Source: Bryobacteraceae bacterium (GTDB lineage: Bacteria > Acidobacteriota > Terriglobia > Bryobacterales > Bryobacteraceae). Taken from it: DNA of 64,000 bases. The stretch spans positions 3,096 to 67,095 of the forward strand of contig JBEKWU010000004.1 in assembly GCA_049512775.1 (NCBI GenBank), in the 5' to 3' direction. Positions 1 to 64,000 of the stretch are shown piece after piece (position 1 is the stretch's first letter; each line of letters begins with the position of its first letter). The notes beneath the pieces are model-generated. The model ran no database searches and was not told where the DNA came from. It worked only from the letters and a program-made list of their open reading frames with translations. The translations under genes and the position numbers were made by a program.

Positions 1-1
1 G

Positions 2-2875
2 ATCGTACGCTTCCTGGTCGGGCAGGACGAAGAGAAGAGCATTGTGCGGCTGAACCAGAAGCTGAACGCGAATCTGGACCTGATCCCGCCCGGCGCATCG
101 CTTCCGTTGGTCAAGCCCCGCTCCATCGACGACGTACCAATCCTGGGGCTCACGTTCTGGAGCAAGCGGTACGGCGACTTCGAGCTGCGGCGCATCGCGG
201 CGCAAGTAGACGACGCCATCAAGCAGACGCCGAACGTCTCGGCGGTGACTCTGATCGGCGGCCAGCGCCGCGAGATTCGCATCGCGCTCGATCCATCCCG
301 CCTGGATGCTTACAACCTCTCACCGTTGCAGGTGGTGGGGGCGTTGGGCCTTTCCAACCGCCGGATTCGGTCGGGCGAATTTGCGAGCGGCAACCAGCAG
401 TATCTCGTGGAAACCGGTCAGTTCCTGCGCACCTCCGAGGACGTTCGCAACGTGGTGGCGGGCGTCACCAACGACAAGCCGGTCTTCGTGCACGACGTCG
501 CCCAAGTCACCGATGGCGGCGAGGAGCCCTCGCAATACGTGCGCTTCTCCGATGGGAAGGGTTTCTACCCGGCGGTAACGATCGCCGTCTCCAAGCGGAA
601 GGGCACCAACGCCGTGACCGTGGGGGAGGACGTCCTGCATCGCCTGGAACCGCTGCGGGGCACTGTCATCCCATCCGACGTCGAGATGACCATCACCCGG
701 AATTACGGCGACACGGCGAAGGAGAAATCGAACGAGCTGCTGTGGCACATGCTGATTGCCGTGATTTCGGTGAGTCTCCTCATTGCGATCACGCTGGGCC
801 TGCGCGAATCGCTGATTGTATTCACTGCCATTCCGGTGACGCTGGCGCTGACGCTGACCGTGTTTTATCTTTACGGCTACACGCTGAATCGGATCACGCT
901 CTTTGCACTGATCTTCTCCATCGGCATCCTGGTGGACGACGCTATTGTGGTGGTGGAGAACATCGCGCGCCACTGGCGGATGCCGGCCAATCGCGACAGG
1001 CCGTCGTTCGATGTCGCCGTCGAGGCGGTGAACGAGGTCGGGAATCCCACCATATTAGCCACGCTGGCAGTGGTCGCCGCCATCCTGCCGATGGCGTTCG
1101 TCGGTGGCCTGATGGGACCGTACATGCGCCCCATCCCGATCGGCGCCAGCGCCGCGATGCTCTTCTCGCTGATGGTGGCCTTCATAGTGACGCCGTGGGC
1201 CGCGGTGCGGATCCTCAAGCCGGGCGGGCATCACGAGGGCGAACGGGAGCACTTCGCGACGCGGCTTTACCGGCGGTTCATGGGCAGCCTCCTGCACCGG
1301 GCCGTCCTGCGGTGGAGCTTCGTCGGCGGCGTGGTGGTCCTGCTGCTGGCCTCCGTCTCGCTGTTGTATTTCGGCTTCGTCAGGGTCAAGATGCTGCCGT
1401 TCGACAATAAGAGCGAGTTCCAGGTGATCGTCGATATGCCCAACGGCACGACGCTCGAGGAAACGGCGCGGGTGACGCAACTGCTCGCCGAAGAGACGCA
1501 GAAGCAGCCCGAGGTGGTGAACGTCCAGACGTATGTGGGAACGGCGTCGCCCTACAACTTCAATGGACTGGTGCGCCACTACTACCTGCGGCGCGGCCCC
1601 AATGTGGCGGACATTCAGGTGAATCTGCTGCCGAAGGGTGCGCGCGATCTTCAAAGCCACGATATCGCCAAGCAGGTGCGCCAGCGCATCGAGCCCATCG
1701 CCAAGCGCTATGGAGCGCGGATCAAGGTGGCCGAAGTGCCGCCCGGTCCTCCGGTGCTCGAAACGCTGGTCGCGGAGGTGTACGGCCCCGGCATGAATGG
1801 GAGGATCGCCCTGGCGCGGCGCATCCGCGATCTGTTCCAGCGGACCGAGGGCGTCGTCGACGTCGACTGGTACGTGGAAGACGATCAGCCGAAGTACAGT
1901 TTGTCCGTCGACGAGGAAAAGGCCGCCATCAACGGGATTTCCGAGGACGACGTCGCGCGCGCCATGCAAGTGGCTCTCGCCGGTTACCCGGCCGGCCTCC
2001 TGCATCAGGACGCGGAGAAGGAAGACGTCGCCCTCACCGTGCGTCTGGACCGCGCCACGCGGTCCGATCTCCAGCGCATCCGGAGCCTGAAGATCGCCGG
2101 GCGCAACGGACGTCAGGTGGCGCTCGGGGAACTGGTGCGCTTCCAAAAACTGGTCGAGGACAAGAGCATCTACCACAAGAACCTGATGCCGGTGACGTAC
2201 GTGACCGCCGACATCGCCGGCAAGATCGAGAGTCCGGTTTACCCGATCCTCAAACTCGGCCCGGAGATCGACAAACTCCAAATCCCGGAAGGCTATCGGA
2301 TCGAGCAGCACATGGCGGCGCTGCCCTCCGATCCCGGGCGTTACTCGATGAAGTGGGACGGCGAGTGGCATATCACGTACGAGGTTTTTCGCGATCTCGG
2401 CATCGCCTTCGCCGCCGTGCTGATCCTGATCTATGGGCTGGTCGTCGGATGGTTCCAGTCGTTCCTGACGCCGCTGATCATCATGGCCGCGATCCCGTTC
2501 TCGCTCGTCGGCATCCTGCCCGCACACGGTCTGATGCATGCCTTCTTCACGGCCACCTCGATGATCGGCTTCATCGCCGGCGCCGGCATCGTGGTGAGGA
2601 ACTCGATCATCCTGGTGGACTTCATCGAACTGCGTTTGGCCGAGGGCATGCCACTCGACCAAGCCGTGATCGATGCCGGAGCGGTTCGCTTCCGTCCGAT
2701 GATGCTCACTGCCGCTGCGGTGGTGGTCGGCTCGTCGGTGATTCTTTTCGATCCCATTTTCCAGGGCCTGGCCATTGCGCTGATGGCGGGCGAGGTCGCG
2801 TCGCTGCTGCTCTCGCGCATGACCGTCCCGGTTTTGTTCTATCTGTTCAACAAGGGAAGGAGGAAGCTCGCATGA
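2..2875 (+). CDS. RND (AcrB/HAE1-type) efflux transporter inner-membrane permease; 5' end lies outside the window
   Basis: The frame is open from base 2 ([21 protein letters not shown]...), so the M at 44 is internal. The 943+ aa sequence has typical RND periplasmic loops and TM bundles ([42 protein letters not shown]). Confidence 0.9.
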
Positions 2876-3066
2876 CCATGGATCGTTACCTGCGTATGAT
2901 CGCCGGCGCGTTTGTACTGTTGAGCCTCGCGCTGGGTTATTGGGTGAGCCCGTACTGGTATCTGTTCACCGCGTTCGTCGGACTCAATCTGTTTCAGTCC
3001 GCTTTCACGAACTGGTGCCCGATGATGACCATTTTGAGAAAGCTTGGGGTTGGGAGTCCTCCATAA
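2872..3066 (+). CDS. DUF2892 (YgaP C-terminal-like) small two-TM membrane protein
   Basis: [55 protein letters not shown] matches the DUF2892 pattern (R..G....L........w....G..l..sa.tg.CP). The ATG overlaps the RND stop codon (ATGA). Confidence 0.7.
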
Positions 3067-3203
3067 CAGCCGGTTCGGAAGTAGGTGAAAGGCCGGGCCG
3101 GTCCAGGGCCGCGCCAGGCTGATTGAGACCGGTTTCCGGTTCCTCTTCGAGGCGGGATCCTATTTTCGCATTCCGAACAGTTTTCTTGATTTCTGTTTGT
3201 CTG

Positions 3204-3931
3204 ATGGTGGACCTGTACCCGGAATTCCCAGACGACCGCGACACGATCCTGCTTACAGAGCATGCCAAGTTCAACCCGCAGATCGTGGACAAGATCTGGA
3301 AGCACCTGAACGGCAATAAAACCGTGGTGATCACCACCGGGCTGCTCAAGGCGCTGCAGGGCAAAGGTATCGAAAAGGTCGTCGAGGTCGAGTATACCGG
3401 CCGCAATGTCATCGCGAATAAATTCACGTTCCGGCGAATCATGGACGAGGAGCCGGCCAACCACTACTCCCAGAGCGACATCGTCCTTCCGCAGCTAGCG
3501 TACGGATCGGTGGACTCCGAAAAGATCATCCAGTCGATTTACAAAGACGATAGCCGCTATCCGGTTTTGCTGCGCGTGAGGGGGCTGGACAAGGGCAAGT
3601 TCTATATCCTGACCTACCAGAGAACGCCAGCGATCTTTATCAGTTTCCGCAGGAAGTCCTGTCGCAAATCCGGCGGGACCTGATGCAGGAGATTCCGGTG
3701 TACCTGGACAGCCCCGCCAAGATCTGCCTGTTCGTGTACGACGACAACACGTTTGTCACCCGGTCCTATCAGCCGACCCCGACGCGGTACAAGATCGTCG
3801 TCAAGAAGGCATCCGCCAGGCTGTTCGACCTGCGGACCGACGTCGAGCTGCGCGGATATGTGGACGGCGACACGACGGTCTTCGAAGTTCTTCAGCCGCC
3901 GCGCACCTACAGCGTGTATCGGTTCGAGTAG
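3204..3931 (+). pseudogene. Frameshifted remnant of a conserved hypothetical protein, probably also 5'-truncated
   Basis: ORF 3123..3683 reads sensibly up to ...DKGKFYILT. The sensible reading then continues in the +2 frame (LPENASDLYQFPQEVLSQIRRDLMQEIPVYLDSP...) into ORF 3683..3931. This implies a 1-nt indel near 3610-3620. The stretch is visibly more AT-rich than its neighbours. Confidence 0.55.
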
Positions 3932-4307
3932 CCGCGGAGCCGCGGAATGGGCCTGAGTCTGCACCAGGACGCTGCGAGCCACGGCTCCGGCGTATCCTCG
4001 ACGGTGATCTGCTCGCCGGGGAACAGCCCCCACCGGCTATCGACACGATAGCGGCGCGACCGGTCGCGGAAGAGGACGAGGTCTACATCGCGCCATGAGC
4101 CCTCTGTTGTACACGCTGTCGACGATACTGGCGAGTTCAGAATTCGCAGACGGCGTCTGAGAACTTGCCCAGTTGCGCCTGCCCAACAGCAACGATGATG
4201 CCAAATGGATTTGTCGTGAACGCCACGTCCGCTCAATGAGGTGCGGCTGGCTGAGAATCCACCACGGACACCAATACGTTCTAAGTGATTGAAGATAAAT
4301 GACTGAC

Positions 4308-4345
4308 GTAGAGAGAGGGATTCGAACCCGCGATAGGCCAACAAA
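4308..4345 (-). other. tRNA 3'-half-like relic (T-arm GGGTTCGAATCCC plus pyrimidine-rich acceptor-like tail); not a complete tRNA
   Basis: The minus strand reads ...CCTATCGCGGGTTCGAATCCCTCTCTCTACG. The T-loop consensus is present, but there is no matching 5' acceptor strand and no canonical anticodon arm upstream. Confidence 0.3.
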
Positions 4346-4731
4346 ATCTGCAACTTGCAGATTGCTCGTTGCCGGGCTTGCCAGGATTGCCAGCGCTGCT
4401 GTCGCGCATGGCACGCTACTGCACGCTGGGTGGCCAGACGCGATCAAGCGCGTACGCGGAAGCGGCTCGATTCCTGAAGATGCAACTCGTTGTTCGTGCC
4501 GGTGATCGCGACCGCACCGTCCTTCCGGATGTCGTTGCGCGCGACCGCCGTGCCCAGTTCGTTCTCGATCGCGAGCACCGCGGATTGCACCGCCGCGATG
4601 AAGCCCGCGACCATGTTGGCCTTCACCGTCACGCCATTCCGGTGGCTCGCGGCCATCGTGCGGGACACCCCTCGCTGGCACCCGGTGAACTGTGTGACAG
4701 CCCGCGCGGCCAGCGGGTTTACAGCTACTTA

Positions 4732-4790
4732 CCTCCCCGGCCGTCACCGGGACCGAAGCGGCCTCGGTGACGTTGGGGATTGGAGTCGTC
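4732..4790. repeat. 59-nt repeat T (copy 1) containing an 8-bp-arm hairpin; lies immediately 3' of the minus-strand gene 4796..5551
   Basis: cctccccggccgtcaccgggaccgaagcggcctcggtgacgttggggatTggagtcgtc differs at 1 nt from 5646..5704. The arms cgtcaccg (4742-4749) and cggtgacg (4765-4772) pair. No U-tract follows on the minus strand. Confidence 0.85.
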
Positions 4791-4795
4791 CGGAG

Positions 4796-5551
4796 TTAGT
4801 GCATCCGGCCAGACAAGCCAACAAAACACTGTCCAGTTGCCGGCTCCCGAAAGTCCAAATAGAAATGCAAGTCTGCCCCTGCTGGAATGTAGAGTTTGCC
4901 TGGCAGCGCTGCGCTCCACCAGGTTGTGGTTGCATCCCCGACTGTCTCTGCAATCGTAACAAATGGGAACCTGGGCTGGTCGCCGGCATGGGAATCCATC
5001 CAGATGATCGCCTTGGTAACTTTGGCCCCGGCGTTCGAGTAACAATGGAACGTCACCATGTCGGCTTCGACTGCGTTCACAAAGTTGCCCATGGGAATGC
5101 TGACGGTATAGGCGCCGGGAAAATTGTAATCCCATGAGCGGACGATGAAGGTTCCACCGAGGTTCACCGTGTTTCCCGTGCCGCTCAAGGCCACCTGGGG
5201 CGTGCCGCTGAGGGCCACTGTGCCGGTGACGGGCATCTGTCCGCCCGAGGGGGCGACGGTAACCGTTCCCTGCTGGGCCACCGGCAGGGTCCCGCTCATC
5301 GTCACCGGCAACGGGGAGGCGGCTGTCACATTGACGGCCGAATTGACCACTTGCACCGCCATCCTGCCGCCCGCCGGAGTGACGTACAACGGGGCGGTCT
5401 CCCCTGCCGCAACAGGCAGCGGCGTGTTGGTGACCCTGAGCGGGGACGAGTAGACGGTCTGGCTCCAGGCCCCGCATGCGAACACCAGCAACAGTATGCC
5501 TGCGACGGCCAGGCCCAGGGCGGGCAGCAGGGCGCTACCGGGCTCGGGCAC
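4796..5551 (-). CDS. Secreted repeat protein, paralog of 5704..6555. Its 5' end is a chimera of a PEP-CTERM tail and a signal peptide. GTG start without a Shine-Dalgarno sequence; may be decaying.
   Basis: (M/V)PEPGSALLPALGLAVAGILLLVFACGAWSQTVYSSPLRVTN... From AGILLLVFACGAWSQT onward it parallels the neighbouring paralog. An in-frame TAA lies 2 codons upstream, so the GTG at 5551 is the earliest possible start. Confidence 0.6.
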   Translation of the reverse strand: MPEPGSALLPALGLAVAGILLLVFACGAWSQTVYSSPLRVTNTPLPVAAGETAPLYVTPAGGRMAVQVVNSAVNVTAASPLPVTMSGTLPVAQQGTVTVAPSGGQMPVTGTVALSGTPQVALSGTGNTVNLGGTFIVRSWDYNFPGAYTVSIPMGNFVNAVEADMVTFHCYSNAGAKVTKAIIWMDSHAGDQPRFPFVTIAETVGDATTTWWSAALPGKLYIPAGADLHFYLDFREPATGQCFVGLSGRMH

Positions 5552-5614
5552 ACCACGTTACTCATTACGGCGGGGGAGGTGTATTCGGACCAAACCGGGC
5601 GGGGTTTTCTTGTG
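5551..5614. repeat. 64-nt repeat U (copy 1), directly abutting the GTG of gene 4796..5551
   Basis: caccacgttactcattacggcgggggagg(t)gtattcggaccaaaccgggcggg... is near-identical to 7471..7534. Confidence 0.85.
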
Positions 5615-5645
5615 GGGCGCGGAACCGCCCCTGGCGCCCGCGCGG

Positions 5646-5704
5646 CCTCCCCGGCCGTCACCGGGACCGAAGCGGCCTCGGTGACGTTGGGGATGGGAGT
5701 CGTC
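5646..5704. repeat. 59-nt repeat T (copy 2); lies immediately 3' of minus-strand gene 5704..6555
   Basis: Same sequence as 4732..4790 apart from one T/G difference. It overlaps the stop codon by 1 nt. Confidence 0.85.
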
Positions 5705-6555
5705 TAGAAGGCGCCGGCCCGGCCGGCGATGGAAACCCAACATGTTGCATCTGAAATATGGGGCGTCCGAATGATGTAGACCCTTATATATGAGTCGTCA
5801 GGGATGTAGACCTTGCCTGGCACCGCTCCGCTCCAATAGTCCGCGTTGAAATCCGGGGATGACCCTTGGAACGTCATCGGAATCGGGAAGCTCACCTCCA
5901 GGCCGTCGGGGTGGGGGGGATAATCCACCAGGAAGATTGCGGATACCGGTTTTTGCCCGACCGCGAAGGTACACCTCACCGTCACGGTTTCGGCTTCCAC
6001 CGCTTGTGTCGGGTATGGCAGCAGAAACCAGTTGGTGGCATAGCCCCCGATAAGATCCACTTGCCATTGGTGCTGGTATGGGGTCCCAGCGAGTTTTACC
6101 GTGTTCCCCGTGGTGCTCAAGGTCACCTCGGGGGTTCCGCTCAAGGTCACCTGGGGTGTGCCGCTGAGGGCCACGGTGGGCGTGCCATGGATGGCCACGG
6201 TGCCCGTGACGGGCATCTCTCCGCCCGAGGGGGTGACGGTAACCGTTCCCTGCTGGGCGACCGGCAGGGTCCCGCTCATCGTCACCGGCAGCGGGGAGGG
6301 GGCCGTCACGGCCAGCGGGGAGGGGGCTGTCACGTTGACCGTATTGCCCACTTGCACCGACATCTTGCCGCCCGCCGGGGCGACGTACAACGGGGCGTCA
6401 CTCGCCGCCGCAACAGGCAGCGGCGTGTTGGTGACCCTGACCGGGGACGAGTAGACGGTCTGGCTCCAGGCCCCGCATGCGAACACCAGCAACAGTATGC
6501 CCGCGACGGCCAGCCGGGACGCCGCGCGAAAAGAATCCGCTCTCAGTTTGTTCAT
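5704..6555 (-). CDS. Secreted protein of unknown function with 8-residue tandem repeats (paralog of 4796..5551)
   Basis: MNKLRADSFRAASRLAVAGILLLVFACGAWSQT is a signal peptide. AAGGAG lies 7 nt upstream of the ATG at 6555; the track's start at 6585 is a GTG inside the upstream gene's tail. The N-terminal ~150 aa are collinear with the paralog, and the C-terminal domain has diverged. Confidence 0.8.
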   Translation of the reverse strand: MNKLRADSFRAASRLAVAGILLLVFACGAWSQTVYSSPVRVTNTPLPVAAASDAPLYVAPAGGKMSVQVGNTVNVTAPSPLAVTAPSPLPVTMSGTLPVAQQGTVTVTPSGGEMPVTGTVAIHGTPTVALSGTPQVTLSGTPEVTLSTTGNTVKLAGTPYQHQWQVDLIGGYATNWFLLPYPTQAVEAETVTVRCTFAVGQKPVSAIFLVDYPPHPDGLEVSFPIPMTFQGSSPDFNADYWSGAVPGKVYIPDDSYIRVYIIRTPHISDATCWVSIAGRAGAF

Positions 6556-6581
6556 GACATCGCTCCTTGTAATTGGGGGCA

Positions 6582-7433
6582 TCACGCCCGCCGTCTGAGT
6601 ACGAGAATGGCGACCAGGCCCAGGGCGAACAGCAGGGCGCTACCGGGCTCGGGCACGTTGCCGGGGCCTCCGCTGAGATCCTCGGCAAACGTCAGGCCGG
6701 TCGGGCCGGACGAAAGCGAAAACGTCGAGATGGGGGCGGACGAATTGAAGTTCACGAGTCGCGGCGCGAGGGTTTGGTTATCGATGGCCAGGGCCCACCA
6801 GGAGTCCGCGACCGGATCGTGGGCCAAGCCGCCGGCAGCGGGGAAAAAGACGCTGCGGAACATGCCTCCGAGCTCGATGGCCGTAACCATCGGGGGATAG
6901 GAATACACGCCCCAGTGCGCGCCGTCGCTGCCGATCACGTAGAGCCCCCCCGCGTAGGCCAGGCCGCCGTCGTAGGAGAGGCTGCCGTCCTCCAGGTCCT
7001 CGATGAGGGTTGCCGATCCGCCGCCGGCGAGGCTGATGGAGTACAGGCTGCGCTGGACGCCGTTCGCATCGCCGCCGATGGCGTAGAACGTGCCCGGAGC
7101 GCCGGCGTACGCCAGCCCGCCGAAGAAACCGTATCCGAGAGAGAAGAGCGGTGTGACCTCACCGGTCCAGGAAATGGAGTTGAGGGTCGAGGCGGCATTC
7201 TCGTCGCTGGAAACGGCGTAGAACAGGTTGGATGAGGGATCGAAGGCGAGGCCGCCCGTGAAGCCTGCGCCGAGGGGGAACAGCATGTTGAGTTGTCCCG
7301 CCGGGCTGATGCTCGACAACGAGAAGTCGCCTCCGTCGAGGCTGGTGATGGAGTAGAGCATCGGGCCGGCCGCTGCCACGGCTGTGCCGGCCAGTAGGGC
7401 CAAAAACACACGACGAAGGCGATGAATCATCAT
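6582..7433 (-). CDS. PEP-CTERM sorting-domain protein with a repeated GGLA(F/Y) beta-propeller-like body
   Basis: The C-terminus ...GPGNVPEPGSALLFALGLVAILVLRRRA* is a canonical PEP-CTERM signal (VPEP + TM + basic tail). It has an N-terminal signal peptide, and GGGAGGAG precedes the ATG. Confidence 0.85.
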   Translation of the reverse strand: MMIHRLRRVFLALLAGTAVAAAGPMLYSITSLDGGDFSLSSISPAGQLNMLFPLGAGFTGGLAFDPSSNLFYAVSSDENAASTLNSISWTGEVTPLFSLGYGFFGGLAYAGAPGTFYAIGGDANGVQRSLYSISLAGGGSATLIEDLEDGSLSYDGGLAYAGGLYVIGSDGAHWGVYSYPPMVTAIELGGMFRSVFFPAAGGLAHDPVADSWWALAIDNQTLAPRLVNFNSSAPISTFSLSSGPTGLTFAEDLSGGPGNVPEPGSALLFALGLVAILVLRRRA

Positions 7434-7470
7434 TCTCCTCCCGGATGTGGAGCGTCGCGGTCCGCAATCG

Positions 7471-7534
7471 CACCACGTTACTCATTACGGCGGGGGAGGG
7501 GTATTCGGACCAAACCGGGCGGGATTTTTGTTGG
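7471..7534. repeat. 64-nt repeat U (copy 2), between the CHAT gene stop and the PEP-CTERM gene; ends 37 nt upstream of that gene's ATG
   Basis: Near-identical to 5551..5614. The position suggests a promoter or 5' leader for the PEP-CTERM gene; that function is inferred. Confidence 0.8.
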
Positions 7535-7539
7535 GCGAG

Positions 7540-10197
7540 TTAGGGCCGTCCGAGGATGACGAAACCGGACCAGAAGACGGGGTGTTCGGGCAAGACGGTG
7601 TCGCCCAGGGGAGTGGACACGCGGACCCGCCCCTGGCGCAGAGCGGTCAGCAGTTCGAGTTGAGCCTCGCGCAGGGCTTCGCTCTTGGTCCGGCCTCCGG
7701 AGAGGTGGCGATAGAAGCTGGTGACCAACAGGCGGGCGGGCTCGTCGGCGACATCCCACAGCGTGGCCAGCAGGCTGCTCGCTCCGGCGTAGAAGAAGGC
7801 GCGGGTCAGGCCCACAATACCGTCGCCGGTGATGGGACCATCCGCGGTCCGGCAGGCGCTGAGGACGACGAGGTCGGCGTTGAGATGGAGGTCGTAGATC
7901 TCGCGCACGGTGAGGCGGCCGTCCTCCGGCCCAGCGGCGGAGCGGCCGCCCAGGGCGAGGAAGGAATCGAACGGCCGATCGTCGATCAGCACGCCATGCG
8001 TGGCGAAGTGGATCACGCGGTGCAGGGGCATCTGTTCCCGAACCGCGGGCTCCGCCGCCGCGGGTCCGCCGAGCATCGTGACGCGCTGTCCTTCGAGGAT
8101 CGCGGCGACGGAGGCCGACTCCCGCTTCGCGCCCGGAAGAGCAGGCAGCGGGCGGCCATCCGGGCCGGGCGGCATCCCGCGCGGGTCCGAAACCAGGAGG
8201 TAGCCTGGCGGGAAGGGCAGCGGGGGCGTCGAAGCGCCGCCGGCGGAAGAGAGAAGAGAGACCGCGGGAGCGTAGCTCAAGACGTGGTCTTCGAGCAGGT
8301 AGCGGTTGCTCGCGTCCTTCAAGGAAGCGAACGACAGGCGGTGCAGTGGACCGTGCGGCACGATCAAAAGCGCGGTGTGAGGCGCGGCGCGGAGGCAACT
8401 CGCCACAGGCTGCACCAGGAGACGGTGGAGTTCCCGGAGCACATCGGCGTCCTCCCCAATGGCCGGCCGTGCGGGGCCGCGGCGTGGAGCATCCGGGAAG
8501 TGGCCCGCGGCCCGGCGAACGAGTTCCTCGATGCGGCCGGGCGCGACCGGGACCCGGGCGGCCTTGATTTCGCCGCGCGGCGGGATGGCCCAGATGAAGG
8601 TCGCCCGCCTGCCGACCCAGTAGGTGAGGACGGTGGTTTGCATGGCTTCCGCGGTCTGACGAATGGAAGCCACGGAGGGCTGCGGAGCGGCGGCGAGGCT
8701 GGCGATGTGCGGCTCTTCGGTTCCCGGCTGGGCGGAGCCGGGCGGAGGGCCCGGCGCGGTGGCCTGCTGGGCCTGGTCCTGCAAGGAGCGGCTGGCGAGC
8801 AGGTCGAGAAAGGCCCGGGCGCGGGCTTGTTCGGCGGTGGCGAGCGCCTCTTCGGGCAATCCCTGCCGGAAGTACAAATCGATGGCGAAGTCGAACAGGC
8901 TGCCGCCGGACTCGGCGTAGCCGCGCTTCAGATAGTCGGTGGGGACGATACGGGCACGGAGCTTCTCGTGAGCGGCCAGGGCCTGGCGAACATCGGAGAC
9001 TGCCTCGGCGCCCTGGCCGGATGCGTCCAAAGCCCGGGCGCGTGAGTAACGGGCGTCGCGGGTTACGTCCGCGGCGCCCAGTTTGGTCGAAATCTCCAGG
9101 GCCTTCTCGGCGGACTGGATGGCCTCCTCAGGCTGTCGCAGCCCGAGGTAGGCATTTGCCAGCGAGACAAGTCTCGCGCCCGCCGCGTCGGGATACAACT
9201 GGAGCGATTCCTGAAGGAGCCCGCGAGCGGCTTCGTATTCCTGCTTCGCCAGGTGAAGCGTGGCGAGGTTGGCCAGCGCGCCGGAAAGCAGGTTCCGCGA
9301 GCCGGTCTGCCGGGCCACCTGGGCGGCTTCCTGGGCCAGCCGCAGTGCTTCCAAGGGATGGCCGAGACGGCGGTGCGCAGCCGAGAGACTGCCGAGGGCG
9401 TAGGCCACCGCCTGCTGGTCGCCCAGCTCGCGGTGGATCGCCAAGGCTTGCTCATAGAATCCGAGGGCGGCTTCCGGACGCTGGTGTGTGGCGTACAGCC
9501 GTCCCAGGCTGATCAGGACCCTGGCCCGGTCTCCGCGGTCGGCCGGTGTGACCAGCCTGGCCAGCGACCGGTCGAGCTTGTCCACGGCGCCGCGCAAATC
9601 GCCGAGAAAGTAGAGCGTATCTCCCCACAGGTGGTAGCTCTTGCCGGACAGATGGGCATCCTGGAGTTCCTCGGCGGCCTGGATGGCCGAGGCGATCCGG
9701 GCCTGGCGCTGTCCGTCGGCGGGTGAAGCCAGCAAGGCGAGGTTGTACAGGGTCTTGGCCCTCTCCGTCCGCTCTCCGGCGGCCTCGAAGCCCGCCAGAG
9801 CCTCCTCATAGAGCTTACCTGCTACCGGGCGATTGCCGGTGGCCCACTCGGTGTAAGCCAGATCGTTGCGCGCGCGGGCCGCGCTCAGCGTATCCAGGGG
9901 CTGGCGCAGGTGGAGTTCGAGTGCGCGGCTCAACGCCTGCCGCGCCTCCCGGAAGTTGCCCCGCGCGTTGTGGATCATCCCGAGCCCGCGCAAGGCCTCC
10001 GCTTCCCCCCACGTGTGGCGGGCTGAGACAGCCAGATCCAGACTCTTCCGGAAAGTGGGTTCGGCGCGGGCGTATTCCTTGCGGTGCAAGGAGGCGAAGC
10101 CCTCATCGAGGAGACCACGCAGGGTTTTGTCCAGGGCGGCGTCCTGATCCTGACAGAGCAGCGGGAGAGCAAAGGCGAGCAGAGCCAGGCGGAGCAT
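7540..10197 (-). CDS. Secreted TPR-repeat / CHAT-domain (caspase-like) protease
   Basis: N-terminal signal peptide MLRLALLAFALPLLCQDQD, followed by a long run of TPR-like repeats. The C-terminal CHAT domain carries both catalytic motifs: VIHFATHGV (His) and LVVLSACRTADG (Cys). Confidence 0.85.
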   Translation of the reverse strand: MLRLALLAFALPLLCQDQDAALDKTLRGLLDEGFASLHRKEYARAEPTFRKSLDLAVSARHTWGEAEALRGLGMIHNARGNFREARQALSRALELHLRQPLDTLSAARARNDLAYTEWATGNRPVAGKLYEEALAGFEAAGERTERAKTLYNLALLASPADGQRQARIASAIQAAEELQDAHLSGKSYHLWGDTLYFLGDLRGAVDKLDRSLARLVTPADRGDRARVLISLGRLYATHQRPEAALGFYEQALAIHRELGDQQAVAYALGSLSAAHRRLGHPLEALRLAQEAAQVARQTGSRNLLSGALANLATLHLAKQEYEAARGLLQESLQLYPDAAGARLVSLANAYLGLRQPEEAIQSAEKALEISTKLGAADVTRDARYSRARALDASGQGAEAVSDVRQALAAHEKLRARIVPTDYLKRGYAESGGSLFDFAIDLYFRQGLPEEALATAEQARARAFLDLLASRSLQDQAQQATAPGPPPGSAQPGTEEPHIASLAAAPQPSVASIRQTAEAMQTTVLTYWVGRRATFIWAIPPRGEIKAARVPVAPGRIEELVRRAAGHFPDAPRRGPARPAIGEDADVLRELHRLLVQPVASCLRAAPHTALLIVPHGPLHRLSFASLKDASNRYLLEDHVLSYAPAVSLLSSAGGASTPPLPFPPGYLLVSDPRGMPPGPDGRPLPALPGAKRESASVAAILEGQRVTMLGGPAAAEPAVREQMPLHRVIHFATHGVLIDDRPFDSFLALGGRSAAGPEDGRLTVREIYDLHLNADLVVLSACRTADGPITGDGIVGLTRAFFYAGASSLLATLWDVADEPARLLVTSFYRHLSGGRTKSEALREAQLELLTALRQGRVRVSTPLGDTVLPEHPVFWSGFVILGRP

Positions 10198-10200
10198 CCG

Positions 10201-11139
10201 CTATCTCTGAGGCGAGGCGAAGGCGGGCGAGGCCAACTGGCGGAGCGCGAGGCAGGCGGAGGCAGAGTGCAGGGCGCCGCCGGAGCACAACTGCTCCAGG
10301 TGCGGGCGAGCCTGCCGTACCGTTCCGGCCCGCAAGTGGGCCAGCGAAAGATACCAGGAGGCCTCCTCACGCTGGGCCGGGTCGCCGAGGGTTCTGGCCT
10401 GCGCGAGTGGAGCCACGGCATCCTCGGGACGCCCGGTCAACAGCAGGCACACGCCGCGGTAGAACGCCACCTCGAAGATCTCAGGATAGCGACTGGCGAG
10501 GGGAGCGAGCCGATCTGCGGCTTCCCGGAAGTCCCCCTTCTCGTAAGGAGCCAAGGCGGCGGCAATCTCCCGGGTGGATGCGGGCGGAGAGGGCTGCCCC
10601 GAGCCGCGCCAGAGCAGGAGTCCGTCGAGCGGCAGACGGAGCGGGGGTTTCTCGACCGCCGCGATGGCCCACAGGTCATAGGCCGGGGAGGCGATGGAGG
10701 CCATCCGCGGTCGCGGTGGCGCGACGGTGGAGGAAAGTACCGGGAGGAGGTTGACGGTGAGCAACAGCGACATCGCCGCCGCCGCAGCCACCGGCAGCCA
10801 CGTCCTGTAAGTCCAGGTCCGCCACGGCGCCCACCTCCGGTGCTGCTTGGGCAACTGCTGTTGCAGGCGCCGCCAGAGCGTGTCCACGTCCCGTGGCTCG
10901 GGAGCGGGGCCCGGCCACTGGGCCAGGTCCTGAACCAGGCGGCGGCAAGCGGCGCACCCGGTCAGGTGGAGGTCCATCGCCTGTTTCTGCTCCTCGGGCA
11001 GGGCGCCGGCGGAGAACGCCTGGAGGCGCGCGGGGGAAGGGCACACAGCCGGCGGGCGCTCCGTGCGAGGAGCGGAGCCGGCGAGTTCGTCCAGGAACCC
11101 GATTTCGTCGGGGTCGAGGTCGTGAATTCGACCGCTCAT
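10201..11139 (-). CDS. Zinc-binding (ZAS, zf-HC2) transmembrane anti-sigma factor with an extracytoplasmic TPR-like domain
   Basis: MSGRIHDL... contains the H-x3-C-x2-C motif (HLTGCAAC) and one TM segment (TWLPVAAAAAMSLLLTVNLLPVL). Its ATG overlaps the sigma gene stop (ATGA). The 663-aa track ORF is an upstream read-through artefact. Confidence 0.8.
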   Translation of the reverse strand: MSGRIHDLDPDEIGFLDELAGSAPRTERPPAVCPSPARLQAFSAGALPEEQKQAMDLHLTGCAACRRLVQDLAQWPGPAPEPRDVDTLWRRLQQQLPKQHRRWAPWRTWTYRTWLPVAAAAAMSLLLTVNLLPVLSSTVAPPRPRMASIASPAYDLWAIAAVEKPPLRLPLDGLLLWRGSGQPSPPASTREIAAALAPYEKGDFREAADRLAPLASRYPEIFEVAFYRGVCLLLTGRPEDAVAPLAQARTLGDPAQREEASWYLSLAHLRAGTVRQARPHLEQLCSGGALHSASACLALRQLASPAFASPQR

Positions 11140-11618
11140 CCCTGTGCCTCCCCCCGGCGCTCGGCCAAGGTCTTGCGAAGCAACTCCAATCCGTATCGCA
11201 AGTAGCCTTTCACCTGGGTTTCCCGCAGGCCCGTAAATGTCGCGATCTCCTCCCGGCTCATACCGTGAACATAGCGGAGGGTCAGGCAGATCCGGTGGGC
11301 GGCGTTCAAGTCCCTGCTCTCCAGAAGTCCCCAGTCGGCGGAGAGTTCCGCCGGTTGGAAGACGTCCCGCTGGCGCTCGGCGAACTCGGTCTCCAGCTTG
11401 TGATGCCGCCAATAGTCGATGGCTCGGTTCTTGACCACGGCATAGAGCCAGGAGGGAAGTTGCTGCTCGTCGATTCTTTCGACATTCCGGAAGAGTTCCA
11501 GGAAGGCCTGGCTGGCGATCTCTTCCGCGACGTCGGGCCGGCCGACGCAGCGCCGGGCGTAGCCGAGGACCGCAGCGCCATGCCTCCGATATGCACCTTC
11601 GAACTCCTCTATCTCCAT
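11136..11618 (-). CDS. ECF-family RNA polymerase sigma-70 factor
   Basis: MEIEEFEGAYRRHGAAVLGYARRCVGRPDVAEEIASQAFLELF... Region 2 is present (LYAVVKNRAIDYWRH), as is region 4 (LTLRYVHGMSREEIATFTGLRETQVKGYL). Confidence 0.9.
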   Translation of the reverse strand: MEIEEFEGAYRRHGAAVLGYARRCVGRPDVAEEIASQAFLELFRNVERIDEQQLPSWLYAVVKNRAIDYWRHHKLETEFAERQRDVFQPAELSADWGLLESRDLNAAHRICLTLRYVHGMSREEIATFTGLRETQVKGYLRYGLELLRKTLAERRGEAQG

Positions 11619-12253
11619 TACGGACGGGCACTCCGATTCGGAACAAAACCGAAATGGTCCTTCTTGGGCGGCCCGGAGGGGGCCCTGCCGTGCTCGCCGC
11701 GAATACCCAATTGTACTGGAACTGCGGCCGGGGATGCTTGGTGCACTGCGCGCGCGGGGCAAAGACCAGACCGGCCACCAGGCTGGTAGTGTGGTGCGCC
11801 GGAGAGCGTGCCCCCTCCTTGACGGTTGGGGCTCGCGGTCGGGCGGTCCTCCGTTCGACCGCCGGTGGCCGAAATCGGTTCGTGGCCTGATAGCTCTGGC
11901 CGGCGCCGGAGCGCGCAACGGCTAAATGCCAATCCACCCGGGGAACAGAAGCTTGAAGAAGAAGGTGAAACATGAAACTCGAGTCGGTTCTGAAAGTGGC
12001 TGCACTTGCCGTTGCCGGTGTGGTTTCGGCGGAATCGCCGCTGTGCCCGTATATCGCGCGATAGACCGCGAGACGGATCCGGTCGTCGTTCGGCGACAGC
12101 GGCAGCACACCGCAACATGCCAGCGCACTGCGCTGCGGAGCCAAGTTCCCGATGGGGTTTCGTCGACTGGGGGGAACTGCGGAGAGAGACATCGAGCTTG
12201 GCCCGATTGCACGCGCGAGCCCAGGCCTGTTCCGTAAGTTATTGATTTTAAGT

Positions 12254-12342
12254 AGCGGAGAGAGAGAGATTCGAACCCTGAAGCGGCATTGAAAACACGC
12301 AACCTATTCAATTTGGGTTCCGTTGAATCCTCCCAATCCTCC
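12254..12342 (-). pseudogene. Degenerate class-II (tRNA-Ser-like) tRNA relic
   Basis: The minus strand reads GGAGGATTGGGAGGATTCAACGGAACCCAAATTGAATAGGTTGCGTGTTTTCAATGCCGCTTCAGGGTTCGAATCTCTCTCTCTCCGCT. Its length and landmarks resemble tRNA-Ser (GGAG...CAACGGA D-region, TTGAA, long variable region, GGTTCGAATC T-loop, TCTCTCC acceptor). However, the acceptor, T and anticodon stems all carry mismatches, and the anticodon loop is 9 nt by eye. Confidence 0.3.
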
Positions 12343-12930
12343 AGATCCTCTGCATCCTTGGACCTGATTGCACACAGTGCCGACGCCAGCGCCCCCGGGG
12401 TCGACCGACCGGAAGAGGACAACGCACGTCGGAGATCTTCGCGTCCTGGACTTCCGCGCAGGCGGCAGCGATGGTCTTGCGGAGAGGCTCGCCGAAGTCG
12501 GTGTATTCGATGCTTGGCCGCCAACGGTCCGGAGATTCTGTTTCGATCAATTCGCCGACGACCCGCCGCAGCCCTGGCCCCGGCCGGAACCCAGCCGCTT
12601 CCCAGCCGGCTGCCATGGCCCCAGCCTCGTCCCAAGTCACTTGGCCCGCCGTCGCGGATTACCCAGAATTGCCCAGAAGACCGCAAGCGAAGCGGTCCGA
12701 GCTTCCACCACGGCTTCGTCCGGATTGCGAAAGCCAAGGAACGCTGCTGGGCCGCTCAACTCAGCCACGGCGCACTGGGATCCCGAGCCCGGAGGCCCTG
12801 GCCAGCGGATCTGGCCGATGCTCCCAGCGCCGTGCTCCGCGTCTCCCAAGCATTAAGGAGGGCTACATCCGGGAACGGGGCCGCCACCGGCGGATGCCGG
12901 GCTGCCAGGGCTCTCGAGTTGGCCCTGGCC

Positions 12931-12959
12931 TTGCACCGGGAAGCGGAAAGGTGTATAAG
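12931..12959 (+). promoter_or_regulatory. Sigma-70-like promoter: TTGCAC, 17-nt spacer, TATAAG
   Basis: ttgcac (12931-12936) and tataag (12954-12959), about 45 nt upstream of the ATG at 13005. Confidence 0.45.
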
Positions 12960-13004
12960 AACTCTTGTCCAGCATTCGAAGACGGAAAGGGGCGCGCGCG
13001 AACC

Positions 13005-13811
13005 ATGTCGATCATCACCATTTCCAGGGGGACCTTCAGCGGCGGCAAAATGCTCGCCGAATGCTTGAGCCGTAGACTCGGCTACCGGTGCATCGACCGG
13101 GATGTACTCGTCGAGAGAGCCGCGGCACAGCGCGTATCCCAGCAGGAACTCCGCACGGCCCTGGAAGAGCCCCCCACCGTTCCGGGCCGGTTCAACCATA
13201 AGAGGTACATCTACCTGGCCCTGATTCAGGCGGCCCTCATGGAAGAGGTCCGCACGGGACAAGCGATCTATCACGGGCTCGCCGGCCACCTGTTGCTGCG
13301 GGGAGCACCTGGGCTGCTCCGCTTGCGGATCATCGCGCCTATGGACTTCCGCATCCGCATGGCCCAGGATCGGTTGAAGCTGGGCCGTACGGAGGCCGTC
13401 GCGCACATCGAGAAAATGGATCGGGACCGCCGCCAGTGGACGCAGTTCCTTTATGGGGTGGACTGGGGAGATCCCTCGCTCTACCACCTCGTCATAAACC
13501 TGGAGGATATCAGCATCGACCAGACCTGCCTGGTCGTCATCTCAATGCTCGAACAGCGCGGCGGCTTCGAATTCTCGCCGGAATGCCAGGCGGCGATGAA
13601 TGACCTCGCGCTCGCCAGTCGTGTGCGGGCCGAGTTGGCGCTGAATCCGTTTACCTCGAATCTCGAAGTCGAGGTAGTAGCCAGCGGCGGGTCGGTTTCG
13701 ATTCGGGGAGAGCTTTTCGAGCAGTTGGAGGAGGTCCAAAGGGTGGTCTGTGCGGTTCCGGGGGTGATGGGGCTCGCTATCGACGAGCCTGCCCCGGCCG
13801 ACCACGCCTGA
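13005..13811 (+). CDS. Cytidylate-kinase-like family protein with a C-terminal BON-like domain (paralog 1)
   Basis: MSIITISRGTFSGGKMLAECLSRRLGYRCIDRDVLVERAA... is typical of the Cytidylate_kin2 family. The C-terminal LEVEVVASGGSVSIRGELFEQLEEVQRVVCAVPGVMGL is BON-like. It is collinear with 45039..45848. Confidence 0.75.
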   Translation: MSIITISRGTFSGGKMLAECLSRRLGYRCIDRDVLVERAAAQRVSQQELRTALEEPPTVPGRFNHKRYIYLALIQAALMEEVRTGQAIYHGLAGHLLLRGAPGLLRLRIIAPMDFRIRMAQDRLKLGRTEAVAHIEKMDRDRRQWTQFLYGVDWGDPSLYHLVINLEDISIDQTCLVVISMLEQRGGFEFSPECQAAMNDLALASRVRAELALNPFTSNLEVEVVASGGSVSIRGELFEQLEEVQRVVCAVPGVMGLAIDEPAPADHA

Positions 13812-13993
13812 CCCCGACCCGGTTCCTCACATGGCTGCGGTGGCCGGGAGTGGGCGGGCGAGCGGATCACAGCACGCCCTGCCACCCAGACCGCCCGCGC
13901 TCGAGCCGCGACGGTCTGGACTCACTCCCGCAGCACGCGATTGCTGCGTGCGGCAGCCGCCGAGAGCGCAAGTGGTCACGCTATAGTATCCTC

Positions 13994-14638
13994 ATGAGCT
14001 ACATGGTCAACCTGGTCCTGGAAGGGAGACTGGCCGTGGTAGTTGGCGGTGGCGCGGTCGCGAGCCGAAAGGTCGATGATCTCCTGGCGGCCAAGGCAAG
14101 CGTGACCGTGATCGCTCCTCGCGCCCATGATCGGATCGTGGCGCTGGCTGAGGAGAAGCGAATCCTGGGACTATGGAGACCCTATAGGACGGAGGACCTC
14201 TACGGAGCGTTTCTGACAATCGCGGCGACCGACGACGAAGCTCTCAACGCTCGCGTTGCCAAAGATGCCGTGTCGCTGAACGTGCTGGTCAACGTGGTCG
14301 ACCGGCCGGCCTTGTGCACCTTCACGGTGCCGGCTACGTTGCGCCGCGGCGACCTGACGCTTGCGGTGGCGACGGAGGGGCGCTGTCCCGCCCTGGCCGG
14401 AGTGCTCCGCGAGGAACTTGAACATCGATACGGGCCGGAATATGCCGAGCTAGTCAACCTGTTCGGCGAATTGCGAAAAGAGATGATCGCGCTGGCCTGG
14501 GACGGCCGCCGCATCCGGAAAACCCTGTCCGAAATGTATCGGGACGGAGTAATGGAACCGATCGAGGTCGGAGATCGCAGGCTGTTGAATGATTTTCTCC
14601 GCTCCCGCCTCGGATCGGCATTTCCCTTGCCGCGGTGA
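13994..14638 (+). CDS. sirC: Precorrin-2 dehydrogenase / sirohydrochlorin ferrochelatase (SirC / CysG N-terminal / Met8-like)
   Basis: LVLEGRLAVVVGGGAVASRKVDDLLAAKASVTVIAP is a Rossmann motif, followed by LNVLVNVVDRPALCTFTVPATLRRGDLTLAVATEGRCPALAGVLR. TATAGT lies 7-12 nt before the ATG, so the mRNA may be leaderless. Confidence 0.8.
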   Translation: MSYMVNLVLEGRLAVVVGGGAVASRKVDDLLAAKASVTVIAPRAHDRIVALAEEKRILGLWRPYRTEDLYGAFLTIAATDDEALNARVAKDAVSLNVLVNVVDRPALCTFTVPATLRRGDLTLAVATEGRCPALAGVLREELEHRYGPEYAELVNLFGELRKEMIALAWDGRRIRKTLSEMYRDGVMEPIEVGDRRLLNDFLRSRLGSAFPLPR

Positions 14639-14654
14639 AGCGTCGGTCCCGCGA

Positions 14655-16310
14655 TCAAGGGTTCCAGCCCCAGTAGGTCTCGTATCCTCCGGACAGGTTA
14701 CGGACCTGAAACCCGTGTTGCAGGAGCAGCCGCTGGGCGTAGTAGGACCGCTGGCCGACGGCGCAGTTCACCCAGATTTCCCGGTCGCGTGGGAGTTCGC
14801 GCAACCGCTCCCGCAACTGATTCAAGGGCACATTGATGGCGCCCTCGATGTGACCCGCGGCGTACTCGTCCGGATCGCGCACGTCCAGGATGATCGCCTG
14901 GGTTCCACTGAGTTGCTCCCACGACGCCACAGGCATGTCGCCCCGCAGGACGTTCGCCGCGACCATTCCCGCCATGTTCACCGGATCCTTGGCGGAGCCG
15001 AACTGCGGCGCATAGCACAACTCGCACTCCTCGAGATCGAAGACGGTGGCCTGCTTCTGGATTGCCATCGCCAGGACATCGATCCTCTTGTCCACGCCAT
15101 CCTCCCCTACCGCCTGCGCGCCGAGGATGCGGTTATCCTTGGCGGCGAAGACCAGCTTCATGTGGATGGGCTTGGCGCCAGGGTAATATCCGGCATGGCT
15201 GGCGGGATGGACGTAAATCGCTTGGTAGCCGCAAATGCCAGCGCGGCGCAGGGCCTTCTCGGAGGCGCCGGTGAGGGCCACCGTCAACCCGAACACGCCG
15301 CAAACGACGGTCGACTGGACTCCGCGAAACCTGGCGGGCCGGCCGCAGATCGAATCGGCCGCCACGCGGCCCTGGCGGTTGGCGGGACCTGCCATGGGAA
15401 CCACGCACCACTCGCCGGTCACGACGTCGCGGACCTCCACCGCGTCCCCAACGGCCCAAATGCTCGGGTCGCTGGTGCGCATCGAGCTATCCACACGGAT
15501 GCCGCCCTTCTTCCCGATTTCCAAGCCGGCAGCCGCGGCGAGCGTGGTTTCGGGCCGGACACCCAGTGCCAGCACGACGACATCCGCCGGATGGGGCACT
15601 CCGGACGCCGTCCACACCTGGATCCCGCCACCGGAGCGTGACTCGAACCCGGCCACGCCGTCGCCAAGGTGAAGCGTGACGCGATTGCTTTCCAGGTGCC
15701 GGCTGACAGGCTCCGCCATTTCCGCATCGAGCAGCGGGAGCAATTGCGGCAGCGCCTCGATGATGGTCACGGCCAAGCCGCGGCGGACGAGGTTCTCCGC
15801 CATCTCGAGCCCGATGAGGCCGCCGCCGACGATCACGGCGCGCGCCGGATGGCGGGTCTCGATCCACGCCTTCAGGCAGTGGGTGTCCGCCAGCGTCCGC
15901 AGCGTGAAGATGCCTGGCAGGTCGATGCCGGGCAAGGGCGGCCGGAGTGGAGCGGCGCCGGGGGAAAGGACGAGCGCATCGTACGGTTCGCGGCGCGTCT
16001 GCCCCTTTCGGAGATCGCGGACTGCGATCTCGCCACGCGCGCGGTCGATTGCCACAACCTCGTGCTCGGTGCGGACCTCAACCCTGAAGCGCTCCTGCAA
16101 CAGTTCGGGCGAGGCGACGAACAACCTGCTCTCATCCGGGATCACGTTTCCGACCGAATACGGCAACCCGCAACTGCCGATCGAGACGTAGGGCGCGCGT
16201 TCGAAGACGACGATGTCCGCATGTTCGTCCAGGCGCCGCAGCCTGGCGGCGCAACTCGCACCGCCGGCCATTCCGCCGACGATAAGGACCCGCTTGCGCC
16301 GATGCGTCAT
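14655..16310 (-). CDS. CoA-disulfide reductase-family FAD oxidoreductase fused to a C-terminal rhodanese domain (persulfide/polysulfide reductase-like)
   Basis: RVLIVGGMAGGASCAARL (FAD binding), the redox Cys in SIGSCGLPY, and a C-terminal rhodanese domain with active-site loop CAVGQRS. Start at MTHRRKR; the 699-aa track ORF overruns the TauE gene. Confidence 0.85.
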   Translation of the reverse strand: MTHRRKRVLIVGGMAGGASCAARLRRLDEHADIVVFERAPYVSIGSCGLPYSVGNVIPDESRLFVASPELLQERFRVEVRTEHEVVAIDRARGEIAVRDLRKGQTRREPYDALVLSPGAAPLRPPLPGIDLPGIFTLRTLADTHCLKAWIETRHPARAVIVGGGLIGLEMAENLVRRGLAVTIIEALPQLLPLLDAEMAEPVSRHLESNRVTLHLGDGVAGFESRSGGGIQVWTASGVPHPADVVVLALGVRPETTLAAAAGLEIGKKGGIRVDSSMRTSDPSIWAVGDAVEVRDVVTGEWCVVPMAGPANRQGRVAADSICGRPARFRGVQSTVVCGVFGLTVALTGASEKALRRAGICGYQAIYVHPASHAGYYPGAKPIHMKLVFAAKDNRILGAQAVGEDGVDKRIDVLAMAIQKQATVFDLEECELCYAPQFGSAKDPVNMAGMVAANVLRGDMPVASWEQLSGTQAIILDVRDPDEYAAGHIEGAINVPLNQLRERLRELPRDREIWVNCAVGQRSYYAQRLLLQHGFQVRNLSGGYETYWGWNP

Positions 16311-17224
16311 CGGAACAAGAACTGGCCGATGTAGCCGAACGCCAGGCCGGTGACCAGCACGCCGAGGACCAGGCGAATCCAGCGCTCGGGCAGGAACTTC
16401 TGTATGCGCGCGCCGAGGTAGGTGCCGAAGAGGCCGCCGATGCCGAACAGCGCGCCCAGCGCCCAGTCGGGGCGGACGGCCGCGCCAGCGCCGAGCGAAG
16501 TGAAGCCCAGCAGCTCGAAGAACGCAACGCCGGCTATCGAGGTGACGAAGGTGGCAAGCAGGCACGCGCCGGCGACGGTGTACAAAGGAAGGCCCACGAC
16601 CACCACCAGAAACGGTGCGATGAGGGCGCCGCCGCCGATGCCGTAGATGCCCCCGATGAGCCCAACCACAAGCCCCAGAAGCAAGAGGGTTTTCGGATTG
16701 AAAGAGAACGATTCCTTCCAGAATTCGTACTCGACCCGGCGGATCGAAACGCATTTCATCGTGACGACGGCGCGCGGCGCCCCACGCGCGAGGGACTGCC
16801 GCCAGGCCTCGCTGGCGGGACGGGCGGCCTGGTGGAGCAGGCGCACTCCGAGGTACCAGAGCACGCAGCCGGCGAATGCCTTGAATGAGCGTGCATCGGG
16901 CAGGAAGCGGATGCGGATGACCGCTCCGACAAAGACCCCGGGCAGCGTACCGAGGAGGATCGCCCAGGCGAGCGGCCAGGCCATCCGGCCTTCCCTCAGG
17001 TAGCGGTAGACGCCGCCGGGAGTGGCGACGATGTTGAAGATGAGGTTGGTGGGGCTGACGGCTGGACTCGCAAAACCAAGCACGCTGACTTGAAAGGGCA
17101 AGAGCAGAAACGCGCCGGAGACACCTGCCGACGCGGTCAGCGCGGAGATGACAAATGCCACCACCGGCGGAATCAATAGCGAACAGTCAACGCCGGATAT
17201 CGGGAAGTGCACTGGTAGAGGCAT
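16307..17224 (-). CDS. TauE/SafE (DUF81) family anion (sulfite-type) permease
   Basis: Multi-TM protein with the duplicated GGxxxGP motif (GIGGGALIAPFL). Its stop overlaps the CoADR-rhodanese start by 4 nt. Confidence 0.85.
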   Translation of the reverse strand: MPLPVHFPISGVDCSLLIPPVVAFVISALTASAGVSGAFLLLPFQVSVLGFASPAVSPTNLIFNIVATPGGVYRYLREGRMAWPLAWAILLGTLPGVFVGAVIRIRFLPDARSFKAFAGCVLWYLGVRLLHQAARPASEAWRQSLARGAPRAVVTMKCVSIRRVEYEFWKESFSFNPKTLLLLGLVVGLIGGIYGIGGGALIAPFLVVVVGLPLYTVAGACLLATFVTSIAGVAFFELLGFTSLGAGAAVRPDWALGALFGIGGLFGTYLGARIQKFLPERWIRLVLGVLVTGLAFGYIGQFLFR

Positions 17225-17239
17225 CGTGGGACGTCGGGA

Positions 17240-18292
17240 TCATCGCACGCGGTCACTACTCGCCGCCCGGTTCGCCGGCAGCACGGCCACGCCAGTCGGC
17301 GCCGCATGACGCTCCAGGGAGACCGAGCCCACGACTTGGGCTTGCCGATCACGCGCCGCCGGCGCGATCGTCCGAAGCAGGTCCTCCTCAATATCGGCGA
17401 CAAAGAGGCGGTTATCGGTCGCCGCGATGCCGGATAGCTGCCGCCCGACAGCGGCGCTGCCTGTGACCGCATCGCTGCCCACGTCAATCGTGTGAAGCCA
17501 CCCGCGCACGTCGGTTACGTACAGATGAGACGCCCCGACGAGCGCTGCCCATCGCAACCCGCTCCGGCCGGCGGACACCACCTTTTTCAACTCCAGCGTG
17601 GGCACGCGCAGAACGTGCAGATTCCCGGGCGGCGTAACGCCCCCGCTGTCGTCGTTTTCCAGCGCAGATCCACCCAGGAGGACGTACAGCTTTGTCCCAA
17701 ACGGCGAGAATATGACGTGCCTGACCCTCGACCCGATGGCCCGCACGCTAATGAACGCGGGAGGGAAGACCGCGGTGTCGTACAGCAGCACATGTCCCGT
17801 TCTCGTACCCACGGCAAGTAGGGCGCCGAAGGTCGCCACCGCGAACGCCGAACCCGCACCGTGGGCGCTGATGTCGATGGAACCCAGAACGGAGTTCTTG
17901 CGGCCCTGAGAACACTTGGCGATGTCAACGATGGTCACGTGCGGCGGCGCTACACTGTCGTTGGCGACGTACAGTCGCGTGTCCGCATTCCCGACGGCCA
18001 TTTTGGCCGGAGAAGACGGAGTCGGGATCAGAGCCACGACGGAGTCATCCGAGGTCCGAAGAACGGAGACGCCGTCCCGGTTAGGCTCAGACACATAAAG
18101 ATACTGGCCGTCCCCGGAAAACACGAGATCCAGCGGATTGCCCGGCAGCGGGATCGACTTGACCAGTCTGTCGGGTGTCAGCCGATATAGCTTCTTTGCG
18201 GCGAATCCCGCCACATAGACGTCCTGAGCCGCGCCAATGCCGCTCGCAAGCACGCAGCAGATGGCGAGTTGATTCAGCACCCTTGATGCCAT
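17240..18292 (-). CDS. Secreted YVTN/YncE-like beta-propeller repeat protein
   Basis: Signal peptide MASRVLNQLAICCVLASGIGAAQD. Repeated motifs ...LYVSE, ...LYVAN, ...LYVLL, ...LYVTD and ...LFVAD occur every ~40-50 aa. Confidence 0.65.
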   Translation of the reverse strand: MASRVLNQLAICCVLASGIGAAQDVYVAGFAAKKLYRLTPDRLVKSIPLPGNPLDLVFSGDGQYLYVSEPNRDGVSVLRTSDDSVVALIPTPSSPAKMAVGNADTRLYVANDSVAPPHVTIVDIAKCSQGRKNSVLGSIDISAHGAGSAFAVATFGALLAVGTRTGHVLLYDTAVFPPAFISVRAIGSRVRHVIFSPFGTKLYVLLGGSALENDDSGGVTPPGNLHVLRVPTLELKKVVSAGRSGLRWAALVGASHLYVTDVRGWLHTIDVGSDAVTGSAAVGRQLSGIAATDNRLFVADIEEDLLRTIAPAARDRQAQVVGSVSLERHAAPTGVAVLPANRAASSDRVR

Positions 18293-18375
18293 GTCACACC
18301 CCCGAGCCATCGGTTTCGGCTCTTCCATGCCTAGCTCACATTGCGAGCGGCGCTGCCAGCTTGAAGCGGCGTCAA

Positions 18376-18774
18376 TTACGGGCGCGGCGCGCCGAGGATT
18401 TCGCGGATTTTCGCTAGCAGTTGTTCGCGGTCGGGCGGCTTATCGAAGTAGCCCGCCGGCGGGTGCACCTGGCTGCGGGTCTCGATAAACCGCTTGAAAT
18501 CGTGGGACACGCCGGTCAGGATCACCACCGGGATGCCGGCGGTCTCGGCGTCCTCCTGCAAATTGCGGAACATGCGCACGCCGGATTCCTCCGGCATCGT
18601 GATGTCGAGAGTGATCAGGTCGGGATGCTCCGCCTTGGCCTTCTCGAAGCCCTCCTTGCCGTCCGTGGCGAAACTGACGGAGAAACCACTGTCTGCGAAA
18701 AACGCCCCCAGGTAGGCCAGCACGTCCGATTCGTCATCGACGATCAGGATTTTCTTGGCTGTTCGTTCCTCCAT
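18376..18774 (-). CDS. Stand-alone response-regulator receiver (CheY-like)
   Basis: KILIVDDESDV...PDLITLDITMPEESG...PVVILTG...KP receiver signature. No output domain. Confidence 0.9.
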   Translation of the reverse strand: MEERTAKKILIVDDESDVLAYLGAFFADSGFSVSFATDGKEGFEKAKAEHPDLITLDITMPEESGVRMFRNLQEDAETAGIPVVILTGVSHDFKRFIETRSQVHPPAGYFDKPPDREQLLAKIREILGAPRP

Positions 18775-18784
18775 GCCAATCCTC

Positions 18785-19294
18785 CTACTTCTTCTTCATG
18801 GCGTCTAGCGCCCGCTGCAAGGTGTCGCGGTCGGCCGAGAACACCGCCCGAGACAACTCGCGCCGCAGGTCTTCCGGCTCGGGCTCCGGCGCTTCGGGGA
18901 TTTCGGCTCCCAGCAACCTGCGGACCGCCGCGACATACGTTGCCGGGCGCACCGGTTTTTCCAGGTAGACGCCCGGGCCGGACATGGTCATCTCGTCAAA
19001 ATCGGCTTTGCCCATCTCGTCGCGTGCGTGGCCGGTGACGATCAGGACGGGTATCTTGGACAATCGCTTGTCCTTCTGGAGCTCGCGATAGAATCTCGCG
19101 CCGGAATGGCGGGGCATCACCAGGTCAAGAGAGATCAGATCCGGCGGGCTGCGTCTGACGGCTTCGAGCGCCTGCAAGCCATCCGCAGCCGTGTCCACCA
19201 AAAAGCCGGCGTCTTCAAGAGCGATCCTCAGGTAATCGCGGACGTCCGCCTCGTCGTCCACAACCAGAACGCGTTTCTCCATTCCATCGGTCAT
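18785..19294 (-). CDS. Response-regulator receiver with a short C-terminal helical tail
   Basis: RVLVVDDEADV...PDLISLDLVMPRHSG...PVLIVTG...EKP. The ATG overlaps the kinase stop (ATGA). Confidence 0.9.
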   Translation of the reverse strand: MTDGMEKRVLVVDDEADVRDYLRIALEDAGFLVDTAADGLQALEAVRRSPPDLISLDLVMPRHSGARFYRELQKDKRLSKIPVLIVTGHARDEMGKADFDEMTMSGPGVYLEKPVRPATYVAAVRRLLGAEIPEAPEPEPEDLRRELSRAVFSADRDTLQRALDAMKKK

Positions 19295-21123
19295 GATCTC
19301 ACCTCCGGCGCGCCTTTCGCCGCGCTTGCCGCCGCCGCGAGCGTCAAAAGGCGCTTGCGCGGCAGGCGGATCCGGAAAACCGAGCCCTGGCCGGGCGTGG
19401 ACTCCACCTCGATGCGGCCGCCGTGCTCGTGCACGATCTTGCGCGTGGTCAGGAGCCCGAGGCCCGTGCCTTTGCCGCCTTTGGTGGTGAAGAAGGTCGT
19501 GAACACCTTGCCTTTGACTTCCCAATCCATCCCACAGCCGTTATCGATCACCTCGAAGACGAGGTCGTCCGACTCGTCCCTAGTCCGCAGGAGGACTTTC
19601 CCGCCGCCCTCTTCGCGCATCGCCGCGGCGTCGATGGCGTTGGAGATCAGGTTGGTCAGGCTCGTCTCCATACCCTTGCAATCCAGCGGAGCTTCACGCA
19701 CGTCCGCGCCCGCATCCAGCACGACTTCGACACCCTGCAATCTAGCGGTGTCGCGATACAGGTCGACGATTCCACCCGCGATCGCGTTCGGGGCGACCGT
19801 TCGCAACTCCGGCAACCGGCCCTTGGCAAAGCCGAGGAAATCCTTTACGAGGGTGGTGGTCTTCTGCAGGTTGCGCTGAAGGACTTCCCAGCCATCGGCG
19901 ATCCGCTTGGCGTCGTTGCGGTGGAAGCCGCTGTCCACCATGTACATTCCGCCTTCCAGTCCCATCAAGAGGTTCTTGATCGTATGGGCGAGTCCGGCCA
20001 CCGTCTGCCCGACGGCGGCCAAGCGCTCGGCTTCCAGTTTCTCCTGCTCGAGCCGCTTGATTTCCCGGAGATCCTCCATGAACGCGGCGCGCCCAATGCG
20101 CCTGCCGCGGCTGCTCAACTCCACCGCGGAGAACCTGACCGGGACCTCGGGCGCATCGGGAGGCCGGAGCAGGGCTTCGGCCAGGTTGAGCGGCGCCCCG
20201 CCCTCGATCCCGAAGAACTCCGGAGGCAGCGTGCGTTTCAGCCAATCAGCCGCCGGCAGTTGCTTCGCCTTCCAGCTCAACAGCGCCCTTGCAGCGGGAT
20301 TCACTACTCTTGGGTCGCCCGCCGCGTCGACGGCCAGGATGCCGGAGGTGGAGTTGCGGACGAGACTCTCATAGAAATCCTGGGCCTTTTGCAACTCCCG
20401 TTCCAACTTTCGTACGCCGGTGATATCGGTGGCCATTTCGATCACGTGCGCCACTCCGCCCTCGCCGCGCGACAACGGCGTCGCAGTCACGATGTAATGC
20501 GCAGGCGAACCGTCCTGACGGACGCCGCTCTCGGTGGAGACGTGATCGGCCCCATCCGCGAATGTTAACGCGGCGGGGCAGTTTACGCAGGGTTCCTCGC
20601 GGCGCTTGCAGAGCTCATAGCAAAACTTGCCCGCGGTCTCGCCGAAGGCCCGCCGGAAGGTCTCGTTGGCCCGGATCACGTGGTAGTCGCGGTCCACGAC
20701 GAGCACATAGCACGGCACCCGCTCGAAAAGCAGGTTGTACTCGCGCTGCCAGCGCCGAGTCTCGGTCAGGTCGGAGGTCATTTCGACGACGTACTTCACC
20801 TGGCCGTCTTCATCCCCCAGGGGCGCGAGATGAACGACGTAGTGGCAGGTGCGCCCGTGACGATCGACTCCGGTTTCATCGGAGACGCGCGCGCGCCGGT
20901 CCGCAAAGGTCGCCTGCGCCTGGCAGTGTTCACAGCGCTCGGCCGAACCCTTGTACACTTCGTGGCACCGCCGGCCGCGCCAGTCGCCGAAGTATTCCTC
21001 AAAGCTCCCGTTCGCGGCGACCACGTTGAAATCGCGGTCGATCACCGCCACGTTGAAGGGAACCTGCTCGAACAGCCCTCTGCCGAGCAGGGCGTCCAGC
21101 TCGTGATGGGGCAGATCGCTCAT
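19291..21123 (-). CDS. Soluble multi-PAS sensor histidine kinase with Cys-rich PAS modules
   Basis: No TM segment. Two N-terminal modules carry C-x10-C-x2-C (CHEVYKGSAERCEHC) and C-x3-C-x6-C-x2-C (CYELCKRREEPCVNC). The H-box is LAHTIKNLL, and the ATPase N and G boxes are NLISNAIDA and GTGLGL. The start overlaps the upstream gene's stop. Confidence 0.9.
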   Translation of the reverse strand: MSDLPHHELDALLGRGLFEQVPFNVAVIDRDFNVVAANGSFEEYFGDWRGRRCHEVYKGSAERCEHCQAQATFADRRARVSDETGVDRHGRTCHYVVHLAPLGDEDGQVKYVVEMTSDLTETRRWQREYNLLFERVPCYVLVVDRDYHVIRANETFRRAFGETAGKFCYELCKRREEPCVNCPAALTFADGADHVSTESGVRQDGSPAHYIVTATPLSRGEGGVAHVIEMATDITGVRKLERELQKAQDFYESLVRNSTSGILAVDAAGDPRVVNPAARALLSWKAKQLPAADWLKRTLPPEFFGIEGGAPLNLAEALLRPPDAPEVPVRFSAVELSSRGRRIGRAAFMEDLREIKRLEQEKLEAERLAAVGQTVAGLAHTIKNLLMGLEGGMYMVDSGFHRNDAKRIADGWEVLQRNLQKTTTLVKDFLGFAKGRLPELRTVAPNAIAGGIVDLYRDTARLQGVEVVLDAGADVREAPLDCKGMETSLTNLISNAIDAAAMREEGGGKVLLRTRDESDDLVFEVIDNGCGMDWEVKGKVFTTFFTTKGGKGTGLGLLTTRKIVHEHGGRIEVESTPGQGSVFRIRLPRKRLLTLAAAASAAKGAPEVRS

Positions 21124-22973
21124 GGCCTGGGGACCGGAGGCAACATGACCTGCTTGCCCACCGGCCCGCTCCCGTAAAAGGCAAGATTGCCGACATCCAC
21201 GGCATCCCGTCTCTCTTTATGGCACATTGCGCAACGCGCCAGGTCCGGTTTGTTTTGCTCTTTCGCCGCCTTCGCATGGCACCCGACGCACAGCTCGTGC
21301 ATCGCCTGCACGTAGGATACGGCGCGGTACTGCTTCACCTTGATCGTGGCCCCCGCGGGCACGAGGTCTTTGTGGCACCGATCGCAGGGCTTGGCCGTGG
21401 CCGCGCTGCGCGGCTCTCCCCGGCGGTGACACTCGGAACAGCCCAGCCGGGCGCCCGTGGGCGATGCGTGCCAGTCGTGCTGGAAGGCATCGGCCGGCTG
21501 ATACATGTCGCGGTGGCACCGGCTGCATCCGGAATTCCGGTCGCGCGGCAAGTTCATGTGGTGACACATAACGCAGGGAGCCTTGACACCGTTGCGCTGC
21601 CCGTGGTCCTCGTGCTTGAACGCCACCCCGTAGCCGTCGAGGTTCCCGTCAATCCACAGTGTCTCTCCGCCGCGGGCATGGTGGACTGGCGCCGGATCGA
21701 CGCCGCGGCTCGCCGCCGCGCCGGGCGCGAGGAACGCAAATCCGGCGGAGGCGGCAACAATGAACGCAAGCGAGTATATCGTGCGCGCGGCCACTGCGGG
21801 AACGCCCAGCCAGGTAGTCCCCACGCTGTCGAACTCGGGCAGCTTGAGCGGATCGGCCTCGGGATCGGCGGGGCGGTGTTCCCAAACCTTGAAGCGCTCC
21901 ACCATGAACAGGAACGCCAGCACCGCCGCGGCGAGGATGCCCAACGTGATCGCGATTTCCGTCCAGGCGGGCACGTAGAAATCCTCGCTTCGCCGCGTGT
22001 GCGCCAGCCCGCCGACATCGATGCGGTTCAGCACGACCCCGAGCACTCCCAGCACCGCCACCGTCCGCTGGCCCGCCTGTGCGTATCTGACCCGCGGGAT
22101 GAACAGCAGGGCGGCGGGAACGATCGCCATGGCCGCCAGCTCGAGCCAGAACAGTTCCACTTGCCATCCGGCTGCCCAGAGCCGGTGGAGCTGGCCGCGC
22201 GCGGCAAGATCGCCGAACCTCAGGGCGAGATAGAGAACCAGGACCCACCGCGCCGCGCCGCCCAGTTCGGCCAGCAATTCCGTCTCGGGTTTGCGGCGGT
22301 AAATATAGGCGGTGAGATGGCTCTCGAAGAGCACCATCATCATGCCCAGGCCGATCGCGGACACGAAGAACAGCACCGGGAGCGCCGGCGAATACCAGAG
22401 CGGATGCAGCCTGTACGGCATGATGAGGAACAACGAACCCAGCGAGGACTGGTGCAGCGTCGAGAGCCCGATCCCCACAATCACCAGCGGCAGACGCACC
22501 TTGATCAGAGCCCGCCGGATTCTCGCCAGCGCGCTGAACTCTTCGGCCGGAACCGGGAAGAACTCCAGGGCCAGAACCGCAAGGTACAGCATGACGCACC
22601 AGCCGACCTCGAACAGCGGCGAATGGGGGTTCCAGAAAACGAGCATGTGCCAGATATTCCAGGGCAGGCCGAGGTCGAACAGCAAGCTCACCGCCACGGC
22701 CACATAGCCGAGAAAGGCCGTCAGGACCGCCGGGCGCACGATGGAACGAAACCGCTCCAGCTTGAAAATGTAGACCGTAGCCGTGACGATGAAACCGCCC
22801 GCCGCGAGCGCGACGCCGCTCATCACGTCGAAGCCGATCCAGATCCCCCAGGGGGTGGCGTCGGATAGATTGGTAGTCGGCCCGAGTCCGAACAGAAACC
22901 GCGCGACGGCGGCGGCGGCCGCCAGCCCGGTCACCATCCAGAGCGCGAACTTCAGCTTGCGGGCTCTATCCAT
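21120..22973 (-). CDS. NrfD/HybB/HmcC-type integral membrane quinone-interacting subunit fused to a C-terminal hexaheme cytochrome c domain
   Basis: The N-terminal ~400 aa form a polytopic NrfD-like protein (PWGIWIGFDVMSGVALAAGGF...). An extra TM follows, then six CxxCH motifs: CVMCH, CSRCH, CSECH, CDRCH, CVGCH, CAMCH. Confidence 0.85.
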   Translation of the reverse strand: MDRARKLKFALWMVTGLAAAAAVARFLFGLGPTTNLSDATPWGIWIGFDVMSGVALAAGGFIVTATVYIFKLERFRSIVRPAVLTAFLGYVAVAVSLLFDLGLPWNIWHMLVFWNPHSPLFEVGWCVMLYLAVLALEFFPVPAEEFSALARIRRALIKVRLPLVIVGIGLSTLHQSSLGSLFLIMPYRLHPLWYSPALPVLFFVSAIGLGMMMVLFESHLTAYIYRRKPETELLAELGGAARWVLVLYLALRFGDLAARGQLHRLWAAGWQVELFWLELAAMAIVPAALLFIPRVRYAQAGQRTVAVLGVLGVVLNRIDVGGLAHTRRSEDFYVPAWTEIAITLGILAAAVLAFLFMVERFKVWEHRPADPEADPLKLPEFDSVGTTWLGVPAVAARTIYSLAFIVAASAGFAFLAPGAAASRGVDPAPVHHARGGETLWIDGNLDGYGVAFKHEDHGQRNGVKAPCVMCHHMNLPRDRNSGCSRCHRDMYQPADAFQHDWHASPTGARLGCSECHRRGEPRSAATAKPCDRCHKDLVPAGATIKVKQYRAVSYVQAMHELCVGCHAKAAKEQNKPDLARCAMCHKERRDAVDVGNLAFYGSGPVGKQVMLPPVPRP

Positions 22974-23718
22974 CCGACTTCTCTTTCTGCCTCTTCATCC
23001 GCCTGCCGATGATCCAGTTGATTCCCGTCATCACCGCCAGCGCTCCGGTGAAAGCGAACGGGACCGCGTTCATCGCGTCGGCCGTCCTGAGCGGAACGGG
23101 CGTGTCGCCCAGGCCGCGGCCCTGCGTCAGGAACGAGAGGTCGACGTTGGAAACGTATAGGACCGAGGTCCCTCCGATCTCGTGCTCTCCCCACACCCGG
23201 TTCACGTAGACGCCCGGAGCCTCGCGGATGCGGCGGTGAGCTTCGGCCAGCAGGCTGTCGCGGTCTCCGAAAATCGTGGCTTTGACCGGACACACCTGGG
23301 TGCAGGCGGGCTGGGAGCCGGCGCGCAGCCGCTCGTAGCAGAGGATGCACTTGCGGACGTAAGGGACCGCCAGCTCCCAGTCGTAGCGCGGGATGCCGTA
23401 GGGGCAGGCCATCATGCAGTAGCGGCAGCCCATGCACTTGCCGCTGTCGTAGACCACCGCGCCCATTTCCGTCTTGTGCAGCGCGCCCACCGGACAGGCG
23501 GAAACGCACGCCGGCTCGAGGCAGTGGCGGCACTGCTTGCGCACGAACGCGTGCTTCGGCCCCTCGACAATGGAAGTCCAGTTCCGGGCGGACAGGCCGT
23601 CGTCGACGTCCCACCGCCGCGGGAGGTCCGGAGCAAGGTGGTTCACCTTCTTGCAGGCGACCGCGCATTCGTTGCAGCCGATGCACTTGGTGGTATCGGT
23701 GAGAATGGCCGCTTTCAT
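22966..23718 (-). CDS. HybA/DsrO/HmcB-type 4x[4Fe-4S] ferredoxin subunit with a C-terminal TM anchor
   Basis: CIGCNECAVACK, CRHCLEPACVSACP, CMGCRYCMMACP and CILCYERL...C clusters. C-terminal helix FAFTGALAVMTGINWIIG. Start at MKAAILTD. Confidence 0.85.
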   Translation of the reverse strand: MKAAILTDTTKCIGCNECAVACKKVNHLAPDLPRRWDVDDGLSARNWTSIVEGPKHAFVRKQCRHCLEPACVSACPVGALHKTEMGAVVYDSGKCMGCRYCMMACPYGIPRYDWELAVPYVRKCILCYERLRAGSQPACTQVCPVKATIFGDRDSLLAEAHRRIREAPGVYVNRVWGEHEIGGTSVLYVSNVDLSFLTQGRGLGDTPVPLRTADAMNAVPFAFTGALAVMTGINWIIGRRMKRQKEKSDG

Positions 23719-24491
23719 TTCGTGCGAGCCTCCTTTTCGGCGGGCGCGGGCGCCGCGGGCGCACCGTTTAACCGCGCCCTCTGCGCCCAGGAGGGCCGGT
23801 CCGCATAGCCCAGGGTGGCGGCCACGCGGTCGCCGGCCCCCGCGGGGAACTTCCAGGCAATGCCCGTCACCAACTGCGAGAGCGGCGCCAGCACGCAGTG
23901 GGCGATCTTGGTGAACGGGATCGTCGCCATCACCAGGTCGGCCGAGTAGACGTGGAACAGCATTACGGTCCGATAGGCCTTGGGGCCGATGGCGGCGTTC
24001 GAGCAGATGTACCCGGTGGCGAACGGCAGCGCGAGCAGCAGCAGCCAGGCATAATCCTGGAACCGGCTCAGCGCGCGTGCGCCGGCGTCCGCCGCGCGTC
24101 CGAGGAAGAGGCCCAGCGCCGTGGCAATCACGAGCAGCGTCAGCCAGTCGGCCGCCGGCTGAGGGAGGGCAGGCCAGGCGAAACCCACGGAACGCTTCCA
24201 CAACAGGACGTGCGCGGCCAGGAAAGGCGGAACCAGCAACAGGCCGGCGTGGAAAAGGACCGAAATCGCGCTGTAGACCGGCCGCTTGCTCCACAGTTTG
24301 CCCAACGGAGCCAACCACCCCAGGGTCCGCTTCACAATCTCCTTCCACGGCACGATCTTGTCCGGGTTGCGCCGGTAGCTTTCCGCAACCCCGATGAAGG
24401 TGAGCAGGAAGATCCGCAGCAGGCCGAGAACCATCAGGGAGAAGCTCAGCCGGAACAACGGCCCGCGGCCGAACTCAAGCCACGCGTCCAC
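23715..24491 (-). CDS. NarI/DsrM/HmcE-like di-heme cytochrome b membrane subunit
   Basis: Polytopic protein of the nitrate-reductase gamma-like type (FHAGLLLVPPFLAAHVLLW, VMLFHVYSADLVMATIPFTKIAH). I prefer the GTG at 24491, which has GGAGG 8 nt upstream; the track's ATG at 24521 is the alternative. Confidence 0.75.
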   Translation of the reverse strand: MDAWLEFGRGPLFRLSFSLMVLGLLRIFLLTFIGVAESYRRNPDKIVPWKEIVKRTLGWLAPLGKLWSKRPVYSAISVLFHAGLLLVPPFLAAHVLLWKRSVGFAWPALPQPAADWLTLLVIATALGLFLGRAADAGARALSRFQDYAWLLLLALPFATGYICSNAAIGPKAYRTVMLFHVYSADLVMATIPFTKIAHCVLAPLSQLVTGIAWKFPAGAGDRVAATLGYADRPSWAQRARLNGAPAAPAPAEKEARTK

Positions 24492-25917
24492 TTGGCTCAC
24501 CTCCCGGGCGGTCGAAGACAATGGCCTTGTACAGCAGGTCGTGCAGCCCCACGATCTGGCAATCGATCCCCTGGTCCTCCATCAGCTCGCGGAGCTGCTT
24601 CTTGCAGTTGGCGCAGGGCGCGACACAGTATTTGGCTCCGGTCGCTCGAATCTGATCGGCCTTGACACGGCCCCCGATCAGGGTCCGGTAGGGACGAATC
24701 TCGTCGATCGAGACAGTACCCCCGCCTCCGCCGCAGCAGATGTTGTCGCGCCGGTTGGGGGTCATCTCGACGTAGTTCCTGCAAAACGCCTTCAGCAGCT
24801 CGCGCGGCTGCTCGACGATCCAGCCGGGACGAGCGATATTGCACGGATCGTGGTACGTGACTTTCTCGGTGACGACGTTTGGGTCGAGCTTGAGGCGCCC
24901 CTCCTTCCAGGCCTGGTGCGTGTACTCCATGATGTTGAGGACGGGAAGCGCGTTCTTCCCCCCGCAGTAGGTGGGGTAGAAGAATTTGGCCGAGCGGGAC
25001 GCGTGGCCGCACTCGCCGATAAGAATCTTCTTCACCTTGAGCCGCTCGGCCTCCGCCTGGATCTTCCGCAACACGTGCTCCAGAACGTGGTCGCTGTAGA
25101 ACAGGCCGTAATTGATGCCGTCGAAGTAGCCCGTGCCGATAGTCCAACTGTCGCCGGTGGCCCGGAACACGGCGGCGTTGCCCATGAGCGTGTCGGCTTC
25201 CATCAGGAAGTCCGAGACGGCGGGGATGAACAGATACTCCGCGCCCTCCTGGTCGATCGGGAAGGGGATATCGATGCCCTTCTCCTCCCCCATGTCCTCG
25301 CTGAGAAACTCGAGGCTGTCGAGCAGGGCGGGAACGGGAATCGCGGAGGTGTTGCCGCTGGCGCCGAGCAGTTGCTCCCGGACGCTGACCGCCAGGGCCC
25401 GCGGCACGATACCGATTTCAGACAGAATGTAGCGCCCGAGGTGGGTGATGAGCGCGTGATCGATGCCCATGGGGCATTCGAAGTGGCAGCGGCGGCAGGC
25501 GGTGCAGTTGTAGAAGGATTCCGCCATCTCCTGGACCTTGTCGTCGGTCAGGCCCGGGTCGCCCAGGATGCGCCCGCGCAAAACGCCCGAAATCGTGAAA
25601 TGGCGGCGATAGACGGACAGCAGCAGCTCGGAGCGGTAGCAAGGGATGTCTTTCGCGTCGCCGGTCGCGAGATAGACCTGGCAGTTGGTGGTGCAGCGGG
25701 AGCACTTCGCGCCCACGCGGACATAGTGATCCAGGGCCACCCGGTAATTCGTGTGCTTGAGGATGGCGGCGAACGCTTCGAGGAACCGGCGCGGGCGCTC
25801 TTGCACGTCGAAGTCCTCGACGTGATAGCGGACGGCGAGGCGCTGCTTGCGGATCGCTTCCGGCTTCCTCGCGCTGGCCAGCGCTCTTTTTCTCTCTTCG
25901 GCGTTCAGTGGTTGCAT
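24475..25917 (-). CDS. HdrD/DsrK/HmcF-like CCG-domain iron-sulfur protein (paralog 1)
   Basis: Ferredoxin motifs CSRCTTNC and CTACRRCHFECP, plus CCG-type motifs (HDPCNIAR, ICCGGGGG, APCANCKKQ). Confidence 0.85.
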   Translation of the reverse strand: MQPLNAEERKRALASARKPEAIRKQRLAVRYHVEDFDVQERPRRFLEAFAAILKHTNYRVALDHYVRVGAKCSRCTTNCQVYLATGDAKDIPCYRSELLLSVYRRHFTISGVLRGRILGDPGLTDDKVQEMAESFYNCTACRRCHFECPMGIDHALITHLGRYILSEIGIVPRALAVSVREQLLGASGNTSAIPVPALLDSLEFLSEDMGEEKGIDIPFPIDQEGAEYLFIPAVSDFLMEADTLMGNAAVFRATGDSWTIGTGYFDGINYGLFYSDHVLEHVLRKIQAEAERLKVKKILIGECGHASRSAKFFYPTYCGGKNALPVLNIMEYTHQAWKEGRLKLDPNVVTEKVTYHDPCNIARPGWIVEQPRELLKAFCRNYVEMTPNRRDNICCGGGGGTVSIDEIRPYRTLIGGRVKADQIRATGAKYCVAPCANCKKQLRELMEDQGIDCQIVGLHDLLYKAIVFDRPGGEPSGRVA

Positions 25918-26084
25918 CGGCGCTCCGTGCGGCTGCGCATGGCCGGCCCGGGCCGGCTCGCGTGCCGGGGGCCGCCGCGCGCAGTTGTGCGAGTCTGGGC
26001 TGCATTACATCGACGAGTTCCTTCACGGCGGCAGCGCTCTTGCGAAATGCCGCGCTTTCCTCCTCGGCCAGCTTGGCTGTGCTT

Positions 26085-27248
26085 TCATCCCGCGAGGCTC
26101 TCCCGTACCGAAAGAGTGATCCTGTAAAAGACCGTGATCATCAGAATGCCAACCGCCCAGATGCCCGCGGTGATCGAGATCTCCGGCAGCGTGGGCGCGT
26201 ACTCCGTGACCGCTCCCAGCGGCGAGGGAATGAAGCCGGAGACCACCAGGCACATCCCTTTGTCGATCCAGAGCGAAAGAAAGACGGCCGCGCAGGCCGA
26301 CGCCAGCAGGCGCTCGTCGTGGCGAAACCGCGGCACGATCAGCAGCACCAGCGATGCCGCCGCCAGCAGCACCGAGGTCCACATCCACGGTACCAGTACG
26401 CCGCGGCCGTTCAGACCGAAGAACAAGTATTCGAAGTGGCGCAGGTGATCCGGAATCCCGCTGTAGAACGCCGTGAAGATCTCCATCAGGACAAAGAACA
26501 CGTTGACGATCATGGCGTAGGTAACGATCAGCGCGAGCTTCTGAATGGGTTCGCGGCCCGGGTCGAAGCGCGTCAGCCTGCGAATCAGCATGCAGAGCAG
26601 GATGAGCAGCGCCGGCCCGGCGGAGAATGCCGAAGCGAGGAAGCGCGGAGCCAAAATCGCGGTGAGCCAGAAGGAGCGTCCGGGCAGACCGCTGTAGAGG
26701 AACGCGGTCACGGTATGGATGCTGATCGCCCACGGGATCGAGAGCAGAATCACCGGCCTGATCCAGCCCGGCGGCGCAACCGAGTTCCGCTCGGAGCGCA
26801 GCGTGACCAGCGCGATGACAGCGTTGAGCAGCAGGTAACCGCCGAGGGAGACCATGTCCCAGAACATGAGCGACCGGGGTGTCGGGTAGAGCAGCACGTT
26901 CAGCACGCGCGCCGGCTGGCCCATGTCCACGAACACAAACAGCATGCACATGACCACGGAGGAAACCGCCAGGAACTCGCCCAGGATGGTGATCTTGCCG
27001 AACGCCTTCCAGTCGTGCAGGTAGTAGGGCAGCACCACCATGACGGCGGAGGCGGCCACTCCGACCAGGAACGTGAACTGAGCGATGTAGAGGCCCCAGG
27101 AGACGTCGCGGCTCATGCCGGTGATCGCCAGGCCCTCGCTCAGTTGGCGCATATAGAAGAGAAAGCCGAGGCCGATGACCGCGAACAGAGAGAGAATCCA
27201 GATCCAGTACCGCCGGCCGCCGACCAACGCTTTTTCAAACATGAACAT
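26085..27248 (-). CDS. dsrP: DsrP, the NrfD-family membrane subunit of DsrMKJOP
   Basis: 387-aa polytopic NrfD-like protein lying directly after dsrO in the dsrMKJOP order. Confidence 0.85.
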   Translation of the reverse strand: MFMFEKALVGGRRYWIWILSLFAVIGLGFLFYMRQLSEGLAITGMSRDVSWGLYIAQFTFLVGVAASAVMVVLPYYLHDWKAFGKITILGEFLAVSSVVMCMLFVFVDMGQPARVLNVLLYPTPRSLMFWDMVSLGGYLLLNAVIALVTLRSERNSVAPPGWIRPVILLSIPWAISIHTVTAFLYSGLPGRSFWLTAILAPRFLASAFSAGPALLILLCMLIRRLTRFDPGREPIQKLALIVTYAMIVNVFFVLMEIFTAFYSGIPDHLRHFEYLFFGLNGRGVLVPWMWTSVLLAAASLVLLIVPRFRHDERLLASACAAVFLSLWIDKGMCLVVSGFIPSPLGAVTEYAPTLPEISITAGIWAVGILMITVFYRITLSVRESLAG

Positions 27249-27257
27249 AGCGGCGCC

Positions 27258-28007
27258 TCATACGATATAGAAGATGGACGGCCTGGTGCCGAGCTCGGAC
27301 TTGCGCCGGGTGGCGTATCGCGACCGCAACAACTCGCGCACGGGCGAGCCGGCGTCGTTCAGGTCGCCGAAGACCAGCGCTTTCTCCGGGCATGCCTCGA
27401 CGCAGGCGGGCGGACGGCCGCTGGCGAGCCGCTCTTCGCAGAAATTGCACTTCTCGACCACGCCCGTGGTGCGGGTCGGGAAATCGGGGTTCAGTTCGGC
27501 AATGTGCGGCCGCGGATCGCTCCAGTTGAAGCTGCGCGAGCCGTACGGGCAGGCGGCGATGCAGTAGCGGCAGCCGATGCAGCGGTGCCAATCCATCATC
27601 ACGATTCCGTCTTCGCGCTTCCAGGTGGCCTGAGTAGGGCAGACCCGCGTGCAAGGGGGATCGTCGCAATGATTGCACAGCACCGGGATGGGTTGGCCCC
27701 TGAGGGCGCCGGGAGTGTAGCCGCCTTCCGAGCCCAACACGTTCTCGAATTGGGCCTTCCAGATCCAGACGATCTCGCGCCGGCGGTCTTGGAACACGGG
27801 GATGTTGTGGGCCTTGTTGCAGGCGGCAATGCACTTGATGCAGCCCTCCTTCTGGAGGCACTTGCCGATATCGACTACCATGGCCCAGCGGCGTGCCTTC
27901 CTCGCCGGCGCTACCCTCTCCCCGATCGCCCCCAGGAAGCGCCTCGCCGTAACCGCGACCAGCGAGAAGCCCGTGATGCGCAGGAATCCTTTCCGAGTGA
28001 TGTTCAT
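27258..28007 (-). CDS. dsrO: DsrO, the periplasmic 4Fe-4S ferredoxin subunit of DsrMKJOP
   Basis: Tat-like leader MNITRKGFLRITGFSLVAV. Clusters CIKCIAAC, CNHCDDPPCTRVCP, CIGCRYCIAACP and CNFCEERL...CVEACP. The ATG overlaps the dsrJ stop. Confidence 0.85.
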   Translation of the reverse strand: MNITRKGFLRITGFSLVAVTARRFLGAIGERVAPARKARRWAMVVDIGKCLQKEGCIKCIAACNKAHNIPVFQDRRREIVWIWKAQFENVLGSEGGYTPGALRGQPIPVLCNHCDDPPCTRVCPTQATWKREDGIVMMDWHRCIGCRYCIAACPYGSRSFNWSDPRPHIAELNPDFPTRTTGVVEKCNFCEERLASGRPPACVEACPEKALVFGDLNDAGSPVRELLRSRYATRRKSELGTRPSIFYIV

Positions 28008-28405
28008 GGCCGGCTCCTCGCCACCAGCTTGGGATCGATATGGCAGTCCATGCAGTATGGCCCCTTGACGCCCACGTAGTTGTGGCAGCGGTCGCAGAAA
28101 TCGGCCTTGTTTGTGTGGCAGCCGGAGAGGCAGGTGCCGGTGAGGCTCATGTTGTATGTTTTGCCGTTGAACGCGGTGAAGCTGCGCACGTTGCGGCGAA
28201 CCACTTCCTCGCGCCAGTTCACGAGCAGAGCCATGTGCGACGTCTTCATGTAATCGACCGGCGCCACGCACTGCTTCTCCTGGGCGGGCAGCCGGACCTC
28301 GGGCGGCTTCGCGGTCTTCCCTGCGGCCGCGTTGTACCAGGCGGGGAACGTCAGCAAGCCGAGAAACGCAGCCAGGCCCGCGTAGATGACGCCTTGGTCA
28401 CGCAT
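28004..28405 (-). CDS. dsrJ: DsrJ, the membrane-anchored triheme cytochrome c
   Basis: N-terminal anchor, the conserved Cys in EKQCVAP, and three heme sites: CLSGCH (CX3CH spacing), CDRCH and CMDCH. Confidence 0.85.
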   Translation of the reverse strand: MRDQGVIYAGLAAFLGLLTFPAWYNAAAGKTAKPPEVRLPAQEKQCVAPVDYMKTSHMALLVNWREEVVRRNVRSFTAFNGKTYNMSLTGTCLSGCHTNKADFCDRCHNYVGVKGPYCMDCHIDPKLVARSRP

Positions 28406-30014
28406 GGGCCGCCTCCGCCTGCGGGAGCGGCTCGCCGCGCAGATCCGTGGTCCGCTCCTTCTCGTCCTTCATGACGAGCGCGTTGCCGACCAGTTCGTGC
28501 ACCCCGGCCACGTCGACGCCGGGCACCCAGTACTCGAGCAGGGTGGGCAGGGTTGCCTTATCGATGGCGCACATGCACGTCAGCATGTTCACGCCGTACC
28601 TCTCCTTGACGTACTTGACCGCGTTCGCGCGAGGCAGGCCGCCACGGAGCCGCATCTCGAGGTTCTCGTCCGTGCCCAGACCCGCGCCGCTGCCGCAGCA
28701 AAAGCTCTGCTCGCGAATCGTGTTTTCGGGCATCTCGTGGAACCGGCGGCAGACGCTGCGCAGGATGTACCGCGGCTCCTCGAGCAGGCCCATCCCCCGC
28801 GCAATGTTGCAGGAGTCGTGATAGGTGACGGTCAGGCGGTCGTTGCGCATCGGGTCGAGCTTCAGCTTCCCGTTCGCGATCAGGTCGGCGGTGAACTCGG
28901 CGATGTGCACCATCTTGGTCGCGCGCGCGTTTTCAAACCGCGTACCGGTGATGGGCGAAACCGGCTCCTCCAGAAAATCGGCCGGGCCGTTCATCGTGTC
29001 CATATACTGATTCAGTACCCGCCACATGTGGCCGCACTCGCCGCCCAGAATCCACTTCACCCCCAAACGCTTCGCCTCGGCGTAGATCTTCGCGTTCAGC
29101 CGCTTCATCATTTCGTGCGAGGCGAACAGGCCGAAGTTGCCGCCCTCGGAGGCGAACGCGCTGAAGGTGAAGTCCAGGCCGATCTCGTGGAACAGCACCA
29201 GGTAGCCGAGCAGCGTGAAATAGTGCGGCGAGGCGAAGTAGTCGGCCGACGGCACGACAAACAGAATCTCCGCGCCTTTCCTGTTGATCGGCGCCTCGAC
29301 GCGCGCGCCGGTGAGCTCTTCGATCTCGTCCACCGCGAAATCGATGCTGTCCTTAAACCCGTGCGGCTGGATTCCGAGATGGTTGCCCGTGCGGTAGCAG
29401 TTGGCCGCCGGCTCGATGACCCAGTTGATGTTGCAGCCCACCAGGTTGAGCAGCTCGCGGCCGATCATGGTGATCTCCGCCGTGTCGATGCCGTAAGGAC
29501 AGAACACCGAGCAGCGCCGGCACTCCGTGCACTGGTAGAAGTAGTAGAACCACTCCTTGACGACATCCTCGGTAAGGTCGCGTGCGCCGGCGAGTCCGCC
29601 AAAGAGCCGGCCGGTCAGCGTGAAGTAGCGGCGGTAGACCGAGCGGATCAGCTCGGCGCGCAACACCGGCATGTTCTTGGGATCGCCCGAGCCCAGGTAG
29701 AAGTGGCACTTGTCGGCGCAAGCGCCGCAGCGCACGCAAATGTCCATGAACAGCCGGAACGAGCGGTACTTGTCAAGCCGCTCTTTCATGCCCTCGAGCA
29801 GAATCCGCTTCCAGTCCGGCGGCAGCTTCCAATCCTTGTCGAAGGGCTGCCACTCGCGCGGATTTGGCATGTCCAGGTACTTGAGATTCTTCGCGGCGGC
29901 GCTGTAGCAGAAGACTCCTTTGCGGAATTCGACCGCCGGGTCTCTCCAGTCCCTCTCAGGCGGCTGGTAGTCGACCTGGACGAGTTGCTCGGGCCGCGGC
30001 GTTGGATCAGCCAT
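28398..30014 (-). CDS. dsrK: DsrK, the HdrD-like catalytic iron-sulfur subunit
   Basis: MADPTPRPEQLVQVDYQPPERDW..., with CVRCGACADKC, CTECRRCSVFCP, HDSCNIARG and FCCGSGAG CCG motifs. Start chosen 2 nt after the dsrM stop. Confidence 0.9.
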   Translation of the reverse strand: MADPTPRPEQLVQVDYQPPERDWRDPAVEFRKGVFCYSAAAKNLKYLDMPNPREWQPFDKDWKLPPDWKRILLEGMKERLDKYRSFRLFMDICVRCGACADKCHFYLGSGDPKNMPVLRAELIRSVYRRYFTLTGRLFGGLAGARDLTEDVVKEWFYYFYQCTECRRCSVFCPYGIDTAEITMIGRELLNLVGCNINWVIEPAANCYRTGNHLGIQPHGFKDSIDFAVDEIEELTGARVEAPINRKGAEILFVVPSADYFASPHYFTLLGYLVLFHEIGLDFTFSAFASEGGNFGLFASHEMMKRLNAKIYAEAKRLGVKWILGGECGHMWRVLNQYMDTMNGPADFLEEPVSPITGTRFENARATKMVHIAEFTADLIANGKLKLDPMRNDRLTVTYHDSCNIARGMGLLEEPRYILRSVCRRFHEMPENTIREQSFCCGSGAGLGTDENLEMRLRGGLPRANAVKYVKERYGVNMLTCMCAIDKATLPTLLEYWVPGVDVAGVHELVGNALVMKDEKERTTDLRGEPLPQAEAAHA

Positions 30015-30016
30015 GT

Positions 30017-31009
30017 CTACTCCTTCTCGAGCGGCAGCCCGGCCGCCTTGATCTTCTCCCGGAACTCCTCTTCCCATTCCGCGTAGGTGTGCACCTTCAC
30101 CGGATAATTCCAGGGATTGACGTGTCTCCGCATGCGGTTGTTGTTGGCCAGGTTTCTCGTGGGGCTCAGGAAGACCCCGCCCATGTGCATCAGCTTGCTG
30201 AAGGGGAAGTAGGCGAGCAGCGCGGCGAGCAGCGTCAGGTGCACGAAGAAGAGCGGACCCAGGCCGGCCGGGACCACCGGCGAGAACGTCACCAGGCCCA
30301 TGGCGAGTTGTTTGACCGCGAGCAGGTCCACGCGCGTGAAGTAGCGCATGAGCACACCCGAGAGCGCCAGGCCGATCAGCAGGAACAGCGCAAAATAGTC
30401 CGTGAACAGCGAGACGTACCGCACTCGCGGGTTCCTGACCCTGCGCCCGAGCAGGTAGGCCAGCGCCGCCAGGATCACGACATCCGTCGCATAAAGCTCC
30501 GGCGTGCCGACCTGGAAGAAACCATCAACCGCCTGGAGCGCCAGCACGAACCCGGGAATCGGCTCCAGGAAAAAGCGCAGGTGCCTCAGGAAAATGACGA
30601 GGAACGACCAGTGAAACGCCAGCGCACCCAGCCAGAGCAGCTTGTCCTCGCCGTAGACCAGCCGCGGGCCCTCGCGCAGCTCGGCCCTCGAGTTGCGGAA
30701 TAGCGAGCGGAAGAGCAGGATCTCGAGCGCCATCCGCCCTGCGACCCCAAGCGTCGTGGTGGGGCTTTCGAGCCGGGCGGCCTTGATCCACGACAGTGAT
30801 CTCTGCTGGCCACAGGTCGTCGGAATGCGGAATGGCACCGGCGTACGCGCCCACCGGCTCACTCGGTACGCGACGCCTGCCAGGAAGACCGCCATCGCCG
30901 CGTACGGCACCCCTACCCCGAACAGCACGCGCGCGCCGGCGATCTCGCCCGCCGACAGGCCGAGCGCCGCCAGCGCCAGGACCGCCACAAGCGAGTAGAG
31001 AGCGGTCAT
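30017..31009 (-). CDS. dsrM: DsrM, the NarI-like di-heme b membrane subunit
   Basis: 330-aa polytopic protein with FRIPTTCGQQ, LAFHWSFLVIFLRHLRFF and FPFSKLMHMGGVFLSPTRN. It sits before dsrK. Confidence 0.9.
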   Translation of the reverse strand: MTALYSLVAVLALAALGLSAGEIAGARVLFGVGVPYAAMAVFLAGVAYRVSRWARTPVPFRIPTTCGQQRSLSWIKAARLESPTTTLGVAGRMALEILLFRSLFRNSRAELREGPRLVYGEDKLLWLGALAFHWSFLVIFLRHLRFFLEPIPGFVLALQAVDGFFQVGTPELYATDVVILAALAYLLGRRVRNPRVRYVSLFTDYFALFLLIGLALSGVLMRYFTRVDLLAVKQLAMGLVTFSPVVPAGLGPLFFVHLTLLAALLAYFPFSKLMHMGGVFLSPTRNLANNNRMRRHVNPWNYPVKVHTYAEWEEEFREKIKAAGLPLEKE

Positions 31010-31494
31010 CGCGCTTCACCGTCCGATCGGGGGTACCCAATCCTGTCGAGCACGTATGTACCGCGCCGCGCCTCGCCGGCCTTGATCTCGTCCATCTTCT
31101 CCCGGCACCTCACGTACAGATCGAACGCGGTCAGCGCCATCTGGTCGATCCGCTGCTCCAGTGCCGGCGTCAGGCCGCCCGGCTCCTCGTGGCGCAGCAC
31201 GTCCTTCAAGACAAAAATGAAGCCCACCGCCTGGCTAGCTGTGAAGTCCTGCACCGCCCGGATCTTGACAACCTGGTCGAGCACGGGCGTGAGACGCGCG
31301 AGATTCATCTCGCCCAGCAGTTCCTCCAGGAGCACGGGCAGAGCTTCGCGGAGCGCGTGGCCGACCGGATTCCGGAAGCGATCCTTCTCCTCCGCCAAGA
31401 AGCGCGAGGTGAGGAACGGATACGCCCCCAGCGTGCGGGCCAGCCAATGCCGCGCAACCGCATCCCGATCGTAGGGAACCACGTCGTCGTTCAC
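31006..31494 (-). CDS. dsrT: DsrT (RsbRD N-terminal-domain protein)
   Basis: ...FLAEEKDRFRNPVGHALREALPVLLEELLG...LDQVVKIRAVQDFTASQAVGFIFVLKDVLR is the RsbRD_N pattern. The GTG start lies 2 nt after the dsrC stop, and the stop overlaps the dsrM ATG. Confidence 0.7.
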   Translation of the reverse strand: MNDDVVPYDRDAVARHWLARTLGAYPFLTSRFLAEEKDRFRNPVGHALREALPVLLEELLGEMNLARLTPVLDQVVKIRAVQDFTASQAVGFIFVLKDVLRHEEPGGLTPALEQRIDQMALTAFDLYVRCREKMDEIKAGEARRGTYVLDRIGYPRSDGEAR

Positions 31495-31496
31495 AC

Positions 31497-31814
31497 TTAT
31501 ACGCAGCCCGTCGGCTTGGGCAAGCCGGCGAGCTTGCACGCCCCCTTGGCCGGTCCGGACGGGAACATCTGATAGATCTCGTTCAGCTTGAAGCCCGTCT
31601 CCTTGCAAAGCTTGCGGATCATCGGGGCGATGCCGAACTCCAGGTAGTAGTTCCTCAGATAGTGGATCACCTTCCAATGGTTCTCGGTCAGCTCCGTGAC
31701 GCCCTCGGTGCTGGCGAAGTCCGTGGCGACTTGCTGGTTCCAGACGGCCGGGTCTTCTAGGAAGCCGTCTTCGTCTACGTTGTACTGCTTTCCCTCAGCC
31801 TCAAAAATCGGCAC
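31497..31814 (-). CDS. dsrC: DsrC with both redox-active C-terminal cysteines
   Basis: 105 aa ending ...GPAKGACKLAGLPKPTGCV (C-x10-C-V), plus HWKVIHYLRNYY. Confidence 0.95.
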   Translation of the reverse strand: MPIFEAEGKQYNVDEDGFLEDPAVWNQQVATDFASTEGVTELTENHWKVIHYLRNYYLEFGIAPMIRKLCKETGFKLNEIYQMFPSGPAKGACKLAGLPKPTGCV

Positions 31815-31845
31815 GTATTACCTCCTCTCGGATACTCTTGTCGGG

Positions 31846-33507
31846 CTACTGCAGGTCGATGTAGCCGCAGGGGCACTCCTCGGCGCATTTCTTGCAGCCG
31901 TTACAGAGCTCCAGCTTCACTCGGTAGTGTTCCCCCTTCGGCAGCTTGACGAAACAACTGTTCGTGCAATACATCCAGCAGGTCTCGCAGTCCATGCACA
32001 TTCCGCAGGACATGCAGCGTTTGGCCTCGGCCAGCGCGTCCTCCTCCGCGAGGCCCCGCTCGATTTCCGCGTCGAGCGTCCGCCCGGCGACCGCAATCTG
32101 CGGCCGCTCGTGCCGGGCCGACTCCTTGTACCAGCCGAGCTTCATGCGTTCCGGCGCGATCGGCGGGGCGGCCAACGGCTTCTCGGGCGTGCGGCCGCGG
32201 AAGCGCGCGTCGATCGCCTCCGCCGCGAAGCGGCCCTGGGCGATGGCAATACTCACCAGGCCCAGCTCGACATCGTCACCGCCGGCATAGACGCCGTCGG
32301 TTTTTGTCGAGCCCCAGTCATCGGCCTTGATCCAATCCTTGCCCTCGTGCAGACCCGAGAGTCCGTCAAACCCGGGCTCCTGGCTGATGGCGGCGATGAT
32401 CGCGCTGGCTTCGATTTCGAACTCCGTGCCGGGCTTGGGCACGGGCCTCGGCCGGCCGGAAGCATCCGGCGCGCCCAATTCCATGCGGATCGCGTGCATG
32501 CCCACCGCGAGGCCGTTCCGCCGCACGATCTCGACCGGCGCGGCGAGGAACTCGATCTTCACTCCTTCTTCCAGCGCGCCCTCGATCTCCGGCTTAATGG
32601 CGGGCATCTCGGCGCGGGTGCGGCGGTACAGAATCGTGACGTCGGCCCCCAGGCGCTTGCCGACGCGGGCCGCATCGATGGCCGTGTCGCCCCCGCCGAT
32701 CACGATCACCTTATTGCCGAGCGCCACCGGCTCGCCCTGGTTCGCCCGGTTGAGGAACTCGGTCCCCGTTAGAACGTTCGGAGCGTCTTCACCGGGAATC
32801 CCCAGCTTCAGGCCCTTGTGCGCGCCGATGCCGACGAATACGGCCTGGTAGTCGCGGCGGAGGTCCTCCAGCGAAACGTCTCTGCCGGCCACGACATTGC
32901 ACTTCAGCTCGACGCCGAGATCGACAATCCGGTCGATTTCGGCGTCCAGCACCCCGCGGGGCAGCCGGTAGGCGGGAATGCCGTAGCGCAACATGCCGCC
33001 CGGCTTGCCGAATGCCTCGAACACCGTCACCGGATACCCGCGCCGCGAAAGCTGATAGGCGCAGGAGAGGCCCGCTGGTCCGGAGCCGATCACCGCGATC
33101 CGCTCCGGATAGGTCTCGGAGGTCAGTTTGGCGAGTTTCAGATTCTTGGAAATGCCGAAGTCGCCGATGAATCGCTCCAGCGCATTGATCGCGACCGGCC
33201 CCTCCTTGGCGTTCCGGTTGCACGCCTCCTCGCAGGGATGAGGACAAACCCGCCCGCAAACCGCCGGGAACGGATTCCGATCGACGATCATGTGCCAGGC
33301 GATCTCGTAGGCCTGCTCGTTGGTCCGGCCGTAGGCCTCCGCCTGCGCTATGGTCGTCAGCCAGCCACGGATGTCGGTTCCGCTAGGGCAGTGCCCGATG
33401 CACGGCGGCGCTTTCTGCGCGTAATACGGGCGCAACGCGCTGATGGCGCCGCCCGCCGTCGCGCTCGCCTTGATGGTCGGTTTCTTTGGCTGCTTAAAGA
33501 TGCCCAT
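31846..33507 (-). CDS. dsrL: DsrL, an NAD(P)H:acceptor oxidoreductase (GltD-like with a C-terminal ferredoxin domain)
   Basis: N-terminal Fe-S Cys motifs (CPSGTDIR..., CGRVCPHPCEEAC), IAVIGSGPAGLSCAY and VIVIGGGDTAIDAAR dinucleotide folds, and C-terminal CMSCGMCMDCETC / CNGCKKCAEECPCG. Confidence 0.85.
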   Translation of the reverse strand: MGIFKQPKKPTIKASATAGGAISALRPYYAQKAPPCIGHCPSGTDIRGWLTTIAQAEAYGRTNEQAYEIAWHMIVDRNPFPAVCGRVCPHPCEEACNRNAKEGPVAINALERFIGDFGISKNLKLAKLTSETYPERIAVIGSGPAGLSCAYQLSRRGYPVTVFEAFGKPGGMLRYGIPAYRLPRGVLDAEIDRIVDLGVELKCNVVAGRDVSLEDLRRDYQAVFVGIGAHKGLKLGIPGEDAPNVLTGTEFLNRANQGEPVALGNKVIVIGGGDTAIDAARVGKRLGADVTILYRRTRAEMPAIKPEIEGALEEGVKIEFLAAPVEIVRRNGLAVGMHAIRMELGAPDASGRPRPVPKPGTEFEIEASAIIAAISQEPGFDGLSGLHEGKDWIKADDWGSTKTDGVYAGGDDVELGLVSIAIAQGRFAAEAIDARFRGRTPEKPLAAPPIAPERMKLGWYKESARHERPQIAVAGRTLDAEIERGLAEEDALAEAKRCMSCGMCMDCETCWMYCTNSCFVKLPKGEHYRVKLELCNGCKKCAEECPCGYIDLQ

Positions 33508-33516
33508 GCTTCACCG

Positions 33517-34599
33517 CTAGAATCGCAGGTGAGTGGAGCGGGCGTAGGTCAGTCCGGCATGCTTGAAATCGTCGATGTGGTACCGGGTGAACTCGATGCC
33601 GGTCCGCTCGAAGAACCGCGGCCAGCCGATGCGCTCGATCCACTCGCCCAGCCGCTCGTGCTTCCGTGCGTTTTCCGCGTACACGTTTACGATGTTGACG
33701 ACGGCGTTCACCACCTCGGGCCAGCGCGGCGGGTTGTTCGGCACAAAAGGGATGGCCAGCTTGGTGAACTTCGGCGCGCTGCGCGCGTTGCTGACCTTGC
33801 CGCCCACCCAGATCGAGATGCCGTCGTTCTCGGGATCGTTCATCGGCATGGCGGGGCACACCGTATAGCAGTTGCCACAGAACATGCACTGCTCTTCGAC
33901 CACCTCGACCGACTGCTTGCCATCCACCGTCGCCGGCCGGATCGCGCCGGTCGGACAGGAGGCGATCAGCGTCGGCACCTCGCACACCTTCGCCAGTATG
34001 TCGTGGCGTATCTTCGGCGGCTTGCGATGGATGCCGAGGATCGCGATGTCCGAGCAGTGCACGGCGCCGCACATATTCAGGCAACAGGCGACCGCGATGC
34101 GCAGCTTGGCCGGCAGGTCCTGGGAGGTGAAGTGGTGGCAGAGCGCATCCATGACGCTCTTCACCAGGCCCGAAGCGTCCGTGGCCGAGGAGTGGCAGTG
34201 CACCCATCCCTGCGTGTGGACGATGTTGCTGATGGCATTATTGGTCCCGCCCACCGGGAAGCCGGCGTCCGCGAGATCCTTCTTGAGCGGCTCGATCTTG
34301 CCCGCGTCGTCGAGCAGGAACTCGACATTGTTGCGGCTGGTGAAGCGCAGGTAGCCGCCGCAGTACTTGTCGGCCAAGTCGGCGAAGAACCGGATGGTCT
34401 GGATGCTCAGCAGGCGTGGCGAGCCGGCGCGCACCGTGTAGAGCCGGTCGCCCGAGTGAGCCACGTGGCAGAGCACGCCGGGCGCGAGCGTTTCGTGGTA
34501 CTTCCACTGCCCGTAGTTCTTCTTGATCAGCGGATGGAGAAATTTCTCGTAATGGGGCGGTCCGATATCGGTGATTCTTTTGGTTGGTGCGGTTGCCAT
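33517..34599 (-). CDS. dsrB: Dissimilatory sulfite reductase beta subunit
   Basis: [23 protein letters not shown]...[13 protein letters not shown]...[10 protein letters not shown]...[14 protein letters not shown]...CPTGAI...[12 protein letters not shown]. Confidence 0.95.
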
Positions 34600-34617
34600 G
34601 ATCTCATCTCCTCTCGA

Positions 34618-35805
34618 TCACTTCTCATCTTCGGGCTGGAAGTAGATATACGGGTTGTCGCGCGGCGCCGCGATCATCTCGGGAGCCGGCTCCAGACCGA
34701 TCGCATCGAGGAAGTTGGCCATCCCGACGCGCTGGATCAGCTCGCCGACGCGCTCGCGGTTCTTGCCGTACTCATCCCAGAACTCCCACACGCGAGAGAC
34801 CAGTTCCTTGACGGTATCGAGCAATTCATCCTCCGGCACAAACGGCACCAGCACGGAGGAAAGCAGCGCGCCCTGCATGATCGGCGCCTTGGAGCCGATC
34901 AGCAGCGTGGCGCCTTTCTCCTTGCCCGGAGCGAGCGCTTTCGGCATTACGTTGATGCAGTGCATGCAGCGGACGCACTCGCGGTTCTCGATTGCGAGCT
35001 TCTGCCCGTCCCAATCCATGCACTGGGTCGGGCACAGGTCGCAGACCTCTTTCTGGATGTCCAGGCCGCCGGCGGCGTATTCGGCCACCGCGGCGTCGTC
35101 CTGCTGGATATCGTCCTTCCAGGTCCCGATGATCGAGAGGTCGGAGCGCGCGATCGAAGCGACGCAGTCGTTGGGGCATCCGGAGCACTTGAACTTGAAC
35201 TTATAGGGGAACGGCGGCCGGTGCATCTCGTCCTGGTAGGCGCGAGTGAGGTTGTCGCACAGCTTGAGGGTGTCGTAGCACGCCCACTCGCAGCGCGCCC
35301 GGCCCACGCAGGCGGACGGCGTCCGCACACAGGACCCCGAACCGCCCAGGTCGAAGCCGGCTTCGGTCAGCTCCTTGAAGGTGGGCTCCAGCTCGGCGGT
35401 CTTGGTCCCGAGGAAGATGATGTCGCCGGTGGAGCCGTGCATGTTGGTGAGGCCCGAGCCGTGGCGCTCCCAGATATCGCAGAGCGTCCGCAAAGCCTCG
35501 CTGGTGTAGAACCAGCCGGAGGGCTGATTGACGCGCAGCGTGTGGAAGTGCGCCACCTTCGGGAACTGCTCGGGAACGTCGCTGTAACGGCCGATCACGC
35601 CGCCGCCGTAACCGAGCACGCCGACGATTCCGCCGTGCTTCCAGTGCCCCTTCTTCTCTTTGTACGACAGCTCGAGCTGGCCGAGCAGGTCGTTGCACAT
35701 CGGGTTGGTTTCGCCGGCTCTCTTGATCTCCCTGACGAAACTCGGCCAGGGACCCTTTTCCAACTCGTCCAGCAGTTCAGTTTTCGGTTTGTCGTTGTCG
35801 GCCAT
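34618..35805 (-). CDS. dsrA: Dissimilatory sulfite reductase alpha subunit
   Basis: [28 protein letters not shown]...[16 protein letters not shown]...[19 protein letters not shown]...[20 protein letters not shown]...[17 protein letters not shown] precedes the ATG. Confidence 0.95.
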
Positions 35806-35836
35806 GTGACCTCCCGCCGGGCCTCTCGCCCGGCCG

Positions 35837-36925
35837 CTATGATTTTCTGCCCACCGCTGCCATCGCGACTGTCCGGTAGACGAAGTGCGCAAACTTCGAG
35901 TAAGGCGCGTACAGGAACAGGGCGAAGATCAGCACCAAGTGTACAAAATACACCACATACATTGTGCCCGCCGCCCGGGCCAAGCGCAGCAACTCGGAGC
36001 CGATTCCGGTCACCACCACGCCCACCAGGGTCAGCAGGAAAAACCAATCGAAATACGTGCTCGCGGTCCGCTCGACCGGATCCCGAGTTCTTTCGGCGAG
36101 CAGCGTGATGCTGCCCGCCAGAATCGCCACGGCGCAAAGGTTCGCGAAGATTTTCAGGGGGTTGGTTAAGGCGAGCGGCGTATGCACGATGCCGGCCATC
36201 GTACCGATGCCGACCACCGTCCCCATGAGCGCGAGGCCGGCGAACCCCCACAGCGTGAGCAGGTGGCCCAGGCGCCGGTTGCCGCCGCGGTCGCACTTGG
36301 AGAAGCGGCTGTGGGCCAGAATTTCCTTGAGCGCGGGCGCCAGGCCCGCGAGAATAGGCGCGCTAGCCCCGGAGGCGCGCAGCGCGCGCACAAACCGCGC
36401 GATGCCGGTCGCGAAAGCCAGTGCGACCAGGCCGGCCACGATGAAAAAGAGCGGCTCCAGTACGCCGATGGGAAACACGCTCGCGAACTTGAGCGGGTCC
36501 AGTTCGGTTTTCGGCGCCCACAGCGCAATGCCGGCAAAGATGAGCGCCGGCACGAGCAGCAGAAGCACAAGCATCTTCGGGCTGGCGACCGCTTTCGCCA
36601 GCGCCTGCGGGACGGCGAAATGCTTGATCGCCGCCTGCCTCAGCGCGCCCAGCGTATCGCTCGGGCGGGCGCCGCGCGGGCACTGGACGGTGCAGTCGCC
36701 GCAATCGTGGCAGAGCCACAGCGCGGGATCGCCGACCACCCTTTCCTTCAAGCCCCACTGCGCCGCGATAATCTGCCGCCGCGGAAAGGGCGAGTCCTCG
36801 GGCGAGAGATTGCACACGGCCGAGCAGGCGGCGCACTGGAAGCATTTCTTGAGACCGGCGCCACCCGAGCTCATGACTTCCTCGATGAACGCTGTATCCG
36901 GCTCAATCCAGACGCTCGCAGTCAT
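35837..36925 (-). CDS. qmoC: QmoC (HdrC-like Fe-S domain fused to an HdrE-like heme b membrane domain)
   Basis: [11 protein letters not shown] and [12 protein letters not shown] are followed by about six TM helices. The stop is only 31 nt upstream of the dsrA ATG. Confidence 0.85.
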
Positions 36926-36927
36926 GG

Positions 36928-39180
36928 CTACATTCCCTTGTAGGGGTTCGGCCCCATTGCGCGGATGCGCTCCATGAATCCGTTAATCAGCGCGGGCAGT
37001 TTCTCGCACTCGTCGATCGAGATCTCGGTGGTTTCCAGGCGCTCGGGTTCGAGCTGCAGCCGCTGGAGCGTTTCTTTGACGTTCTCCAGGCGGCGCGCGG
37101 CCAACTCGCTGCCCCGAATGAAGTGGCACTGGTAGTCGTCGCCGTACTTGCACCCGATGAACATCACCCCGTCGATGCCGCGCGACAGCGCGTCGGCGAT
37201 CCAGACGATGTTCAGCGACCCCAGGCAGCGCAGCGGGATCACCCGCACGCCCGGGTCGTAGCGGAGGCGGCGGAAACCGGCGACATCGAGCGCCGGATAG
37301 GCGTCGTTCTCGCACATGAACACGACGACGCGCGGCTTCTCCTCGTCCTCCTCGGGCACTTCGATCGCCTTGATCATCGAGGCGATCATGTCCACCGAGT
37401 AATTCTTGAACGAGATGATGCGCTCCGGGCACGCGCCCAGGCAGATGCCGCAACGTCGGCAACGGTACGGGTTCGGCTTCGGCGTGCCTTTCTCGTCCTC
37501 GTCGATGCTGCCGAACGGGCACTCCTCGGTACAACGCTTACATTGCGTGCAGCGCTGGAGCAAAAAGCTGGGAAACGAGAGATCGCCGGCCCTGGGATGA
37601 ACGGCCTGGCCCCGCGCAGCCATTTCGACCGCCTGAATGGCCTTCATCGCCGCGCCCAAGGCATCCTCTTGCGCCTGGGCCGAATCCATCGGCGCGCGCA
37701 CGGCCCCGGCCGCGTAGATTCCCGTGCGCCGGGTTTCGTACGGGAAGCAGATGAAATGCGAATCGGGGAAGCCGTGCCGCAGAACCGGCAGATCCGGCCC
37801 CTGCCGATAGGTCAAGTTCAGGATCTCGGTTCCCTTATGCGACTTCAGCTCGCCGGCGCGACGCGCGGCATCGGCACGCTGGCTTTCGGTCTCTCCCTTG
37901 GCCGCCCTCGACTCGGCATCCTCGAGCGCTCGGATCGCTTCGCCGTCGGCGGAGTTGGGCACCATGCCGGTAGCGAGCACGACCAGATCCACGTGAACGA
38001 CAACCTCCTCGCCAAGGAGCGTGTCCTTCAACGTCACTGCGAGTTCCCCGGAAGGCAGTTCTTGGACGGAAGCCACCTCGCCCTTGGTGAGGAAATTGAA
38101 CGGATGGTCCTGGGCGGCGCGGTAGAAGCGCTCGTACTGCCCCGGCGTCCGCATGTCCTTGTAGACGATGTAGACCTTGGCCCGGGCGTTCTGCTCGTGG
38201 ATGTACCCGGCGTGTTTGAGCGTGGCCATGCAGCACACGGCTGAGCAGTAGGGCAGGTGGTTTGGATCGCGAGAACCCGCGCACTGCGCGAACAAGACGC
38301 TGCCGGCTGGCCGGCCATCGGACGGCCGCGCGATCGGCCCGCCCGCCGCCATGCGCTCCAACTCGACGTTGGTGATCACGTTTGGCAGCCCGTAGCCCAG
38401 GTGCGCCAGCCGCGTAGCGTCGTACGGTTTCCAGCCCGTGGCCAGCACGATCGCCCCGGCGCGCACCGTGGAAACCACTCCTTCGCGCTCCACCGTGACA
38501 TCGAACATCCCGGGCTGGCCTTCCGTTTTGACGATCCGCGCGGACGTGAATACCTGGATCTTGGGGTGGTAACTGGCCTCCTGGATCCTTCGCGCGATGC
38601 CGTCGACCGCCGGCGCGGTGTAGGGAGGCGCACTCGGGAAGCGGCTCTTCAGCGGCGCGACGAAACCGCCCAGCCGGGCCTCTTTCTCGACCAGCACGAC
38701 TTCGTAACCGGCCGCCGCCGCCTCCAGCGCCGATGTGACGCCGGCGATGCCGCCGCCGACCACCAGCAGCTTCTTTGACACCGTTTCCGAGAGCGGCTCC
38801 GGCGGCTCCGACTTCTGCGCCTTGACGACGCCCATGCGGAGGTAGTCCTCCGCGAGCATCTGCGTATCCTCGTCCCGCGGCGCGTGGCACCAGGCCACGT
38901 GCTCGCGCAGGTTGACGCGCTCGAGCACCACCTTCGAGTCGAATGCGAACGCATCCGTTTTGGCGCGCGGAGAGCAGGCCGCGACCACTACCGTGTCTAC
39001 CGCGCCGCCCTCGACGTCCTTGCGGATCAGCTCGCGGCCCTCCGGCCCGCACAGGAACGGGTGGACCTGGCACACCGGGGCTTTGCACTCGCGCCGGGCC
39101 ACTTTGGCGAGCTGCTCCGTGTCGATCGCTTCGCCGATCCCGCAGCCGCCGCAGATGTAGACGCCGGGCTTCTTAGGCAT
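36928..39180 (-). CDS. qmoB: QmoB (HdrA-like flavoprotein with an MvhD-like C-terminal domain)
   Basis: 750 aa. LLVVGGGIAGVTSALEAAAAGYEVVLVEK, CSAVCCMATLKH, ferredoxin motifs CTQCKRCTEECP / CRRCGICLGACP, and C-terminal VVVFMCENDAYPALD. Confidence 0.9.
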   Translation of the reverse strand: MPKKPGVYICGGCGIGEAIDTEQLAKVARRECKAPVCQVHPFLCGPEGRELIRKDVEGGAVDTVVVAACSPRAKTDAFAFDSKVVLERVNLREHVAWCHAPRDEDTQMLAEDYLRMGVVKAQKSEPPEPLSETVSKKLLVVGGGIAGVTSALEAAAAGYEVVLVEKEARLGGFVAPLKSRFPSAPPYTAPAVDGIARRIQEASYHPKIQVFTSARIVKTEGQPGMFDVTVEREGVVSTVRAGAIVLATGWKPYDATRLAHLGYGLPNVITNVELERMAAGGPIARPSDGRPAGSVLFAQCAGSRDPNHLPYCSAVCCMATLKHAGYIHEQNARAKVYIVYKDMRTPGQYERFYRAAQDHPFNFLTKGEVASVQELPSGELAVTLKDTLLGEEVVVHVDLVVLATGMVPNSADGEAIRALEDAESRAAKGETESQRADAARRAGELKSHKGTEILNLTYRQGPDLPVLRHGFPDSHFICFPYETRRTGIYAAGAVRAPMDSAQAQEDALGAAMKAIQAVEMAARGQAVHPRAGDLSFPSFLLQRCTQCKRCTEECPFGSIDEDEKGTPKPNPYRCRRCGICLGACPERIISFKNYSVDMIASMIKAIEVPEEDEEKPRVVVFMCENDAYPALDVAGFRRLRYDPGVRVIPLRCLGSLNIVWIADALSRGIDGVMFIGCKYGDDYQCHFIRGSELAARRLENVKETLQRLQLEPERLETTEISIDECEKLPALINGFMERIRAMGPNPYKGM

Positions 39181-40435
39181 TGTGAGCGCTCCTCACAACG
39201 CACTGGAGGGCTTTTAGCGCCGCGCCAGTCGAGTCCTGAACCGTTGCCGAGACCTCGGCCGGGCGCCGCGCACAACCAGTCCCGTAGAGCCCGGTTTTGC
39301 CGGCCCCGTTCGCGATGAACCGGAACTCGTCCAGGACGAAGCCGGGCGGCAGATCTTCGGTCTGCGGAACGATGCCGGTGGCAAGCACCAGCAGTGCCAC
39401 GCGCAGGGTGCTCTTCACGCCGCGGGCCACGTTTTCCGCAATCACCAACAGATCGCCCGTCGCGGCATCTTCTTCGACTTTGCCGACCTTGCCCTTGACC
39501 AATTGCAGCTTGTCGTCGGCGCTGACGCGCGCATAGAACTCCTCGAGCAGTCCGGGCGTGCGGATGTCGATGTAGAAGATGGTCACCGCCGCATCGGGAT
39601 ACAGCGTGCGGATATAGGTGGACTGCTTGAGCGAGGCCGCGCAACAGACCGCCGAGCAGTACGGCAGGTGGTTTTCGTCGCGCGAGCCGGCGCACTGAAC
39701 GAAGGCGACCGAGCGTGGCTCCTGGCCGTCCGACGGGCGCAGAATCCGGCCACCCGTGGGGCCGTCACGGGCGGCCATCCGCTCGAGCATCACGTTGGTC
39801 ACGACGTTCCGGTACTTGCCGAACCCGAGATTCTCGATCTTCGCGGCGTCGTACGGCGCCCACCCCGTGGCGGCAATCACTGCGGCCGCCCGGAAGGTCC
39901 TGCACCCGGCCTGCTGCTGGAGGTCGATCGCGCCGTACTTGCAGGCGTCGGCGCAAGCGTGGCAGCCCTCCGGGCACGCGGCACGGTCGATTGCGTAACG
40001 CATCGGGAACGCCAGCGTGTGTGGCAAGTAAGCCGCTTTCGAATTCGAGAGACCGTAGTTGAACTCATCGGGGCGCTCGGCCGGGCACGCTTCGGCGCAT
40101 GCTCCGCAAGCCGTGCACGCCTCGGTCACGTAGCGCGGCGCCACTGCGACGGTTACCTCGTAATCGCCCGGCCCGCCGGTGACGTTTTCGACCCGCGCCT
40201 GCGTCAGTACGGTGATTCGCGGGTTGCTCTTGATGCGCTTGAAGTTGATCTCGAGGCCGCATCCCGGCGGGCAGAGTTTTGGGAAGTACTGGTTCATCCG
40301 CGCAACGCGGCCGCCCAGCGTGGGCGACTTCTCGACGATGATGGCCTCGCAGCCGGCTTCAGCCGCCTCTACCGCGGCGGTCACCCCGGCGATTCCGCCG
40401 CCGATTATGAGGACCGGTTTGCCGCTCCCGTTCAT
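39173..40435 (-). CDS. qmoA: QmoA (HdrA-like flavoprotein)
   Basis: PVLIIGGGIAGVTAAVEAAEAGCEAIIVEK, CTACGACAEACP, CSAVCCAASLKQ. The stop overlaps the qmoB start by 8 nt. Confidence 0.9.
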   Translation of the reverse strand: MNGSGKPVLIIGGGIAGVTAAVEAAEAGCEAIIVEKSPTLGGRVARMNQYFPKLCPPGCGLEINFKRIKSNPRITVLTQARVENVTGGPGDYEVTVAVAPRYVTEACTACGACAEACPAERPDEFNYGLSNSKAAYLPHTLAFPMRYAIDRAACPEGCHACADACKYGAIDLQQQAGCRTFRAAAVIAATGWAPYDAAKIENLGFGKYRNVVTNVMLERMAARDGPTGGRILRPSDGQEPRSVAFVQCAGSRDENHLPYCSAVCCAASLKQSTYIRTLYPDAAVTIFYIDIRTPGLLEEFYARVSADDKLQLVKGKVGKVEEDAATGDLLVIAENVARGVKSTLRVALLVLATGIVPQTEDLPPGFVLDEFRFIANGAGKTGLYGTGCARRPAEVSATVQDSTGAALKALQCVVRSAHNA

Positions 40436-41259
40436 CTCACCTCGACTGCGCTCCGGGCCGCCGCGCGCTGCTTCGTCTGCTCCGGCGCCGAGCGCCTCAT
40501 CTTCATCGTTCGTTGCCGCAACAGGCTGAACCGGAGCCACTGGATGGCGAACTCCAGCAGTTCCTCGTCGTCCGTGCGCATGGCCTCGACCCGGGTCTCA
40601 TCCACGTCGAACAGTTCGAGAAACCGAGTCTCGAACACGAAGCTGCGGAAGCGGTCCAGGTCGTAGCAGGCCATGTGGTACATGTCCATTTGCTGGGGCA
40701 TCAGGGGCTGGCCTTGGTCCCAGCCCTCGTCGAGCATCAGCGCTTTGAAGGAGGCATTGGCGGCGTCGTATTCCTCCAGGCCCTGGCTGGCGATCCACTC
40801 GCGCACCGAGGTCCCGCAGCCCTGGCCGTGCCCGTGGCAAAGATCCTCGTGGACCAGGAAGTGGAACGGATGATCGGTTGGAGTCGCATTGCGCGGTTCG
40901 GCCACCCCGAGCGGGTACATGCGGCAGGCCCAAGGGCGGTCGGCATAGATGCTGCACCCCGCGGGCGTGACGAACGGGCATGCGCCGGCCTGCGGGTCCA
41001 TCTTGAGGAGCACGGCGGGAATCTTCTGGTCCTTGCTGAAGGGCGAGATCGTGTACCGGCGCAAGAACTCCGAGGAATCGACGCCCAGCGCGCGTTTCGT
41101 GCGCAGCACATCGTAGGGCGCCAGCACGATCGCCACATCGGCACAGCAGCACGTGAAGCAGTCCAGGTGTTTGCCGCACTCGAAGGCGAAACGGTCGTCG
41201 GGGCCCATCCTCGGGCAGTCGCGCAGGATCGCCTCCTGAGTCAGTTCGCTATCCGGCAT
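40432..41259 (-). CDS. YkgJ-family (UPF0153, CxxCxxCC-type) cysteine-cluster protein
   Basis: [17 protein letters not shown] plus [25 protein letters not shown] are the YkgJ hallmark motifs. The stop overlaps the qmoA ATG (ATGA). Confidence 0.75.
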
Positions 41260-41536
41260 GAGTTGGCTCCCCGGCGAGGATGCCGCTTTTCAACGCATCG
41301 TTGGACCAGACCGGCAGCGGCCCACACTCGCCCGTCGTGGGATCGATTCGGCAACGATAGGATGCCGTTACATTGTAGTGCTCGCGCATCCACACCCAGC
41401 CGCGCACAAAGTAGGGGCAGTCGTCGCTGAAACAAACGTACTGGAATTCCCCGCTCCAGGTGCTGGCCTGCGGGTTGGCCCACGCGGCCATGGGGTTGCC
41501 GCAATGCGGGCACGTCGTTTGGATCTGCCTGGCCAT
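41249..41536 (-). CDS. Small Trp/Cys-rich zinc-ribbon-like protein of unknown function
   Basis: [16 protein letters not shown]...(22 aa)...CFSDDCPYF gives C-x2-C-x22-C-x4-C. A further C-x8-C pair is present ([12 protein letters not shown]). It overlaps the YkgJ start by 11 nt. I prefer the start at M17 because the track start at 41584 abuts the aprA stop. Confidence 0.55.
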
Positions 41537-41584
41537 AGTCAGATTGGGGAGATCCCCGTCGCCGGGGATCTCCCCGCGAGCCAC

Positions 41585-43507
41585 CTATACAGGGGCCCCC
41601 GCGGTCTGCTGCTCGAAGATATGCCGGATCGGGCGGGCCAGCGTCTGCCAACTGTTCGTATTCGGGTCGTACTTGCAGTTGGCGAACACGTGCCACTTCT
41701 GCTCATCGATGCTGGGCTTATCAGCGCGGAAGTAGTAGCCGGGCCATCGGGTCTCTTCGCGGAACAGAACGGTCCGGACGTGCGCCTCCGCCTGCCACAT
41801 GCGGTGGACGTTCTCCCAACAACGCATGAGTTCGTGCAGGTTCTCTGCCGCCAGTTTCTCCGAGTCCTCCTTGAGGAAGGCCAGGAGCTCCAGCGCTCGC
41901 TCGAGCAGAGCCTGGTTCGTGATGAATTGAGCCGTGATGCCGCCGGCGTACTCGTCCATGATCTTCTGAAGGCGGAACATGAACATCCGGGGTTTGATGT
42001 AGTTCGGGTTGATATCGGGGTCGGTGGTTGCTTTCTGGTGCTGCTCGTAGGTGTCCAGCGGCCGCAGGATCTCGGCCTTGAGTGCTTCGATCGCGGCCGG
42101 CGAGAGGTCCGGCATGGAATTGTTCTCGACGATGTACTTGATGGCCGCCTTGGCGGCAATGCGGCCTTCCGCGTGCGAGCCCGAGGAGAACTTGTGGCTC
42201 GAGGCGCCCGAGGCGTCGCCGGCGCAGAACAGACCGCTCACCGTCGACATGTTGGCGTAACCCCAGAAGTACTCGTCGCGGGTCGAAGCCGTCTGCAAGT
42301 CTTCCGGACCGCTGATCCAGGCGCCGGAAGCGCCGGAGTGCGAGCCGATGAAGTACGGCTCGGCGGCCGCGATTTCGGAGCTGCGCTCCTCGGGCTGGAC
42401 GTTGGTCGCCGCCCAGAGGATCGCCTGGGAGATGGTCATGTCGAGGAAGTCTTCCCAGGCTTCCGACTCGAGCTCCTTCATCTTCTTCTTGTGAGCTTTC
42501 GGGTCGTCCTTGTACTTCTCCGCGATCTTCTGGAGGGCTTCTTCGGTCCGCATATAGATCGGGCCCTTGCCGTCCATCACATCCAGCATCCCCATGTAGT
42601 TGCGCAGGTTGGCGGGAATCGGTTTCACCCGGCCGTAGGGGGCCCATTTCTCCAGTTCCGGCCTGCGCTCCACCATGTAGTCGCCGCCGAAGGAATTCGT
42701 CGCGCGCGACTTGAACAGCAGGAACCACGCGCCGACCGGGCCGTAGGCGTCCTTGAAGCGCACCGGGATGAAACGCACTTCCTGGCAGGTCATCTCGGCG
42801 CCGGCTTTCAGGGTGAAGTAGGCCGAGGAGCCCGAGTTCCATGGCGGATACCAGGCGCGCCCCATGCCTTCGCCAGAGCTCCTGGGCTTGAACACGTGCA
42901 CCGCGCCGCCCATCGCCACCAGCGTGGCCTTCGACTTGAATACGTAGAACTTGTTCTCGCGCACTGAGAAGCCCACCGCGCCGGCGCAGCGGTCGCCGTC
43001 CAGCAGGGGTCCCACAATGAACACCCGCTCGAAGATCTGGCCGACGCCGTCCTCGAGCAGGGCGTTCTTGGCCGCCTCGGCGACCACCACCTTGTAGGAC
43101 TCGCCGTTGATCATCAACTGCCACCGGCCCTCATGCACATAGGCGCCGTTCTCGTCCTTCCAGATAGGCAGGCCCCACTGCTCGAACAGGTGCACCGTGG
43201 AGTCCACGTGGCGCGCGATGTTAGCGACCAGGTCCTCCCGTGTGATTCCCATCAGGTCATTGCGGACGTAATCGACGTAGTCCTTGACGGAATTGGCGCC
43301 GTCCCTCAGCCCGACGTACTGGTTGATTGCGGAGAGACCCATCGCCACCGCGCCCGAACGGTCCACGGCCGCCTTGTCCACCAGCGTCACTTTCAGCCCG
43401 TTCTTCCGGGCCCAGTAGGCCGCCTCGACCGCCGCGCCGCACGCCGCCATGCCGCCACCGAGGATAAGGAGGTCGGTCTCAACCACTACAGTTTCGAAGT
43501 TTGCCAT
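41585..43507 (-). CDS. aprA: Adenylylsulfate (APS) reductase alpha subunit
   Basis: TDLLILGGGMAACGAAVEA..., GRWQLMINGESYK, FIPVRFKDAYGPVGAWFLLFK, AEPYFIGSHSGASGAW. Confidence 0.95.
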   Translation of the reverse strand: MANFETVVVETDLLILGGGMAACGAAVEAAYWARKNGLKVTLVDKAAVDRSGAVAMGLSAINQYVGLRDGANSVKDYVDYVRNDLMGITREDLVANIARHVDSTVHLFEQWGLPIWKDENGAYVHEGRWQLMINGESYKVVVAEAAKNALLEDGVGQIFERVFIVGPLLDGDRCAGAVGFSVRENKFYVFKSKATLVAMGGAVHVFKPRSSGEGMGRAWYPPWNSGSSAYFTLKAGAEMTCQEVRFIPVRFKDAYGPVGAWFLLFKSRATNSFGGDYMVERRPELEKWAPYGRVKPIPANLRNYMGMLDVMDGKGPIYMRTEEALQKIAEKYKDDPKAHKKKMKELESEAWEDFLDMTISQAILWAATNVQPEERSSEIAAAEPYFIGSHSGASGAWISGPEDLQTASTRDEYFWGYANMSTVSGLFCAGDASGASSHKFSSGSHAEGRIAAKAAIKYIVENNSMPDLSPAAIEALKAEILRPLDTYEQHQKATTDPDINPNYIKPRMFMFRLQKIMDEYAGGITAQFITNQALLERALELLAFLKEDSEKLAAENLHELMRCWENVHRMWQAEAHVRTVLFREETRWPGYYFRADKPSIDEQKWHVFANCKYDPNTNSWQTLARPIRHIFEQQTAGAPV

Positions 43508-43522
43508 GATGATCCTCTCTTT

Positions 43523-43963
43523 CTAGCCCTTCAGGGTGAAGACCTCGGGCAGCCCCAACGAGGCTGGCTCGGTGAACAGCGCCGGGCTGTTGAGGTCGTC
43601 GCCGGCCGGAAAGCCTCCATCGGGGACCGCGGCTCCTTCCGGGGTTGTGCGAATGGGGAATTTGAACCGCTTGATCATTCCATTGCGGAACTTCACGGTC
43701 CAGAGGATGGAATCTGTGGAACGCATGGGTGTGGCAGAGGCACCCATGGGGACGAAATCGGCATAACCGCGAACCTCGACGGCCTGTGTGGGACAGATCT
43801 TCACGCAGTTGTAACACTCCCAGCACATCGAAACGTCGCGGTTGTACGCCTTCATCGTTGCCTTGTCCAGCACCATCAGGTCATTAGGGCAAATATACTG
43901 GCAAGCCGTCTTATCGAGCGCCTTGCAGCCATCGCACTTGTCAGGATTCACGTAGCTTGGCAT
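43523..43963 (-). CDS. aprB: APS reductase beta subunit
   Basis: MPSYVNPDKCDGCKALDKTACQYICPNDLM...CWECYNCVKICPTQA, with the AprB C-terminal tail. Confidence 0.95.
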   Translation of the reverse strand: MPSYVNPDKCDGCKALDKTACQYICPNDLMVLDKATMKAYNRDVSMCWECYNCVKICPTQAVEVRGYADFVPMGASATPMRSTDSILWTVKFRNGMIKRFKFPIRTTPEGAAVPDGGFPAGDDLNSPALFTEPASLGLPEVFTLKG

Positions 43964-44076
43964 TCGACCACCTTTCTCTCCCGGTTACGTCACTGCTCCA
44001 GCCTCAAACCATCCGTGGAGACACACTCCCCACTCGTCACTTGGCTCCTCTGGTGTTCTCGATCCTAAACTCTTAT

Positions 44077-44094
44077 GTCACGCAAAGGTCACGC
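44077..44094 (-). promoter_or_regulatory. Direct repeat GCGTGAC x2 (11-nt period) in the aprB upstream region; candidate operator or promoter element
   Basis: The plus strand shows gtcacgc at 44077-44083 and 44088-44094. Two further GTGAC motifs lie nearer aprB. On the minus strand, TGACCT, an 18-nt spacer and TAGGAT (44062-44067) can be read as a weak promoter. Confidence 0.3.
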
Positions 44095-44099
44095 GAACC

Positions 44100-44744
44100 T
44101 CATGCCGGCGGCTTGGGACGAACAATCGGGTGTTGGCATCCCAGGTAGAAGCAGGTGCGCCGCCCGAATTCTCCAAACCGGCAATTGTTGCGAAAGTAGA
44201 TCTCGCACTGAAGGCAGACTTCGTCTAGCTTCTCCCGCTCACTGGCGATGCCGGCTGCCAGCCGGTCCAGGAGCACGGACGCATGCTGCACTTCCTCCGG
44301 CGAGAACTGCTCGAAGATCTTGACGGCCTTCTGATTTCGGGCCGCCTCGTAGGCTTCGAGCAGCCGGCGACTGGCTTCGGTCAAGCTAATAGCGCTGGTG
44401 CGCCGGTCGCCCTGAATGTCATTCCGCCGGAGCAGGCGCCGGCGTACCAGTTTTTCCACCGCCTTGCTGGCGGCCGGACTGCTCACCCCAAGAAAGGTCG
44501 CCGCATCGCCAATCGTCACTTCATCGGTCTGCGCCACCAGGTACAGCAGCTTGAGTTGGGCAAAAGTCAATTTGTCACCGACCACCTCGCGCAGAACCGC
44601 CGCTTCGCAGACGTCGCGGACGGCCTTGGCGAAGACTCGAGCGCTAGCCAGGAATTGGTGCGTGAGGTCGGGGGTGATCGTGTTCTCCACGTCCTGCCTT
44701 CCTGCCCGGCCCGGGACCGCCACGCCGGGCCAATAGGTAACCAC
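44100..44744 (-). CDS. MarR-family transcriptional regulator with a C-terminal five-cysteine extension
   Basis: Winged-helix core (LTFAQLKLLYLVAQTDEVTIGDAATFLGVSSPAASKAVEKLVRRRLL) followed by the tail VCLQCEIYFRNNCRFGEFGRRTCFYLGCQ (C-x2-C-x7-C-x9-C-x4-C). The start is uncertain: ATG at 44744, or GTG at 44690 with AGGAAGG upstream. Confidence 0.75.
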   Translation of the reverse strand: MVTYWPGVAVPGRAGRQDVENTITPDLTHQFLASARVFAKAVRDVCEAAVLREVVGDKLTFAQLKLLYLVAQTDEVTIGDAATFLGVSSPAASKAVEKLVRRRLLRRNDIQGDRRTSAISLTEASRRLLEAYEAARNQKAVKIFEQFSPEEVQHASVLLDRLAAGIASEREKLDEVCLQCEIYFRNNCRFGEFGRRTCFYLGCQHPIVRPKPPA

Positions 44745-44848
44745 CTCAACTGTAAACCAGATTAACGTTTAGATCAAGACCCCTTTCACGGTTTTAAGAT
44801 CTTCGTACCGACTTTAATCTTTCCGAGTCTTCTGCTCCTTATATGTGA

Positions 44849-44877
44849 TTGACAACACTGACGATCATCGGTAGGGT
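44849..44877 (+). promoter_or_regulatory. Possible sigma-70 promoter: TTGACA, 17-nt spacer, TAGGGT, in the AT-rich divergent intergenic region
   Basis: ttgaca (44849-44854) and tagggt (44872-44877), about 160 nt upstream of the ATG at 45039. The -10 element is weak. Confidence 0.3.
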
Positions 44878-45038
44878 GAGATCACCCAGTCAACTGACAG
44901 GCCGCGTCGGGGTTCGCCCTCAGGGTCTCAGACTCGCCGGGGCCGCGAAAAAACCTCTTGCTCTGCGGACCAAACAAACATACAATTGACCCCGGATGGT
45001 CTGTGGCGGCCCAGCATCGGCCGAAGTGGGGTGAAGGC

Positions 45039-45848
45039 ATGTCCATCATCACGATTTCGCGGGGATCCTTCAGCGGCGGCAAAATGCTGGCCGAGTGCCT
45101 GGCGTGCAGTCTGGGCTACCGGTGCATTGATCGCGACGTCATCGTCGAGCGGGCGGCTGCCTCCGGAGTGTCGCAGGAAGACCTGAGAGACGCGTTGGAA
45201 AAACCTCCGGGGTTTCTGGACCGCTTCAATCACAAGAAGTACGTGTATCTGGCACTGATCCAAGCCGCGCTTGCCGAGGAGGTCCGCACCGGTGGGGCGA
45301 TCTATCACGGCTTGGCGGGTCACCTGCTGCTCCGGGAAGGGCCGCGCGTTCTGCGCACTCGAATCATCGCGCCGATGGAGTTCCGCATCCGCATGGCGCG
45401 GGCGCGACTGAAGCTGGAGCGCGGCGACGCCATCGCCTATATCCAGAAGATGGACCAGCACCGCCGGAAGTGGACCCAGTTCCTTTACGGAGTGGATTGG
45501 GGCGATCCGTCGCTGTACGACATCGTGCTGAACCTGGACCGCGTCGAAATCGAAGAGGCTTGCCATGTGATCGCCACCATGGCCCGCCAGCGGTGCTTCG
45601 AGTTCACCCCCGAGTGCCAGGCGGCGATGGACGACTTGGCGCTCGCCAGCCGCATTCGAGCCAACTTGGCCCTCAATGAGCCGACCTCCAACCTGGAAGT
45701 CGAGGTAGTTGCACGCCGGGGATCGGTCTCCATCAAGGGAAAACTCGTTACCATGGACCAGTATGAGGAAGTGGAACGGGTTGCGCGGGCGGTGCCCGGC
45801 GTGACCGAACTGAACCTGGACGAACTGGCGCCGAACGTCCAGGCCTAG
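45039..45848 (+). CDS. Cytidylate-kinase-like family protein with a C-terminal BON-like domain (paralog 2)
   Basis: MSIITISRGSFSGGKMLAECLACSLGYRCIDRDVIVERAA... is collinear over its full length with 13005..13811. Confidence 0.75.
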   Translation: MSIITISRGSFSGGKMLAECLACSLGYRCIDRDVIVERAAASGVSQEDLRDALEKPPGFLDRFNHKKYVYLALIQAALAEEVRTGGAIYHGLAGHLLLREGPRVLRTRIIAPMEFRIRMARARLKLERGDAIAYIQKMDQHRRKWTQFLYGVDWGDPSLYDIVLNLDRVEIEEACHVIATMARQRCFEFTPECQAAMDDLALASRIRANLALNEPTSNLEVEVVARRGSVSIKGKLVTMDQYEEVERVARAVPGVTELNLDELAPNVQA

Positions 45849-45924
45849 CGTGACCTCCGGAGGCCGGGACGTGAGCGAAGAGCACGCGCGGGAGGGCAAG
45901 GGATCATAGGGCCTGGTTGTCTGT

Positions 45925-46845
45925 ATGCCGATCTTTCTGCCCATAGCCGGAATCAGCACCAACCTGGTTCCGTTGCTGGCCGCGGGCTTCCTGGTGGGCT
46001 TTCTCTCGGGGCTCACGGGCGTCGGCGGGGGGTTTCTCCTCACGCCCATGCTGATGATGATCGGGGTTCCGCCTACCCTGGCTGCGGCTTCCGGATGCAA
46101 TTCGATCGTGGCTACATCGTCGTGCGCTGTCGGCGCTCATTTCAGGCTGGGGAACGTGGATGTCAAGCTGGGCGCCGTTCTCCTGATAGGTGGTTTGCTC
46201 GGGTCCGCCATCGGCGTCGAGATCATCAAGGTCCTGGCCACGTTGGGCGAAGCCAACTTCCTCATCAAAGTCACCTATGTGGTACTGCTCGGCGGGATCG
46301 GCGGTTACATGTTTGCCGATGGCTTCCGAGCGCTTCGCGGCAGACCGCCGGCGCCGGATTCGCCCGGCGCCGGCAAGCTCCAGACCTGGCTCGAGAAACT
46401 GCCCTGGCAGGTCAGTTTTTCGCGTTCGGGCGTCCGGCATTCGGTCCTGGTCCCCCTGCTGCTCTGCTCGCTGGTAGGAATCCTGAGCGCCATCATGGGG
46501 ATCGGCGGCGGCTTCCTGATCGTGCCCATGATGATCTACCTGCTGCGCATCCCGTTGCGCATGGCGGTCGGCACAAGCCTCTTCCAGATCCTGTTCACGT
46601 GTATTGGCGTGACGTACATGCAGGCTGTCACGAACCGCACTGTGGATCTCGAACTGGCGCTCCTGGTGGGGGCGGGCTCCACCGTGGGCGCTCAACTCGG
46701 CGTGCAGCTCAACCGGCATCTGCGTGGCGAGCACCTGAAGGTTCTGCTGGCCAGTCTGGCCCTGCTTGTGTCGGTGAAGATGGCGATCGGACTGGTGCTG
46801 ACTCCTGCCAGCCTGCTCTCTCATGTAATGGTCCAAACTCCATGA
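45925..46845 (+). CDS. TauE/SafE (DUF81) family anion permease, copy A
   Basis: MPIFLPIAGISTNLVPLLAAGFLVGFLSGLTGVGGGFLLTPMLM..., with the second-half repeat IMGIGGGFLIVPMM. The stop overlaps the next ATG. Confidence 0.85.
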   Translation: MPIFLPIAGISTNLVPLLAAGFLVGFLSGLTGVGGGFLLTPMLMMIGVPPTLAAASGCNSIVATSSCAVGAHFRLGNVDVKLGAVLLIGGLLGSAIGVEIIKVLATLGEANFLIKVTYVVLLGGIGGYMFADGFRALRGRPPAPDSPGAGKLQTWLEKLPWQVSFSRSGVRHSVLVPLLLCSLVGILSAIMGIGGGFLIVPMMIYLLRIPLRMAVGTSLFQILFTCIGVTYMQAVTNRTVDLELALLVGAGSTVGAQLGVQLNRHLRGEHLKVLLASLALLVSVKMAIGLVLTPASLLSHVMVQTP

Positions 46846-48197
46846 GACCTCCAGGGCTTGCGGTGATCGGTTTGACCTTGTCCGCGCTCGCGCTGGCAGA
46901 CTCTTCCGGTGAGGACCCCCGCCCGCCGGGCGAGCGGCAGGCGTCCCCGGCGCCGGATCCAAGCGATTCCCGATGGCCCAGAATACCTGCCGAACGTCTT
47001 CCCGACTGGCTGAAATTGGGGATCGAACTCCGCGGCCGCTTGGATACCGAGACGGGGTTCAAGTTCAATCCCGGCCCGGATGACACCTACTATCTGCACC
47101 GGCTTCGTTTGGACGTCGGCATCGAGCCGAACTCGTGGCTGCGTTTCTTCATCCAGGGGCAGGATGCACGGGTTGGCGGCTACAACCGTCCGCTGCCGGC
47201 CAACGTGTCTAACTCGATGGACCTTCGGCAGGGCTACGTGGAATTCGGCCGGCCGGACGAGAAGTCCTGGGGGCTGCGCGCCGGGCGGCAGGAACTGCGG
47301 TTCGGGGAGGCGCGCCTGGTGGGTTCGTCCAACTGGAGCAACGTGGCGCGAAGTTATGACGCCCTGCGCCTCGCTTACAAAACGACCGGAGCGCGTCTGG
47401 ATTGGTTTGCGGCGGCCATCGTACAGACTGTAGACGGCCGGTTCGACCGGCCGATGCTCCGCAACGGCTTTTACGGATTCTATTCTTCGTTCGACAAGCT
47501 GATCCGCAAGTCGGTCGTCGAGCCGTACGTCTTCTGGAAGACAAACTCGAGGGTGCGCGGCGAATCGGGGCGGATTGGCGACCAGGACGTCTACACCCCC
47601 GGGTTTCGGATGGCGGGCGATCTGCCCGGACGGTTCGATTACAGTGTCGAAGTGGCCTTTGAGTCCGGCCATTTCGCGCAGGATCGGATCCGCGCGTGGG
47701 CGGGACACGGGCTGCTGGGCTGGAAGCTGCCCGTTGCGGCCTGGAAGCTGCGCCTGGTGTCCGAGTACAACCACGCCTCGGGGGACGGGAATCCCCGGGA
47801 CGGCCGCCACGGTACTTTCGACCCGCTATATCCGACCAATCACGCCCAGGACGGCGCCGCCGACCGGATCACCTGGCGGAACATTCATGACCTGATGGGC
47901 GGGATCGAGGCAAAGCCAACGAAAAGATGGCGCTGCGAGCTTGACTACCACGCTTTTTGGCTGGCCACCCGCCAGGACGGCTTGTACACGGCCTCCGGCG
48001 CCCTATGGGTGCTCAACCGGACGGCCACCAGCAGCTTCGTAGGTCCGGAAATCGACTTGGAGGTTCTGTATCGGCATTCAGACCGGCTTCAACTGGGATT
48101 CGGCTGCGGGCACTTGTTCGCCGGGCCGTACCTCAGGCAGTCCATCCCAGAACGGGGAGCGACTTACCCGTATGTGATGTGGAGTTACCGATTGTAG
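46842..48197 (+). CDS. Alginate-export (AlgE-like) family outer-membrane beta-barrel porin
   Basis: Signal peptide MRPPGLAVIGLTLSALALA. Then LKLGIELRGRLDTE, YYLHRLRLDV, FIQGQDARV, LRQGYVEF, ELRFGEARLVGSSNWSNVARSYDALRL and a terminal ...YVMWSYRL aromatic end. Confidence 0.75.
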   Translation: MRPPGLAVIGLTLSALALADSSGEDPRPPGERQASPAPDPSDSRWPRIPAERLPDWLKLGIELRGRLDTETGFKFNPGPDDTYYLHRLRLDVGIEPNSWLRFFIQGQDARVGGYNRPLPANVSNSMDLRQGYVEFGRPDEKSWGLRAGRQELRFGEARLVGSSNWSNVARSYDALRLAYKTTGARLDWFAAAIVQTVDGRFDRPMLRNGFYGFYSSFDKLIRKSVVEPYVFWKTNSRVRGESGRIGDQDVYTPGFRMAGDLPGRFDYSVEVAFESGHFAQDRIRAWAGHGLLGWKLPVAAWKLRLVSEYNHASGDGNPRDGRHGTFDPLYPTNHAQDGAADRITWRNIHDLMGGIEAKPTKRWRCELDYHAFWLATRQDGLYTASGALWVLNRTATSSFVGPEIDLEVLYRHSDRLQLGFGCGHLFAGPYLRQSIPERGATYPYVMWSYRL

Positions 48198-48231
48198 ACT
48201 TGCCCGCCACTCGCGGCGGCGGAAAGATCAT

Positions 48232-49335
48232 ATGCCCATTTTCTTGCCGGTAGCCGGGATCAGCATCAACATGTTCCTGCTGATCGGCGCCGGCGCACTG
48301 ATCGGCTTCCTGTCGGGCCTGCTCGGTGTCGGTGGCGGCTTCCTGCTGACGCCCATCCTGATGATGATCGGCGTCCCTCCGACCATAGCTGCCGCTTCCG
48401 ACAACAATGCCATTGTCGCGACCTCTTCTTCGGGCGTGGCCGCGCATTTCCGGATCGGCAACGTGGATATCAAGATGGGAACGGTCTTGCTGCTGGGCGG
48501 CCTCGTCGGCGCCGCCATTGGCGTCGAGATCATCAAGATCCTGCGAACAATGGGGAACGCCGGCGTTCTGATTGAGCTGACCTACATCGTGGTGCTGGGC
48601 GGGACCGGCGGATTCATGTTCTTGCAGAGCTTGGCAACCATGCGGCGCGGCACGATCATCCTCAAGACGCGCCAGCCCGTCAGACCGAGCCATTTCTTGA
48701 GCCGGCTGCCTTTTCAAATGCGGTTCCCCCACTCCCGTGTGCAGCACTCGGTGTCCGTTCCGTTCCTGCTGGGCGCACTCGTGGGCATTCTGTCGGCGAT
48801 CATGGGCGTGGGCGGAGGCTTCATCATGGTGCCGATGATGGTCTACCTGCTGCGCATGCCTCCCCATATCGCGGTCGGCACCAGTCTGTTCCAGATTCTG
48901 TTCACGTGCGCCGGAGTGACTTACATGCAGGCGGCGACGAACCACAGCGTCGACCTGGTCCTGGCGTTGTTGCTGGCGGCCGGATCGACGATTGGAGCGC
49001 AGATCGGCGCCCGCGTCAGCCGGGTGCTGCGCGGCGAGCAGTTGATGATCCTGCTGGCGACGCTGGCGCTTCTGGTGGTAGGGAAGATGACGGTGAGCTT
49101 GGTGGTCACGCCGTCGAACCTGCTGGACGTCGGCCATTCCGCGGAGTCGAAGCCGGCGCCGCGACCTGCCGGGCACGCGGGGTTTCAGGGCCCTCCTCGA
49201 GTGGCGTTCCCCAGTTCGGCCAGCGTACCCCTGTGGGGCGAGGGTCCGCGCCCGCCCGCCCCTGCGCTGCCGATGCGTTCGCAAGCCGCCCGCGGCAATG
49301 CGCCTCGGGAGGTGTTCCGGGGAGGGCCGTCATGA
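48232..49335 (+). CDS. TauE/SafE family anion permease, copy B, with a low-complexity Pro-rich C-terminal tail
   Basis: The first ~300 aa are collinear with copy A (MPIFLPVAGISINMFLLIGAGALIGFLSGLLGVGGGFLLTPILM...). The stop overlaps the next ATG. Confidence 0.85.
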   Translation: MPIFLPVAGISINMFLLIGAGALIGFLSGLLGVGGGFLLTPILMMIGVPPTIAAASDNNAIVATSSSGVAAHFRIGNVDIKMGTVLLLGGLVGAAIGVEIIKILRTMGNAGVLIELTYIVVLGGTGGFMFLQSLATMRRGTIILKTRQPVRPSHFLSRLPFQMRFPHSRVQHSVSVPFLLGALVGILSAIMGVGGGFIMVPMMVYLLRMPPHIAVGTSLFQILFTCAGVTYMQAATNHSVDLVLALLLAAGSTIGAQIGARVSRVLRGEQLMILLATLALLVVGKMTVSLVVTPSNLLDVGHSAESKPAPRPAGHAGFQGPPRVAFPSSASVPLWGEGPRPPAPALPMRSQAARGNAPREVFRGGPS

Positions 49336-50186
49336 TCGGGCTTCGGATCGGGCTGACGATCGGAATCGCGGCTTGGCTGCAACCGGCGCCCCCTCCCCCG
49401 CGGGCGGAAGGGCTCTCCGTGAAGCTGACGCCCGAAGTCATCCGGATGGGGGCGTTTTACAGCGGCGAGTGGATGCGAATCTCCGGCACAGTCGCGCGCA
49501 ACTCGAAAGTGATTGTAGTCATCCGCGGTCCAAACACCGAGGAGCTGTTCAACCGAAAAGCGCGAGTCGGCCCGATCTGGATCAACTCCGGCAAGGTGCA
49601 CATCTCCGGAGTGCCCTCCCTGTTCCTCTGCTACAGCTCCGAGCCCGTTGGCAGCCTTCTCCGGCGCGACGAGATTGAACGAAGGCAGCTCGACGAACTG
49701 GCGATCAAACGGCAGATGATCGTCGCGCCGAAGGAAATGGACCAGGAGATCATCCGGGCACACTACGTGGCGCTGAAGACCGAGGAAAGGGTCTACCGGG
49801 TTGTCAGCGACGGCCTCAAAATGGGCGCCCCGGGAGAAACCGGCGTTCCGTTTTCGGTGGACTTTCATTGGCCCAGGAAGGCTTCGCCGGCCCACTATGA
49901 GGTCCGTGTCTACGAGTGCCGCGATGGCGCCGTCGTCGGAAGGGTAGCGGCTCCGCTCGACGTAGTCAAAACCGGCTTCCCCGCCGCAATAGCGGATCTG
50001 GCCAGGGAACACGATTCCGCTTACGGAGTGGTCGCGGTACTGGTTGCCGTGTTGGTGGGGTTTGGGATCGATTTTCTGGCCGCCGGCCTCCGCAGGAAAC
50101 TGCGAGGCGCCTCGGCCGCCGCCAGCGAGCGGCGCGCTCCAGAGGAGGAACCGGAGCGGCTTGGCAAAGGCATGGGCAAGCCCTGA
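49332..50186 (+). CDS. Exported protein with a C-terminal TM anchor, TIGR02186 (Alph_Pro_TM)-like
   Basis: Signal peptide MIGLRIGLTIGIAAWL. Then FYSGEWMRISG, VIVVIRGP, RKARVGPIWINS and the C-terminal helix VVAVLVAVLVGFGIDFL. The family assignment is from memory of the usual DUF81 neighbour and should be confirmed with an HMM. Confidence 0.6.
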   Translation: MIGLRIGLTIGIAAWLQPAPPPPRAEGLSVKLTPEVIRMGAFYSGEWMRISGTVARNSKVIVVIRGPNTEELFNRKARVGPIWINSGKVHISGVPSLFLCYSSEPVGSLLRRDEIERRQLDELAIKRQMIVAPKEMDQEIIRAHYVALKTEERVYRVVSDGLKMGAPGETGVPFSVDFHWPRKASPAHYEVRVYECRDGAVVGRVAAPLDVVKTGFPAAIADLAREHDSAYGVVAVLVAVLVGFGIDFLAAGLRRKLRGASAAASERRAPEEEPERLGKGMGKP

Positions 50187-50203
50187 AGCAGTCAGGAGGT
50201 GTC

Positions 50204-50503
50204 ATGAACAAGATGTTGCGGAGTAAGTGGCTGCAGGCGATCCTGTTCGGCTTGGCGCTCCTTCCCACCCGGTTGCTCGCGGTGGAGGGGAGCGGCCAGG
50301 CGATCGTGATCGTGGCCGACAGCCGCAGGTACACCGGCTGGCAGGCTTGGTGGACCAATCTGTACAACGAGAGCCACGCGGGCTTCGCTCTCGTCACGGT
50401 TCTCGTCATCCCCACGATCGGCCTGATCCTCGGCAAGCTGACTGGCTGGTTGCTGGCTCGCACCGGGATCAACCTCAAGTCAAGAGAGCTCGCCGAGCGC
50501 TAA
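50204..50503 (+). CDS. Small (99 aa) protein with a signal peptide and a C-terminal TM helix; unknown function
   Basis: AGGAGG lies 6 nt upstream of the ATG. MNKMLRSKWLQAILFGLALLPTRLLAVEG... and the C-terminal FALVTVLVIPTIGLILGKLTGWLL. Confidence 0.6.
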   Translation: MNKMLRSKWLQAILFGLALLPTRLLAVEGSGQAIVIVADSRRYTGWQAWWTNLYNESHAGFALVTVLVIPTIGLILGKLTGWLLARTGINLKSRELAER

Positions 50504-50515
50504 GGAGGTCGCGCC

Positions 50516-51583
50516 ATGGAATGGCTCTATACGCTGATGCCCATCGCGGGCGTCCAGATCTTCTGGCCGGGATTGGTGATCCTCGGCTTTGGTGTCGGCA
50601 TGATGGGCGGTTTTTTTGGCATGGGCGGCGGCTGGATGGTGACTCCAGGCCTCAACTTCCTTGGCTTCCCGATGGCATTCGCGATCGGGACGGACATCAC
50701 CCAGATGGCCGGGCCCTCGCTCATCTCGACCATTCGGCACGGGAGGTTCGGCAACGTCGATTACAAACTGGGCGCCATTATGATCGGCGGCACGGTGGTC
50801 GGCTTCGAGCTGGGCGCGCAGATGATCATGTGGCTGGAACGGATCGGCAAGGTGGACGTGTATGTGCGCTCCGGCTACCTCGTTGTCCTGACCTTGATCG
50901 CGTGGCTGGTATTCGCGGACGCCTCGAAGCGCCGAAAGAAGGAGCGGGAGGCAAGGGCCGCCGGGAAGGCGCTCGACGCTCTGGCCACCGGAATCGAGTG
51001 GCACAAGACTCTGCACAAGATCAACATCCCGCCAGTGATTCACTTCAAGCGGGCCGGCATCCGCTGCTCGGCCTGGCTGCCAATTTCCGTGGGTGTTTTA
51101 ACCGGCTGGATGGCGGGCGTTCTGGGGATCGGCGGCGGCCTGATCCGCATGCCCGCCCTGATCTACCTCATCGGGTGCCCGACTCACATCGCGGTCGGCA
51201 CCGACCTCTTCGGGATCGCAGTCTCCGCACTCTACGGAGCGGGCTCATACAGCTACAAGGGGAGGACGGAGTTGCTGGCCGCGGTCATTATGCTGGCCGG
51301 GGCTTGCATCGGCGCTCAGATCGGCTCGGTGGCCACAAAGTACGTGAAGGGCTATGGCATCCGGATTTTTTTTGGCATCGCGGTCATCGGTTGCGGTGTT
51401 TCAATCCTCTTGAAGCTGATCGGCGCGGCAAGCCCGGCCTTTAGAGCCGTCCTGGACGGCGCGGCGACCGTCTTGATCCTGGGACTCGTGACCGCGCTTT
51501 CGCTGTACATCCTCATACGGTTCATCGGTGGCGTTCGCGAGGAACTGGCGGCGAAGAGAGAAGCCGTGCAAACGGCTCGGTGA
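50516..51583 (+). CDS. TauE/SafE family anion permease, copy C (divergent)
   Basis: GVGMMGGFFGMGGGWMVTPGL and GVLGIGGGLIRMPALIYL are half-repeats. A charged central loop is present (KRRKKEREARAAGKALD). Confidence 0.8.
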   Translation: MEWLYTLMPIAGVQIFWPGLVILGFGVGMMGGFFGMGGGWMVTPGLNFLGFPMAFAIGTDITQMAGPSLISTIRHGRFGNVDYKLGAIMIGGTVVGFELGAQMIMWLERIGKVDVYVRSGYLVVLTLIAWLVFADASKRRKKEREARAAGKALDALATGIEWHKTLHKINIPPVIHFKRAGIRCSAWLPISVGVLTGWMAGVLGIGGGLIRMPALIYLIGCPTHIAVGTDLFGIAVSALYGAGSYSYKGRTELLAAVIMLAGACIGAQIGSVATKYVKGYGIRIFFGIAVIGCGVSILLKLIGAASPAFRAVLDGAATVLILGLVTALSLYILIRFIGGVREELAAKREAVQTAR

Positions 51584-51593
51584 GGAGCAGCCA

Positions 51594-52202
51594 ATGGCGC
51601 GCAATCATTCTTCCATGACTGTCGAGACTGTTGCCGTTCTCGCCTGTACTCTTGTTGCGGGCGGATGCGGCGGCTTCGGCCAGGTGAACCAGGGTCGCGT
51701 CATACAATACGACCGGGAAAAGGGGCTGGTCACCTTCATCCAGGATTCCAATTACCGCGAGCCTGGCAAACCGCGATTCGACGTGCTGCCGCCGGTCACT
51801 GTGAAGATCCCCGCCGACCCGAACGAGATGGGGCCGGCGCCCGATGCCGGCGTGCTGCTGGCCGTGGATTCGGAGCGCACGCAGCTCGTCACCTACGACG
51901 CCGGAGCCCAGCGGTTCAGGACCGTTCCGTACACGCCGCTCGAGGAGCATCGCAACGTGTACCGCGACGATCCGCGCCTCCGAGGGCGCCTGCCGCGCAT
52001 CGATCGCGAAAAGAAGACGATCACGCTGTACGATCCGCGGCAGCGGCTCCTGTTGACCTTTTCCGTGAGCGATGAAAACTTCCGCCTGCCGGAGGACACC
52101 TGGAAGGCCGGCGACGACATCCGCTACTACTACAAGCAGCCGGGCCAGGCGCTGCGGATGATGAACGTCACCAGGACGGACATCGGCAAAGCTGGGAAGT
52201 AG
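51594..52202 (+). CDS. Lipoprotein of unknown function
   Basis: The lipobox-like LVAGGC lies at the end of the signal sequence (MARNHSSMTVETVAVLACTLVAGGCGG). The body is hydrophilic. Confidence 0.65.
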   Translation: MARNHSSMTVETVAVLACTLVAGGCGGFGQVNQGRVIQYDREKGLVTFIQDSNYREPGKPRFDVLPPVTVKIPADPNEMGPAPDAGVLLAVDSERTQLVTYDAGAQRFRTVPYTPLEEHRNVYRDDPRLRGRLPRIDREKKTITLYDPRQRLLLTFSVSDENFRLPEDTWKAGDDIRYYYKQPGQALRMMNVTRTDIGKAGK

Positions 52203-52236
52203 CCCGGGATGTCCCGTGCTATAGTGGCGTCAACCA

Positions 52237-54798
52237 ATGGCTGCGTGGTGGCGGAAAGAAAAGCAACGCGAGGCGCCCGGTTCCGCCGAGCAGCGGATTC
52301 GCCTGAAGTACCACAGCTTCCGCGAGTTGCTCTCCCTGAATAACGAGTGCCTGGAGCTGATGGCCGGGCTCCAGGAAGACCTCCAGTTCGTTCCTCCCCG
52401 CCGCGATGTGATCGAGGATCGCATTGCGGCCATCTACGAGAAAGCCGCAGCGATCGTGGGCACGCTGGAAAAGCTCACGGGCATTCGCTATGCGCAGCTT
52501 GGCGATGCGGTGGAAGCACAACGCGGCGAGGTCGAGCGCTACATCGCGGCGTGCCAGGAACTGGTGACGCCCCGGCTTGCCGCGCGCCTCTCCGAGGTGA
52601 GCGCCGCGCACGCCGGCGAAGTGGGAGGCAAAGCGGCCGCGCTCGGCGAGGTCAAGAACAAGCTCGGGCTGCCGGTTCCGGATGGTTACGTGCTCACCAC
52701 GGAGGCCTACCGCCAGTTCTGCGGAATCCCGTTGTGGAAAGAGATTCGCGATTCCATGCGCGGTTTGGATCTCAACGACCTGGAAACACTGGAAGGAGTC
52801 TCGCGGAAGCTTGTGGACGCGGCGATGGCCCGCCAGGTCCCGCGCGCCGCAGAAATCGCGATTACGGAGAGGGCCAAAACGCTGGACGCGCGCGGGCTCG
52901 GCCTGGCCGTCCGGTCGAGCGCGGTGGGCGAAGGCGGGGAGAGGACGTTTGCAGGCCAGTTCGTGAGCCTGCTCAACGTCCCGCCCGAGCAGCTTGTCGA
53001 CGCCTACAAGCGCGTCGTCGCGGGACGGTTCAGCGACCGCGCGCTCTTCTACCGGCTGTCGACCGGCTTGCTCGAAGTCGACAGCCCAATGGCCGTGCTC
53101 TTCCTTCCCGTCATCCGAGCCAGGGCCTCCGGCATCATGTATACTCGGGACCCCAGCGATCCCAAGAGCAAGACGCTGTGGATCACGGCCACGTGCGGGC
53201 TGGGTCTCGATATTGCCAGCGGCCGCATGCCCGCCGATCTGTTCGTGGTCTCCCGCACCCCTCCGCACGCCATCCTCGAGCGGACCATTGTGCACAAGGA
53301 AGCTGCGATCGTCGCGGAAGCGGGCGGCGGAATCGCACGCGCCCCGCTCGACCAAGCCGATGCCGACGCGCCCAGCCTCGCGCCGGCGGACCTCCAAACG
53401 CTCAGCGCCTGGGGCGTCCGCGTCGAGGAGCATTTCCGGACCCCGCAGGATATAGAGTGGGTGCTGGGCGAAGACGGCCGAGCGTGGATTGTGCAAGCCC
53501 GGCCACTCGTTCTCGCCGCCATAGGCCGCGGCAAATCGCGAGCACGCGGCGAGCCGCTGTTCTCGGGCGGGCGCACGATCTATCCCGGACGGGTATCCGG
53601 CGGCGCGTACCTGATCGAAGACTTGAGTGCGCTGAGCCGCACTCCCGCGGGCGCGGTCGTCTTCATGCGCCGCGCCAGCCCGGAGATCGTCGAGGTGTTC
53701 CCGCGCATCGCCGGCCTGGTGGCGGAGTGGGGGAACCTGGCGGGCCACGTGGCGGCCCTGCTTCGGGAATTCAAGGTCCCCTCGGTGTTTCAAATGCCGG
53801 GCGCCTTCGAGCGCTTGCACAACGGGGATCCGGTGAGCCTGGATGCGGTACAGCCGCGAGTTTACGCGGGAATGTTGTGGCCGCCTCGCAGGATCGAGGA
53901 AGTAGTCGCGGACGGCCCGGCGGAACGGGCGGGCGATCCGATCAGCCGCCGCCTGCTGACATTGCACTTGTTGGATCCTTCTGGGTCGAACTTCCGGCCC
54001 GCCGGCTGCAAGTCCACTCACGACGTGCTGCGCTACTGCCACGAGAAGGCGATCGAGGCCATGTTCGCCGTCAACGACCTCGAGCGCGAGCGCGGGCCGC
54101 GCTGCACGAAGCGGCTCGAAACCAGCTTGCCGATAAACCTGCAGGTCCTCGATTTGGGCCGTGGCCTCGCGCTAACTGAACCGCAGTGCTCTACCGTAAC
54201 CCCTGAGCAGATAGTCTCCCGGCCGTTTCAGGCTCTCTGGAAGGGAGTGAGTCATCCCGCGGTCACCTGGACGCGCCAAATGCCCGCGAGCTTCAGCGAC
54301 CTGGCCTCGGTGATGGCGGGCGCCCTCTCTTCGCACGCCGGAGCGATGCGGGCGCTTGGGGAGGAGAGCTACCTGCTGGTGGCCGACGAGTACATGAATC
54401 TTAACTCGCGCCTGGCCTACCATTTCAGCCTCGTCGACGCCTGCCTTTCCGACCGCCCGAGCAATAATTACATTGCCTTTCGCTTCGAAGGCGGCGGCGC
54501 GACGAGGTTTCGTAGAGACCTTCGGGCCTGTTTCATCGAAGCCTGCCTCGCTCACTACGGCCTCCGCGTGGACCGGCGCGGGGACTTGGTGAACGCCTGG
54601 CTGAAGAAAGCCTCGGCGGAGGAGACCCAAGAGAAGCTGGATATCCTGGGCCGCCTGATGGCCTGTTCCAGCCAACTGGATATGTACATGACCAGCTCGG
54701 AGGTCATGAAGTGGTACGTCCGCCAGTTTCTCGCGGGTAACTATAGTTTTCAGGCAACCGGCAAGGAAGACAGGGTGACCGGGGAGCAACAGGTCTAG
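52237..54798 (+). CDS. PEP-synthase/PPDK-like phosphotransferase (PPDK_N ATP-grasp + swivel His domain + ~280-aa uncharacterised C-terminal domain)
   Basis: EVGGKAAALGEVKNKLGLPVPDGYVLTTEAY, SSAVGEGGERTFAGQF, QDIEWVLGEDGRAWIVQARPL. The mobile domain is ...IAGLVAEWGNLAGHVAALLREFKVPSV. Confidence 0.75.
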   Translation: MAAWWRKEKQREAPGSAEQRIRLKYHSFRELLSLNNECLELMAGLQEDLQFVPPRRDVIEDRIAAIYEKAAAIVGTLEKLTGIRYAQLGDAVEAQRGEVERYIAACQELVTPRLAARLSEVSAAHAGEVGGKAAALGEVKNKLGLPVPDGYVLTTEAYRQFCGIPLWKEIRDSMRGLDLNDLETLEGVSRKLVDAAMARQVPRAAEIAITERAKTLDARGLGLAVRSSAVGEGGERTFAGQFVSLLNVPPEQLVDAYKRVVAGRFSDRALFYRLSTGLLEVDSPMAVLFLPVIRARASGIMYTRDPSDPKSKTLWITATCGLGLDIASGRMPADLFVVSRTPPHAILERTIVHKEAAIVAEAGGGIARAPLDQADADAPSLAPADLQTLSAWGVRVEEHFRTPQDIEWVLGEDGRAWIVQARPLVLAAIGRGKSRARGEPLFSGGRTIYPGRVSGGAYLIEDLSALSRTPAGAVVFMRRASPEIVEVFPRIAGLVAEWGNLAGHVAALLREFKVPSVFQMPGAFERLHNGDPVSLDAVQPRVYAGMLWPPRRIEEVVADGPAERAGDPISRRLLTLHLLDPSGSNFRPAGCKSTHDVLRYCHEKAIEAMFAVNDLERERGPRCTKRLETSLPINLQVLDLGRGLALTEPQCSTVTPEQIVSRPFQALWKGVSHPAVTWTRQMPASFSDLASVMAGALSSHAGAMRALGEESYLLVADEYMNLNSRLAYHFSLVDACLSDRPSNNYIAFRFEGGGATRFRRDLRACFIEACLAHYGLRVDRRGDLVNAWLKKASAEETQEKLDILGRLMACSSQLDMYMTSSEVMKWYVRQFLAGNYSFQATGKEDRVTGEQQV

Positions 54799-54859
54799 GC
54801 CAATTCTGGGCTTGCATCGTAGGTGCAGTTGATGTACATTTATATAAGGGACTGCAACG

Positions 54860-55252
54860 GTGGTTTCTGGGATGAGCGCCTCTACCTCCTATCGCAAACG
54901 CACGCCTCAAAGAGCTTGGCTTTGGATTGTTCTGTTTCTTTTCATCACTTTACTAGCATCTTTCGCATTGATAAGAGCAGTCTCTCCGGTCGCTGATCTG
55001 GCTATTGCATATTTCAGCACTGGCGACCAGACCTTCACCGGCGTCATCACCGATACCCGCCGCATTGGGGGCCCCGGGGAAGCCGGGGAATCCGACCACG
55101 ATGCCAGGTATTTCCTCTTCGATGGTCGCGCCCTGTATGTGCTGAGCGATCAACGGACACCGGAGCGATTCGTCGCTCGCAAGGTCCGCGTACGAGGCTC
55201 GCTGCGCGGGAACGGCCACATTCTGGACGTCAAGGCCATCGACCCAGCCTGA
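54860..55252 (+). CDS. Membrane-anchored hypothetical protein
   Basis: One TM helix (AWLWIVLFLFITLLASFALI) followed by a ~90-aa soluble domain. It lies in a locally AT-richer stretch, and the start is uncertain. Confidence 0.45.
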   Translation: MVSGMSASTSYRKRTPQRAWLWIVLFLFITLLASFALIRAVSPVADLAIAYFSTGDQTFTGVITDTRRIGGPGEAGESDHDARYFLFDGRALYVLSDQRTPERFVARKVRVRGSLRGNGHILDVKAIDPA

Positions 55253-55293
55253 GTACGGCAACAACTCCATACATTCCCCACGTTCGGTTTTGC

Positions 55294-55322
55294 TTGACCT
55301 TTGTCCGTACCCGCCATAAAAT
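55294..55322 (+). promoter_or_regulatory. Near-consensus sigma-70 promoter: TTGACC, 17-nt spacer, TAAAAT
   Basis: ttgacc (55294-55299) and taaaat (55317-55322). A ~100-nt leader containing the GGGAG-TTTAT-CTCCC hairpin precedes the ATG at 55427, which has GGGAGG upstream. Confidence 0.55.
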
Positions 55323-55426
55323 AGAATCTCGGGTCTGAAGTATCTCTTCGCGGAACGGGACGTTGGGAGTTTATCTCCCGCGCCAAATAGTAGCCGGACC
55401 TTTGTCTGGGCCAGGGAGGTAAGCTT

Positions 55427-55681
55427 ATGGCGAAAGTTCCCGTTGAAACACTCGCCGAAGAGATGTACCAAATGGTGGCTGAATACGCCGGCAAGAAGAA
55501 CCTGAAGGCCGGCGATCTCACCAAGGCCATGATCTCCAAGCACGGCGAGGATGCGTGCGACAAGGATGACTGCAAGCACGCGATCCGGTTGCTGATAGAT
55601 TCCGCCCGCTGCGTCTACAGCTATTTCGGCGGATCCTACATCACCATTCCGCACAAGGAAGGCGCCGCGCCCGAAGTCTGA
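55427..55681 (+). CDS. Small DsrD-like protein (putative winged-helix; tentative)
   Basis: 84 aa. KAGDLTKAMI...CKHAIRLLIDSARCVYSYFGGSYITIPHKEG parallels, from memory, the DsrD pattern ...VKK.L..LV....L.YWSSGSTTMYGL. It sits immediately upstream of dsrN. Confidence 0.5.
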   Translation: MAKVPVETLAEEMYQMVAEYAGKKNLKAGDLTKAMISKHGEDACDKDDCKHAIRLLIDSARCVYSYFGGSYITIPHKEGAAPEV

Positions 55682-55703
55682 GCTTCGACCGCCTGAGGCC
55701 GCC

Positions 55704-57113
55704 GTGACCACCCATGGATCACCGCGGCTGGTGGTGGCCGGGGCTTCCGGAGACTCAGGCAAGACGCTGGTCTCGCTCGCGCTACTGCTGGCCGCTTCCT
55801 ATCGAGGGCTAGCCGTTCGGGCCTTCAAGAAGGGGCCGGACTATATCGACGCGGCATGGCTCGCCTGGGCGTCCGGCCACAGGGCGCGCAACCTGGATAC
55901 CTTTCTGATGGGATTCGACCGGGCCGTTTCCTCGTTTGCGCTCCACGCGGTGCCGAACGGCCTCAACCTAGTCGAAGGTAACCGTGGCCTGTACGACGGC
56001 GTTGACTCGCGGGGTACCCACAGCACTGCGGAGCTCGCCAAAGCCATTGCCGCACCAGTATTGCTGGTTCTGAACGCGACCAAGGTCACGAGAACGGCCG
56101 CAGCCTGGGTTCTGGGCTGCCAGAGGCTCGACCCGGAAGTGCGGTTTGCGGGCGTGATCTTGAACCAGGTGAGCACCGCTCGCCATGAGCGCACATTGCG
56201 GGAAGCCATCCTGTCCGCCTGCGGAATTCCAGTCCTCGGGGTCGTGCCCAGGATCGCTCGTGCCGACCTGCTGCCCGAACGGCACCTTGGCCTGGTCACG
56301 CCCGAGGAACATCCCTGTCCCGGCAAGCTCCGGCAGGAACTGCTCCGGCTCACTACGGCCGTCGATATCGAGAGAATCCTCGCGATCGCTTTCGCGGCGC
56401 CCGCGCTCGTCTCTCAGGACAGCCCGATCGTGGACCTGCCCGACGGGCACGGTCTGACGATCGGCTATCTGAAGGATTCGGCTTTCACGTTCTACTACTC
56501 CGAGAACCTGGAGGCGCTCGAATTCTCGGGCGCCACTCTGGTGCCGATTCCGGCGCTCTCGCAGTCCGCGTTGCCCGAGGCGCTCGACGCCCTCTACATC
56601 GGCGGCGGCTTTCCGGAGACCCACGCCGCGAAGCTCTCGGCCAATCGGACGTTCCTGGAATCGCTGCGGGCGGCGGTTCAGCTCGGCTTGCCCGTCTACG
56701 CCGAGTGTGGCGGGCTGATGCTTCTTTCGCGGGCTATCCTCTGGCAAGAAAGGAGATACCCGATGGCCGGCGTGTTGCCCTTCGAGGTCGAGGTTTGCCC
56801 GGGGCCACAAGGACACGGCTACACCGAGCTGGTGGTCGATCGGCCCAATCCATTCTTCTCCAAAGGCCTCATACTGCGAGGCCACGAATTCCACTACTCA
56901 CGAGTTTTGCTCGGAGGGTCCGTGCCCCAAACGGCCTGCTCGGTCGTGCGTGGCACGGGTTGCTGCGAGCACCGGGATGGAATCGTGGCCGGCAACGTCT
57001 GGGCCAGTTATACACATCTGAACGCGCTGGCTACCCCCGAGTGGGCGGCCGGCATGCTGAATGTTGCCCGGCAGTTCGCACGCGGACGGCCGGTCAACCA
57101 ACTTTCGCACTGA
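55704..57113 (+). CDS. dsrN: DsrN (cobyrinate a,c-diamide synthase-like siroheme amidase)
   Basis: [42 protein letters not shown], the C-terminal glutamine amidotransferase domain with ECGGLMLL, and GHEFHYS. Confidence 0.85.
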
Positions 57114-57127
57114 TAGGAGGTCATTCC

Positions 57128-58390
57128 ATGAGCAAACTGGTACCCCCGCATGGGAGTCCGGAACTGAAACCTCTCCTTTTGGCAGGGCAGCAAAGGGAGG
57201 AAGAATTGCAGCGCGCCGCGGGGCTGAAGAGAGTCCCGATGACCAGCCGCGAAACCAGCGACCTGATCATGATGGGCATCGGCGCTTTCACCCCGCTTGA
57301 CGGCTTCATGGGCCAGGCGGACTGGCAGGGCTGCTGCGATACGTACAGCATGCCCAGCCAGGGCGGACTGTTCTGGCCGATTCCGATCACGCTCTCCGCG
57401 AAGGAGGATCTCGCCGGCTCGATCGCGATTGGTGAGGAAGTGGCGCTGTGGGACCTCGAGACCGAGGCCATCATGGGCACCATGAAAGTCACCGGGAAGT
57501 ACGGCATCGACAAGGAACACGAGTGCAAGGAAGTCTTCCGCACGACGGACCCGGCGCACCCCGGCGTGCAGAAGGTGCTCGAGCAGGACCCCGTGAACCT
57601 CGCCGGTCCGGTCAAGGTCCTGTCGGAATCCTACTATCCGGAGATGTTTAGTGGCATCTATCAGCGCCCGGTCGAATCGCGCAGGCTGTTCGAGGAGCGC
57701 GGGTGGAGCACGGTGGCGGCGCTGCAACTCCGCAACCCGATGCACGGCTCGCACGCCTACCTGGCCTGGGTGGCGATCGAGGTCTGCGACGGAGTGTACA
57801 TCCATCAGCTTGTGGGCAAGCTGAAGCCGGGCGATATTCCCGCCGAGGTGCGCGTGCGCGCCATCGACGCGCTCGTGAACAAGTACTTCCGGAAGGACCG
57901 CGTCATCCAGGGCGGATACCCGATGGAGATGCGGTACGCCGGCCCCCGCGAGGCGCTGCTGCACGCGGTGTTCCGCCAGAACTACGGCTGCTCCCACCTG
58001 ATTGTCGGCCGCGACCATGCCGGCGTGGGCGACTACTACGGCCCGTTTGATGCGCAGAAGATCTTCAACGAGATCCCATCGAACGCGCTGATCTTGCGTC
58101 CGCTGTGCATGGACTGGACATTCTACTGCTACGAGTGCGGCACCATGGCCTCGATGAAGACCTGCCCGCACGAGAGCAAGGCGGTCATCGATGAGAACGG
58201 GAACTACAAGGGAGGCGCCCGGCTGCTGCTTTCCGGCACGCTGCTCAGAAAGCTCATGAGCGAAGGCAAGCCCGTGCCAGCCGAGTTCTCCAAGCCCGAG
58301 GTGATCGCGATTCTCAAGGAGTACTATGACAGCCTCGAAGAGAAGGTCGAGGTGAAGTTGCACGGATTCGCCACCGGGACGAAGACCTGA
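57128..58390 (+). CDS. sat: Sulfate adenylyltransferase (ATP sulfurylase)
   Basis: [10 protein letters not shown]..., [35 protein letters not shown]. Confidence 0.95.
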
Positions 58391-58532
58391 CCGGCCGATG
58401 ACGCGCGGCGCGCCGCCGGCACGCAAGGTGGCGCGTCGCGCGCGGTCCCGCCGGATAGCGGTAAGAGGGGGACGTGAAGAGGCCTCTCGGTCTCGAGAAC
58501 CGGCTCGAGACGTTACTGCGGGAGATCGGGGC

Positions 58533-58952
58533 ATGAGCGCGAAGAGAATCCTCGTGATCGATGACGAGCAGGCGGCGTGCCTGTATCTCGCCCGGCTGTT
58601 TCAAGAACGCGGCTACTCGGTCGCCTGCGCGAACGACGGATACGAGGCCGCTGGCAGAGTGAAGCAGGCAAGGCCGGATCTGATCACGCTGGACCTGTCG
58701 ATGCCCAACAAATCCGGCGTGAAGTTTTATCGCGAGATGAAATCGACGCCCGAGCTGAGCCGCGTCCCGATCGTTTTAGTCGCCGCGGTGCCGGGGTTTG
58801 GCGGGAAGCTGCGCGACGCGGAGCGCTACTACGTATCCAAACACCAGGTGCCACCGCCCGACGCCTTCGTGGCCAAACCAATCGATCCGGACGAAATGAT
58901 CGGGGTGGTGGAGCGGCTGGTGTCCGAGCGACACCCGACGCCGCCGCAATAA
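58533..58952 (+). CDS. Stand-alone response-regulator receiver (same subfamily as 18376..19294)
   Basis: RILVIDDEQAA...PDLITLDLSMPNKSGVKFYREM...PIVLVAA...AKP. Confidence 0.9.
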   Translation: MSAKRILVIDDEQAACLYLARLFQERGYSVACANDGYEAAGRVKQARPDLITLDLSMPNKSGVKFYREMKSTPELSRVPIVLVAAVPGFGGKLRDAERYYVSKHQVPPPDAFVAKPIDPDEMIGVVERLVSERHPTPPQ

Positions 58953-58962
58953 GGAACCGGCT

Positions 58963-59895
58963 ATGACGAGCCTTCTTTACGGAATCATTTACGCTTGTGC
59001 GTTGGTGTTCGCTGCGGGATGCATCCTGCGCGCCCTCCGGTACGCCAGGATGCCGCTGCACTTGCGCTGGGAGCTCTACCCCGTGCCCCACGAGGCTCCG
59101 GAGCGCGCCGCCCATGGCGGCTCCTACTTCGAGCAACTCGACTGGTGGACCCAGCCGCGCGACTCCAACTTCCTCGGCGAAATCGTGGCGATGCTCGCCG
59201 AGATCGTCCTGCTCAAGGGAGTCTGGGCGCATAACCGGAAGCTGTGGTTTCGCTCGTTTCCATTCCATTTCGGCTTATACCTGCTGGCGGCTACCGCCGG
59301 GCTGCTGGCGCTGAGCGCCCTGCTGAACCTCGTGGCGCCCACCGCCATGCCGGGAAGCTTTGGTGTCGGGTTGCATTACCTGTACGCATTCACGGGCGTG
59401 CTCGGAGTCGTGCTGGCGATCGCCGGCGCGGCCGGCTTGCTGTTCCGCCGCCTCACCGATTCCGAGGTCAAGGTCTATACAACCCCGGGCGATGTGTTCA
59501 ACCTGCTTGCCTTCGTGGTTACCTTGGGGCTGCTCGGCGCCGGATATCTGCTTCGTCCGAGTACCCTCAGCCTGCGCGGGATCGCCGAGGGAATCCTGAG
59601 GTTCGACACGGCACTCGAGATCCCCGGCCTGCTCGCGGCCGGGCTCGTCATGGCGGCTCTGCTGGCGGCCTACATCCCGATGACCCAGATGTCGCACTTC
59701 ATTGGCAAGTACTTCACCTATCATTCCGTGCGCTGGGATGACAGGCCGAACCTGCGCGACGGAGCGCTGGAGAGGAAGGTGGCCGAATGTGTGCGTTACC
59801 GGCCCACCTGGTCGGCCGCGCATATCGGCGCGGACGGCTCGAAAACTTGGGCCGACATTGCCACCACAAACCCGGCGCAACAGGTGAAGAAATGA
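58963..59895 (+). CDS. NarI/DsrM-like membrane cytochrome b (paralog 3)
   Basis: MTSLLYGIIYACALVFAAGCILRALRYARMPLHLRWELYPVPHE..., FPFHFGLYLL, YIPMTQMSHFIGKYFTYH. The stop overlaps the next ATG. Confidence 0.8.
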   Translation: MTSLLYGIIYACALVFAAGCILRALRYARMPLHLRWELYPVPHEAPERAAHGGSYFEQLDWWTQPRDSNFLGEIVAMLAEIVLLKGVWAHNRKLWFRSFPFHFGLYLLAATAGLLALSALLNLVAPTAMPGSFGVGLHYLYAFTGVLGVVLAIAGAAGLLFRRLTDSEVKVYTTPGDVFNLLAFVVTLGLLGAGYLLRPSTLSLRGIAEGILRFDTALEIPGLLAAGLVMAALLAAYIPMTQMSHFIGKYFTYHSVRWDDRPNLRDGALERKVAECVRYRPTWSAAHIGADGSKTWADIATTNPAQQVKK

Positions 59896-61499
59896 AGGAT
59901 CAACCGAAGTTGAGCGACATGTCCCGGCGGGACCGGGCGCCGCTGGTTCACCTGCGGAATGAGGACTTAATGCCGCTTCCTCCGCCGCTCGACGATCCGG
60001 CGAAGGATCGGGAATGGAAGCCGCTGTCCGCGGACGCCAGGCAGAAGTACGAGTGCTCGCTCGACGACACCTGCGCGGTGAACATTCCTCAGCCCAAGAC
60101 GCCGGAAGAGGAAGACGCGCTGGTGGGCAAGTTCCTGGCCGGCCTGGACAAGCTCTTTACGAAGGAGAACAACTGGACTTTCCTGCAACCGTTACTGCTG
60201 ACGATGGAGTATTGCGCGCGGTGCAACACCTGTTCCGACGCCTGCCACATCTTCGAGGCCAGCGGCCGTAACGAGTTGTACCGGCCGGCGTTCCGGTCGG
60301 AGATCCTGCGCCGGCTCTATTTCAAGTTTGTCCGGCGCGGAGGAGTGGTTTCGGCGTGGCAGCACGGCGACATCGATCTCAACTGGCCGCTCGTGGCGCG
60401 GCTGATCGAACTCGCCTACCGCTGCAACATCTGCCGCCGGTGCGCGCAGACCTGTCCCATCGGCGCCGACAACGGTCTGGTCGCGCACGAATTGAGAAAG
60501 CTCTTCAGCCAGGAGATGGGCATCGCGGCGAAAGAGCTCCACGACAGCGGCTCGATGCTCCAGCTCAAGGTCGGCTCCTCGACTGGCATGAACGCTGTGG
60601 TCGTCAAGGACAATATCGAGTTCATCGACGAGGACACGACCGAGAAGACCGGCATCCAGGTCCAGACGCCCTGGGATGTAGAGGGCGCCGATGTGCTGCT
60701 GATCCACAACGCCGGAGAGATACTCGCCTGGCCAGAGAACCCCGGCGCCTTCGCGCTGATTCTGACGGCCGCGGGCATTAAGTGGACGCTCTCTTCCGAA
60801 CTGGCCGGGTACGACTCGATCAACTACGGCCTCTGGTACGACGACGCACAGCTCGCCCGCGTCGCGGTGAAGCACGCCGAAGCGGCCAGGAAGCTCAAGG
60901 TGAAGAAGATCGTGCTGGGCGAGTGCGGCCACGCGCACAAGGCGCTTTCGGTGATTGCCGACCGCGTGCTCAGCGGGGATCTGAACATTCCGCGCGAGAG
61001 TTCGATGACGTTGCTCCGTGACATCGTCATGAGTGGCCGCATCCAGCTCGATCCCAGCCGCAACGATTTCCCGGTGACTCTGCACGACCCCTGCAACATG
61101 GTGCGGCTGATGGGGGTGGTTGAGCCCCAGCGCGAGATTGTCCGAAAGATCTGCCCGCGCTTCCGGGAGATGGAGCCGCACGGGGTCGACAACTACTGTT
61201 GCGGCGGAGGCAGCGGCTTCGCGATCATGAGCGGCAACAATTTTCCCGATTGGCGATTCCACGTCTCGGGCCGAAAGAAGCTCGAGCAGATCCTGAACGC
61301 GTTCTCCGATTGCCTGGACCCTTCGATCCCGAAGTACATCTGCGCTCCTTGCAGCAACTGCAAGGGACAATTTCGGGACCTGTTGGCCTATTACGGACTC
61401 TGGGAAAACCACCGCATCCTGTACGGTGGGCTTGTGGAACTGATTGTGAATGCCATGGTCAACGTGAAACCGGGCTTCATCGAATGGGAGTGGCGGTGA
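59892..61499 (+). CDS. HdrD/DsrK-like CCG-domain iron-sulfur protein (paralog 3)
   Basis: CARCNTCSDACH, CNICRRCAQTCP, HDPCNMVR, NYCCGGGSG, APCSNCKGQ. Confidence 0.85.
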   Translation: MKDQPKLSDMSRRDRAPLVHLRNEDLMPLPPPLDDPAKDREWKPLSADARQKYECSLDDTCAVNIPQPKTPEEEDALVGKFLAGLDKLFTKENNWTFLQPLLLTMEYCARCNTCSDACHIFEASGRNELYRPAFRSEILRRLYFKFVRRGGVVSAWQHGDIDLNWPLVARLIELAYRCNICRRCAQTCPIGADNGLVAHELRKLFSQEMGIAAKELHDSGSMLQLKVGSSTGMNAVVVKDNIEFIDEDTTEKTGIQVQTPWDVEGADVLLIHNAGEILAWPENPGAFALILTAAGIKWTLSSELAGYDSINYGLWYDDAQLARVAVKHAEAARKLKVKKIVLGECGHAHKALSVIADRVLSGDLNIPRESSMTLLRDIVMSGRIQLDPSRNDFPVTLHDPCNMVRLMGVVEPQREIVRKICPRFREMEPHGVDNYCCGGGSGFAIMSGNNFPDWRFHVSGRKKLEQILNAFSDCLDPSIPKYICAPCSNCKGQFRDLLAYYGLWENHRILYGGLVELIVNAMVNVKPGFIEWEWR

Positions 61500-62254
61500 C
61501 AAAGCAGCAAACTGGAAGGGTATACCTCGTCGGCGCCGGACCGGGCGACCCGAAGCTGTTGACGCTCCGGGCGGTGGAACTGCTCGAGGCCGCCGACGTC
61601 GTCGTATACGACCGGCTTATTCAGGATGGGGTCCTCGCCTATGCCAACCCCCGCGCCGAACGGATCTACATGGGCAAGCCTCTGGGCAAGCACGAGTCGC
61701 GGCAGGACGAAATCAACGAGCTGCTTGTCCGCAAGGCATGTGAAGGCAAGATGGTGGTGCGGCTGAAAGGCGGCGACCCGTTCGTGTTCGCGCGCGGCGG
61801 CGAGGAAGCCGAATACCTCGCGGACCGCGACGTGCCGTTCGAGGTCATACCAGGAATTTCGTCGGCGCTCGCCGCACCTTTGTTCGCTGGAATCCCCGTG
61901 ACCCATCGGGACGCGGCGTCGAGCCTGGGCATCATCACGGGTCACGAATGCAAAGAGGACCAAAGCCGCCTGGACTGGGCGGCGATCAGCAAGCTCCAGA
62001 CGCTCGTGTTCGTCATGTGCGTGAGCAACGTCGGCAGAATTGCCGGCAAGCTCATCGAGAACGGCCGGAGCGCCGACACACCCGCGGCGCTGATTCAGAT
62101 GGCGTATTGGCCCGGGCAGCGCGTCCTCACCGGAACCCTGGGGACGATAGCCGAGGAGGCCATCCGCGTCGCCATTCAGCCCCCGGCAACGCTTGTGGTC
62201 GGGGAGGTAGTACGCATGCACGAGAAGCTCAACGGTCTCGTTGGTGGGGTGTAA
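61484..62254 (+). CDS. cobA: Uroporphyrinogen-III C-methyltransferase (SUMT)
   Basis: GRVYLVGAGPGDPKLLTLRAVELLEAADVVVYDRL, VVRLKGGDPFVFARGGEE, VIPGISSALAAPLFAGIPVTHRD. The start (ATG at 61484) overlaps the upstream gene by 16 nt. Confidence 0.9.
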   Translation: MGVAVTKQQTGRVYLVGAGPGDPKLLTLRAVELLEAADVVVYDRLIQDGVLAYANPRAERIYMGKPLGKHESRQDEINELLVRKACEGKMVVRLKGGDPFVFARGGEEAEYLADRDVPFEVIPGISSALAAPLFAGIPVTHRDAASSLGIITGHECKEDQSRLDWAAISKLQTLVFVMCVSNVGRIAGKLIENGRSADTPAALIQMAYWPGQRVLTGTLGTIAEEAIRVAIQPPATLVVGEVVRMHEKLNGLVGGV

Positions 62255-62262
62255 AGCCGGGC

Positions 62263-63234
62263 ATGCTCCCGTTCAAGCTCGTTTACCATCCGAAGTACGA
62301 TCTGAACCTCGGCGAGCACATCTTCCCTGCCCAGAAATACCGCATGATTCACGACCGCCTGCTGCTGGACCGGTTCGCCGAGCACAGGGACTTCATCGAG
62401 CCGGAGCCAGCGCCGGATGAGGACGTCCTATTGGTCCACACCAAGGATTGGGTCGAGCGGCTGAAGAACTGCACGCTGAGGCTGTATGACATCCTGAGAC
62501 TCGAGATTCCGTATTCGCGGCAGATGGTGGGGGCGTTCTGGCTGGCGGCTAGCGGCACGACGCTGGCGGCGCGGCTGGCGTTGCGCGATGGCGTGGGTTT
62601 CAACCTCGGCGGAGGGTTTCACCACGCGTTTCCGGGCCACGGAGAGGGCTTCTGTGCGGTCCACGACCTGGCGGTGGCCATCCGGCGCTTGCAGCGCGAG
62701 AGCCTGATCGAACGCGCCATGGTGGTGGACTGCGACGTGCACCAGGGCAACGGCACCGCGGCCATTTTCGCCGGCGACCGGAGGGTATTCACGTTGTCCA
62801 TTCACCAGCTCAACAACTACCCGGCCGAAAAGACGCCATCGGACATCGACATTGACCTCGAAGACGAGACCGGCGACGAGGAGTACCTGGAGCGCTTGAA
62901 GCACGCGTACGCGCCCGCGCTGGCGGAGTTCCGGCCGCAACTGCTGTTCTATGTTGCCGGGGCCGATCCGTACTGCCGCGATCAGTTGGGCGGGCTGTCG
63001 CTGACCATGGAAGGTCTGAAAGCGCGCGATCGGATCGTGCTGGCCGCCGCGTTGACGGAAAAAGTGCCGGTGGTGGTGACGCTGGCCGGCGGCTACGCGG
63101 TCAACGTGGATGACACGGTGGCGATTCACGCGAACACCGCGAGAGCGGCCAGGGAGGTGCTCGCGCGGGTGGGGTGGACGCCCAGCCGGATAAGCTGTGG
63201 CCTGTCCGGTAGCCGCCCCCGGAGCGTACAGTGA
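62263..63234 (+). CDS. Histone-deacetylase-family (arginase/deacetylase fold) protein
   Basis: GGGFHHAFPGHGEGFCAVHDLAVA, VVDCDVHQGNGTA, GADPYCRDQLGGLSLT. Confidence 0.8.
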   Translation: MLPFKLVYHPKYDLNLGEHIFPAQKYRMIHDRLLLDRFAEHRDFIEPEPAPDEDVLLVHTKDWVERLKNCTLRLYDILRLEIPYSRQMVGAFWLAASGTTLAARLALRDGVGFNLGGGFHHAFPGHGEGFCAVHDLAVAIRRLQRESLIERAMVVDCDVHQGNGTAAIFAGDRRVFTLSIHQLNNYPAEKTPSDIDIDLEDETGDEEYLERLKHAYAPALAEFRPQLLFYVAGADPYCRDQLGGLSLTMEGLKARDRIVLAAALTEKVPVVVTLAGGYAVNVDDTVAIHANTARAAREVLARVGWTPSRISCGLSGSRPRSVQ

Positions 63235-63312
63235 CTGTGCCCATCGGAAACCCCGATCCGTAAGTGCCTCGACTCTTCCGGACCCGGAAGGTCCAGTGCC
63301 AGAAGCTCCAGC

Positions 63313-63500
63313 GTTCCACGCGAAGTCCGGGATCTGATCCCCCGGATGAGCCGAGAGAACCCGCATCAGGGGTTGCCGCGGGTCCACGGTGAACTGCTGA
63401 AGCTGGGCATCGAGAAGACCGGCGAGACCAGCGGTGGCAAGCACGGGCTTCGCTACCGGCGCCCGCTATCGCAGACATGCCGTCCCGCCGGGATGGAGCT
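63313..63500 (+). pseudogene. Short relic of an integrase-core (IS3/IS481-type) transposase gene
   Basis: The in-frame reading VPREVRDLIPRMSRENPHQGLPRVHGELLKLGIEKTGETS...RRPLSQTCR mirrors the common motif ...IRRMARENP.WGAPRIHGELLKLGI.VS..TV....R.PPSQTWRTFL. Only ~60 codons remain and no catalytic domain follows. Confidence 0.55.
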
Positions 63501-63552
63501 GACCACGCCACCAGCGCCTTCAGTAGACGCGGCCCCCCGGCACGCCGGCAGA

Positions 63553-64000
63553 CTACGCCGGCGGCCTGCCGGACGGTGCAAACACGGCCAACACCGGGCA
63601 CGGGGCGTGGCGCAGCATTCGGATCGTGGTTGCCCCGATCACGGTCGCGTCGAAGAACCGCCGGTGGCGCGCTCCCAGGACTACTAAGTCGGCGTTGATC
63701 TCGGAAGCGCGCGCAATCACCGCTTGCGCCACGTCCCCCTCGGCCGTGATCTCGCGGATTGCACAGCCCGCGCGCTCCGAATCCGGGATCCAGGAGCAGA
63801 GGTCCTCGATCGAATCCGTCGCTCCCGCTTCCCGGACGTGCAGCACCGTTACCGCCGCTCCGAAGCACCTGACGAGTCCGGCTGCTGTCCGCAGAGCCTG
63901 CAACGCAATCGGGGAATCGTTCACCGGGCAAAGGATGTGTTTGACTTCCACGGACTGAGTATCACCGCGGACGGCCAGCACCGGAACCGAGGCCTCGCGA
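63553..64000 (-). CDS. Universal stress protein (tandem-USP type); 5' part lies outside the window
   Basis: HILCPVNDSPIALQAL..., ADLVVLGARHRRFFDATVIGATTIRMLRHAPCPVLAV. The frame stays open upstream of the listed start to the window edge (...REASVPVLAV is the end of a preceding USP domain). Confidence 0.8.
   Translation of the reverse strand, partial: REASVPVLAVRGDTQSVEVKHILCPVNDSPIALQALRTAAGLVRCFGAAVTVLHVREAGATDSIEDLCSWIPDSERAGCAIREITAEGDVAQAVIARASEINADLVVLGARHRRFFDATVIGATTIRMLRHAPCPVLAVFAPSGRPPA

Follow-up and report, generated by a model that had tools for sequence, protein, structure and literature searches.

The genes K2, M2, O2 and Pc encode a real and widely conserved four-gene membrane electron-transfer complex that resembles Hmc and in which the NrfD subunit is fused to a six-haem cytochrome c. 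We put the probability that this complex is of the Hmc type, moves electrons across the membrane and serves anaerobic dissimilatory sulfur metabolism at roughly 60%. The genes were found in a stretch of 64,000 nucleotides from a Bryobacteraceae bacterium (contig JBEKWU010000004.1), which is referred to below as the window (Table 1).

Table 1. Features of the K2-M2-O2-Pc locus in the window
Feature	Position	Strand	Length	Description
RR2	18376-18774	minus	132 aa	second single-domain response regulator
RR1	18785-19294	minus	169 aa	single-domain response regulator
PAS-PAS histidine kinase	19291-21123	minus	610 aa	soluble
Pc	21120-22973	minus	617 aa	HmcC/HybB-like NrfD + six-haem cytochrome c
Pc residues 417-617	21123-21725	minus		six-haem cytochrome c domain, predicted periplasmic
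Pc residues 392-416	21726-21800	minus		eleventh transmembrane helix
Pc residues 1-361	21891-22973	minus		ten-helix NrfD domain, HmcC/HybB/QrcD clade
O2	22966-23718	minus	250 aa	tail-anchored four-cluster ferredoxin, HmcB/HybA-like
M2	23715-24491	minus	258 aa	GTG start; NarI-type membrane cytochrome b, HmcE/TmcC-like
M2, alternative TTG start	24521	minus	268 aa	
K2	24475-25917	minus	480 aa	cytoplasmic HdrD/DsrK-like iron-sulfur protein
dsrP, canonical	26085-27248	minus		last dsr gene before K2
dsrMKJOP, canonical	26085-31009	minus		directly upstream of K2

Gene order and coupling

The four reading frames overlap as the sequence-only reading had described: read from the sequence, the overlaps are 17 or 47 nt for K2/M2, depending on the M2 start (gene callers choose the 258-aa form), 4 nt (ATGA) for M2/O2 and 8 nt (ATGGATAG) for O2/Pc. 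The coordinates also agree with its start of K2 at 167 nt past the stop codon of canonical dsrP, and no terminator-like site was found on the minus strand within this gap. The same reading had treated the four genes as the complete unit. They are inherited as a block, K2, M2 and O2 being present upstream of the fused gene in 38/38 related loci with at least 3.1 kb of upstream sequence. The coupled unit in the window comprises seven genes, K2-M2-O2-Pc being followed by the kinase gene, which overlaps the end of Pc by 4 nt (ATGA), by RR1, which overlaps the kinase gene by 4 nt, and by RR2. The host is a peat-soil acidobacterium, and the cluster directly follows its sulfite-reduction genes.

The NrfD-cytochrome fusion

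The exact 617-aa Pc is encoded on 19 contigs of independent JGI, ENA and Logan assemblies. Of the database clusters, the top 120 were 64-94% identical to Pc, all of them contained both domains, and almost all were 602-656 aa long, the one exception being a 565-aa entry. The spread of the fusion, which had been proposed as a search, extends over more than 120 protein clusters with hosts in Acidobacteriota, Calditrichota, Ignavibacteria and others, and 54 loci with a Pc-like fusion were collected, with Pc identity down to about 42%. Although one related locus from a nanopore-derived MAG (L006) is frameshifted in K2, M2 and Pc, an assembly or frameshift artefact, for which a stop or indel between residues ~400 and ~450 had been considered, is refuted by these contigs, clusters and loci and by the conserved linker and helix described below.

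In Pfam, NrfD matched residues 35-318 of Pc (66.3 bits), and Cytochrom_CIII (48 bits) and Cytochrome_C7 (27.7 bits) together spanned residues 475-585. In NCBIfam, Pc scored 316 bits for HmcC, 275 for HybB, 120 for QrcD and 28 for DsrP, whose cut-off is 350; its haem domain matched HmcA (26 bits) and TmcA weakly. A hydropathy scan gave 11 hydrophobic segments, ten of them in the NrfD domain, where the helices are also visible in the AlphaFold secondary structure and where 20 Lys and Arg residues in the N-in loops compared to 6 in the out loops indicate a positive-inside bias. The eleventh helix (hydropathy peak 389-416, model helix 392-414) follows a charged linker of 30 residues and brings the chain back across the membrane; it was found in 29/29 aligned orthologues, and the linker is conserved too. 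The six-haem domain is therefore predicted from the topology to face the periplasm. Hydropathy, domain searches and alignment thus bear out the fusion, the extra helix, the six CxxCH motifs and the periplasmic haem domain that had been read from the DNA.

The six CxxCH motifs (residues 467, 483, 512, 530, 562 and 581) and His 454, 472, 499, 502 and 559 were all invariant in the 29-sequence alignment. The haem domain is made of two N-terminal haems followed by a cytochrome c3-like four-haem unit, and it matched cytochrome c3 in the PDB (2bq4_A, E 3e-4). When residues were compared by offset matching, without alignment to the QrcD sequence, 8 of the 15 published quinone-site and proton-path residues of QrcD matched in Pc at a single constant offset, compared to at most 4 in the DsrP control, and all eight were invariant or nearly so among the aligned orthologues. 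HmcC, HybB and QrcD were placed by Duarte et al. (2018) in a single ten-helix clade, whose members are probably electrogenic quinone reductases. The structure model of Pc was poor (mean pLDDT 54), and no interface was supported by it.

The K2, M2 and O2 subunits

The module types assigned to the four proteins by the sequence-only reading held in Pfam and NCBIfam; their likeness to Dsr proteins held for K2 and failed for M2, O2 and Pc, which are Hmc/Hyb-like. K2 matched CCG (45.9 bits), Fer4_8 and Fer4_17 in Pfam, and DsrK (300 bits, cut-off 400), TmcB (212 bits) and HmcF (197 bits) in NCBIfam. Two ferredoxin motifs of four Cys each and a complete CCG motif are present, and Cys 72/75/79/93, 138/141/144/148 and 359/394/395/435/438 were invariant in 38/38 orthologues. 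No hydrophobic segment was found in K2 by the hydropathy scan. K2 is 36% identical to the DsrK of the window, which also holds a third DsrK-like paralogue.

M2 matched Nitrate_red_gam weakly in Pfam, and HmcE (119.9 bits) and TmcC (116.0 bits), both below cut-off, in the NCBIfam profile search, which gave no DsrM match. It has five hydrophobic segments, with 9 Lys and Arg residues in the first loop, and His 81, 94, 180 and 198, invariant in 44/44 orthologues, fit the ligands that two b haems would need.

O2 matched Fer4_11 in Pfam, and in NCBIfam it scored 235 bits for HmcB (profile positions 37-291 of 307), 205 bits for HybA (positions 40-322 of 329) and 104 bits for DsrO, compared to a cut-off of 200. 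Sixteen Cys residues, corresponding to four Fe-S clusters, were invariant in 52/52 orthologues; the protein ends in one C-terminal helix followed by RRMKRQKEK, and its closest solved structure is FdnH (1kqf_B). HmcB, HybA and DsrO carry a Tat signal, whereas in all of the roughly 80 related loci examined O2 starts directly with the first cluster motif, and neither a Tat nor a Sec signal was present in any homologue examined. No recurring Tat substrate was found within 10 kb of the cluster in 33 loci. A periplasmic position of O2, which has no Tat signal to account for export, is suggested only by homology and by the positive residues after the tail helix, so that this part of the assumed topology is putative.

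Comparison with known systems

The analogy with Hmc (HmcABCDEF of Desulfovibrio vulgaris), drawn at the outset, was confirmed. Both systems combine a CCG iron-sulfur protein in the cytoplasm, a cytochrome b of the NarI type, a tail-anchored four-cluster ferredoxin, an NrfD protein with ten helices and a c3-type multihaem cytochrome in the periplasm, which in Hmc are HmcF, HmcE, HmcB, HmcC and HmcA, respectively. In NCBIfam, Pc, O2 and M2 scored highest as HmcC, HmcB and HmcE, and the hmc operon is also followed by regulator genes. In contrast, the order is F-E-B-C/A here and ABCDEF in Hmc, HmcD is absent here, the cytochrome has 6 haems instead of 16 and is fused to NrfD through the extra helix, K2 scores higher as DsrK than as HmcF, HmcB has a signal that O2 lacks, and Hmc hosts are Desulfovibrionaceae whereas the cluster found here occurs in Acidobacteriota, Calditrichota and other groups. 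All scores to Hmc families were far below the equivalog cut-offs, and no subunit reached any Hmc, Tmc or Dsr equivalog cut-off.

The DsrMKJOP complex of the window also combines a CCG protein, a cytochrome b, a ferredoxin, an NrfD protein and a c-type cytochrome. However, it has a separate three-haem DsrJ, of which there is none in the K2-Pc cluster, its order is M-K instead of K-M, its DsrO has an N-terminal signal-like segment that O2 lacks, and DsrK is the best score for K2 only, M2, O2 and Pc not being Dsr-like by HMM score. With Qrc (QrcABCD) and HybA/HybB the cluster shares the ten-helix NrfD clade and the arrangement of multihaem c input, ferredoxin and NrfD. Their cytochrome is separate, whereas here it is fused; the QrcB-like molybdopterin-family subunit (the Tat carrier) and the hydrogenase are absent here, and cytochrome b and the CCG protein, which Qrc and Hyb lack, are joined to the module. 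Tmc (TmcABCD) resembles the cluster in TmcB (K2, 212 bits), TmcC (M2, 116 bits) and, weakly, the c3-type TmcA (haem domain of Pc), but it has no ferredoxin-NrfD pair, its cytochrome is a separate four-haem protein, and the scores are far below cut-off.

The nearest paralogous family (family B), of which no member lies within the window, comprises a GcvH-like protein, a ferredoxin, NrfD, a HAMP kinase, a sigma54 regulator and an archaemetzincin, with 40-53% identity to O2 and to the NrfD domain of Pc. Its ferredoxin is signal-less, like O2, and it is always linked to a two-component system; its NrfD has no haems or three, and some members have an extra helix and three haems after NrfD. In contrast to the present cluster, family B has GcvH-like proteins instead of a CCG protein and cytochrome b, and a different kinase type. 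We know of no description of family B. No description of the K2-M2-O2-Pc architecture as a characterised system was found in the literature either, in agreement with what had been supposed.

Association with sulfur genes and transcription

The cluster ends a same-strand array of aprA, qmoABC, dsrAB, dsrL, dsrC, dsrT and dsrMKJOP that reaches up to position 43507. DsrM, K, J, O and P, DsrA, DsrB, QmoC and AprA of the window scored above their NCBIfam equivalog cut-offs, and DsrC and DsrT were identified by Pfam. Of the 34 family loci whose flanks span 6 kb or more, 10 had dsr or sat genes near the cluster, compared to 0/89 family B loci (Fisher p = 9e-7); no dsr gene was found within the examined flanks in 24/34. 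These findings show that the four-gene cluster is enriched next to dsr and sat genes. The adjacency occurs in at least four arrangements, down to 47-55% Pc identity (L108, L114, L118 and L124). The cluster adjoins dsrMKJOP in several genomes and lies elsewhere after dsrN-sat, before dsrAB or alone, and is not tied to dsrP. The neighbouring genes include none for a periplasmic donor such as a hydrogenase, a formate dehydrogenase or a soluble c3.

In the Sulfopaludibacter MAG CO124, the orthologues of the four genes are genes 670-673, with Pc as P0105/L170. In published metatranscriptomes, their RPKM was about 0 under oxic and 1-7.6 under anoxic conditions, with log2 fold changes of -4.1 to -5.9 (adjusted p 1.7e-4 to 1.8e-12). 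Their transcript level was similar to that of dsrO and dsrP of the same MAG. In this one MAG, the orthologues are transcribed almost only in anoxic, sulfate-reducing conditions.

It is possible, though rather doubtful, that the same machine has a general role in anaerobic respiration and is not specific to DsrC. In that case it would connect the quinone pool or periplasmic cytochromes to another cytoplasmic thiol or disulfide, or merely carry electrons across the membrane, and the dsr adjacency in Bryobacterales would be a lineage-specific association. That adjacency takes at least four arrangements and is absent from the 89 control loci, which argues against such a module, yet Korobacteraceae and other genomes (L087-L089) have stand-alone clusters accompanied by nothing but the kinase and regulators, and outside Acidobacteriota the cluster has a PAS-sigma54 activator and a NifX/MrpORP-like protein as conserved neighbours rather than dsr genes. 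Transcription tracks sulfate-reducing conditions in CO124, although the cluster and dsrMKJOP are on different contigs there. K2 remains below the DsrK cut-off in a window that already has DsrK and the third paralogue, but the window also has genes for a rhodanese, TauE and a CoA-disulfide reductase-rhodanese close to the cluster, and in L087 and L170 rhodanese or TauE genes lie close to it.

The kinase and response regulators

The kinase matched PAS_4 twice and HATPase_c in Pfam. Each of its two PAS domains has a C-x10-C-x2-C motif, with Cys 53/64/67 and 168/179/182 conserved in 17-18 of 18 orthologues. RR1 and RR2 matched Response_reg only; RR1 orthologues follow the kinase in L003, L052, L087-L089, L091, L097 and others, and the position of RR2 after RR1 is kept in many related loci. 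Among loci with at least 2.5 kb of downstream sequence, kinase/regulator genes were beside the cluster in 24/35.

The seven-gene unit is unlikely to be mainly a redox-sensing device, in which the complex, instead of carrying bulk respiratory flux, would signal the condition of the quinone pool or periplasm to the PAS kinase and through it to the two CheY-like regulators. Translational coupling of the kinase and RR1 to the complex, their frequent presence beside it, the conserved Cys motifs and the nearest paralogous family, which is also always joined to a kinase and regulator, are consistent with sensing. However, the kinase and regulators were absent in 11/35 loci, including the dsr-adjacent L001, L002, L010, L085, L108 and L114 as well as the transcribed CO124 cluster. 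Moreover, about 15 redox centres with a conserved quinone site and proton path are typical of energy metabolism, and D. vulgaris hmc is also followed by rrf1 and rrf2, yet is not a sensor.

An assignment of O2 and Pc as the HybA/HybB electron-transfer part of a hydrogenase-2-type [NiFe] hydrogenase is highly improbable. The HybB (275 bits) and HybA (205 bits) scores that would favour it are below cut-off and below those of HmcC and HmcB. The source annotations read 'Ni/Fe-hydrogenase cytochrome b subunit' and 'HybB-like', and Dyksma and Pester (2023 supplementary table) list the CO124 orthologues under 'NiFe hydrogenase group 2 - Hyb' as Hyb/hydB; a hydrogenase gene, however, was present in none of the Pfam-annotated loci. 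The constant partners are instead a CCG protein and a cytochrome b, Pc bears six haems of the c type, and the signal peptide of HybA is missing from O2.

Proposed function in sulfur metabolism

Between them, the four subunits have the ligands for six c and two b haems, for four Fe-S clusters, for two further clusters of the ferredoxin type and for one of the CCG type. For its biochemical function as an Hmc-type complex serving dissimilatory sulfur metabolism, we infer the following route. The haem domain of Pc would exchange electrons with periplasmic carriers, and O2 would link this domain electrically to a menaquinone site that lies in the NrfD part of the same protein. This site may draw protons from the cytoplasm, as in Qrc, which would make the step electrogenic. 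Electrons would pass from the quinol, or directly, through M2 and K2 to a disulfide or trisulfide in the cytoplasm, for which DsrC is the most plausible carrier, and they may also flow the opposite way. Tuning of the system to the redox state is probably the role of the Cys-rich PAS kinase and its two CheY-like regulators. Wired in this manner, the complex would consist of a Qrc-like module (O2 and Pc) and a DsrMK-like module (M2 and K2), as proposed for Hmc.

Gene organization of the cluster

The genes for K2 (a DsrK-like CCG protein), M2 (a NarI-type cytochrome b), O2 (a four-cluster ferredoxin) and Pc (an NrfD protein fused to a six-haem cytochrome) were found to close a one-strand array of aprA, qmoABC, dsrAB, dsrL, dsrC, dsrT and dsrMKJOP. 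The five genes 5' of K2 are a genuine dsrMKJOP, each scoring above its NCBIfam cut-off, and the dsrP stop lies 167 nt from K2 on the minus strand. Adjacent genes overlap by 17 or 47 nt (K2/M2), 4 nt (M2/O2, ATGA) and 8 nt (O2/Pc, ATGGATAG), exactly the lengths claimed in the sequence-only reading. The four overlapping genes of that reading are present as described, but the operon does not end with them: it runs on into a PAS-PAS histidine kinase gene that overlaps Pc by 4 nt, a gene for a single-domain response regulator of 169 aa that overlaps the kinase gene by 4 nt, and then a regulator of 132 aa.

A sigma-54 promoter was looked for in the 167-nt dsrP-K2 gap because a sigma54 activator occurs in related loci; no convincing match to GG-N10-GC was seen by eye, and sigma-70 and terminator scans of the same gap were uninformative. 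The activator, a PAS-sigma54 protein, was found together with a 273-aa protein carrying a Nitro_FeMo-Co (NifX/MrpORP-like) domain and a C-terminal CPxCG...CCGAH motif in L003, L005, L101-L105, L110, L116, L123, L126 and L138. Outside Acidobacteriota the two usually precede the cluster, and neither lies upstream of K2 in the window. Downstream of the regulators, the window encodes a secreted beta-propeller protein and a TauE/SafE-type permease, and the same strand carries a CoA-disulfide reductase with a fused rhodanese domain. L087 and L170 likewise have rhodanese or TauE genes near the cluster.

Coordinates of the cluster genes and of other features in the window and in related loci
Feature	Sequence	Positions	Strand	Length and remarks
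K2	window	24475-25917	minus	480 aa
M2	window	23715-24491	minus	258 aa from GTG; 268 aa from TTG at 24521
O2	window	22966-23718	minus	250 aa
Pc	window	21120-22973	minus	617 aa
PAS-PAS histidine kinase	window	19291-21123	minus	610 aa, soluble
Secreted beta-propeller protein	window	17240-18328	minus	
TauE/SafE-type permease	window	16307-17224	minus	
CoA-disulfide reductase-rhodanese fusion	window	14655-16310	minus	
Gene group from dsrN to third DsrK-like protein	window	55722-61499	plus	
Distant DsrM-like cytochrome b	window	58963-59895	plus	
Third DsrK-like protein	window	59787-61499	plus	
PAS-sigma54 activator and 273-aa protein	L003	2410-4997		
PAS-sigma54 activator and 273-aa protein	L005	4124-4948		
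Six-haem fusion	L057	1970-3922		650 aa
Frameshifted K2, M2 and Pc	L006	5060-9884		
Distant Pc orthologue	L117	5750		starts MTRNRRLAV...
Distant Pc orthologue	L118	9989		starts MENRRAFIVK...
Family B	L043	6537-13110		
Family B	L007	5343-13151		
Family B	L037	6410-13668		

Pc is a genuine NrfD-cytochrome fusion

In Pfam, Pc matched NrfD over residues 35-318 and class III cytochrome c over residues 475-585, and it contains six CxxCH motifs. The NrfD/PsrC superfamily (PF03916) is a polytopic, cofactor-less membrane domain; the score of Pc was 66.3 bits compared to a cut-off of 25.8, and 48 bits compared to 22.9 for the class III c3-type cytochrome (PF02085). Contigs of JGI, ENA and Logan assemblies, 19 in all, encode the identical 617-aa protein, and gene callers agree there with the gene calls made here. 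The 120 best database clusters were 64-94% identical to Pc and nearly all 602-656 aa long (one was 565 aa), and both Pfam domains were present in all of them. In a 29-sequence alignment the six CxxCH motifs and five further His were invariant, and the linker and extra helix were kept. These findings confirm that the fusion first noticed in the sequence is real and reject an assembly or frameshift artefact, the chance of which is negligible.

When the C-terminal 233 residues of Pc were used as query, 355 clusters at 50% identity were retrieved, many of them 600-690-aa proteins matched at their C-terminus, indicating that more distant NrfD-cytochrome fusions exist too. A 656-aa variant (P0109) has an insertion with two extra CxxCH motifs, giving eight haems, and an Armatimonadetes contig with a short flank (L057) has a gene for a six-haem fusion preceded by an O2-like gene. 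In a nanopore-derived Solibacteraceae MAG (L006), frameshifts interrupt each of K2, M2 and Pc; the most likely cause is sequencing error, not pseudogene formation.

Hydropathy analysis of Pc gave eleven helices, with 20 K+R in the loops on the N-terminal side compared to 6 on the opposite side. An AlphaFold2 model based on 29 orthologues, used for helix positions only (mean pLDDT 54, haem domain below 50), also had eleven helices; no fold search was done with it because matches to so poor a model would be meaningless. The haem domain sits after an odd-numbered helix of an N-in protein, and the inside N-terminus and helix 11 place it in the periplasm, the location that c-type haem attachment needs. 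The periplasmic haem domain of the sequence-only reading is thus upheld by helix count and charge bias, and a cytoplasmic prediction was not obtained. Two distant Pc orthologues (L117, L118) have a twin-arginine-like NRR before helix 1, where most orthologues have R-x-R-K-L-K; the NRR is probably ordinary positive-inside charge.

In PDB sequence searches cytochrome c3 was the sole match to the haem domain and the NrfD domain gave no match, and in NCBIfam the haem domain had weak matches to HmcA and TmcA. As judged from these matches and the Pfam match, the haem domain is c3-like.

Cofactor ligands of K2 and M2

CCG proteins of the HdrD/DsrK/HmcF/TmcB type are defined by two ferredoxin-type 4-Cys motifs and C..CCG..CxxC in a soluble, cytoplasmic protein. 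Pfam detected CCG (45.9 bits compared to a cut-off of 20.6) and ferredoxin motifs in K2, a hydropathy scan of which found no hydrophobic segment and no signal, and 13 Cys including C..CCG..CxxC were invariant in 38/38 orthologues. NCBIfam gave 300 bits for DsrK, 212 for TmcB and 197 for HmcF, and the class assignment of K2 rests on these HMM bit scores; its PDB sequence search returned one distant reductase. M2 had a weak NarI-type Pfam match, five hydrophobic segments in a NarI-like arrangement and four His, the ligands expected, that were invariant in 44/44 orthologues.

Elsewhere in the window, on the plus strand, dsrN and sat are grouped with genes for a response regulator, a cytochrome b distantly similar to DsrM and a third DsrK-like protein. 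The last showed the same score pattern as K2, with 329 bits for DsrK, below the cut-off.

The predicted complex is best described as Hmc-like with a DsrK-like subunit

No equivalog cut-off in NCBIfam was reached by K2, M2, O2 or Pc. Pc scored 316 bits with HmcC (residues 13-369; cut-off 550), 275 with HybB, 120 with QrcD (cut-off 570) and 28 with DsrP; O2 scored 235 with HmcB (cut-off 420), 205 with HybA and 104 with DsrO; M2 scored 120 with HmcE (cut-off 275) and 116 with TmcC and did not match DsrM. The HmcF score of K2 compares to a cut-off of 750, with DsrK scoring higher. This pattern is best described as an Hmc-like complex with a DsrK-like CCG subunit.

HmcC, a ten-helix NrfD protein, was the best match to Pc, whose NrfD domain has ten helices, but the score stayed below the cut-off. 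The HmcE and HmcF module types are both present, as M2 and K2, with invariant ligands, but likewise at scores below the cut-offs. HmcB has an N-terminal signal and a C-terminal anchor, whereas O2 has sixteen Cys and a tail helix and lacks the signal. The periplasmic 16-haem cytochrome HmcA is a separate protein; here there is no separate gene, six CxxCH motifs are fused to NrfD, and the HmcA score of Pc was 26 bits compared to a cut-off of 400. The Hmc order is A-B-C-D-E-F with a small membrane protein HmcD, compared to F-E-B-C/A without HmcD here; because the four genes overlap one another, there is no space for a further gene such as hmcD.

The sequence-only reading had proposed a second DsrMKJOP/Hmc-like complex. 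Its Hmc-like part stands, and a second DsrMKJOP is not supported, since M2, O2 and Pc score on the Hmc side and only K2 is closest to DsrK. A DsrMKJOP is recognized by all five equivalogs, which the neighbouring dsrMKJOP of the window passes; in contrast, K2 had 300 bits compared to 400, O2 104.5 compared to 200 and Pc 27.9 compared to 350, M2 had no DsrM match, and DsrJ is absent from the K2-Pc cluster. PDB sequence searches of the K2, O2 and Pc domains detected no solved Hmc- or Dsr-type relative.

Putative quinone site of Pc

In the work of Duarte et al. (2018), QrcD, HybB and HmcC form one group of NrfD proteins with ten helices, and the residues of D. vulgaris QrcD that line the menaquinone pocket and a cytoplasm-derived proton path are listed. 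Eight of 15 of these residues were identical in Pc at a constant offset of 20 (D100, L120, E122, Y68, Y90, Y130, E137 and E144), a comparison made by offset matching and not by a true alignment. All eight were invariant or nearly so in the 29-sequence alignment, and the DsrP of the window, taken as control, gave at most four matches at any offset. This suggests that Pc may retain Qrc/Hyb-type quinone chemistry.

O2 lacks an export signal

O2 matched Fer4_11 in Pfam and FdnH-type subunits in the PDB sequence search, and its sixteen Cys were invariant in 52/52 orthologues. A Tat or Sec signal peptide was absent from O2 in the window and in every related locus examined. The protein starts at the first cluster motif and aligned to the HmcB profile only from position 37 and to the HybA profile only from position 40, and a signal-less start is common to all homologues beside an HmcC/HybB-like NrfD (roughly 80 loci). 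The tail helix of O2 is directly followed by RRMKRQ-type residues, as is the C-terminal helix of HybA and FdnH, which are tail-anchored and periplasmic. The NrfD domain of Pc is held in its usual orientation by the haem fusion, and this orientation and the tail anchor point to a predicted periplasmic location of O2.

A recurrent twin-arginine protein that could act as O2 carrier was not found within 10 kb in 33 related loci. Tail-anchored ferredoxins that lack a signal and hitch-hike on a Tat-targeted [FeFe] hydrogenase have been reported by Palmer and co-workers; in contrast, no such partner is encoded at the O2 locus. O2 may be exported with some other partner or by some other route, or may be cytoplasmic. 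The signal-less ferredoxin is a sharp puzzle for the Tat and hitch-hiker field.

Conservation, genomic setting and expression

The scan covered a metagenome collection and, for each species, one genome, and loci were annotated over about 10 kb per side by tblastn with the proteins of the window. This search for the taxonomic spread of the fusion, already suggested with the sequence-only reading, gave 54 distinct loci of the K2-M2-O2-Pc family, the named hosts being Bryobacterales, Solibacteraceae, Korobacteraceae, Sulfopaludibacter, Binataceae, Calditrichota and Ignavibacteria. K2, M2 and O2 were upstream of the fused gene in 38/38 loci with at least 3.1 kb of upstream sequence. The cluster follows dsrMKJOP-dsrN in L085 and probably in L001 and L002 (dsrP-K2 gap of about 2.3 kb), has dsrN-sat directly upstream of K2 in L004, L010 and L099, precedes dsrAB in L108, L114 and L124, lies close to sat and dsrN of the opposite strand in L118, and stands alone in L087-L089 and L170. 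Of the 34 cluster loci flanked by 6 kb or more, ten had dsr or sat genes beside the cluster, compared to 0/89 loci of family B, the closest set of paralogues (Fisher p = 9e-7).

In Sulfopaludibacter MAG CO124, the orthologue of Pc is P0105, encoded on contig NODE_7_length_92532 with K2, M2 and O2 upstream. In the supplementary table of Dyksma and Pester (2023), the cluster genes of this MAG had 0-1.2 RPKM in four oxic samples compared to 1-7.6 RPKM in four anoxic samples, with log2 fold changes of -4.1 to -5.9 (adjusted p 1.7e-4 to 1.8e-12); dsrO and dsrP of this MAG had 0.8-2.9 RPKM under anoxic conditions. The genes had thus already been seen and measured, yet were filed as a hydrogenase module.

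Kinase, regulators and family B

Kinase and regulator genes accompany the cluster in 24/35 loci with enough downstream sequence. Each PAS domain of the kinase has a C-x10-C-x2-C motif (Cys 53/64/67 and 168/179/182), kept in 17-18 of 18 orthologues, which suggests that the kinase may be a metal- or cluster-based redox sensor.

Family B, found in 111 loci in all (for example L043, L007 and L037) and absent from the window, combines a membrane-anchored GcvH-like protein, a signal-less HybA-like ferredoxin and a HybB-like NrfD, and is without a CCG protein or cytochrome b. Its NrfD either has no haem or carries 3 CxxCH motifs after an additional helix (about 520 aa). A HAMP histidine kinase with a single CxxCH, a sigma54 response regulator and an archaemetzincin (Peptidase_M54) complete the system, which often also includes a Cys-rich GcvH-like protein. 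The hosts are Acidobacteriota, Bacteroidota, Ignavibacteria, KSB1 and Latescibacterota, and the family appears to be a second conserved, undescribed system.

Proposed function and significance

A DsrC-linked, Hmc-like mechanism is the favoured reading, with a probability of roughly 0.6. The four subunits would assemble into a complex made of a Qrc/HybAB-like and a DsrMK/TmcBC-like module, an arrangement also proposed for Hmc. Electrons would pass in the first module from periplasmic haems via the ferredoxin to the NrfD quinone site, and in the second from cytochrome b to the CCG protein. Together the modules would couple carriers in the periplasm, and menaquinone, to a disulfide or trisulfide in the cytoplasm, with that of DsrC as the most plausible candidate, in anaerobic sulfur metabolism. 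The cofactor content, the Pc topology, the synteny, the dsr enrichment and the transcription under anoxia are observed; assembly, O2 position, substrate, direction of flow and any energy conservation are put forward as proposals.

In the main rival reading, the machine is unchanged but its substrate is not DsrC. Many cluster loci stand alone, which favours this alternative, while the enrichment near dsr and sat genes is consistent with DsrC; the rival is considered somewhat unlikely. A sensing role of the cluster, on which the conserved Cys motifs of the accompanying kinase bear, would be very surprising. The hydrogenase module under which the CO124 genes were filed is more improbable still. 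Pc and O2 do resemble HybB and HybA, but at 275 bits compared to 450 and 205 compared to 263, respectively, and O2 lacks the Tat signal of HybA; hydrogenase families were absent from the Pfam-annotated loci L081, L085, L087-L089 and L170, and none of the annotated loci has a hydrogenase gene close to the cluster.

Beyond the DsrC-linked mechanism, the seven-gene unit might be a respiratory complex that operates in a new way, with ferredoxin export without Tat and built-in signalling jointly, which is quite unlikely. O2 would then reach the periplasmic face of NrfD by a new export or hitch-hiking route or, alternatively, would be cytoplasmic, contrary to every solved NrfD complex, and the Cys-rich PAS kinase would read the redox state of the complex directly and signal via the two CheY-like proteins. 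If true, electron transfer and signalling would be united in one machine common to newly recognised soil and sediment sulfate and sulfite reducers.

An NrfD-multihaem fusion or a K-M-O-P(c) complex was not described in the NrfD, Qrc, Tat tail-anchor and acidobacterial dsr literature with supplements or in full-text searches (Pereira et al. 2011 and Duarte et al. 2021, BBA, lay outside this scope), in agreement with the earlier view that the architecture has no characterised precedent. All module types are already known, so the complex is not categorically new. Pc, as a naturally occurring fusion, fixes how an NrfD subunit is oriented in the membrane.

In peatlands and sediments, the hidden sulfur cycle is thought to be driven by Acidobacteriota and by other dsr carriers that have been recognised only recently. 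To our knowledge, electron movement between periplasm, quinone pool and cytoplasm in these lineages is known only by analogy to Desulfovibrio. Annotation as 'hydrogenase cytochrome b' or 'polysulfide reductase NrfD' hides a conserved, anoxically transcribed complex; its recognition as Hmc-like corrects the hydrogenase assignment in published data and provides a concrete candidate link between periplasmic electron carriers and DsrC.

Follow-up and report, generated by a model that had tools for sequence, protein, structure and literature searches.

The two cysteine-rich genes located between aprA and qmoA in a Bryobacteraceae sulfur gene cluster very probably encode a pair of accessory proteins dedicated to the APS-reductase/Qmo step. 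The first encodes a 95-aa zinc-ribbon protein (ZnF), and the second encodes a 275-aa YkgJ-type cysteine-cluster protein. Their assignment draws on the gene order, the overlapping reading frames, the conserved cysteines, the synteny in three clades, and the co-induction of the pair under anoxia. Most likely, the two proteins bind to Qmo as a pair of Fe-S/Zn subunits or as an adaptor; a role as a maturase is less likely.

For the still unresolved electron route between QmoABC and APS reductase in dissimilatory sulfate reduction, the pair offers two clonable candidates. Both are located at the Apr/Qmo junction, with metal ligands that are conserved across hundreds of uncultured species. The host lineages, DsrL-carrying Acidobacteriota and other metagenome-assembled genomes (MAGs), are abundant in peat and soil, and there is debate over the direction in which their sulfur metabolism runs. 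Their physiology could be marked or determined by an accessory module that is specific to the Apr/Qmo of DsrL-carrying lineages. For PF03692, which is uncharacterised as a family, the pair also places a large branch of two-domain proteins in a functional context for the first time.

Both genes have appeared in the literature. Dyksma and Pester (2023) list them as “hyp” under “conserved hypothetical proteins”, and the Fig. 2 legend of Hausmann et al. (2018) mentions grey-drawn items in these clusters, among which, as far as that legend goes, the two genes are presumably found. Searches of the literature on YkgJ/COG0727/UPF0153/PF03692 together with sulfate reduction found no functional description. 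The first-pass annotation of this DNA, made from the sequence, did not recognise the pair as a described component of the pathway; this is correct for the function, which was never assigned, but not for the genes, which had already been listed as conserved hypotheticals.

Organization of the operon

The window is the whole 64,000-nt stretch of DNA that was analysed (Bryobacteraceae bacterium, GCA_049512775.1 JBEKWU010000004.1:3096-67095), and the features in Table 1 lie on its minus strand. Along that strand, aprB and aprA are followed by a 48-nt spacer, in which a 13-bp GC hairpin is located, and then by ZnF, the YkgJ-type gene, qmoA, qmoBC, and dsrAB-dsrL, such that dsrA-dsrB-dsrL (31846..35805) extend on the same strand beyond qmoC. 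The best solved relative of AprA is A. fulgidus AprA (1JNR, 787 bits). A scan of the operon for sigma-70 promoters and terminators gave nothing informative.

Table 1. Features of the apr-qmo-dsr region, in window coordinates
Feature	Coordinates	Strand	Basis
MarR-family regulator gene, upstream of aprB	44100..44744	-	Pfam MarR_2, 41.7 bits
aprB (APS reductase beta subunit), first gene of the operon	43523..43963	-	Pfam APS-reductase_C, 121.5 bits, and Fer4 domains
aprA (APS reductase alpha subunit)	41585..43507	-	Pfam FAD_binding_2 and Succ_DH_flav_C; TAG stop 41587-41585
GC-rich hairpin in the aprA-ZnF spacer	41546..41575	-	sequence
ZnF, 95-aa zinc-ribbon protein gene	41249..41536	-	Pfam Ogr_Delta PF04606; ATG at 41536
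275-aa YkgJ-type cysteine-cluster protein gene	40432..41259	-	Pfam PF03692; ATG at 41259
qmoA	39173..40435	-	Pfam FAD and Fer4 domains
qmoB	36928..39180	-	Pfam FlpD, 143 bits, Pyr_redox_2, Fer4
qmoC	35837..36925	-	Pfam Fer4_8 and Nitrate_red_gam
dsrA (context only)	34618-35805	-	Pfam NIR_SIR; tblastn self-hits
dsrB (context only)	33517-34599	-	Pfam NIR_SIR; tblastn self-hits
dsrL (context only)	31846-33507	-	Fer4_20 and Pyr_redox_2; tblastn self-hits

The junctions are as initially described: ZnF begins 48 nt after the aprA stop codon, its reading frame overlaps that of the YkgJ-type gene by 11 nt, and the stop codon of the latter overlaps the qmoA start. The YkgJ-type ATG lies inside the ZnF frame, with a Shine-Dalgarno-like GGGGAG located 7 nt upstream. 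At the other end of the gene, the TGA stop and the qmoA ATG share the tetranucleotide ATGA (40435-40432), directly upstream of which lies GAGGTGAG. The ZnF/YkgJ-type junction is an overlap of 8 or 11 nt in 64 of the 80 related loci. Of 73 orthologous loci, 32 have an overlap of 4 or 8 nt between the YkgJ-type gene and qmoA, and most of the remaining ones have a gap of ≤43 nt. Coupling to qmoABC, as would be expected of a Qmo subunit, is observed in the window and in most orthologous loci. The exception is locus L015, where the pair follows aprA and precedes dsrA, and qmoCBA lies divergently upstream; coupling of the pair to qmoA is therefore not obligatory.

Sulfate reducers and green sulfur bacteria have a canonical aprBA-qmoABC cluster (PMC3333476) with the same five genes in the same order, and Qmo has the same presumed role as the electron donor to AprAB. 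In contrast, the window harbors two extra conserved genes and a conserved hairpin between aprA and qmoA.

The spacer hairpin, GGGGAGATCCCCG-GCGA-CGGGGATCTCCCC, has a 13-bp stem and a GNRA-type loop and ends 9 nt before the ZnF ATG. In the window it has no T-run, and the terminator scan gave no call there. Nearly all of the 67 testable orthologous spacers contain a perfect hairpin of 10-16 bp that differs in sequence, with a median dG of -40 kcal/mol and z < -2 in 85% of the spacers. Several of these copies have T-runs, and an equivalent hairpin is also present in the aprA spacers of clade 2 (see below). In the acidobacterial MAG CO124, transcript levels go from ~58 RPKM for aprA to ~4-8 RPKM for the next two genes. 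The hairpin is probably an attenuator or a 3′ stabiliser that sets the highly expressed aprBA apart from the downstream genes.

The zinc-ribbon protein

ZnF matches the Ogr_Delta family in Pfam (38 bits against a cut-off of 26.3). It carries the motif C9-x2-C12-x22-C35-x4-C40 and five tryptophans, followed by a Trp/Tyr-rich beta region. The four zinc-ribbon cysteines are kept in 80 of 80 loci with a spacing of 20-22 residues between the two pairs, and, being invariant and spaced as in Ogr/Delta, they constitute a predicted metal site. The invariant residues are W19, W27, C35, C40, Y42, F43, G46, M50, Y60, R61, and R63. The small frame had been described as Trp-rich and as bearing two cysteine motifs. 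The tryptophans and the four-cysteine motif stand as described, but the second motif (C62-x8-C71), although present in the window protein, is not conserved among the homologues.

The homologues (n = 115) are 59-100% identical over the aligned region, which covers 55-100% of the query, and all of those with an examined context lie within apr-qmo loci. ZnF is missing from loci L081 and L082, in which the rest of the cluster is retained. The AF2 model (mean pLDDT of 80.8) has no match in the PDB by Foldseek at E ≤ 0.001, and the alignment profile finds no PDB sequence below E = 0.1. Likewise, no NCBIfam family and, at E ≤ 0.01, no PHROG is matched. A 111-aa version starting from a GTG at 41584 exists in one database entry; it was rejected, as the homologues start at the ATG of the 95-aa form.

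The YkgJ-type protein

The 275-aa protein matches PF03692 over residues 34-118 with 34.8 bits against a cut-off of 23. Its initial description as a YkgJ-type CxxCxxCC protein is accurate for the family membership, but the literal CxxCxxCC spacing is replaced by C28-x5-C34-x3-C38-C39. The N-terminal PF03692 domain further contains C94, C102, the segment RPWAC112RMYP, and C141, and the downstream motif R108-P109-x2-C112-R113-x-Y115-P116 is invariant. All eight cysteines are kept in the 80 loci of clade 1, and in an alignment of 107 family representatives and the window protein, each is present in 103-108 of the 108 sequences. The CX5CX3CC sequence is a predicted metal site, by analogy with the closely similar CX4CX3CC that binds a [4Fe-4S] cluster in FliB.

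The C-terminal domain (~130 aa) is helical and conserved; a Pfam search with the C-terminal half of four subfamily members matched no family. The AF2 model has a mean pLDDT of 77.5 and no Foldseek match in the PDB at E ≤ 0.001. The alignment profile has no hit to PDB sequences below E = 0.1, no PHROG family is matched, and NCBIfam returns a single, spurious 10-bit hit at E ≤ 1. The proteins are acidic, with a median pI of 5.2. A CCG/HdrB-like identity was also considered and rejected on the basis of the absence of a PF02754 hit at E ≤ 0.01; a genuine CCG protein, encoded at 24475-25917 of the window, is detected by the same Pfam library.

Generic YkgJ/UPF0153 members are single-domain proteins of ~80-110 aa with an unknown function. 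The E. coli YkgJ/UPF0153 proteins share with the window protein the PF03692 domain and a cysteine cluster followed by C...C...RPxxCRxYP, but the window protein belongs to a longer, two-domain subfamily (~250-290 aa) that comprises ~140 representative clusters at E < 1e-30. The sampled clades of this subfamily are linked to aprBA. The homologues (n = 1301) carry a precomputed PF03692 hit. PF03692 as a whole is a large family found in many genomic contexts. Among the representatives, fusion to a radical-SAM domain occurs once (P0352), and the other long forms have PF03692 alone.

Conservation and synteny

The arrangement aprBA-ZnF-YkgJ-type is found in 80 of 80 related genome loci of clade 1, almost all from Acidobacteriota and representing several acidobacterial orders. 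The pair is adjacent and intact in every one of them, which is more than would be expected by chance. Its position and all of the metal ligands are kept while the protein identity drops to 53%. Divergence from the window is Qmo-like, with values of 60% for the YkgJ-type protein, 65% for ZnF, 68% for QmoA, and 70% for QmoB, compared to 85% for AprA.

Clade 2 (~42% identity), which comes from MAGs outside the Acidobacteriota, has the layout aprBA-hairpin-(ZnF)-YkgJ-type-qmoABC-sat in five of five look-ups. Its taxonomy is based on a few NCBI MAG labels, which read Myxococcota, Pseudomonadota, and “bacterium”.

Clade 3 (33-38% identity) lies next to AprA of the D. gigas/Desulfovibrio type. Here, the YkgJ-type genes are located outside the apr operon and co-oriented with an SDR gene. 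On 28 of 31 contigs they are divergent upstream of aprB at a median distance of 684 nt, and a second paralogue is close by in 23 of 24 cases; on the other three contigs they are away from apr. Inheritance of the synteny within a single lineage could account for this adjacency. The Desulfovibrio-type contigs sampled have an aprA-qmoA spacer of 300-400 nt without the pair inside, and their YkgJ-type homologue lies outside the operon. Occurrence wherever QmoABC is found, which would be expected of a Qmo subunit, is thus not the pattern seen for the pair.

Expression under anoxia

Published transcriptomes of MAG CO124 (locus L065) compare oxic and anoxic conditions (Dyksma and Pester 2023). With oxygen, ZnF and the YkgJ-type gene both have values of 0 RPKM; without it, they are induced alongside aprBA, qmoABC, and the dsr genes. 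The anoxic values are 6.6-9.0 RPKM for the YkgJ-type gene (log2FC of -7.2) and 2.0-5.4 RPKM for ZnF (log2FC of -4.8), with 0.3-3.7 RPKM for qmoABC and 49-66 RPKM for aprBA. Transcripts of the pair are therefore at or above the level of qmoABC and ~10-fold under that of aprBA.

None of the three patterns that the first-pass annotation had named as speaking against an Apr/Qmo role is seen. Instead of being randomly scattered, the homologues are linked to apr/qmo in 80/80 loci, 5/5 look-ups, and 28/31 contigs; instead of lacking co-transcription, the pair is co-induced with aprBA, qmoABC, and dsr in CO124; and a metal site is predicted in both proteins, with four invariant cysteines in ZnF and eight in the YkgJ-type protein.

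Proposed role of the pair

Electron transfer from Qmo to Apr was unobtainable in vitro, and a third partner has been proposed (Ramos et al. 2012, PMC3333476), in agreement with the earlier remark that an additional partner or confurcation had been suggested for this step. In the same study, the Desulfovibrio Qmo (i.e., QmoABC) and Apr complexes are described with their known subunits only; therefore, the pair is not a universal requirement of the Apr/Qmo step. The initial proposal that the two proteins are an adaptor, a maturation factor, or a redox coupler of this step gains support from the present data, with the pair retaining candidate status.

In the mechanism that we favor, the YkgJ-type protein would bind at least one [4Fe-4S] cluster on CX5CX3CC, as FliB does on its related motif, and its four further invariant cysteines would be available for a second metal site. 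It would form a complex with ZnF, as the translational coupling of the two genes suggests. As extra subunits, the two would attach to the cytoplasmic side of Qmo (QmoA), to AprB, or to both. [quoted passage not shown] The operon would be expressed in two tiers: aprBA would be transcribed at a high level, the conserved hairpin 3′ of aprA would lower or delimit the transcript, and ZnF, the YkgJ-type gene, and qmoA would be translated as a coupled unit at a lower, Qmo-like level. With all steps taken together, the relay or adaptor mechanism is tentative, and its chances fall somewhat short of even.

The acidic pI of both proteins, a trait of many electron carriers, was counted in favor of a redox role. 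Counted against it was the fact that FliB, the lone characterised PF03692 member, is an enzyme and not an electron carrier.

The HdrB/HdrC partners of QmoAB (QmoAB-HdrBC; CCG, PF02754) resemble the proposed arrangement in that a cysteine-rich Fe-S protein (predicted in the present case) is encoded beside QmoA/B, and such a protein could add a redox site to an HdrA-like flavoprotein. In contrast, the YkgJ-type protein has no CCG domain, and QmoC is present in the window, such that the pair is not a replacement for QmoC.

A more far-reaching version, which we consider improbable, is that ZnF and the YkgJ-type protein are new subunits (“QmoD/E”) of a Qmo-Apr supercomplex. They would provide the Fe-S entry/exit site of the third partner, rendering menaquinol-linked APS reduction (or its reversal) thermodynamically feasible, and in Desulfobacterota-type sulfate reducers, paralogues of the same subfamily that are encoded at another locus would take on this task. 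If true, dissimilatory APS reduction would have in the YkgJ subfamily of ~250-290 aa a general component that has been overlooked.

Alternative roles

The best-surviving alternative is a maturation or modification system, which we regard as unlikely but worthy of consideration. The YkgJ-type protein would be a FliB-like [4Fe-4S] enzyme (possibly SAM-dependent) or a chaperone for Fe-S/flavin insertion, and ZnF its specificity or targeting partner, with both acting transiently on AprA/AprB or QmoA/QmoB during assembly. Dedicated chaperones such as NarJ, too, are typically encoded inside an operon and translationally coupled, which was counted against the relay or adaptor mechanism. FliB, the flagellin lysine N-methylase of Salmonella and the sole characterised PF03692 member (PMC8598068), is a [4Fe-4S]- and SAM-dependent enzyme with eight conserved cysteines and an O2-sensitive [4Fe-4S] cluster on CX4CX3CC (Wang et al. 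2021, PMC8598068). The YkgJ-type protein shares with FliB the cysteine domain, the number of conserved cysteines, and an almost identical N-terminal motif (CX5CX3CC), but it differs in its size (~275 aa), its own C-terminal helical domain, and its apr/qmo rather than flagellar gene context. It also has no NCBIfam match to FliB and bears no indication of methyl transfer.

The single radical-SAM fusion among the family representatives is consistent with a maturase. So is the absence of the pair from Desulfovibrio-type apr-qmo operons, as would be expected of a helper confined to certain lineages more than of a core redox subunit, and so is locus L015, where the pair remains with aprBA although qmo has been relocated. 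However, NCBIfam yields no FliB or other enzyme model at E ≤ 1, Pfam detects no SAM-binding or other catalytic domain, and the C-terminal half lacks a Pfam family. Moreover, transcripts that equal or exceed those of qmoABC are high for a catalytic maturase, as judged from RNA data only. No post-translational modification is known from the solved AprAB structures, which was also counted against a maturase.

A regulatory pair, in which ZnF would activate the transcription of sulfur genes and the Fe-S protein would control ZnF as an oxygen or redox sensor, is very unlikely. ZnF does resemble the Ogr (phage P2) and Delta (P4) proteins in its four-Cys CX2CX22CX4C zinc ribbon, scoring above the gathering threshold of the family; the [4Fe-4S] cluster of FliB is oxygen-sensitive (PMC8598068), and the gene cluster is induced strictly under anoxia. 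In contrast to the basic Ogr/Delta proteins, ZnF is acidic (median pI of 5.5, net charge of -2), its conserved surface is aromatic (W, Y, F) and not basic, and its zinc ribbon is supplemented by a conserved, Trp-rich beta region of ~45 aa. It has no PHROG match to phage Ogr/Delta, and in every locus examined it is chromosomal and in the context of enzyme genes, to which it is translationally coupled in mid-operon. The clusters at L081 and L082 persist without it. Both the window and clade 2 have separate MarR or LysR regulator genes upstream of aprB, and the MarR-family gene of the window is itself a candidate regulator of the sulfur cluster. A precedent against assigning function from the fold is DsrD, which was formerly a “probable regulatory protein” and is now annotated as an allosteric activator of DsrAB.

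That the two genes are unrelated passengers, i.e., an old insertion fixed in one lineage with no Apr/Qmo role, is hardly credible: PF03692 is indeed large with many contexts, and three clade 3 contigs have the genes away from apr, but position, overlaps, and metal ligands are kept in 80/80 loci though identity is down to 53%, the same layout recurs in clade 2 at 42% identity, the pair is co-induced with the pathway, and ZnF homologues with an examined context are all in apr-qmo loci.

Other small genes of sulfate-reduction operons

The pair is reminiscent of DVU0851 and DsrD, which are also small conserved genes in sulfate-reduction operons with roles that were not evident from sequence, but it has no sequence relationship to either. 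DVU0851 is reportedly not required for sulfate reduction. In D. vulgaris it follows qmoC (Zane et al. 2010) and thereby occupies the promoter-distal end of its operon. In contrast, the ZnF/YkgJ-type pair sits at the Apr/Qmo junction and shows much broader conservation.

Gene Organization at the aprA–qmoA Junction

Between aprA and qmoA, the window encodes a 95-aa zinc-ribbon protein (ZnF) and a 275-aa YkgJ-type protein, hereafter the pair. The canonical cluster is aprBA-qmoABC (Ramos et al. 2012, PMC3333476); in comparison, the window adds two widely conserved, uncharacterised components to a known pathway module. A MarR-family gene lies upstream of aprB. The junctions are as the first-pass annotation described them: 48 nt separate the aprA TAG from the ZnF start, the ZnF and YkgJ-type genes overlap by 11 nt with GGGGAG 7 nt ahead of the YkgJ ATG, and the YkgJ stop and the qmoA start share ATGA, with GAGGTGAG upstream. 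Downstream of the dsrMKJOP-like genes, four genes (19291-25917) make up a second NrfD-type membrane module.

Features of the window around the apr–qmo–dsr genes
Feature	Position	Strand	Remarks
aprB	43523-43963	minus	
aprA	41585-43507	minus	
Hairpin	41575-41546	minus	13-bp GC-rich perfect stem, GCGA loop; ends 9 nt before the ZnF ATG
ZnF	41249-41536	minus	95 aa
YkgJ-type	40432-41259	minus	275 aa, PF03692
qmoA	39173-40435	minus	
qmoB	36928-39180	minus	
qmoC	35837-36925	minus	
dsrA, dsrB, dsrL, then dsrT-, dsrM-, dsrK-, dsrO-, dsrP-like genes		minus	downstream of qmoC
HdrD-like CCG/Fer4 protein	24475-25917	minus	
Fer4_11 protein	22966-24348	minus	
NrfD protein fused to multihaem cytochrome c	21120-22973	minus	
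PAS histidine kinase	19291-21123	minus	

The ZnF and YkgJ-Type Proteins

ZnF matches the Pfam family Ogr_Delta (38 bits, cut-off 26.3), and its AF2 model (mean pLDDT 80.8) consists of a zinc ribbon, one helix, and a β-hairpin region, with no PDB match by fold or sequence and no PHROG match. The predicted four-cysteine ribbon is present in 80 of 80 relative loci, while the C-x8-C pair also proposed is not conserved. The protein is acidic (median pI 5.5). The invariant surface carries many aromatic residues (W, Y, and F) and looks more like a protein–protein interface than a DNA-binding one.

A database entry, P0121, extends ZnF to 111 aa from a GTG one nucleotide past the aprA stop, reading through the hairpin (41537-41584, minus strand); this start was rejected, as homologues give it no support. 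Among the 115 homologues in the database, approximately 40 (72-86 aa, usually without an Ogr_Delta match) appear to begin at an internal Met and lack the first CxxC, which alignment confirms for six of them. Since none of the 80 loci lacks the CxxC coding sequence, both kinds of start look like miscalls.

The YkgJ-type protein matches PF03692 (34.8 bits, cut-off 23), as anticipated, although the literal CxxCxxCC does not occur and the conserved motif is C28-x5-C34-x3-C38-C39. The AF2 model (mean pLDDT 77.5) comprises an N-terminal mixed α/β cysteine-rich domain and a C-terminal helix bundle. No PDB match by fold or sequence and no NCBIfam family was found for the protein, nor a Pfam family for its C-terminal half. 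These proteins are acidic as well (median pI 5.2). FliB from Salmonella is the only biochemically studied PF03692 protein found in the literature. [quoted passage not shown] It is the closest parallel to the YkgJ-type CX5CX3CC motif with its eight invariant cysteines.

Distribution in Acidobacteriota (Clade 1)

For the YkgJ-type protein, 1301 homologues can be detected. The top 120 share 57-99% identity with it, and the few named entries among these are Acidobacteria or Bryobacteraceae. The 115 ZnF homologues are 59-100% identical over the aligned region. Scanning GTDB with each species represented by one genome returned at least 546 relatives, of which the best 80 loci were analysed. Almost all of these are Acidobacteriota MAGs, spanning Bryobacterales, Solibacteraceae, Vicinamibacterales, Thermoanaerobaculia, and Terriglobales and including SbA3 and Ca. 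Sulfopaludibacter CO124.

Among these best 80 loci, ZnF adjoins the YkgJ-type gene in all 80, and aprBA lies upstream wherever the contig extends far enough. The two genes overlap by 8 or 11 nt in 64/80 loci; the YkgJ-type gene overlaps qmoA by 4 or 8 nt in 32/73, most others having a gap of at most 43 nt. The median aprA–ZnF spacer is 81 nt. All four ZnF and all eight YkgJ-type cysteines are kept in 80/80 loci. Median identities to the window are 85.5% (AprB), 85% (AprA), 82% (DsrA), and 84% (DsrB), followed by 70% (QmoB), 68% (QmoA), 65% (ZnF), 60% (YkgJ), and 57% (QmoC); thus, the pair evolves at a Qmo-like rate. The gene next after the pair is qmoA with one exception, L015 (976-13262), in which aprBA-ZnF-YkgJ is followed directly by dsrAB. 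There, the pair stays with aprBA and not with qmo, and a more divergent qmoCBA (39-57% identity) lies upstream on the opposite strand.

Five Terriglobales/Acidobacteriaceae-type loci carry an extra gene of ~1.5 kb between aprA and ZnF (L050, 8116-9657, plus strand; also L069, L073, L076, and L077), whose product is citrate-synthase-like by eye (motif LAGPLHGLANQEVLEW).

The genes themselves have been seen before. Going by the legend to their Fig. 2, Hausmann et al. 2018 presumably include the pair among the genes they mark, and their locus-tag numbers leave room for two or three genes without a name between aprA and qmoA of both SbA3 and SbA2. Dyksma and Pester 2023 tabulate both as “hyp”. The first-pass annotation had not recognised the pair as a described component, which holds for function but not for the genes. 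The literature searched yielded no paper on the function of the pair, on its distribution beyond Acidobacteria, or on a link between the YkgJ subfamily and aprBA. The module is therefore a known one with two additional components, neither already explained nor categorically new.

The Wider YkgJ Subfamily

When the YkgJ-type protein was searched exhaustively with phmmer against 1.84 billion cluster representatives, 1783 matched at E ≤ 1e-3, including 140 that reach E ≤ 1e-30; most are 240-310 aa long and align across the whole query. When 107 full-length representatives are aligned with the window protein, each of the eight cysteines is present in 103-108 of the 108 sequences, and an RPxxCRxYP motif is likewise kept. 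One representative, P0352 (690 aa), has a radical-SAM domain (88-238) fused to a C-terminal YkgJ-subfamily module (453-684). Genomic context, sampled in three or four of the ~38 representative clusters from clades distant from the window protein, shows the two-domain subfamily as a whole to be associated with aprBA. Organism names in clades 2 and 3 are weak and rest on MAG labels, where there are any.

Clade 2 (representative P0244, 42% identical; MAG labels Myxococcota, Pseudomonadota, or “bacterium”) has the order LysR, aprB-aprA-(ZnF)-YkgJ-qmoA-qmoB-qmoC-sat in 5/5 look-ups, with divergent dsrAB, a small ORF, and dsrL beside the cluster. The small clade 2 gene is identified by tblastn as a genuine homologue of ZnF (39-49% identity) and keeps CPHCG, CFxDxC, and the aromatic residues. 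ZnF is missing from L081 and L082, where the hairpin alone stands between aprA and the YkgJ-type gene (within a 146-nt spacer; 7853-8003 in L081); thus, the YkgJ-type protein can occur without ZnF. Clade 2 AprA is 74-78% identical to that of the window and therefore of the same Apr lineage.

Clade 3 (representative P0317, 33-38% identical) lies on the far side of a rough NJ tree and was sampled by a metagenome scan (80 contigs). Its YkgJ gene is divergent from aprB (median 684 nt) in 28/31 contigs with at least 2 kb upstream, and is co-oriented with an SDR gene; aprBA-qmoABC is on the opposite strand, with no insertion between aprA and qmoA. In 23/24 contigs there is a further YkgJ paralogue, from cluster P0356, no more than 5 kb away; no ZnF homologue was detected in the clade 3 contigs. 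Clade 3 AprA is closest to that of Desulfovibrio gigas (931 bits), and window AprA to that of Archaeoglobus fulgidus (787 bits). This gene order may have been passed down within a single lineage, and as evidence it counts for less than clades 1 and 2.

Desulfovibrio-type contigs such as L091 (8001-10539) combine an SDR (enoyl-ACP-reductase-like) gene with two YkgJ paralogues, the second of which is on the other strand. This block usually sits beside aprB but lies away from apr in L107, L130, and L137; these displaced blocks adjoin peptidase U32, response regulator, or metallo-β-lactamase genes.

Expression and the Spacer Hairpin

Expression evidence comes from one MAG, CO124, in one study with four oxic and four anoxic replicates. 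RPKM values rise from 0 in every oxic replicate to 6.6, 9.0, 8.5, and 7.5 for the YkgJ-type gene (1368; log2FC −7.18, padj 6.5e-10) and 4.5, 2.0, 5.4, and 2.7 for ZnF (1369; log2FC −4.76, padj 0.003). As apr and qmo are induced alongside, the pair is co-induced with the pathway. Anoxic RPKM values are 49-66 (aprA), 51-63 (aprB), 0.3-1.7 (qmoA), 2.5-2.9 (qmoB), and 1.5-3.7 (qmoC), placing the pair at or above the Qmo level and ~ten-fold below AprBA.

The 48-nt spacer of the window is a perfect hairpin over almost its whole length, a feature absent from the first-pass annotation. An equivalent perfect hairpin of 10-16 bp occurs in nearly all of the 67 testable orthologous spacers, its sequence varying while the stem is kept (median ΔG −40 kcal/mol; z < −2 versus shuffles in 85%), and also in clade 2 (L081, L083, L084, L166, and L167). 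Some orthologous copies are followed by T-runs, unlike the window copy, which a terminator scan did not call. Because the hairpin is conserved and RPKM drops ~10-fold across its position in CO124, it is best read as an attenuator or 3′-end stabiliser that would set AprBA high and ZnF-YkgJ-Qmo low.

Possible Roles of the Pair

These data establish the pair as a conserved, co-expressed part of the apr–qmo module in at least two deep clades, and it is very probably a dedicated accessory of the APS reductase/Qmo step. How it would act is a more tentative matter. The YkgJ-type protein as an Fe–S protein and ZnF as a zinc protein could together dock on QmoA and/or AprB, either as additional subunits or in the role of a redox adaptor. 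This possibility, the favoured one though somewhat short of an even chance, is suggested by the translational coupling to qmoA, by Qmo-like transcript levels and divergence rate, by the acidic, cysteine-rich character of both proteins, and by the documented failure of in vitro electron transfer from Qmo to AprAB without a third partner (Ramos et al. 2012, PMC3333476).

The main rival to the subunit or adaptor reading is a maturation or modification factor, which is less likely but is supported by several observations: FliB is an enzyme, one subfamily representative carries the radical-SAM fusion, the pair remains with aprBA in L015, and the Qmo and Apr complexes described from Desulfovibrio have no extra subunits. 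A regulatory role, to which the Ogr/Delta Pfam name is the sole hint, is improbable, since charge and genomic context speak against it and separate regulators are present. That the pair is a passenger insertion is effectively excluded.

Follow-up and report, generated by a model that had tools for sequence, protein, structure and literature searches.

A nine-gene TauE permease cluster in an acidobacterial sulfate-respiration island and its predicted role in sulfur-oxyanion uptake

Introduction

How does sulfate reach the Sat/AprBA/QmoABC/Dsr pathway of a soil acidobacterium? The question is raised by a 64,000-nucleotide stretch of DNA from a Bryobacteraceae bacterium (contig JBEKWU010000004.1), called the window here. 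No SulP, DASS, PiT or ABC sulfate carriers were found among the scanned open reading frames of the window; a preliminary description of this DNA had likewise reported no SulP, DASS or ABC sulfate transporters in the island. The acidobacterial metagenome-assembled genome (MAG) SbA7 has the full pathway and no sulP or dass (PMC6018796). For some sulfate reducers, TSUP permeases, the family that includes TauE, have been proposed as the sole candidates for carrying sulfate (PMC5840216).

Organization of the gene cluster

Nine genes between 45039 and 54798 form, as predicted from their spacing, one operon within the sulfate-respiration island. These genes, a divergent neighbor and a further TauE gene in the window are the following:

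44100..44744, minus strand: MarR-family regulator (PF12802 and PF01047), divergent, between aprB and the operon
45039..45848, plus strand: CK-BON, a P-loop protein resembling cytidylate kinase, with a BON domain at its C-terminus (PF13189, E 7e-37; PF04972); first gene of the operon
45925..46845, plus strand: TauE-A, inner-membrane TSUP permease, 306 aa (PF01925, E 6e-48); stop overlaps the porin start
46842..48197, plus strand: Alginate_exp-family beta-barrel porin, 451 aa (PF13372, E 8e-65), with an N-terminal signal-like sequence
48232..49335, plus strand: TauE-B, TSUP permease, 367 aa (PF01925, E 4e-47); stop overlaps the Alph_Pro_TM start
49332..50186, plus strand: Alph_Pro_TM protein, 284 aa (PF09608, E 1e-43)
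50204..50503, plus strand: small membrane protein of the DVU0150 family, 99 aa (NF040783, 88.6 bits; cut-off 70)
50516..51583, plus strand: TauE-C, TSUP permease, 355 aa (PF01925, E 8e-41); matches D. vulgaris DVU0149
51594..52202, plus strand: DUF4881 lipoprotein, 202 aa (PF16222, E 1e-57); matches D. vulgaris DVU0148
52237..54798, plus strand: PEP-synthase-like dikinase, 853 aa (PF01326, E 5e-66; PF00391); last gene of the operon
16307-17224, minus strand: a fourth TauE, whose stop codon overlaps the CoADR-rhodanese start as ATGA

Coordinates recomputed from the sequence place all eight genes of 45039-52202 on the plus strand, in the order described previously. Inspection of the junctions gave the same two 4-nt ATGA overlaps (TauE-A/porin and TauE-B/Alph_Pro_TM), and the other gaps are 76, 34, 17, 12 and 10 nt, within the 10-76 nt first reported. 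The fourth TauE beside the CoADR-rhodanese gene, also reported at that stage, is real. The unit had been taken to end at 52202; it goes on to 54798 through the PPDK_N/PEP-utilizers (dikinase) gene, which follows the lipoprotein gene after 34 nt.

A single operon is predicted because its gaps run from -4 to 76 nt, no terminator-like site was found between the lipoprotein and dikinase genes or elsewhere within it, and the gap after it, of 628 nt, contains a promoter-like site. The MarR-family protein is a possible local regulator. The order AprB-MarR-CKBON is retained in loci L001, L004, L005, L036, L051 and L053, and at 54-62% identity in L105, L107 and L129.

Conservation and linkage to sulfur genes

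About 130 related loci were compared. The genome set comprises 41 non-alphaproteobacterial loci anchored on Alph_Pro_TM, in which sulfur genes were scored within 10 kb; the metagenome set comprises 39 long loci anchored on DUF4881, in which sat was scored over the same distance. Two modules can be distinguished. Module 1 (CK-BON, TauE, Alph_Pro_TM and dikinase) is spread across Acidobacteriota. Module 2 consists of the DVU0150-family protein, TauE and the DUF4881 lipoprotein, with or without the dikinase.

Both modules adjoin sat, qmo, apr and dsr genes much more frequently than expected by chance. The gene sat lies within 10 kb in 17/41 genome loci and 19/39 metagenome loci, against a chance expectation estimated at about 0.3% per locus, and any of sat, apr, qmo, dsrN or dsrMK in 18/41 genome loci; these counts are not independent, since the loci are phylogenetically related. 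In nine of the 41, sat is directly upstream of CK-BON. Siroheme genes are near another 10, and at 13 no sulfur genes were found within 10 kb. The tie to Sat/Apr/Dsr originally suggested is thus borne out, both by these neighborhoods and by expression in a MAG described below.

Arrangements vary, for instance qmoC-sat-CKBON-TauE, sat-p99-TauE-DUF4881-dikinase and dikinase-dsrN-sat. In loci L006-L008, TauE, Alph_Pro_TM, dikinase and CK-BON are each present twice, a stoichiometric duplication. About 80 independently anchored loci share these gene sets, with conserved order, retained overlaps and occasional fusions. They come from several orders of Acidobacteriota, from a Binatia MAG and from a MAG labelled 'delta proteobacterium', and some include a protein named Desulfonatronum. 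In one of the latter, L048 (protein name Desulfonatronum sp.), and in L050, which resembles it, the neighbors of the module are dCache sensor kinases, a sigma-54 activator and Usp, not sulfur genes.

Permeases and their exported partners

TauE-A and TauE-B are 63% identical, whereas TauE-C shares just 30% identity with either. TauE-B ends in a low-complexity tail of about 65 aa. TauE-C is 69-77% identical to the TauE of L048 and L050. The name of the family derives from a proposed sulfite exporter, an observation that speaks against sulfate import.

Gene neighborhoods show each permease type apparently with its own extracytoplasmic partner: Alph_Pro_TM for TauE-B, and the DVU0150-family and DUF4881 proteins for TauE-C. 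A TauE-B-type permease is present in 40/41 Alph_Pro_TM-anchored genome loci. A TauE-C-type gene is immediately upstream of DUF4881 in 46/51 loci and directly downstream of the DVU0150-family gene in 34/39 long DUF4881-anchored loci. The small envelope proteins are conserved beside TauE; the porin, discussed below, is so in one clade.

In the Alph_Pro_TM protein a signal peptide precedes an Ig-like beta-sandwich ectodomain, and a single transmembrane helix lies at the C-terminus. The Pfam matches of the genes in 45039-52202 all score far above their gathering thresholds, but the TIGR02186-like label of the preliminary description does not hold at equivalog level (78.5 bits against a cut-off of 255). 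Judged by these scores, the protein belongs only to the broader family PF09608. Its AlphaFold2 model (pLDDT 89) has only generic beta-sandwich matches in the PDB. In Alphaproteobacteria, Alph_Pro_TM directly follows either a TauE or a YeeE-like Sulf_transp protein (PF04143), and in protein P0489 it is fused to the dikinase. It is proposed to be an auxiliary subunit of TauE-B.

The 99-aa protein consists of a signal peptide and one transmembrane helix (hydrophobic segments at residues 9-27 and 59-77). In the DUF4881 lipoprotein, proposed as a periplasmic partner of TauE-C, the lipobox cysteine, Cys25, hardly varies. AlphaFold2 predicts an all-beta structure for this protein (pLDDT 86), with no relatives found in the PDB. 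Neither Alph_Pro_TM nor DUF4881 resembled known solute-binding folds in the PDB comparison.

The outer-membrane porin

The porin had been regarded as a fixed partner of TauE. In the present clade, translation of the porin is coupled to that of TauE-A, and the 4-nt overlap of the two genes is kept in L001, L051 and L053 (porins 66-73% identical), but no Alginate_exp porin occupies this site in L004, L005 or L036. These are sister genomes (AprA 91-93% identical): L004 and L036 lack the porin here, and L005 has a 36%-identical porin elsewhere. At this position it is limited to a narrow clade with porins at least 66% identical; homologues of 62% identity or less occur in unrelated contexts. Elsewhere the cluster carries a Porin_O_P anion porin, unrelated to Alginate_exp, or no porin.

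By this distribution, the porin is an optional accessory of one clade, outside the conserved core. The two porin families have been recruited at no fewer than five different points of the cluster. This lends some support to the earlier idea of an envelope-spanning route, though not with a fixed porin.

Cytoplasmic partners

CK-BON and the dikinase, the most conserved partners of the cluster, were overlooked in the preliminary description, as was the link to D. vulgaris DVU0150-0146. CK-BON is found in 37/41 Alph_Pro_TM-anchored loci. It has no hydrophobic segment and is thus predicted to be cytoplasmic; across 53 homologues it keeps the motif iTISRGxFsGGK. A true CMP kinase was considered and rejected (TIGR02173, 31 bits against 102).

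The dikinase is present in 26/41 Alph_Pro_TM-anchored and 28/39 DUF4881-anchored loci, in 20 directly after DUF4881. It consists of an N-terminal helical region, an ATP-grasp PPDK_N domain, a phosphohistidine swivel domain and an orphan C-terminal domain of about 290 aa. Catalytic His503 is conserved in 34 homologues. Matches in the PDB stop at about residue 569, and the C-terminal domain, whose family has 1132 representative clusters, has no Pfam match. Pfam and PDB comparison found no PEP/pyruvate-binding domain; the orphan domain stands in its place. Protein P0435 joins the dikinase to an LMW phosphatase domain.

Expression

Expression can be followed in MAG CO124, a sulfate-reducing Sulfopaludibacter that runs its sulfur pathway reductively (PMC10564751). 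Its dikinase, Porin_O_P, DVU0150-like, TauE and DUF4881 genes lie beside sat and dsrD. In the four oxic replicates all five stand at zero RPKM, against 0-2.5 RPKM (means about 0.25-1.0) in the four anoxic ones. Adjusted p values are 0.0012 for the dikinase, 0.023 for the porin and 0.0064 for TauE, with no value given for the other two. Module 2 transcripts thus occur only under anoxic, sulfate-reducing conditions, at levels about 20-fold or more below sat.

In D. vulgaris, expression of DVU0150-0146 rises when the cells grow syntrophically without sulfate and falls once they shift to sulfidogenic (sulfate-reducing) growth (PMC4265775). The cluster has been assigned to transmembrane transport (PMC4641369). 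The signal behind the expression change may be something else than missing sulfate.

Relation to known systems

TsaS/TsaT. This system for 4-toluenesulfonate uptake in Comamonas testosteroni T-2 is the founding TSUP system, with a permease and a dedicated outer-membrane anion porin (Mampel 2004, in PMC4287615). By description it resembles the present cluster: an inner-membrane DUF81/TSUP permease is encoded with an outer-membrane anion channel, and an envelope-spanning route is proposed. A TauE coupled to such a porin, first taken to be undescribed, therefore has a precedent. The substrate there is an aromatic sulfonate in a catabolic context, and partners of the Alph_Pro_TM, DVU0150, DUF4881, CK-BON or dikinase kind are not reported. 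In the present cluster, by contrast, a porin is not always present, and two unrelated families supply it.

DVU0150-DVU0146. This 'syntrophy' cluster of D. vulgaris Hildenborough, regulated by the sigma-54 activator DVU0151, has a DVU0150-family protein, TauE and DUF4881 lipoprotein in the same order, and a nearby dikinase of the same architecture. The likeness is based on the NCBIfam match, primer translations (a DVU0149 PCR primer translates to KFGNVDY, the family motif) and the Desulfonatronum-type loci. L048 and L050 differ in having extra small membrane proteins (about 95 and 262 aa), Usp and two-component regulators, and in lacking CK-BON, Alph_Pro_TM and adjacent sulfur-pathway genes. 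D. vulgaris has other candidate sulfate carriers.

Other TSUP proteins. The 'CysZ' of Corynebacterium glutamicum, a sulfate importer according to work cited in PMC5840216, is in the same Pfam family. Some TSUP candidates of sulfate reducers are encoded near sat and apr (Marietou et al. 2018; PMC5840216). Unlike the present permeases, both stand alone, with no accessory or kinase partners described. TauE of Cupriavidus necator and SafE, proposed sulfite and sulfoacetate exporters, share PF01925; their context is sulfonate degradation and export, whereas here it is sulfate activation with multi-component partners.

Alphaproteobacterial TIGR02186 proteins. These share the Pfam domain, the exported domain with a C-terminal transmembrane helix and the position directly after a sulfur-family permease. 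They differ in sequence (about 30% identity, below the equivalog cut-off), and at their loci Usp is present, neither CK-BON nor a dikinase lies within reach, and there is no dsr neighborhood.

Dikinases. PEP synthase, pyruvate phosphate dikinase and rifampicin phosphotransferase also combine ATP-grasp and phosphohistidine swivel domains with a catalytic His. The dikinase here has neither their PEP/pyruvate TIM-barrel nor a rifampicin-binding domain, but the orphan domain instead.

Proposed function and alternatives

The operon is predicted, with a probability of about one half, to encode systems in the inner membrane that take up a sulfur oxyanion, most probably sulfate, and so supply the adjacent pathway. 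The TauE permeases would carry sulfate inward, with the periplasmic partners as auxiliary or substrate-capturing subunits. Where present, the porin would let the anion cross the outer membrane. The dikinase and CK-BON, whose roles are conjectural, would regulate uptake through phosphotransfer. In the most speculative step, the dikinase may sense ATP, AMP and PPi, because Sat and Apr together yield AMP and PPi.

The same machinery could instead import or export sulfite, thiosulfate or an organosulfonate. Examples would be sulfite detoxification, thiosulfate uptake, or sulfate export with the pathway running oxidatively, and paralogues may differ in substrate. The distance of TauE-C from the other two permeases is compatible with this, as is the pairing of Alph_Pro_TM with YeeE-like PF04143 proteins, a family of thiosulfate and sulfur importers. 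The tightest and most frequent neighbor, however, is sat, whose substrate is sulfate. TauE of C. necator and TsaS, proposed to export sulfite and to import a sulfonate (PMC4287615), are precedents for other cargo. These Acidobacteria have DsrL, present in sulfur oxidizers too (PMC6018796), but CO124 expresses the module only with the pathway running reductively, and induction of the D. vulgaris operon without sulfate fits scavenging better than product export. Transport of another anion, or in the other direction, is rather unlikely.

It is more improbable still that the core is mainly a cytoplasmic nucleotide or phosphoryl-transfer device, for AMP and PPi recycling or as a signaling relay, with TauE carrying cargo such as an organic acid or a metal in place of a sulfur oxyanion. 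The sulfur genes would then lie nearby for reasons of energy metabolism or regulation, not substrate supply. A PPDK-type half-reaction interconverts ATP + Pi and AMP + PPi, and the dikinase retains the ATP-grasp domain and catalytic His for it, but has no PEP/pyruvate-binding domain. CK-BON is an NMP-kinase-like P-loop protein, the phosphatase fusion suggests phospho-signaling, and in Desulfonatronum-type loci dCache sensor kinases adjoin the module; the P0489 fusion, however, tethers the dikinase to periplasmic Alph_Pro_TM through a transmembrane helix, which fits a membrane transport complex better. The TauE family is not restricted to sulfur, because magnetite formation in RS-1 needs a TauE (PMC4287615), yet the constant partners here are permeases and exported proteins, and the repeated recruitment of anion-selective porins indicates an external anionic substrate.

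Accidental neighborhood of unrelated membrane proteins with no common function is conceivable because TSUP genes are many per genome (nine in D. vulgaris; PMC5840216), so that some lie near sulfur genes by chance, and because the cluster can clearly do without the porin. The comparative data already contradict this reading: the gene sets recur in about 80 loci, and protein identities of 40-90% argue against near-identical copies of one mobile segment. Co-regulation in CO124 speaks against it as well.

Sulfur-oxyanion uptake is therefore the preferred reading. The cluster ranks as the best candidate for a transporter of sulfate, or of a related sulfur anion, in these bacteria, and on this reading the accessory and regulatory subunits of the proposed uptake system would be new.

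Organization of the operon

The cluster consists of nine genes on the plus strand, which encode three permeases of the TSUP family (TauE-A, -B and -C), a porin, three small exported proteins and two kinase-like proteins.

Genes of the operon (the first eight recomputed from the sequence; the dikinase assigned with Pfam)
45039-45848, +, CK-BON, a cytidylate-kinase-like protein with a BON domain
45925-46845, +, TauE-A
46842-48197, +, porin
48232-49335, +, TauE-B
49332-50186, +, Alph_Pro_TM protein
50204-50503, +, 99-aa DVU0150-family protein
50516-51583, +, TauE-C
51594-52202, +, DUF4881 lipoprotein
52237-54798, +, dikinase, 853 aa (PPDK_N and PEP-utilizers swivel domains)

Recomputing the genes reproduced the order and single strand of the preliminary description. 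The TauE-A/porin and TauE-B/Alph_Pro_TM junctions do read ATGA, and the other gaps, put at 10-76 nt, measure 76, 34, 17, 12 and 10 nt. The extent proposed then, 45039-52202, holds the first eight genes but ends too early, since the dikinase starts 34 nt past 52202. No terminator-like site was found inside 45039-54798, and a 628-nt gap with a promoter-like site (55294-55322) follows the dikinase. Tested with HMMs, every Pfam family assigned scores far above its gathering score.

The window covers an island of dissimilatory sulfur genes in a high-GC acidobacterium whose closest named relatives are Bryobacterales MAGs. On the 5' side of the operon, the minus strand carries dsrL, dsrBA, qmoCBA, a gene for a CxxCxxCC protein and aprAB, and then comes a divergent MarR gene. 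On the 3' side, the plus strand carries dsrD, a dsrN-like amidase gene, sat and dsrMK-like genes. The dsrD-dsrN-sat unit is headed by an 84-aa ORF (55427-55681, +) that has no Pfam match and is 68% identical to DsrD of CO124, a sulfate-reducing Sulfopaludibacter MAG.

Elsewhere in the window, 21120-31015 (-) holds several paralogous DsrMK-, DsrP- and NrfD-like genes, one of which (21120-22994, -) fuses an NrfD domain to a multihaem cytochrome c3 domain, as well as two further CCG/Fer4 DsrK-like proteins. These membrane redox modules exceed the canonical dsrMKJOP set.

Other sulfate carriers had been reported as absent, and indeed no SulP, DASS, PiT or ABC type occurs among the window ORFs scanned. 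A Pfam scan of all nine operon proteins found no SulP, DASS, PiT/CysP, SulT ABC or E. coli-type CysZ.

The TauE permeases

TSUP (TauE/SafE) proteins are polytopic, with about eight transmembrane helices in a 4+4 repeat. The PF01925 scores are 164 bits for TauE-A, 161 for TauE-B, 141 for TauE-C and 130 for TauE-D, a fourth permease outside the operon (cut-off 32.6). In a crude hydropathy scan, each protein shows 7-10 hydrophobic windows that overlap, and nine predicted helices are listed for the TauE-C orthologue of CO124. A sequence search with TauE-B against the PDB gave no match.

TauE-B ends in a Pro/Ala-rich tail of about 65 residues (residues ~300-367). The tail is missing in most homologues, and its length is kept in the nearest relatives (loci L001 and L051, with proteins of 366-370 aa). 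Either a linker function or an origin as a side effect of overlapping reading frames is conceivable.

TauE-D (16307-17224, -) lies, as first described, beside the CoADR-rhodanese gene (Pyr_redox_2 and Rhodanese; 14655-16310, -), whose start it overlaps by ATGA, so that the two are translationally coupled. TauE genes accompany persulfide and sulfide-stress genes in the cst operons of Firmicutes. The TauE-D/CoADR-rhodanese pair may handle reactive sulfur species, not sulfate.

The exported partners

Alph_Pro_TM. This 284-aa protein had been labelled TIGR02186-like. It misses that equivalog cut-off (78.5 vs 255.25 bits) and thus belongs only to the broader Pfam family PF09608, which it matches well (150 bits vs 24.5). 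A single hydrophobic helix at residues 233-251 indicates an exported domain with a C-terminal transmembrane helix. The AlphaFold2 model (pLDDT 89) likewise has a beta-sandwich ectodomain and one C-terminal helix, and Foldseek against the PDB returns generic Ig-like folds only (TM 0.2-0.3).

DVU0150 family. Residues 3-99 of the 99-aa protein match positions 3-99 of NF040783 / PF28216 (88.6 bits vs 70).

DUF4881. The lipoprotein matches PF16222 with 195 bits vs 27. Cys25 is nearly invariant among 66 sequences, and the CO124 orthologue is also a predicted lipoprotein. The model is all-beta (pLDDT 86), and Foldseek found no relative of it in the PDB.

With generic Ig-like folds or no match from Foldseek, the idea that the periplasmic partners are classical solute-binding proteins is unsupported; the match to the molybdate-binding domain of ModE is weak and lacks significance (E 0.33).

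In Alphaproteobacteria, Alph_Pro_TM lies directly 3' of either a YeeE/YedE-like member of the 'sulphur transport' family PF04143 (L044, L045) or a TauE (L046). Two unrelated sulfur-associated permease families have thus been swapped beside it. A Usp gene comes next after Alph_Pro_TM in all three loci. Usp is also found 5' of DVU0150-TauE-DUF4881 in Desulfonatronum-type loci, and one Usp gene lies at the window's end (63553-63999).

The kinase-like proteins

Neither CK-BON nor the dikinase has a hydrophobic segment in the hydropathy scan, and both are therefore taken as cytoplasmic. Lacking a signal or transmembrane segment, CK-BON is not a periplasmic BON protein. Nor is it a true CMP kinase (TIGR02173, 31.4 bits vs 102.1); its membership is confined to PF13189 'Cytidylate_kin2', an uncharacterised family.

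The window holds a second CK-BON (~12990-13811, +), which shares 71% identity with the operon copy and has a precorrin-2 dehydrogenase/siroheme-synthase-like gene behind it (pair ~12990-14635, +). Siroheme genes (uroporphyrin methyltransferase, precorrin-2 dehydrogenase) also lie divergently beside CK-BON in L006-L008, L014, L018, L021, L025 and L041.

The dikinase scores 223 bits with PF01326 and 42 bits with PF00391, and among 34 homologues at least 95% keep the catalytic His of its G-H motif (residue 503). Identity as a PEP synthase or PPDK is rejected: the protein has no PEP/pyruvate-binding TIM-barrel domain and scores 229 bits vs 598 with NF005057. Its alignment to PEP synthases in the PDB ends at about residue 569, and Pfam finds no match past residue 537, nor any in separate scans of the N- and C-terminal regions. 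The C-terminal domain of about 290 residues forms a family of 1132 representative clusters, nearly all with the ~850-aa architecture.

Two fusions were found. In P0489 (1142 aa), Alph_Pro_TM and its transmembrane helix are joined in frame to the dikinase. In P0435 (1248 aa), an LMW phosphotyrosine-phosphatase/ArsC-like domain precedes the dikinase and a lectin-like tail follows it. Several dikinase-family members of ~1060 aa also have an extra C-terminal concanavalin/lectin-like domain.

Related loci and linkage to sulfur genes

Two sets of loci were compared. The first is anchored on Alph_Pro_TM, with one genome per species (n=44, of which 41 are non-alphaproteobacterial); the genome scan used an 8-sequence alignment as query, a 19-sequence alignment being too divergent. 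The 41 loci come from several Acidobacteriota orders, one Binatia MAG and one MAG labelled 'delta proteobacterium'. The second set comprises 39 DUF4881-anchored metagenome loci of at least 7 kb.

Gene content of the two sets of loci
Alph_Pro_TM-anchored, TauE: 40/41
Alph_Pro_TM-anchored, at least two TauE: 25/41
Alph_Pro_TM-anchored, CK-BON: 37/41
Alph_Pro_TM-anchored, dikinase: 26/41 (several loci incomplete at their ends)
Alph_Pro_TM-anchored, DUF4881: 8/41
Alph_Pro_TM-anchored, DVU0150-like: 6/41
Alph_Pro_TM-anchored, sat, apr, qmo, dsrN or dsrMK within 10 kb: 18/41
Alph_Pro_TM-anchored, siroheme genes only: 10/41
DUF4881-anchored, DVU0150-like and TauE-C-type genes: 34/39
DUF4881-anchored, dikinase: 28/39 (20 directly 3' of DUF4881)
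DUF4881-anchored, sat within 10 kb: 19/39

Eight loci have the order qmoC-sat-CKBON-TauE-dikinase-TauE-Alph_Pro_TM, and every core gene is present in two copies in L006-L008. The usual order in the second set is aprA-qmoABC-sat-(CKBON)-DVU0150-TauE-DUF4881-dikinase. The window operon thus combines two conserved modules with some additional genes.

By our own estimate, a single-copy gene lies within 10 kb of a random point with a chance of about 0.3%; because the loci are related by descent, the counts are not independent. The sulfur-gene linkage persists across several differing rearrangements.

The porin

The porin matches PF13372 (Alginate_exp) over model positions 2-386 of 395 (219.5 bits vs 25.2). 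It is surrounded by genes of TauE permeases and of the sulfur pathway, and a search for alginate genes near it found none. It is therefore not to be called an alginate exporter, as it does not lie in an alginate biosynthesis or export operon. A phmmer search of PDB sequences with E up to 1 returned no porin, AlgE included.

The preliminary description took the pairing of TauE and porin as part of a possible envelope-spanning sulfur-oxyanion transport module. The pairing is kept in part. Homologues of 73, 70 and 66% identity occupy the same cluster with the 4-nt overlap (L001, L051, L053), while those of 62, 58, 57 and 48% lie in unrelated places. In L004 and L036, sister loci with AprA 91-93% identical, the porin is missing at the cluster position; in L005, with AprA equally close, a 36%-identical Alginate_exp porin stands 3' of DUF4881 instead. 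A core subunit is thereby excluded: the porin is missing in sister loci, and homologues of at most 62% identity occur in housekeeping contexts.

In L001, the stretch 11382-12565 holds an additional TauE-A copy and, next to it on the 3' side, a 90-aa ORF representing the decayed C-terminal part of a porin, which points to tandem duplication of the TauE-porin pair and later loss of the second porin.

Porin_O_P, an OprO/P-type family unrelated to Alginate_exp, flanks the cluster in L038, L043, L120 and CO124; it lies 3' of Alph_Pro_TM in L038 and L043 and 5' of the DVU0150-like gene in CO124. Of the two unbiased sets, the Alph_Pro_TM-anchored one has a porin in 4/41 loci and the DUF4881-anchored one in 2/39. 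Given this patchy presence, the porin is an optional add-on; such porins have been recruited several times, out of two families and at no fewer than five positions. Such recruitment fits an external anionic substrate, without defining the system.

A TauE coupled to a porin had been thought undescribed. This does not hold: according to PMC4287615, the TSUP family was founded on just such an uptake pair of permease and porin, TsaS/TsaT. With a 4-nt overlap joining the gene of TauE-A to that of a porin whose anion selectivity is putative, the window pair is TsaS/TsaT-like in arrangement.

The Desulfovibrio syntrophy operon

DUF4881 proteins share 50-60% identity across phyla. Two Desulfonatronum-type loci were found, of which L048 contains a protein named Desulfonatronum sp. 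Their order is sensor kinases and a sigma-54 activator, Usp, DVU0150-family protein, TauE, DUF4881, and membrane proteins of ~95 and ~262 aa. A Pfam scan of the small membrane proteins of L050 gave no match. A dikinase lies nearby, 33% identical over the full length including the orphan C-terminal domain.

The Desulfonatronum-type TauE is 69-77% identical to TauE-C. In L048-L050, L059 and L065, the identity between Acidobacteriota and Desulfonatronum-type proteins is in this range for TauE-C and 57-61% for DUF4881. Because such identity is unusually high for different phyla, it suggests that the DVU0150-TauE-DUF4881 module spread by horizontal transfer.

Of the published primers, those for DVU0149 translate to the TauE-C motif KFGNVDY and those for DVU0148 to the DUF4881 motifs FSMPDHT and VSLRFM. 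Together with the Desulfonatronum-type loci, these motifs identify D. vulgaris DVU0150-0146 as the DVU0150-TauE-DUF4881 module. This operon is up in sulfate-free syntrophic co-culture and down after a shift to sulfidogenic (sulfate-reducing) growth (PMC4265775), and it has been placed in the DVU0151 sigma-54 regulon as 'transmembrane transport' (PMC4641369). A literature search on DUF4881, TIGR02186, DVU0146/7 and Dde_069x found nothing useful, and no match was made between cluster genes and the 'syntrophic genes 1-4 of unknown function' in the available part of Hausmann 2018.

Expression in CO124

RPKM values for CO124 were taken from the supplement of Dyksma & Pester 2023 (four oxic replicates).

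Expression of CO124 genes (RPKM)
Gene 303, sat: oxic low, anoxic 20-29
Gene 306, dsrD: oxic 0, anoxic 15-33
Gene 307, dikinase, 62% identical to the window's: oxic 0, anoxic 0.3-0.8, adjusted p 0.0012
Gene 308, Porin_O_P: oxic 0, anoxic 0.2-1.2, adjusted p 0.023
Gene 309, DVU0150-like: oxic 0, anoxic 0-2.5, adjusted p not given
Gene 310, TauE, 66% identical to TauE-C: oxic 0, anoxic 0.7-1.6, adjusted p 0.0064
Gene 311, DUF4881: oxic 0, anoxic 0-0.6, adjusted p not given

The curated sulfur table of that study names no sulfate carrier and leaves out genes 307-311.

Interpretation and significance

The TSUP permeases, their exported partners and the two cytoplasmic kinase-like proteins form a conserved, co-transcribed and co-regulated set, and the cluster is genomically bound to the genes of sulfate activation and reduction. 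From this we infer that the permease set imports sulfate. The main alternatives are that sulfite or thiosulfate is transported, or that one of these anions is exported.

The exported proteins would be auxiliary subunits of the permeases, and the anion would cross the outer membrane by way of the porins. Regulation of the permease, by phosphotransfer, would fall to the dikinase and CK-BON. More speculatively, in view of PPDK chemistry, the dikinase might read AMP and PPi, which Sat and Apr produce.

Taken jointly, the clusters may represent a regulated, high-accumulation sulfate uptake system of freshwater and soil sulfate reducers, and a new class of multi-subunit secondary transporter. We give this full reading roughly one chance in five. 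In it, a TSUP permease would work with a dedicated single-pass Ig-like or lipoprotein subunit, a membrane-tethered His-phosphotransfer dikinase would switch the permease according to the ATP/AMP/PPi state, and the D. vulgaris 'syntrophy' operon would be a sulfate-scavenging version.

A role in carrying sulfate in sulfate reducers has been put forward before for TSUP proteins, some of whose genes lie near sat and apr (PMC5840216). As far as the literature found shows, four points are new: the permeases are constantly associated with Alph_Pro_TM, CK-BON and the orphan-domain dikinase; the D. vulgaris syntrophy operon is recognised as the DVU0150-TauE-DUF4881 module; fusions occur; and porins have been recruited more than once.

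The route of sulfate uptake in dissimilatory sulfate reducers is unsettled, most acutely at the micromolar sulfate of peat and freshwater. Some sulfate-reducing Acidobacteria wholly lack a SulP or DASS carrier; PMC6018796 describes the acidobacterial MAG SbA7 as having the full pathway without sulP and dass. With its putative transport role, the cluster is a directly testable candidate for this question. If sat-linked, anoxia-induced TauE clusters are the missing carriers, a gap would be closed in the catalogue of sulfur-cycle genes used for metagenomes. Four families, namely Alph_Pro_TM, DVU0150, DUF4881 and the orphan dikinase domain, would gain a role, and a function could be proposed for the D. 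vulgaris 'syntrophy' operon that is directly testable in a genetically tractable organism.
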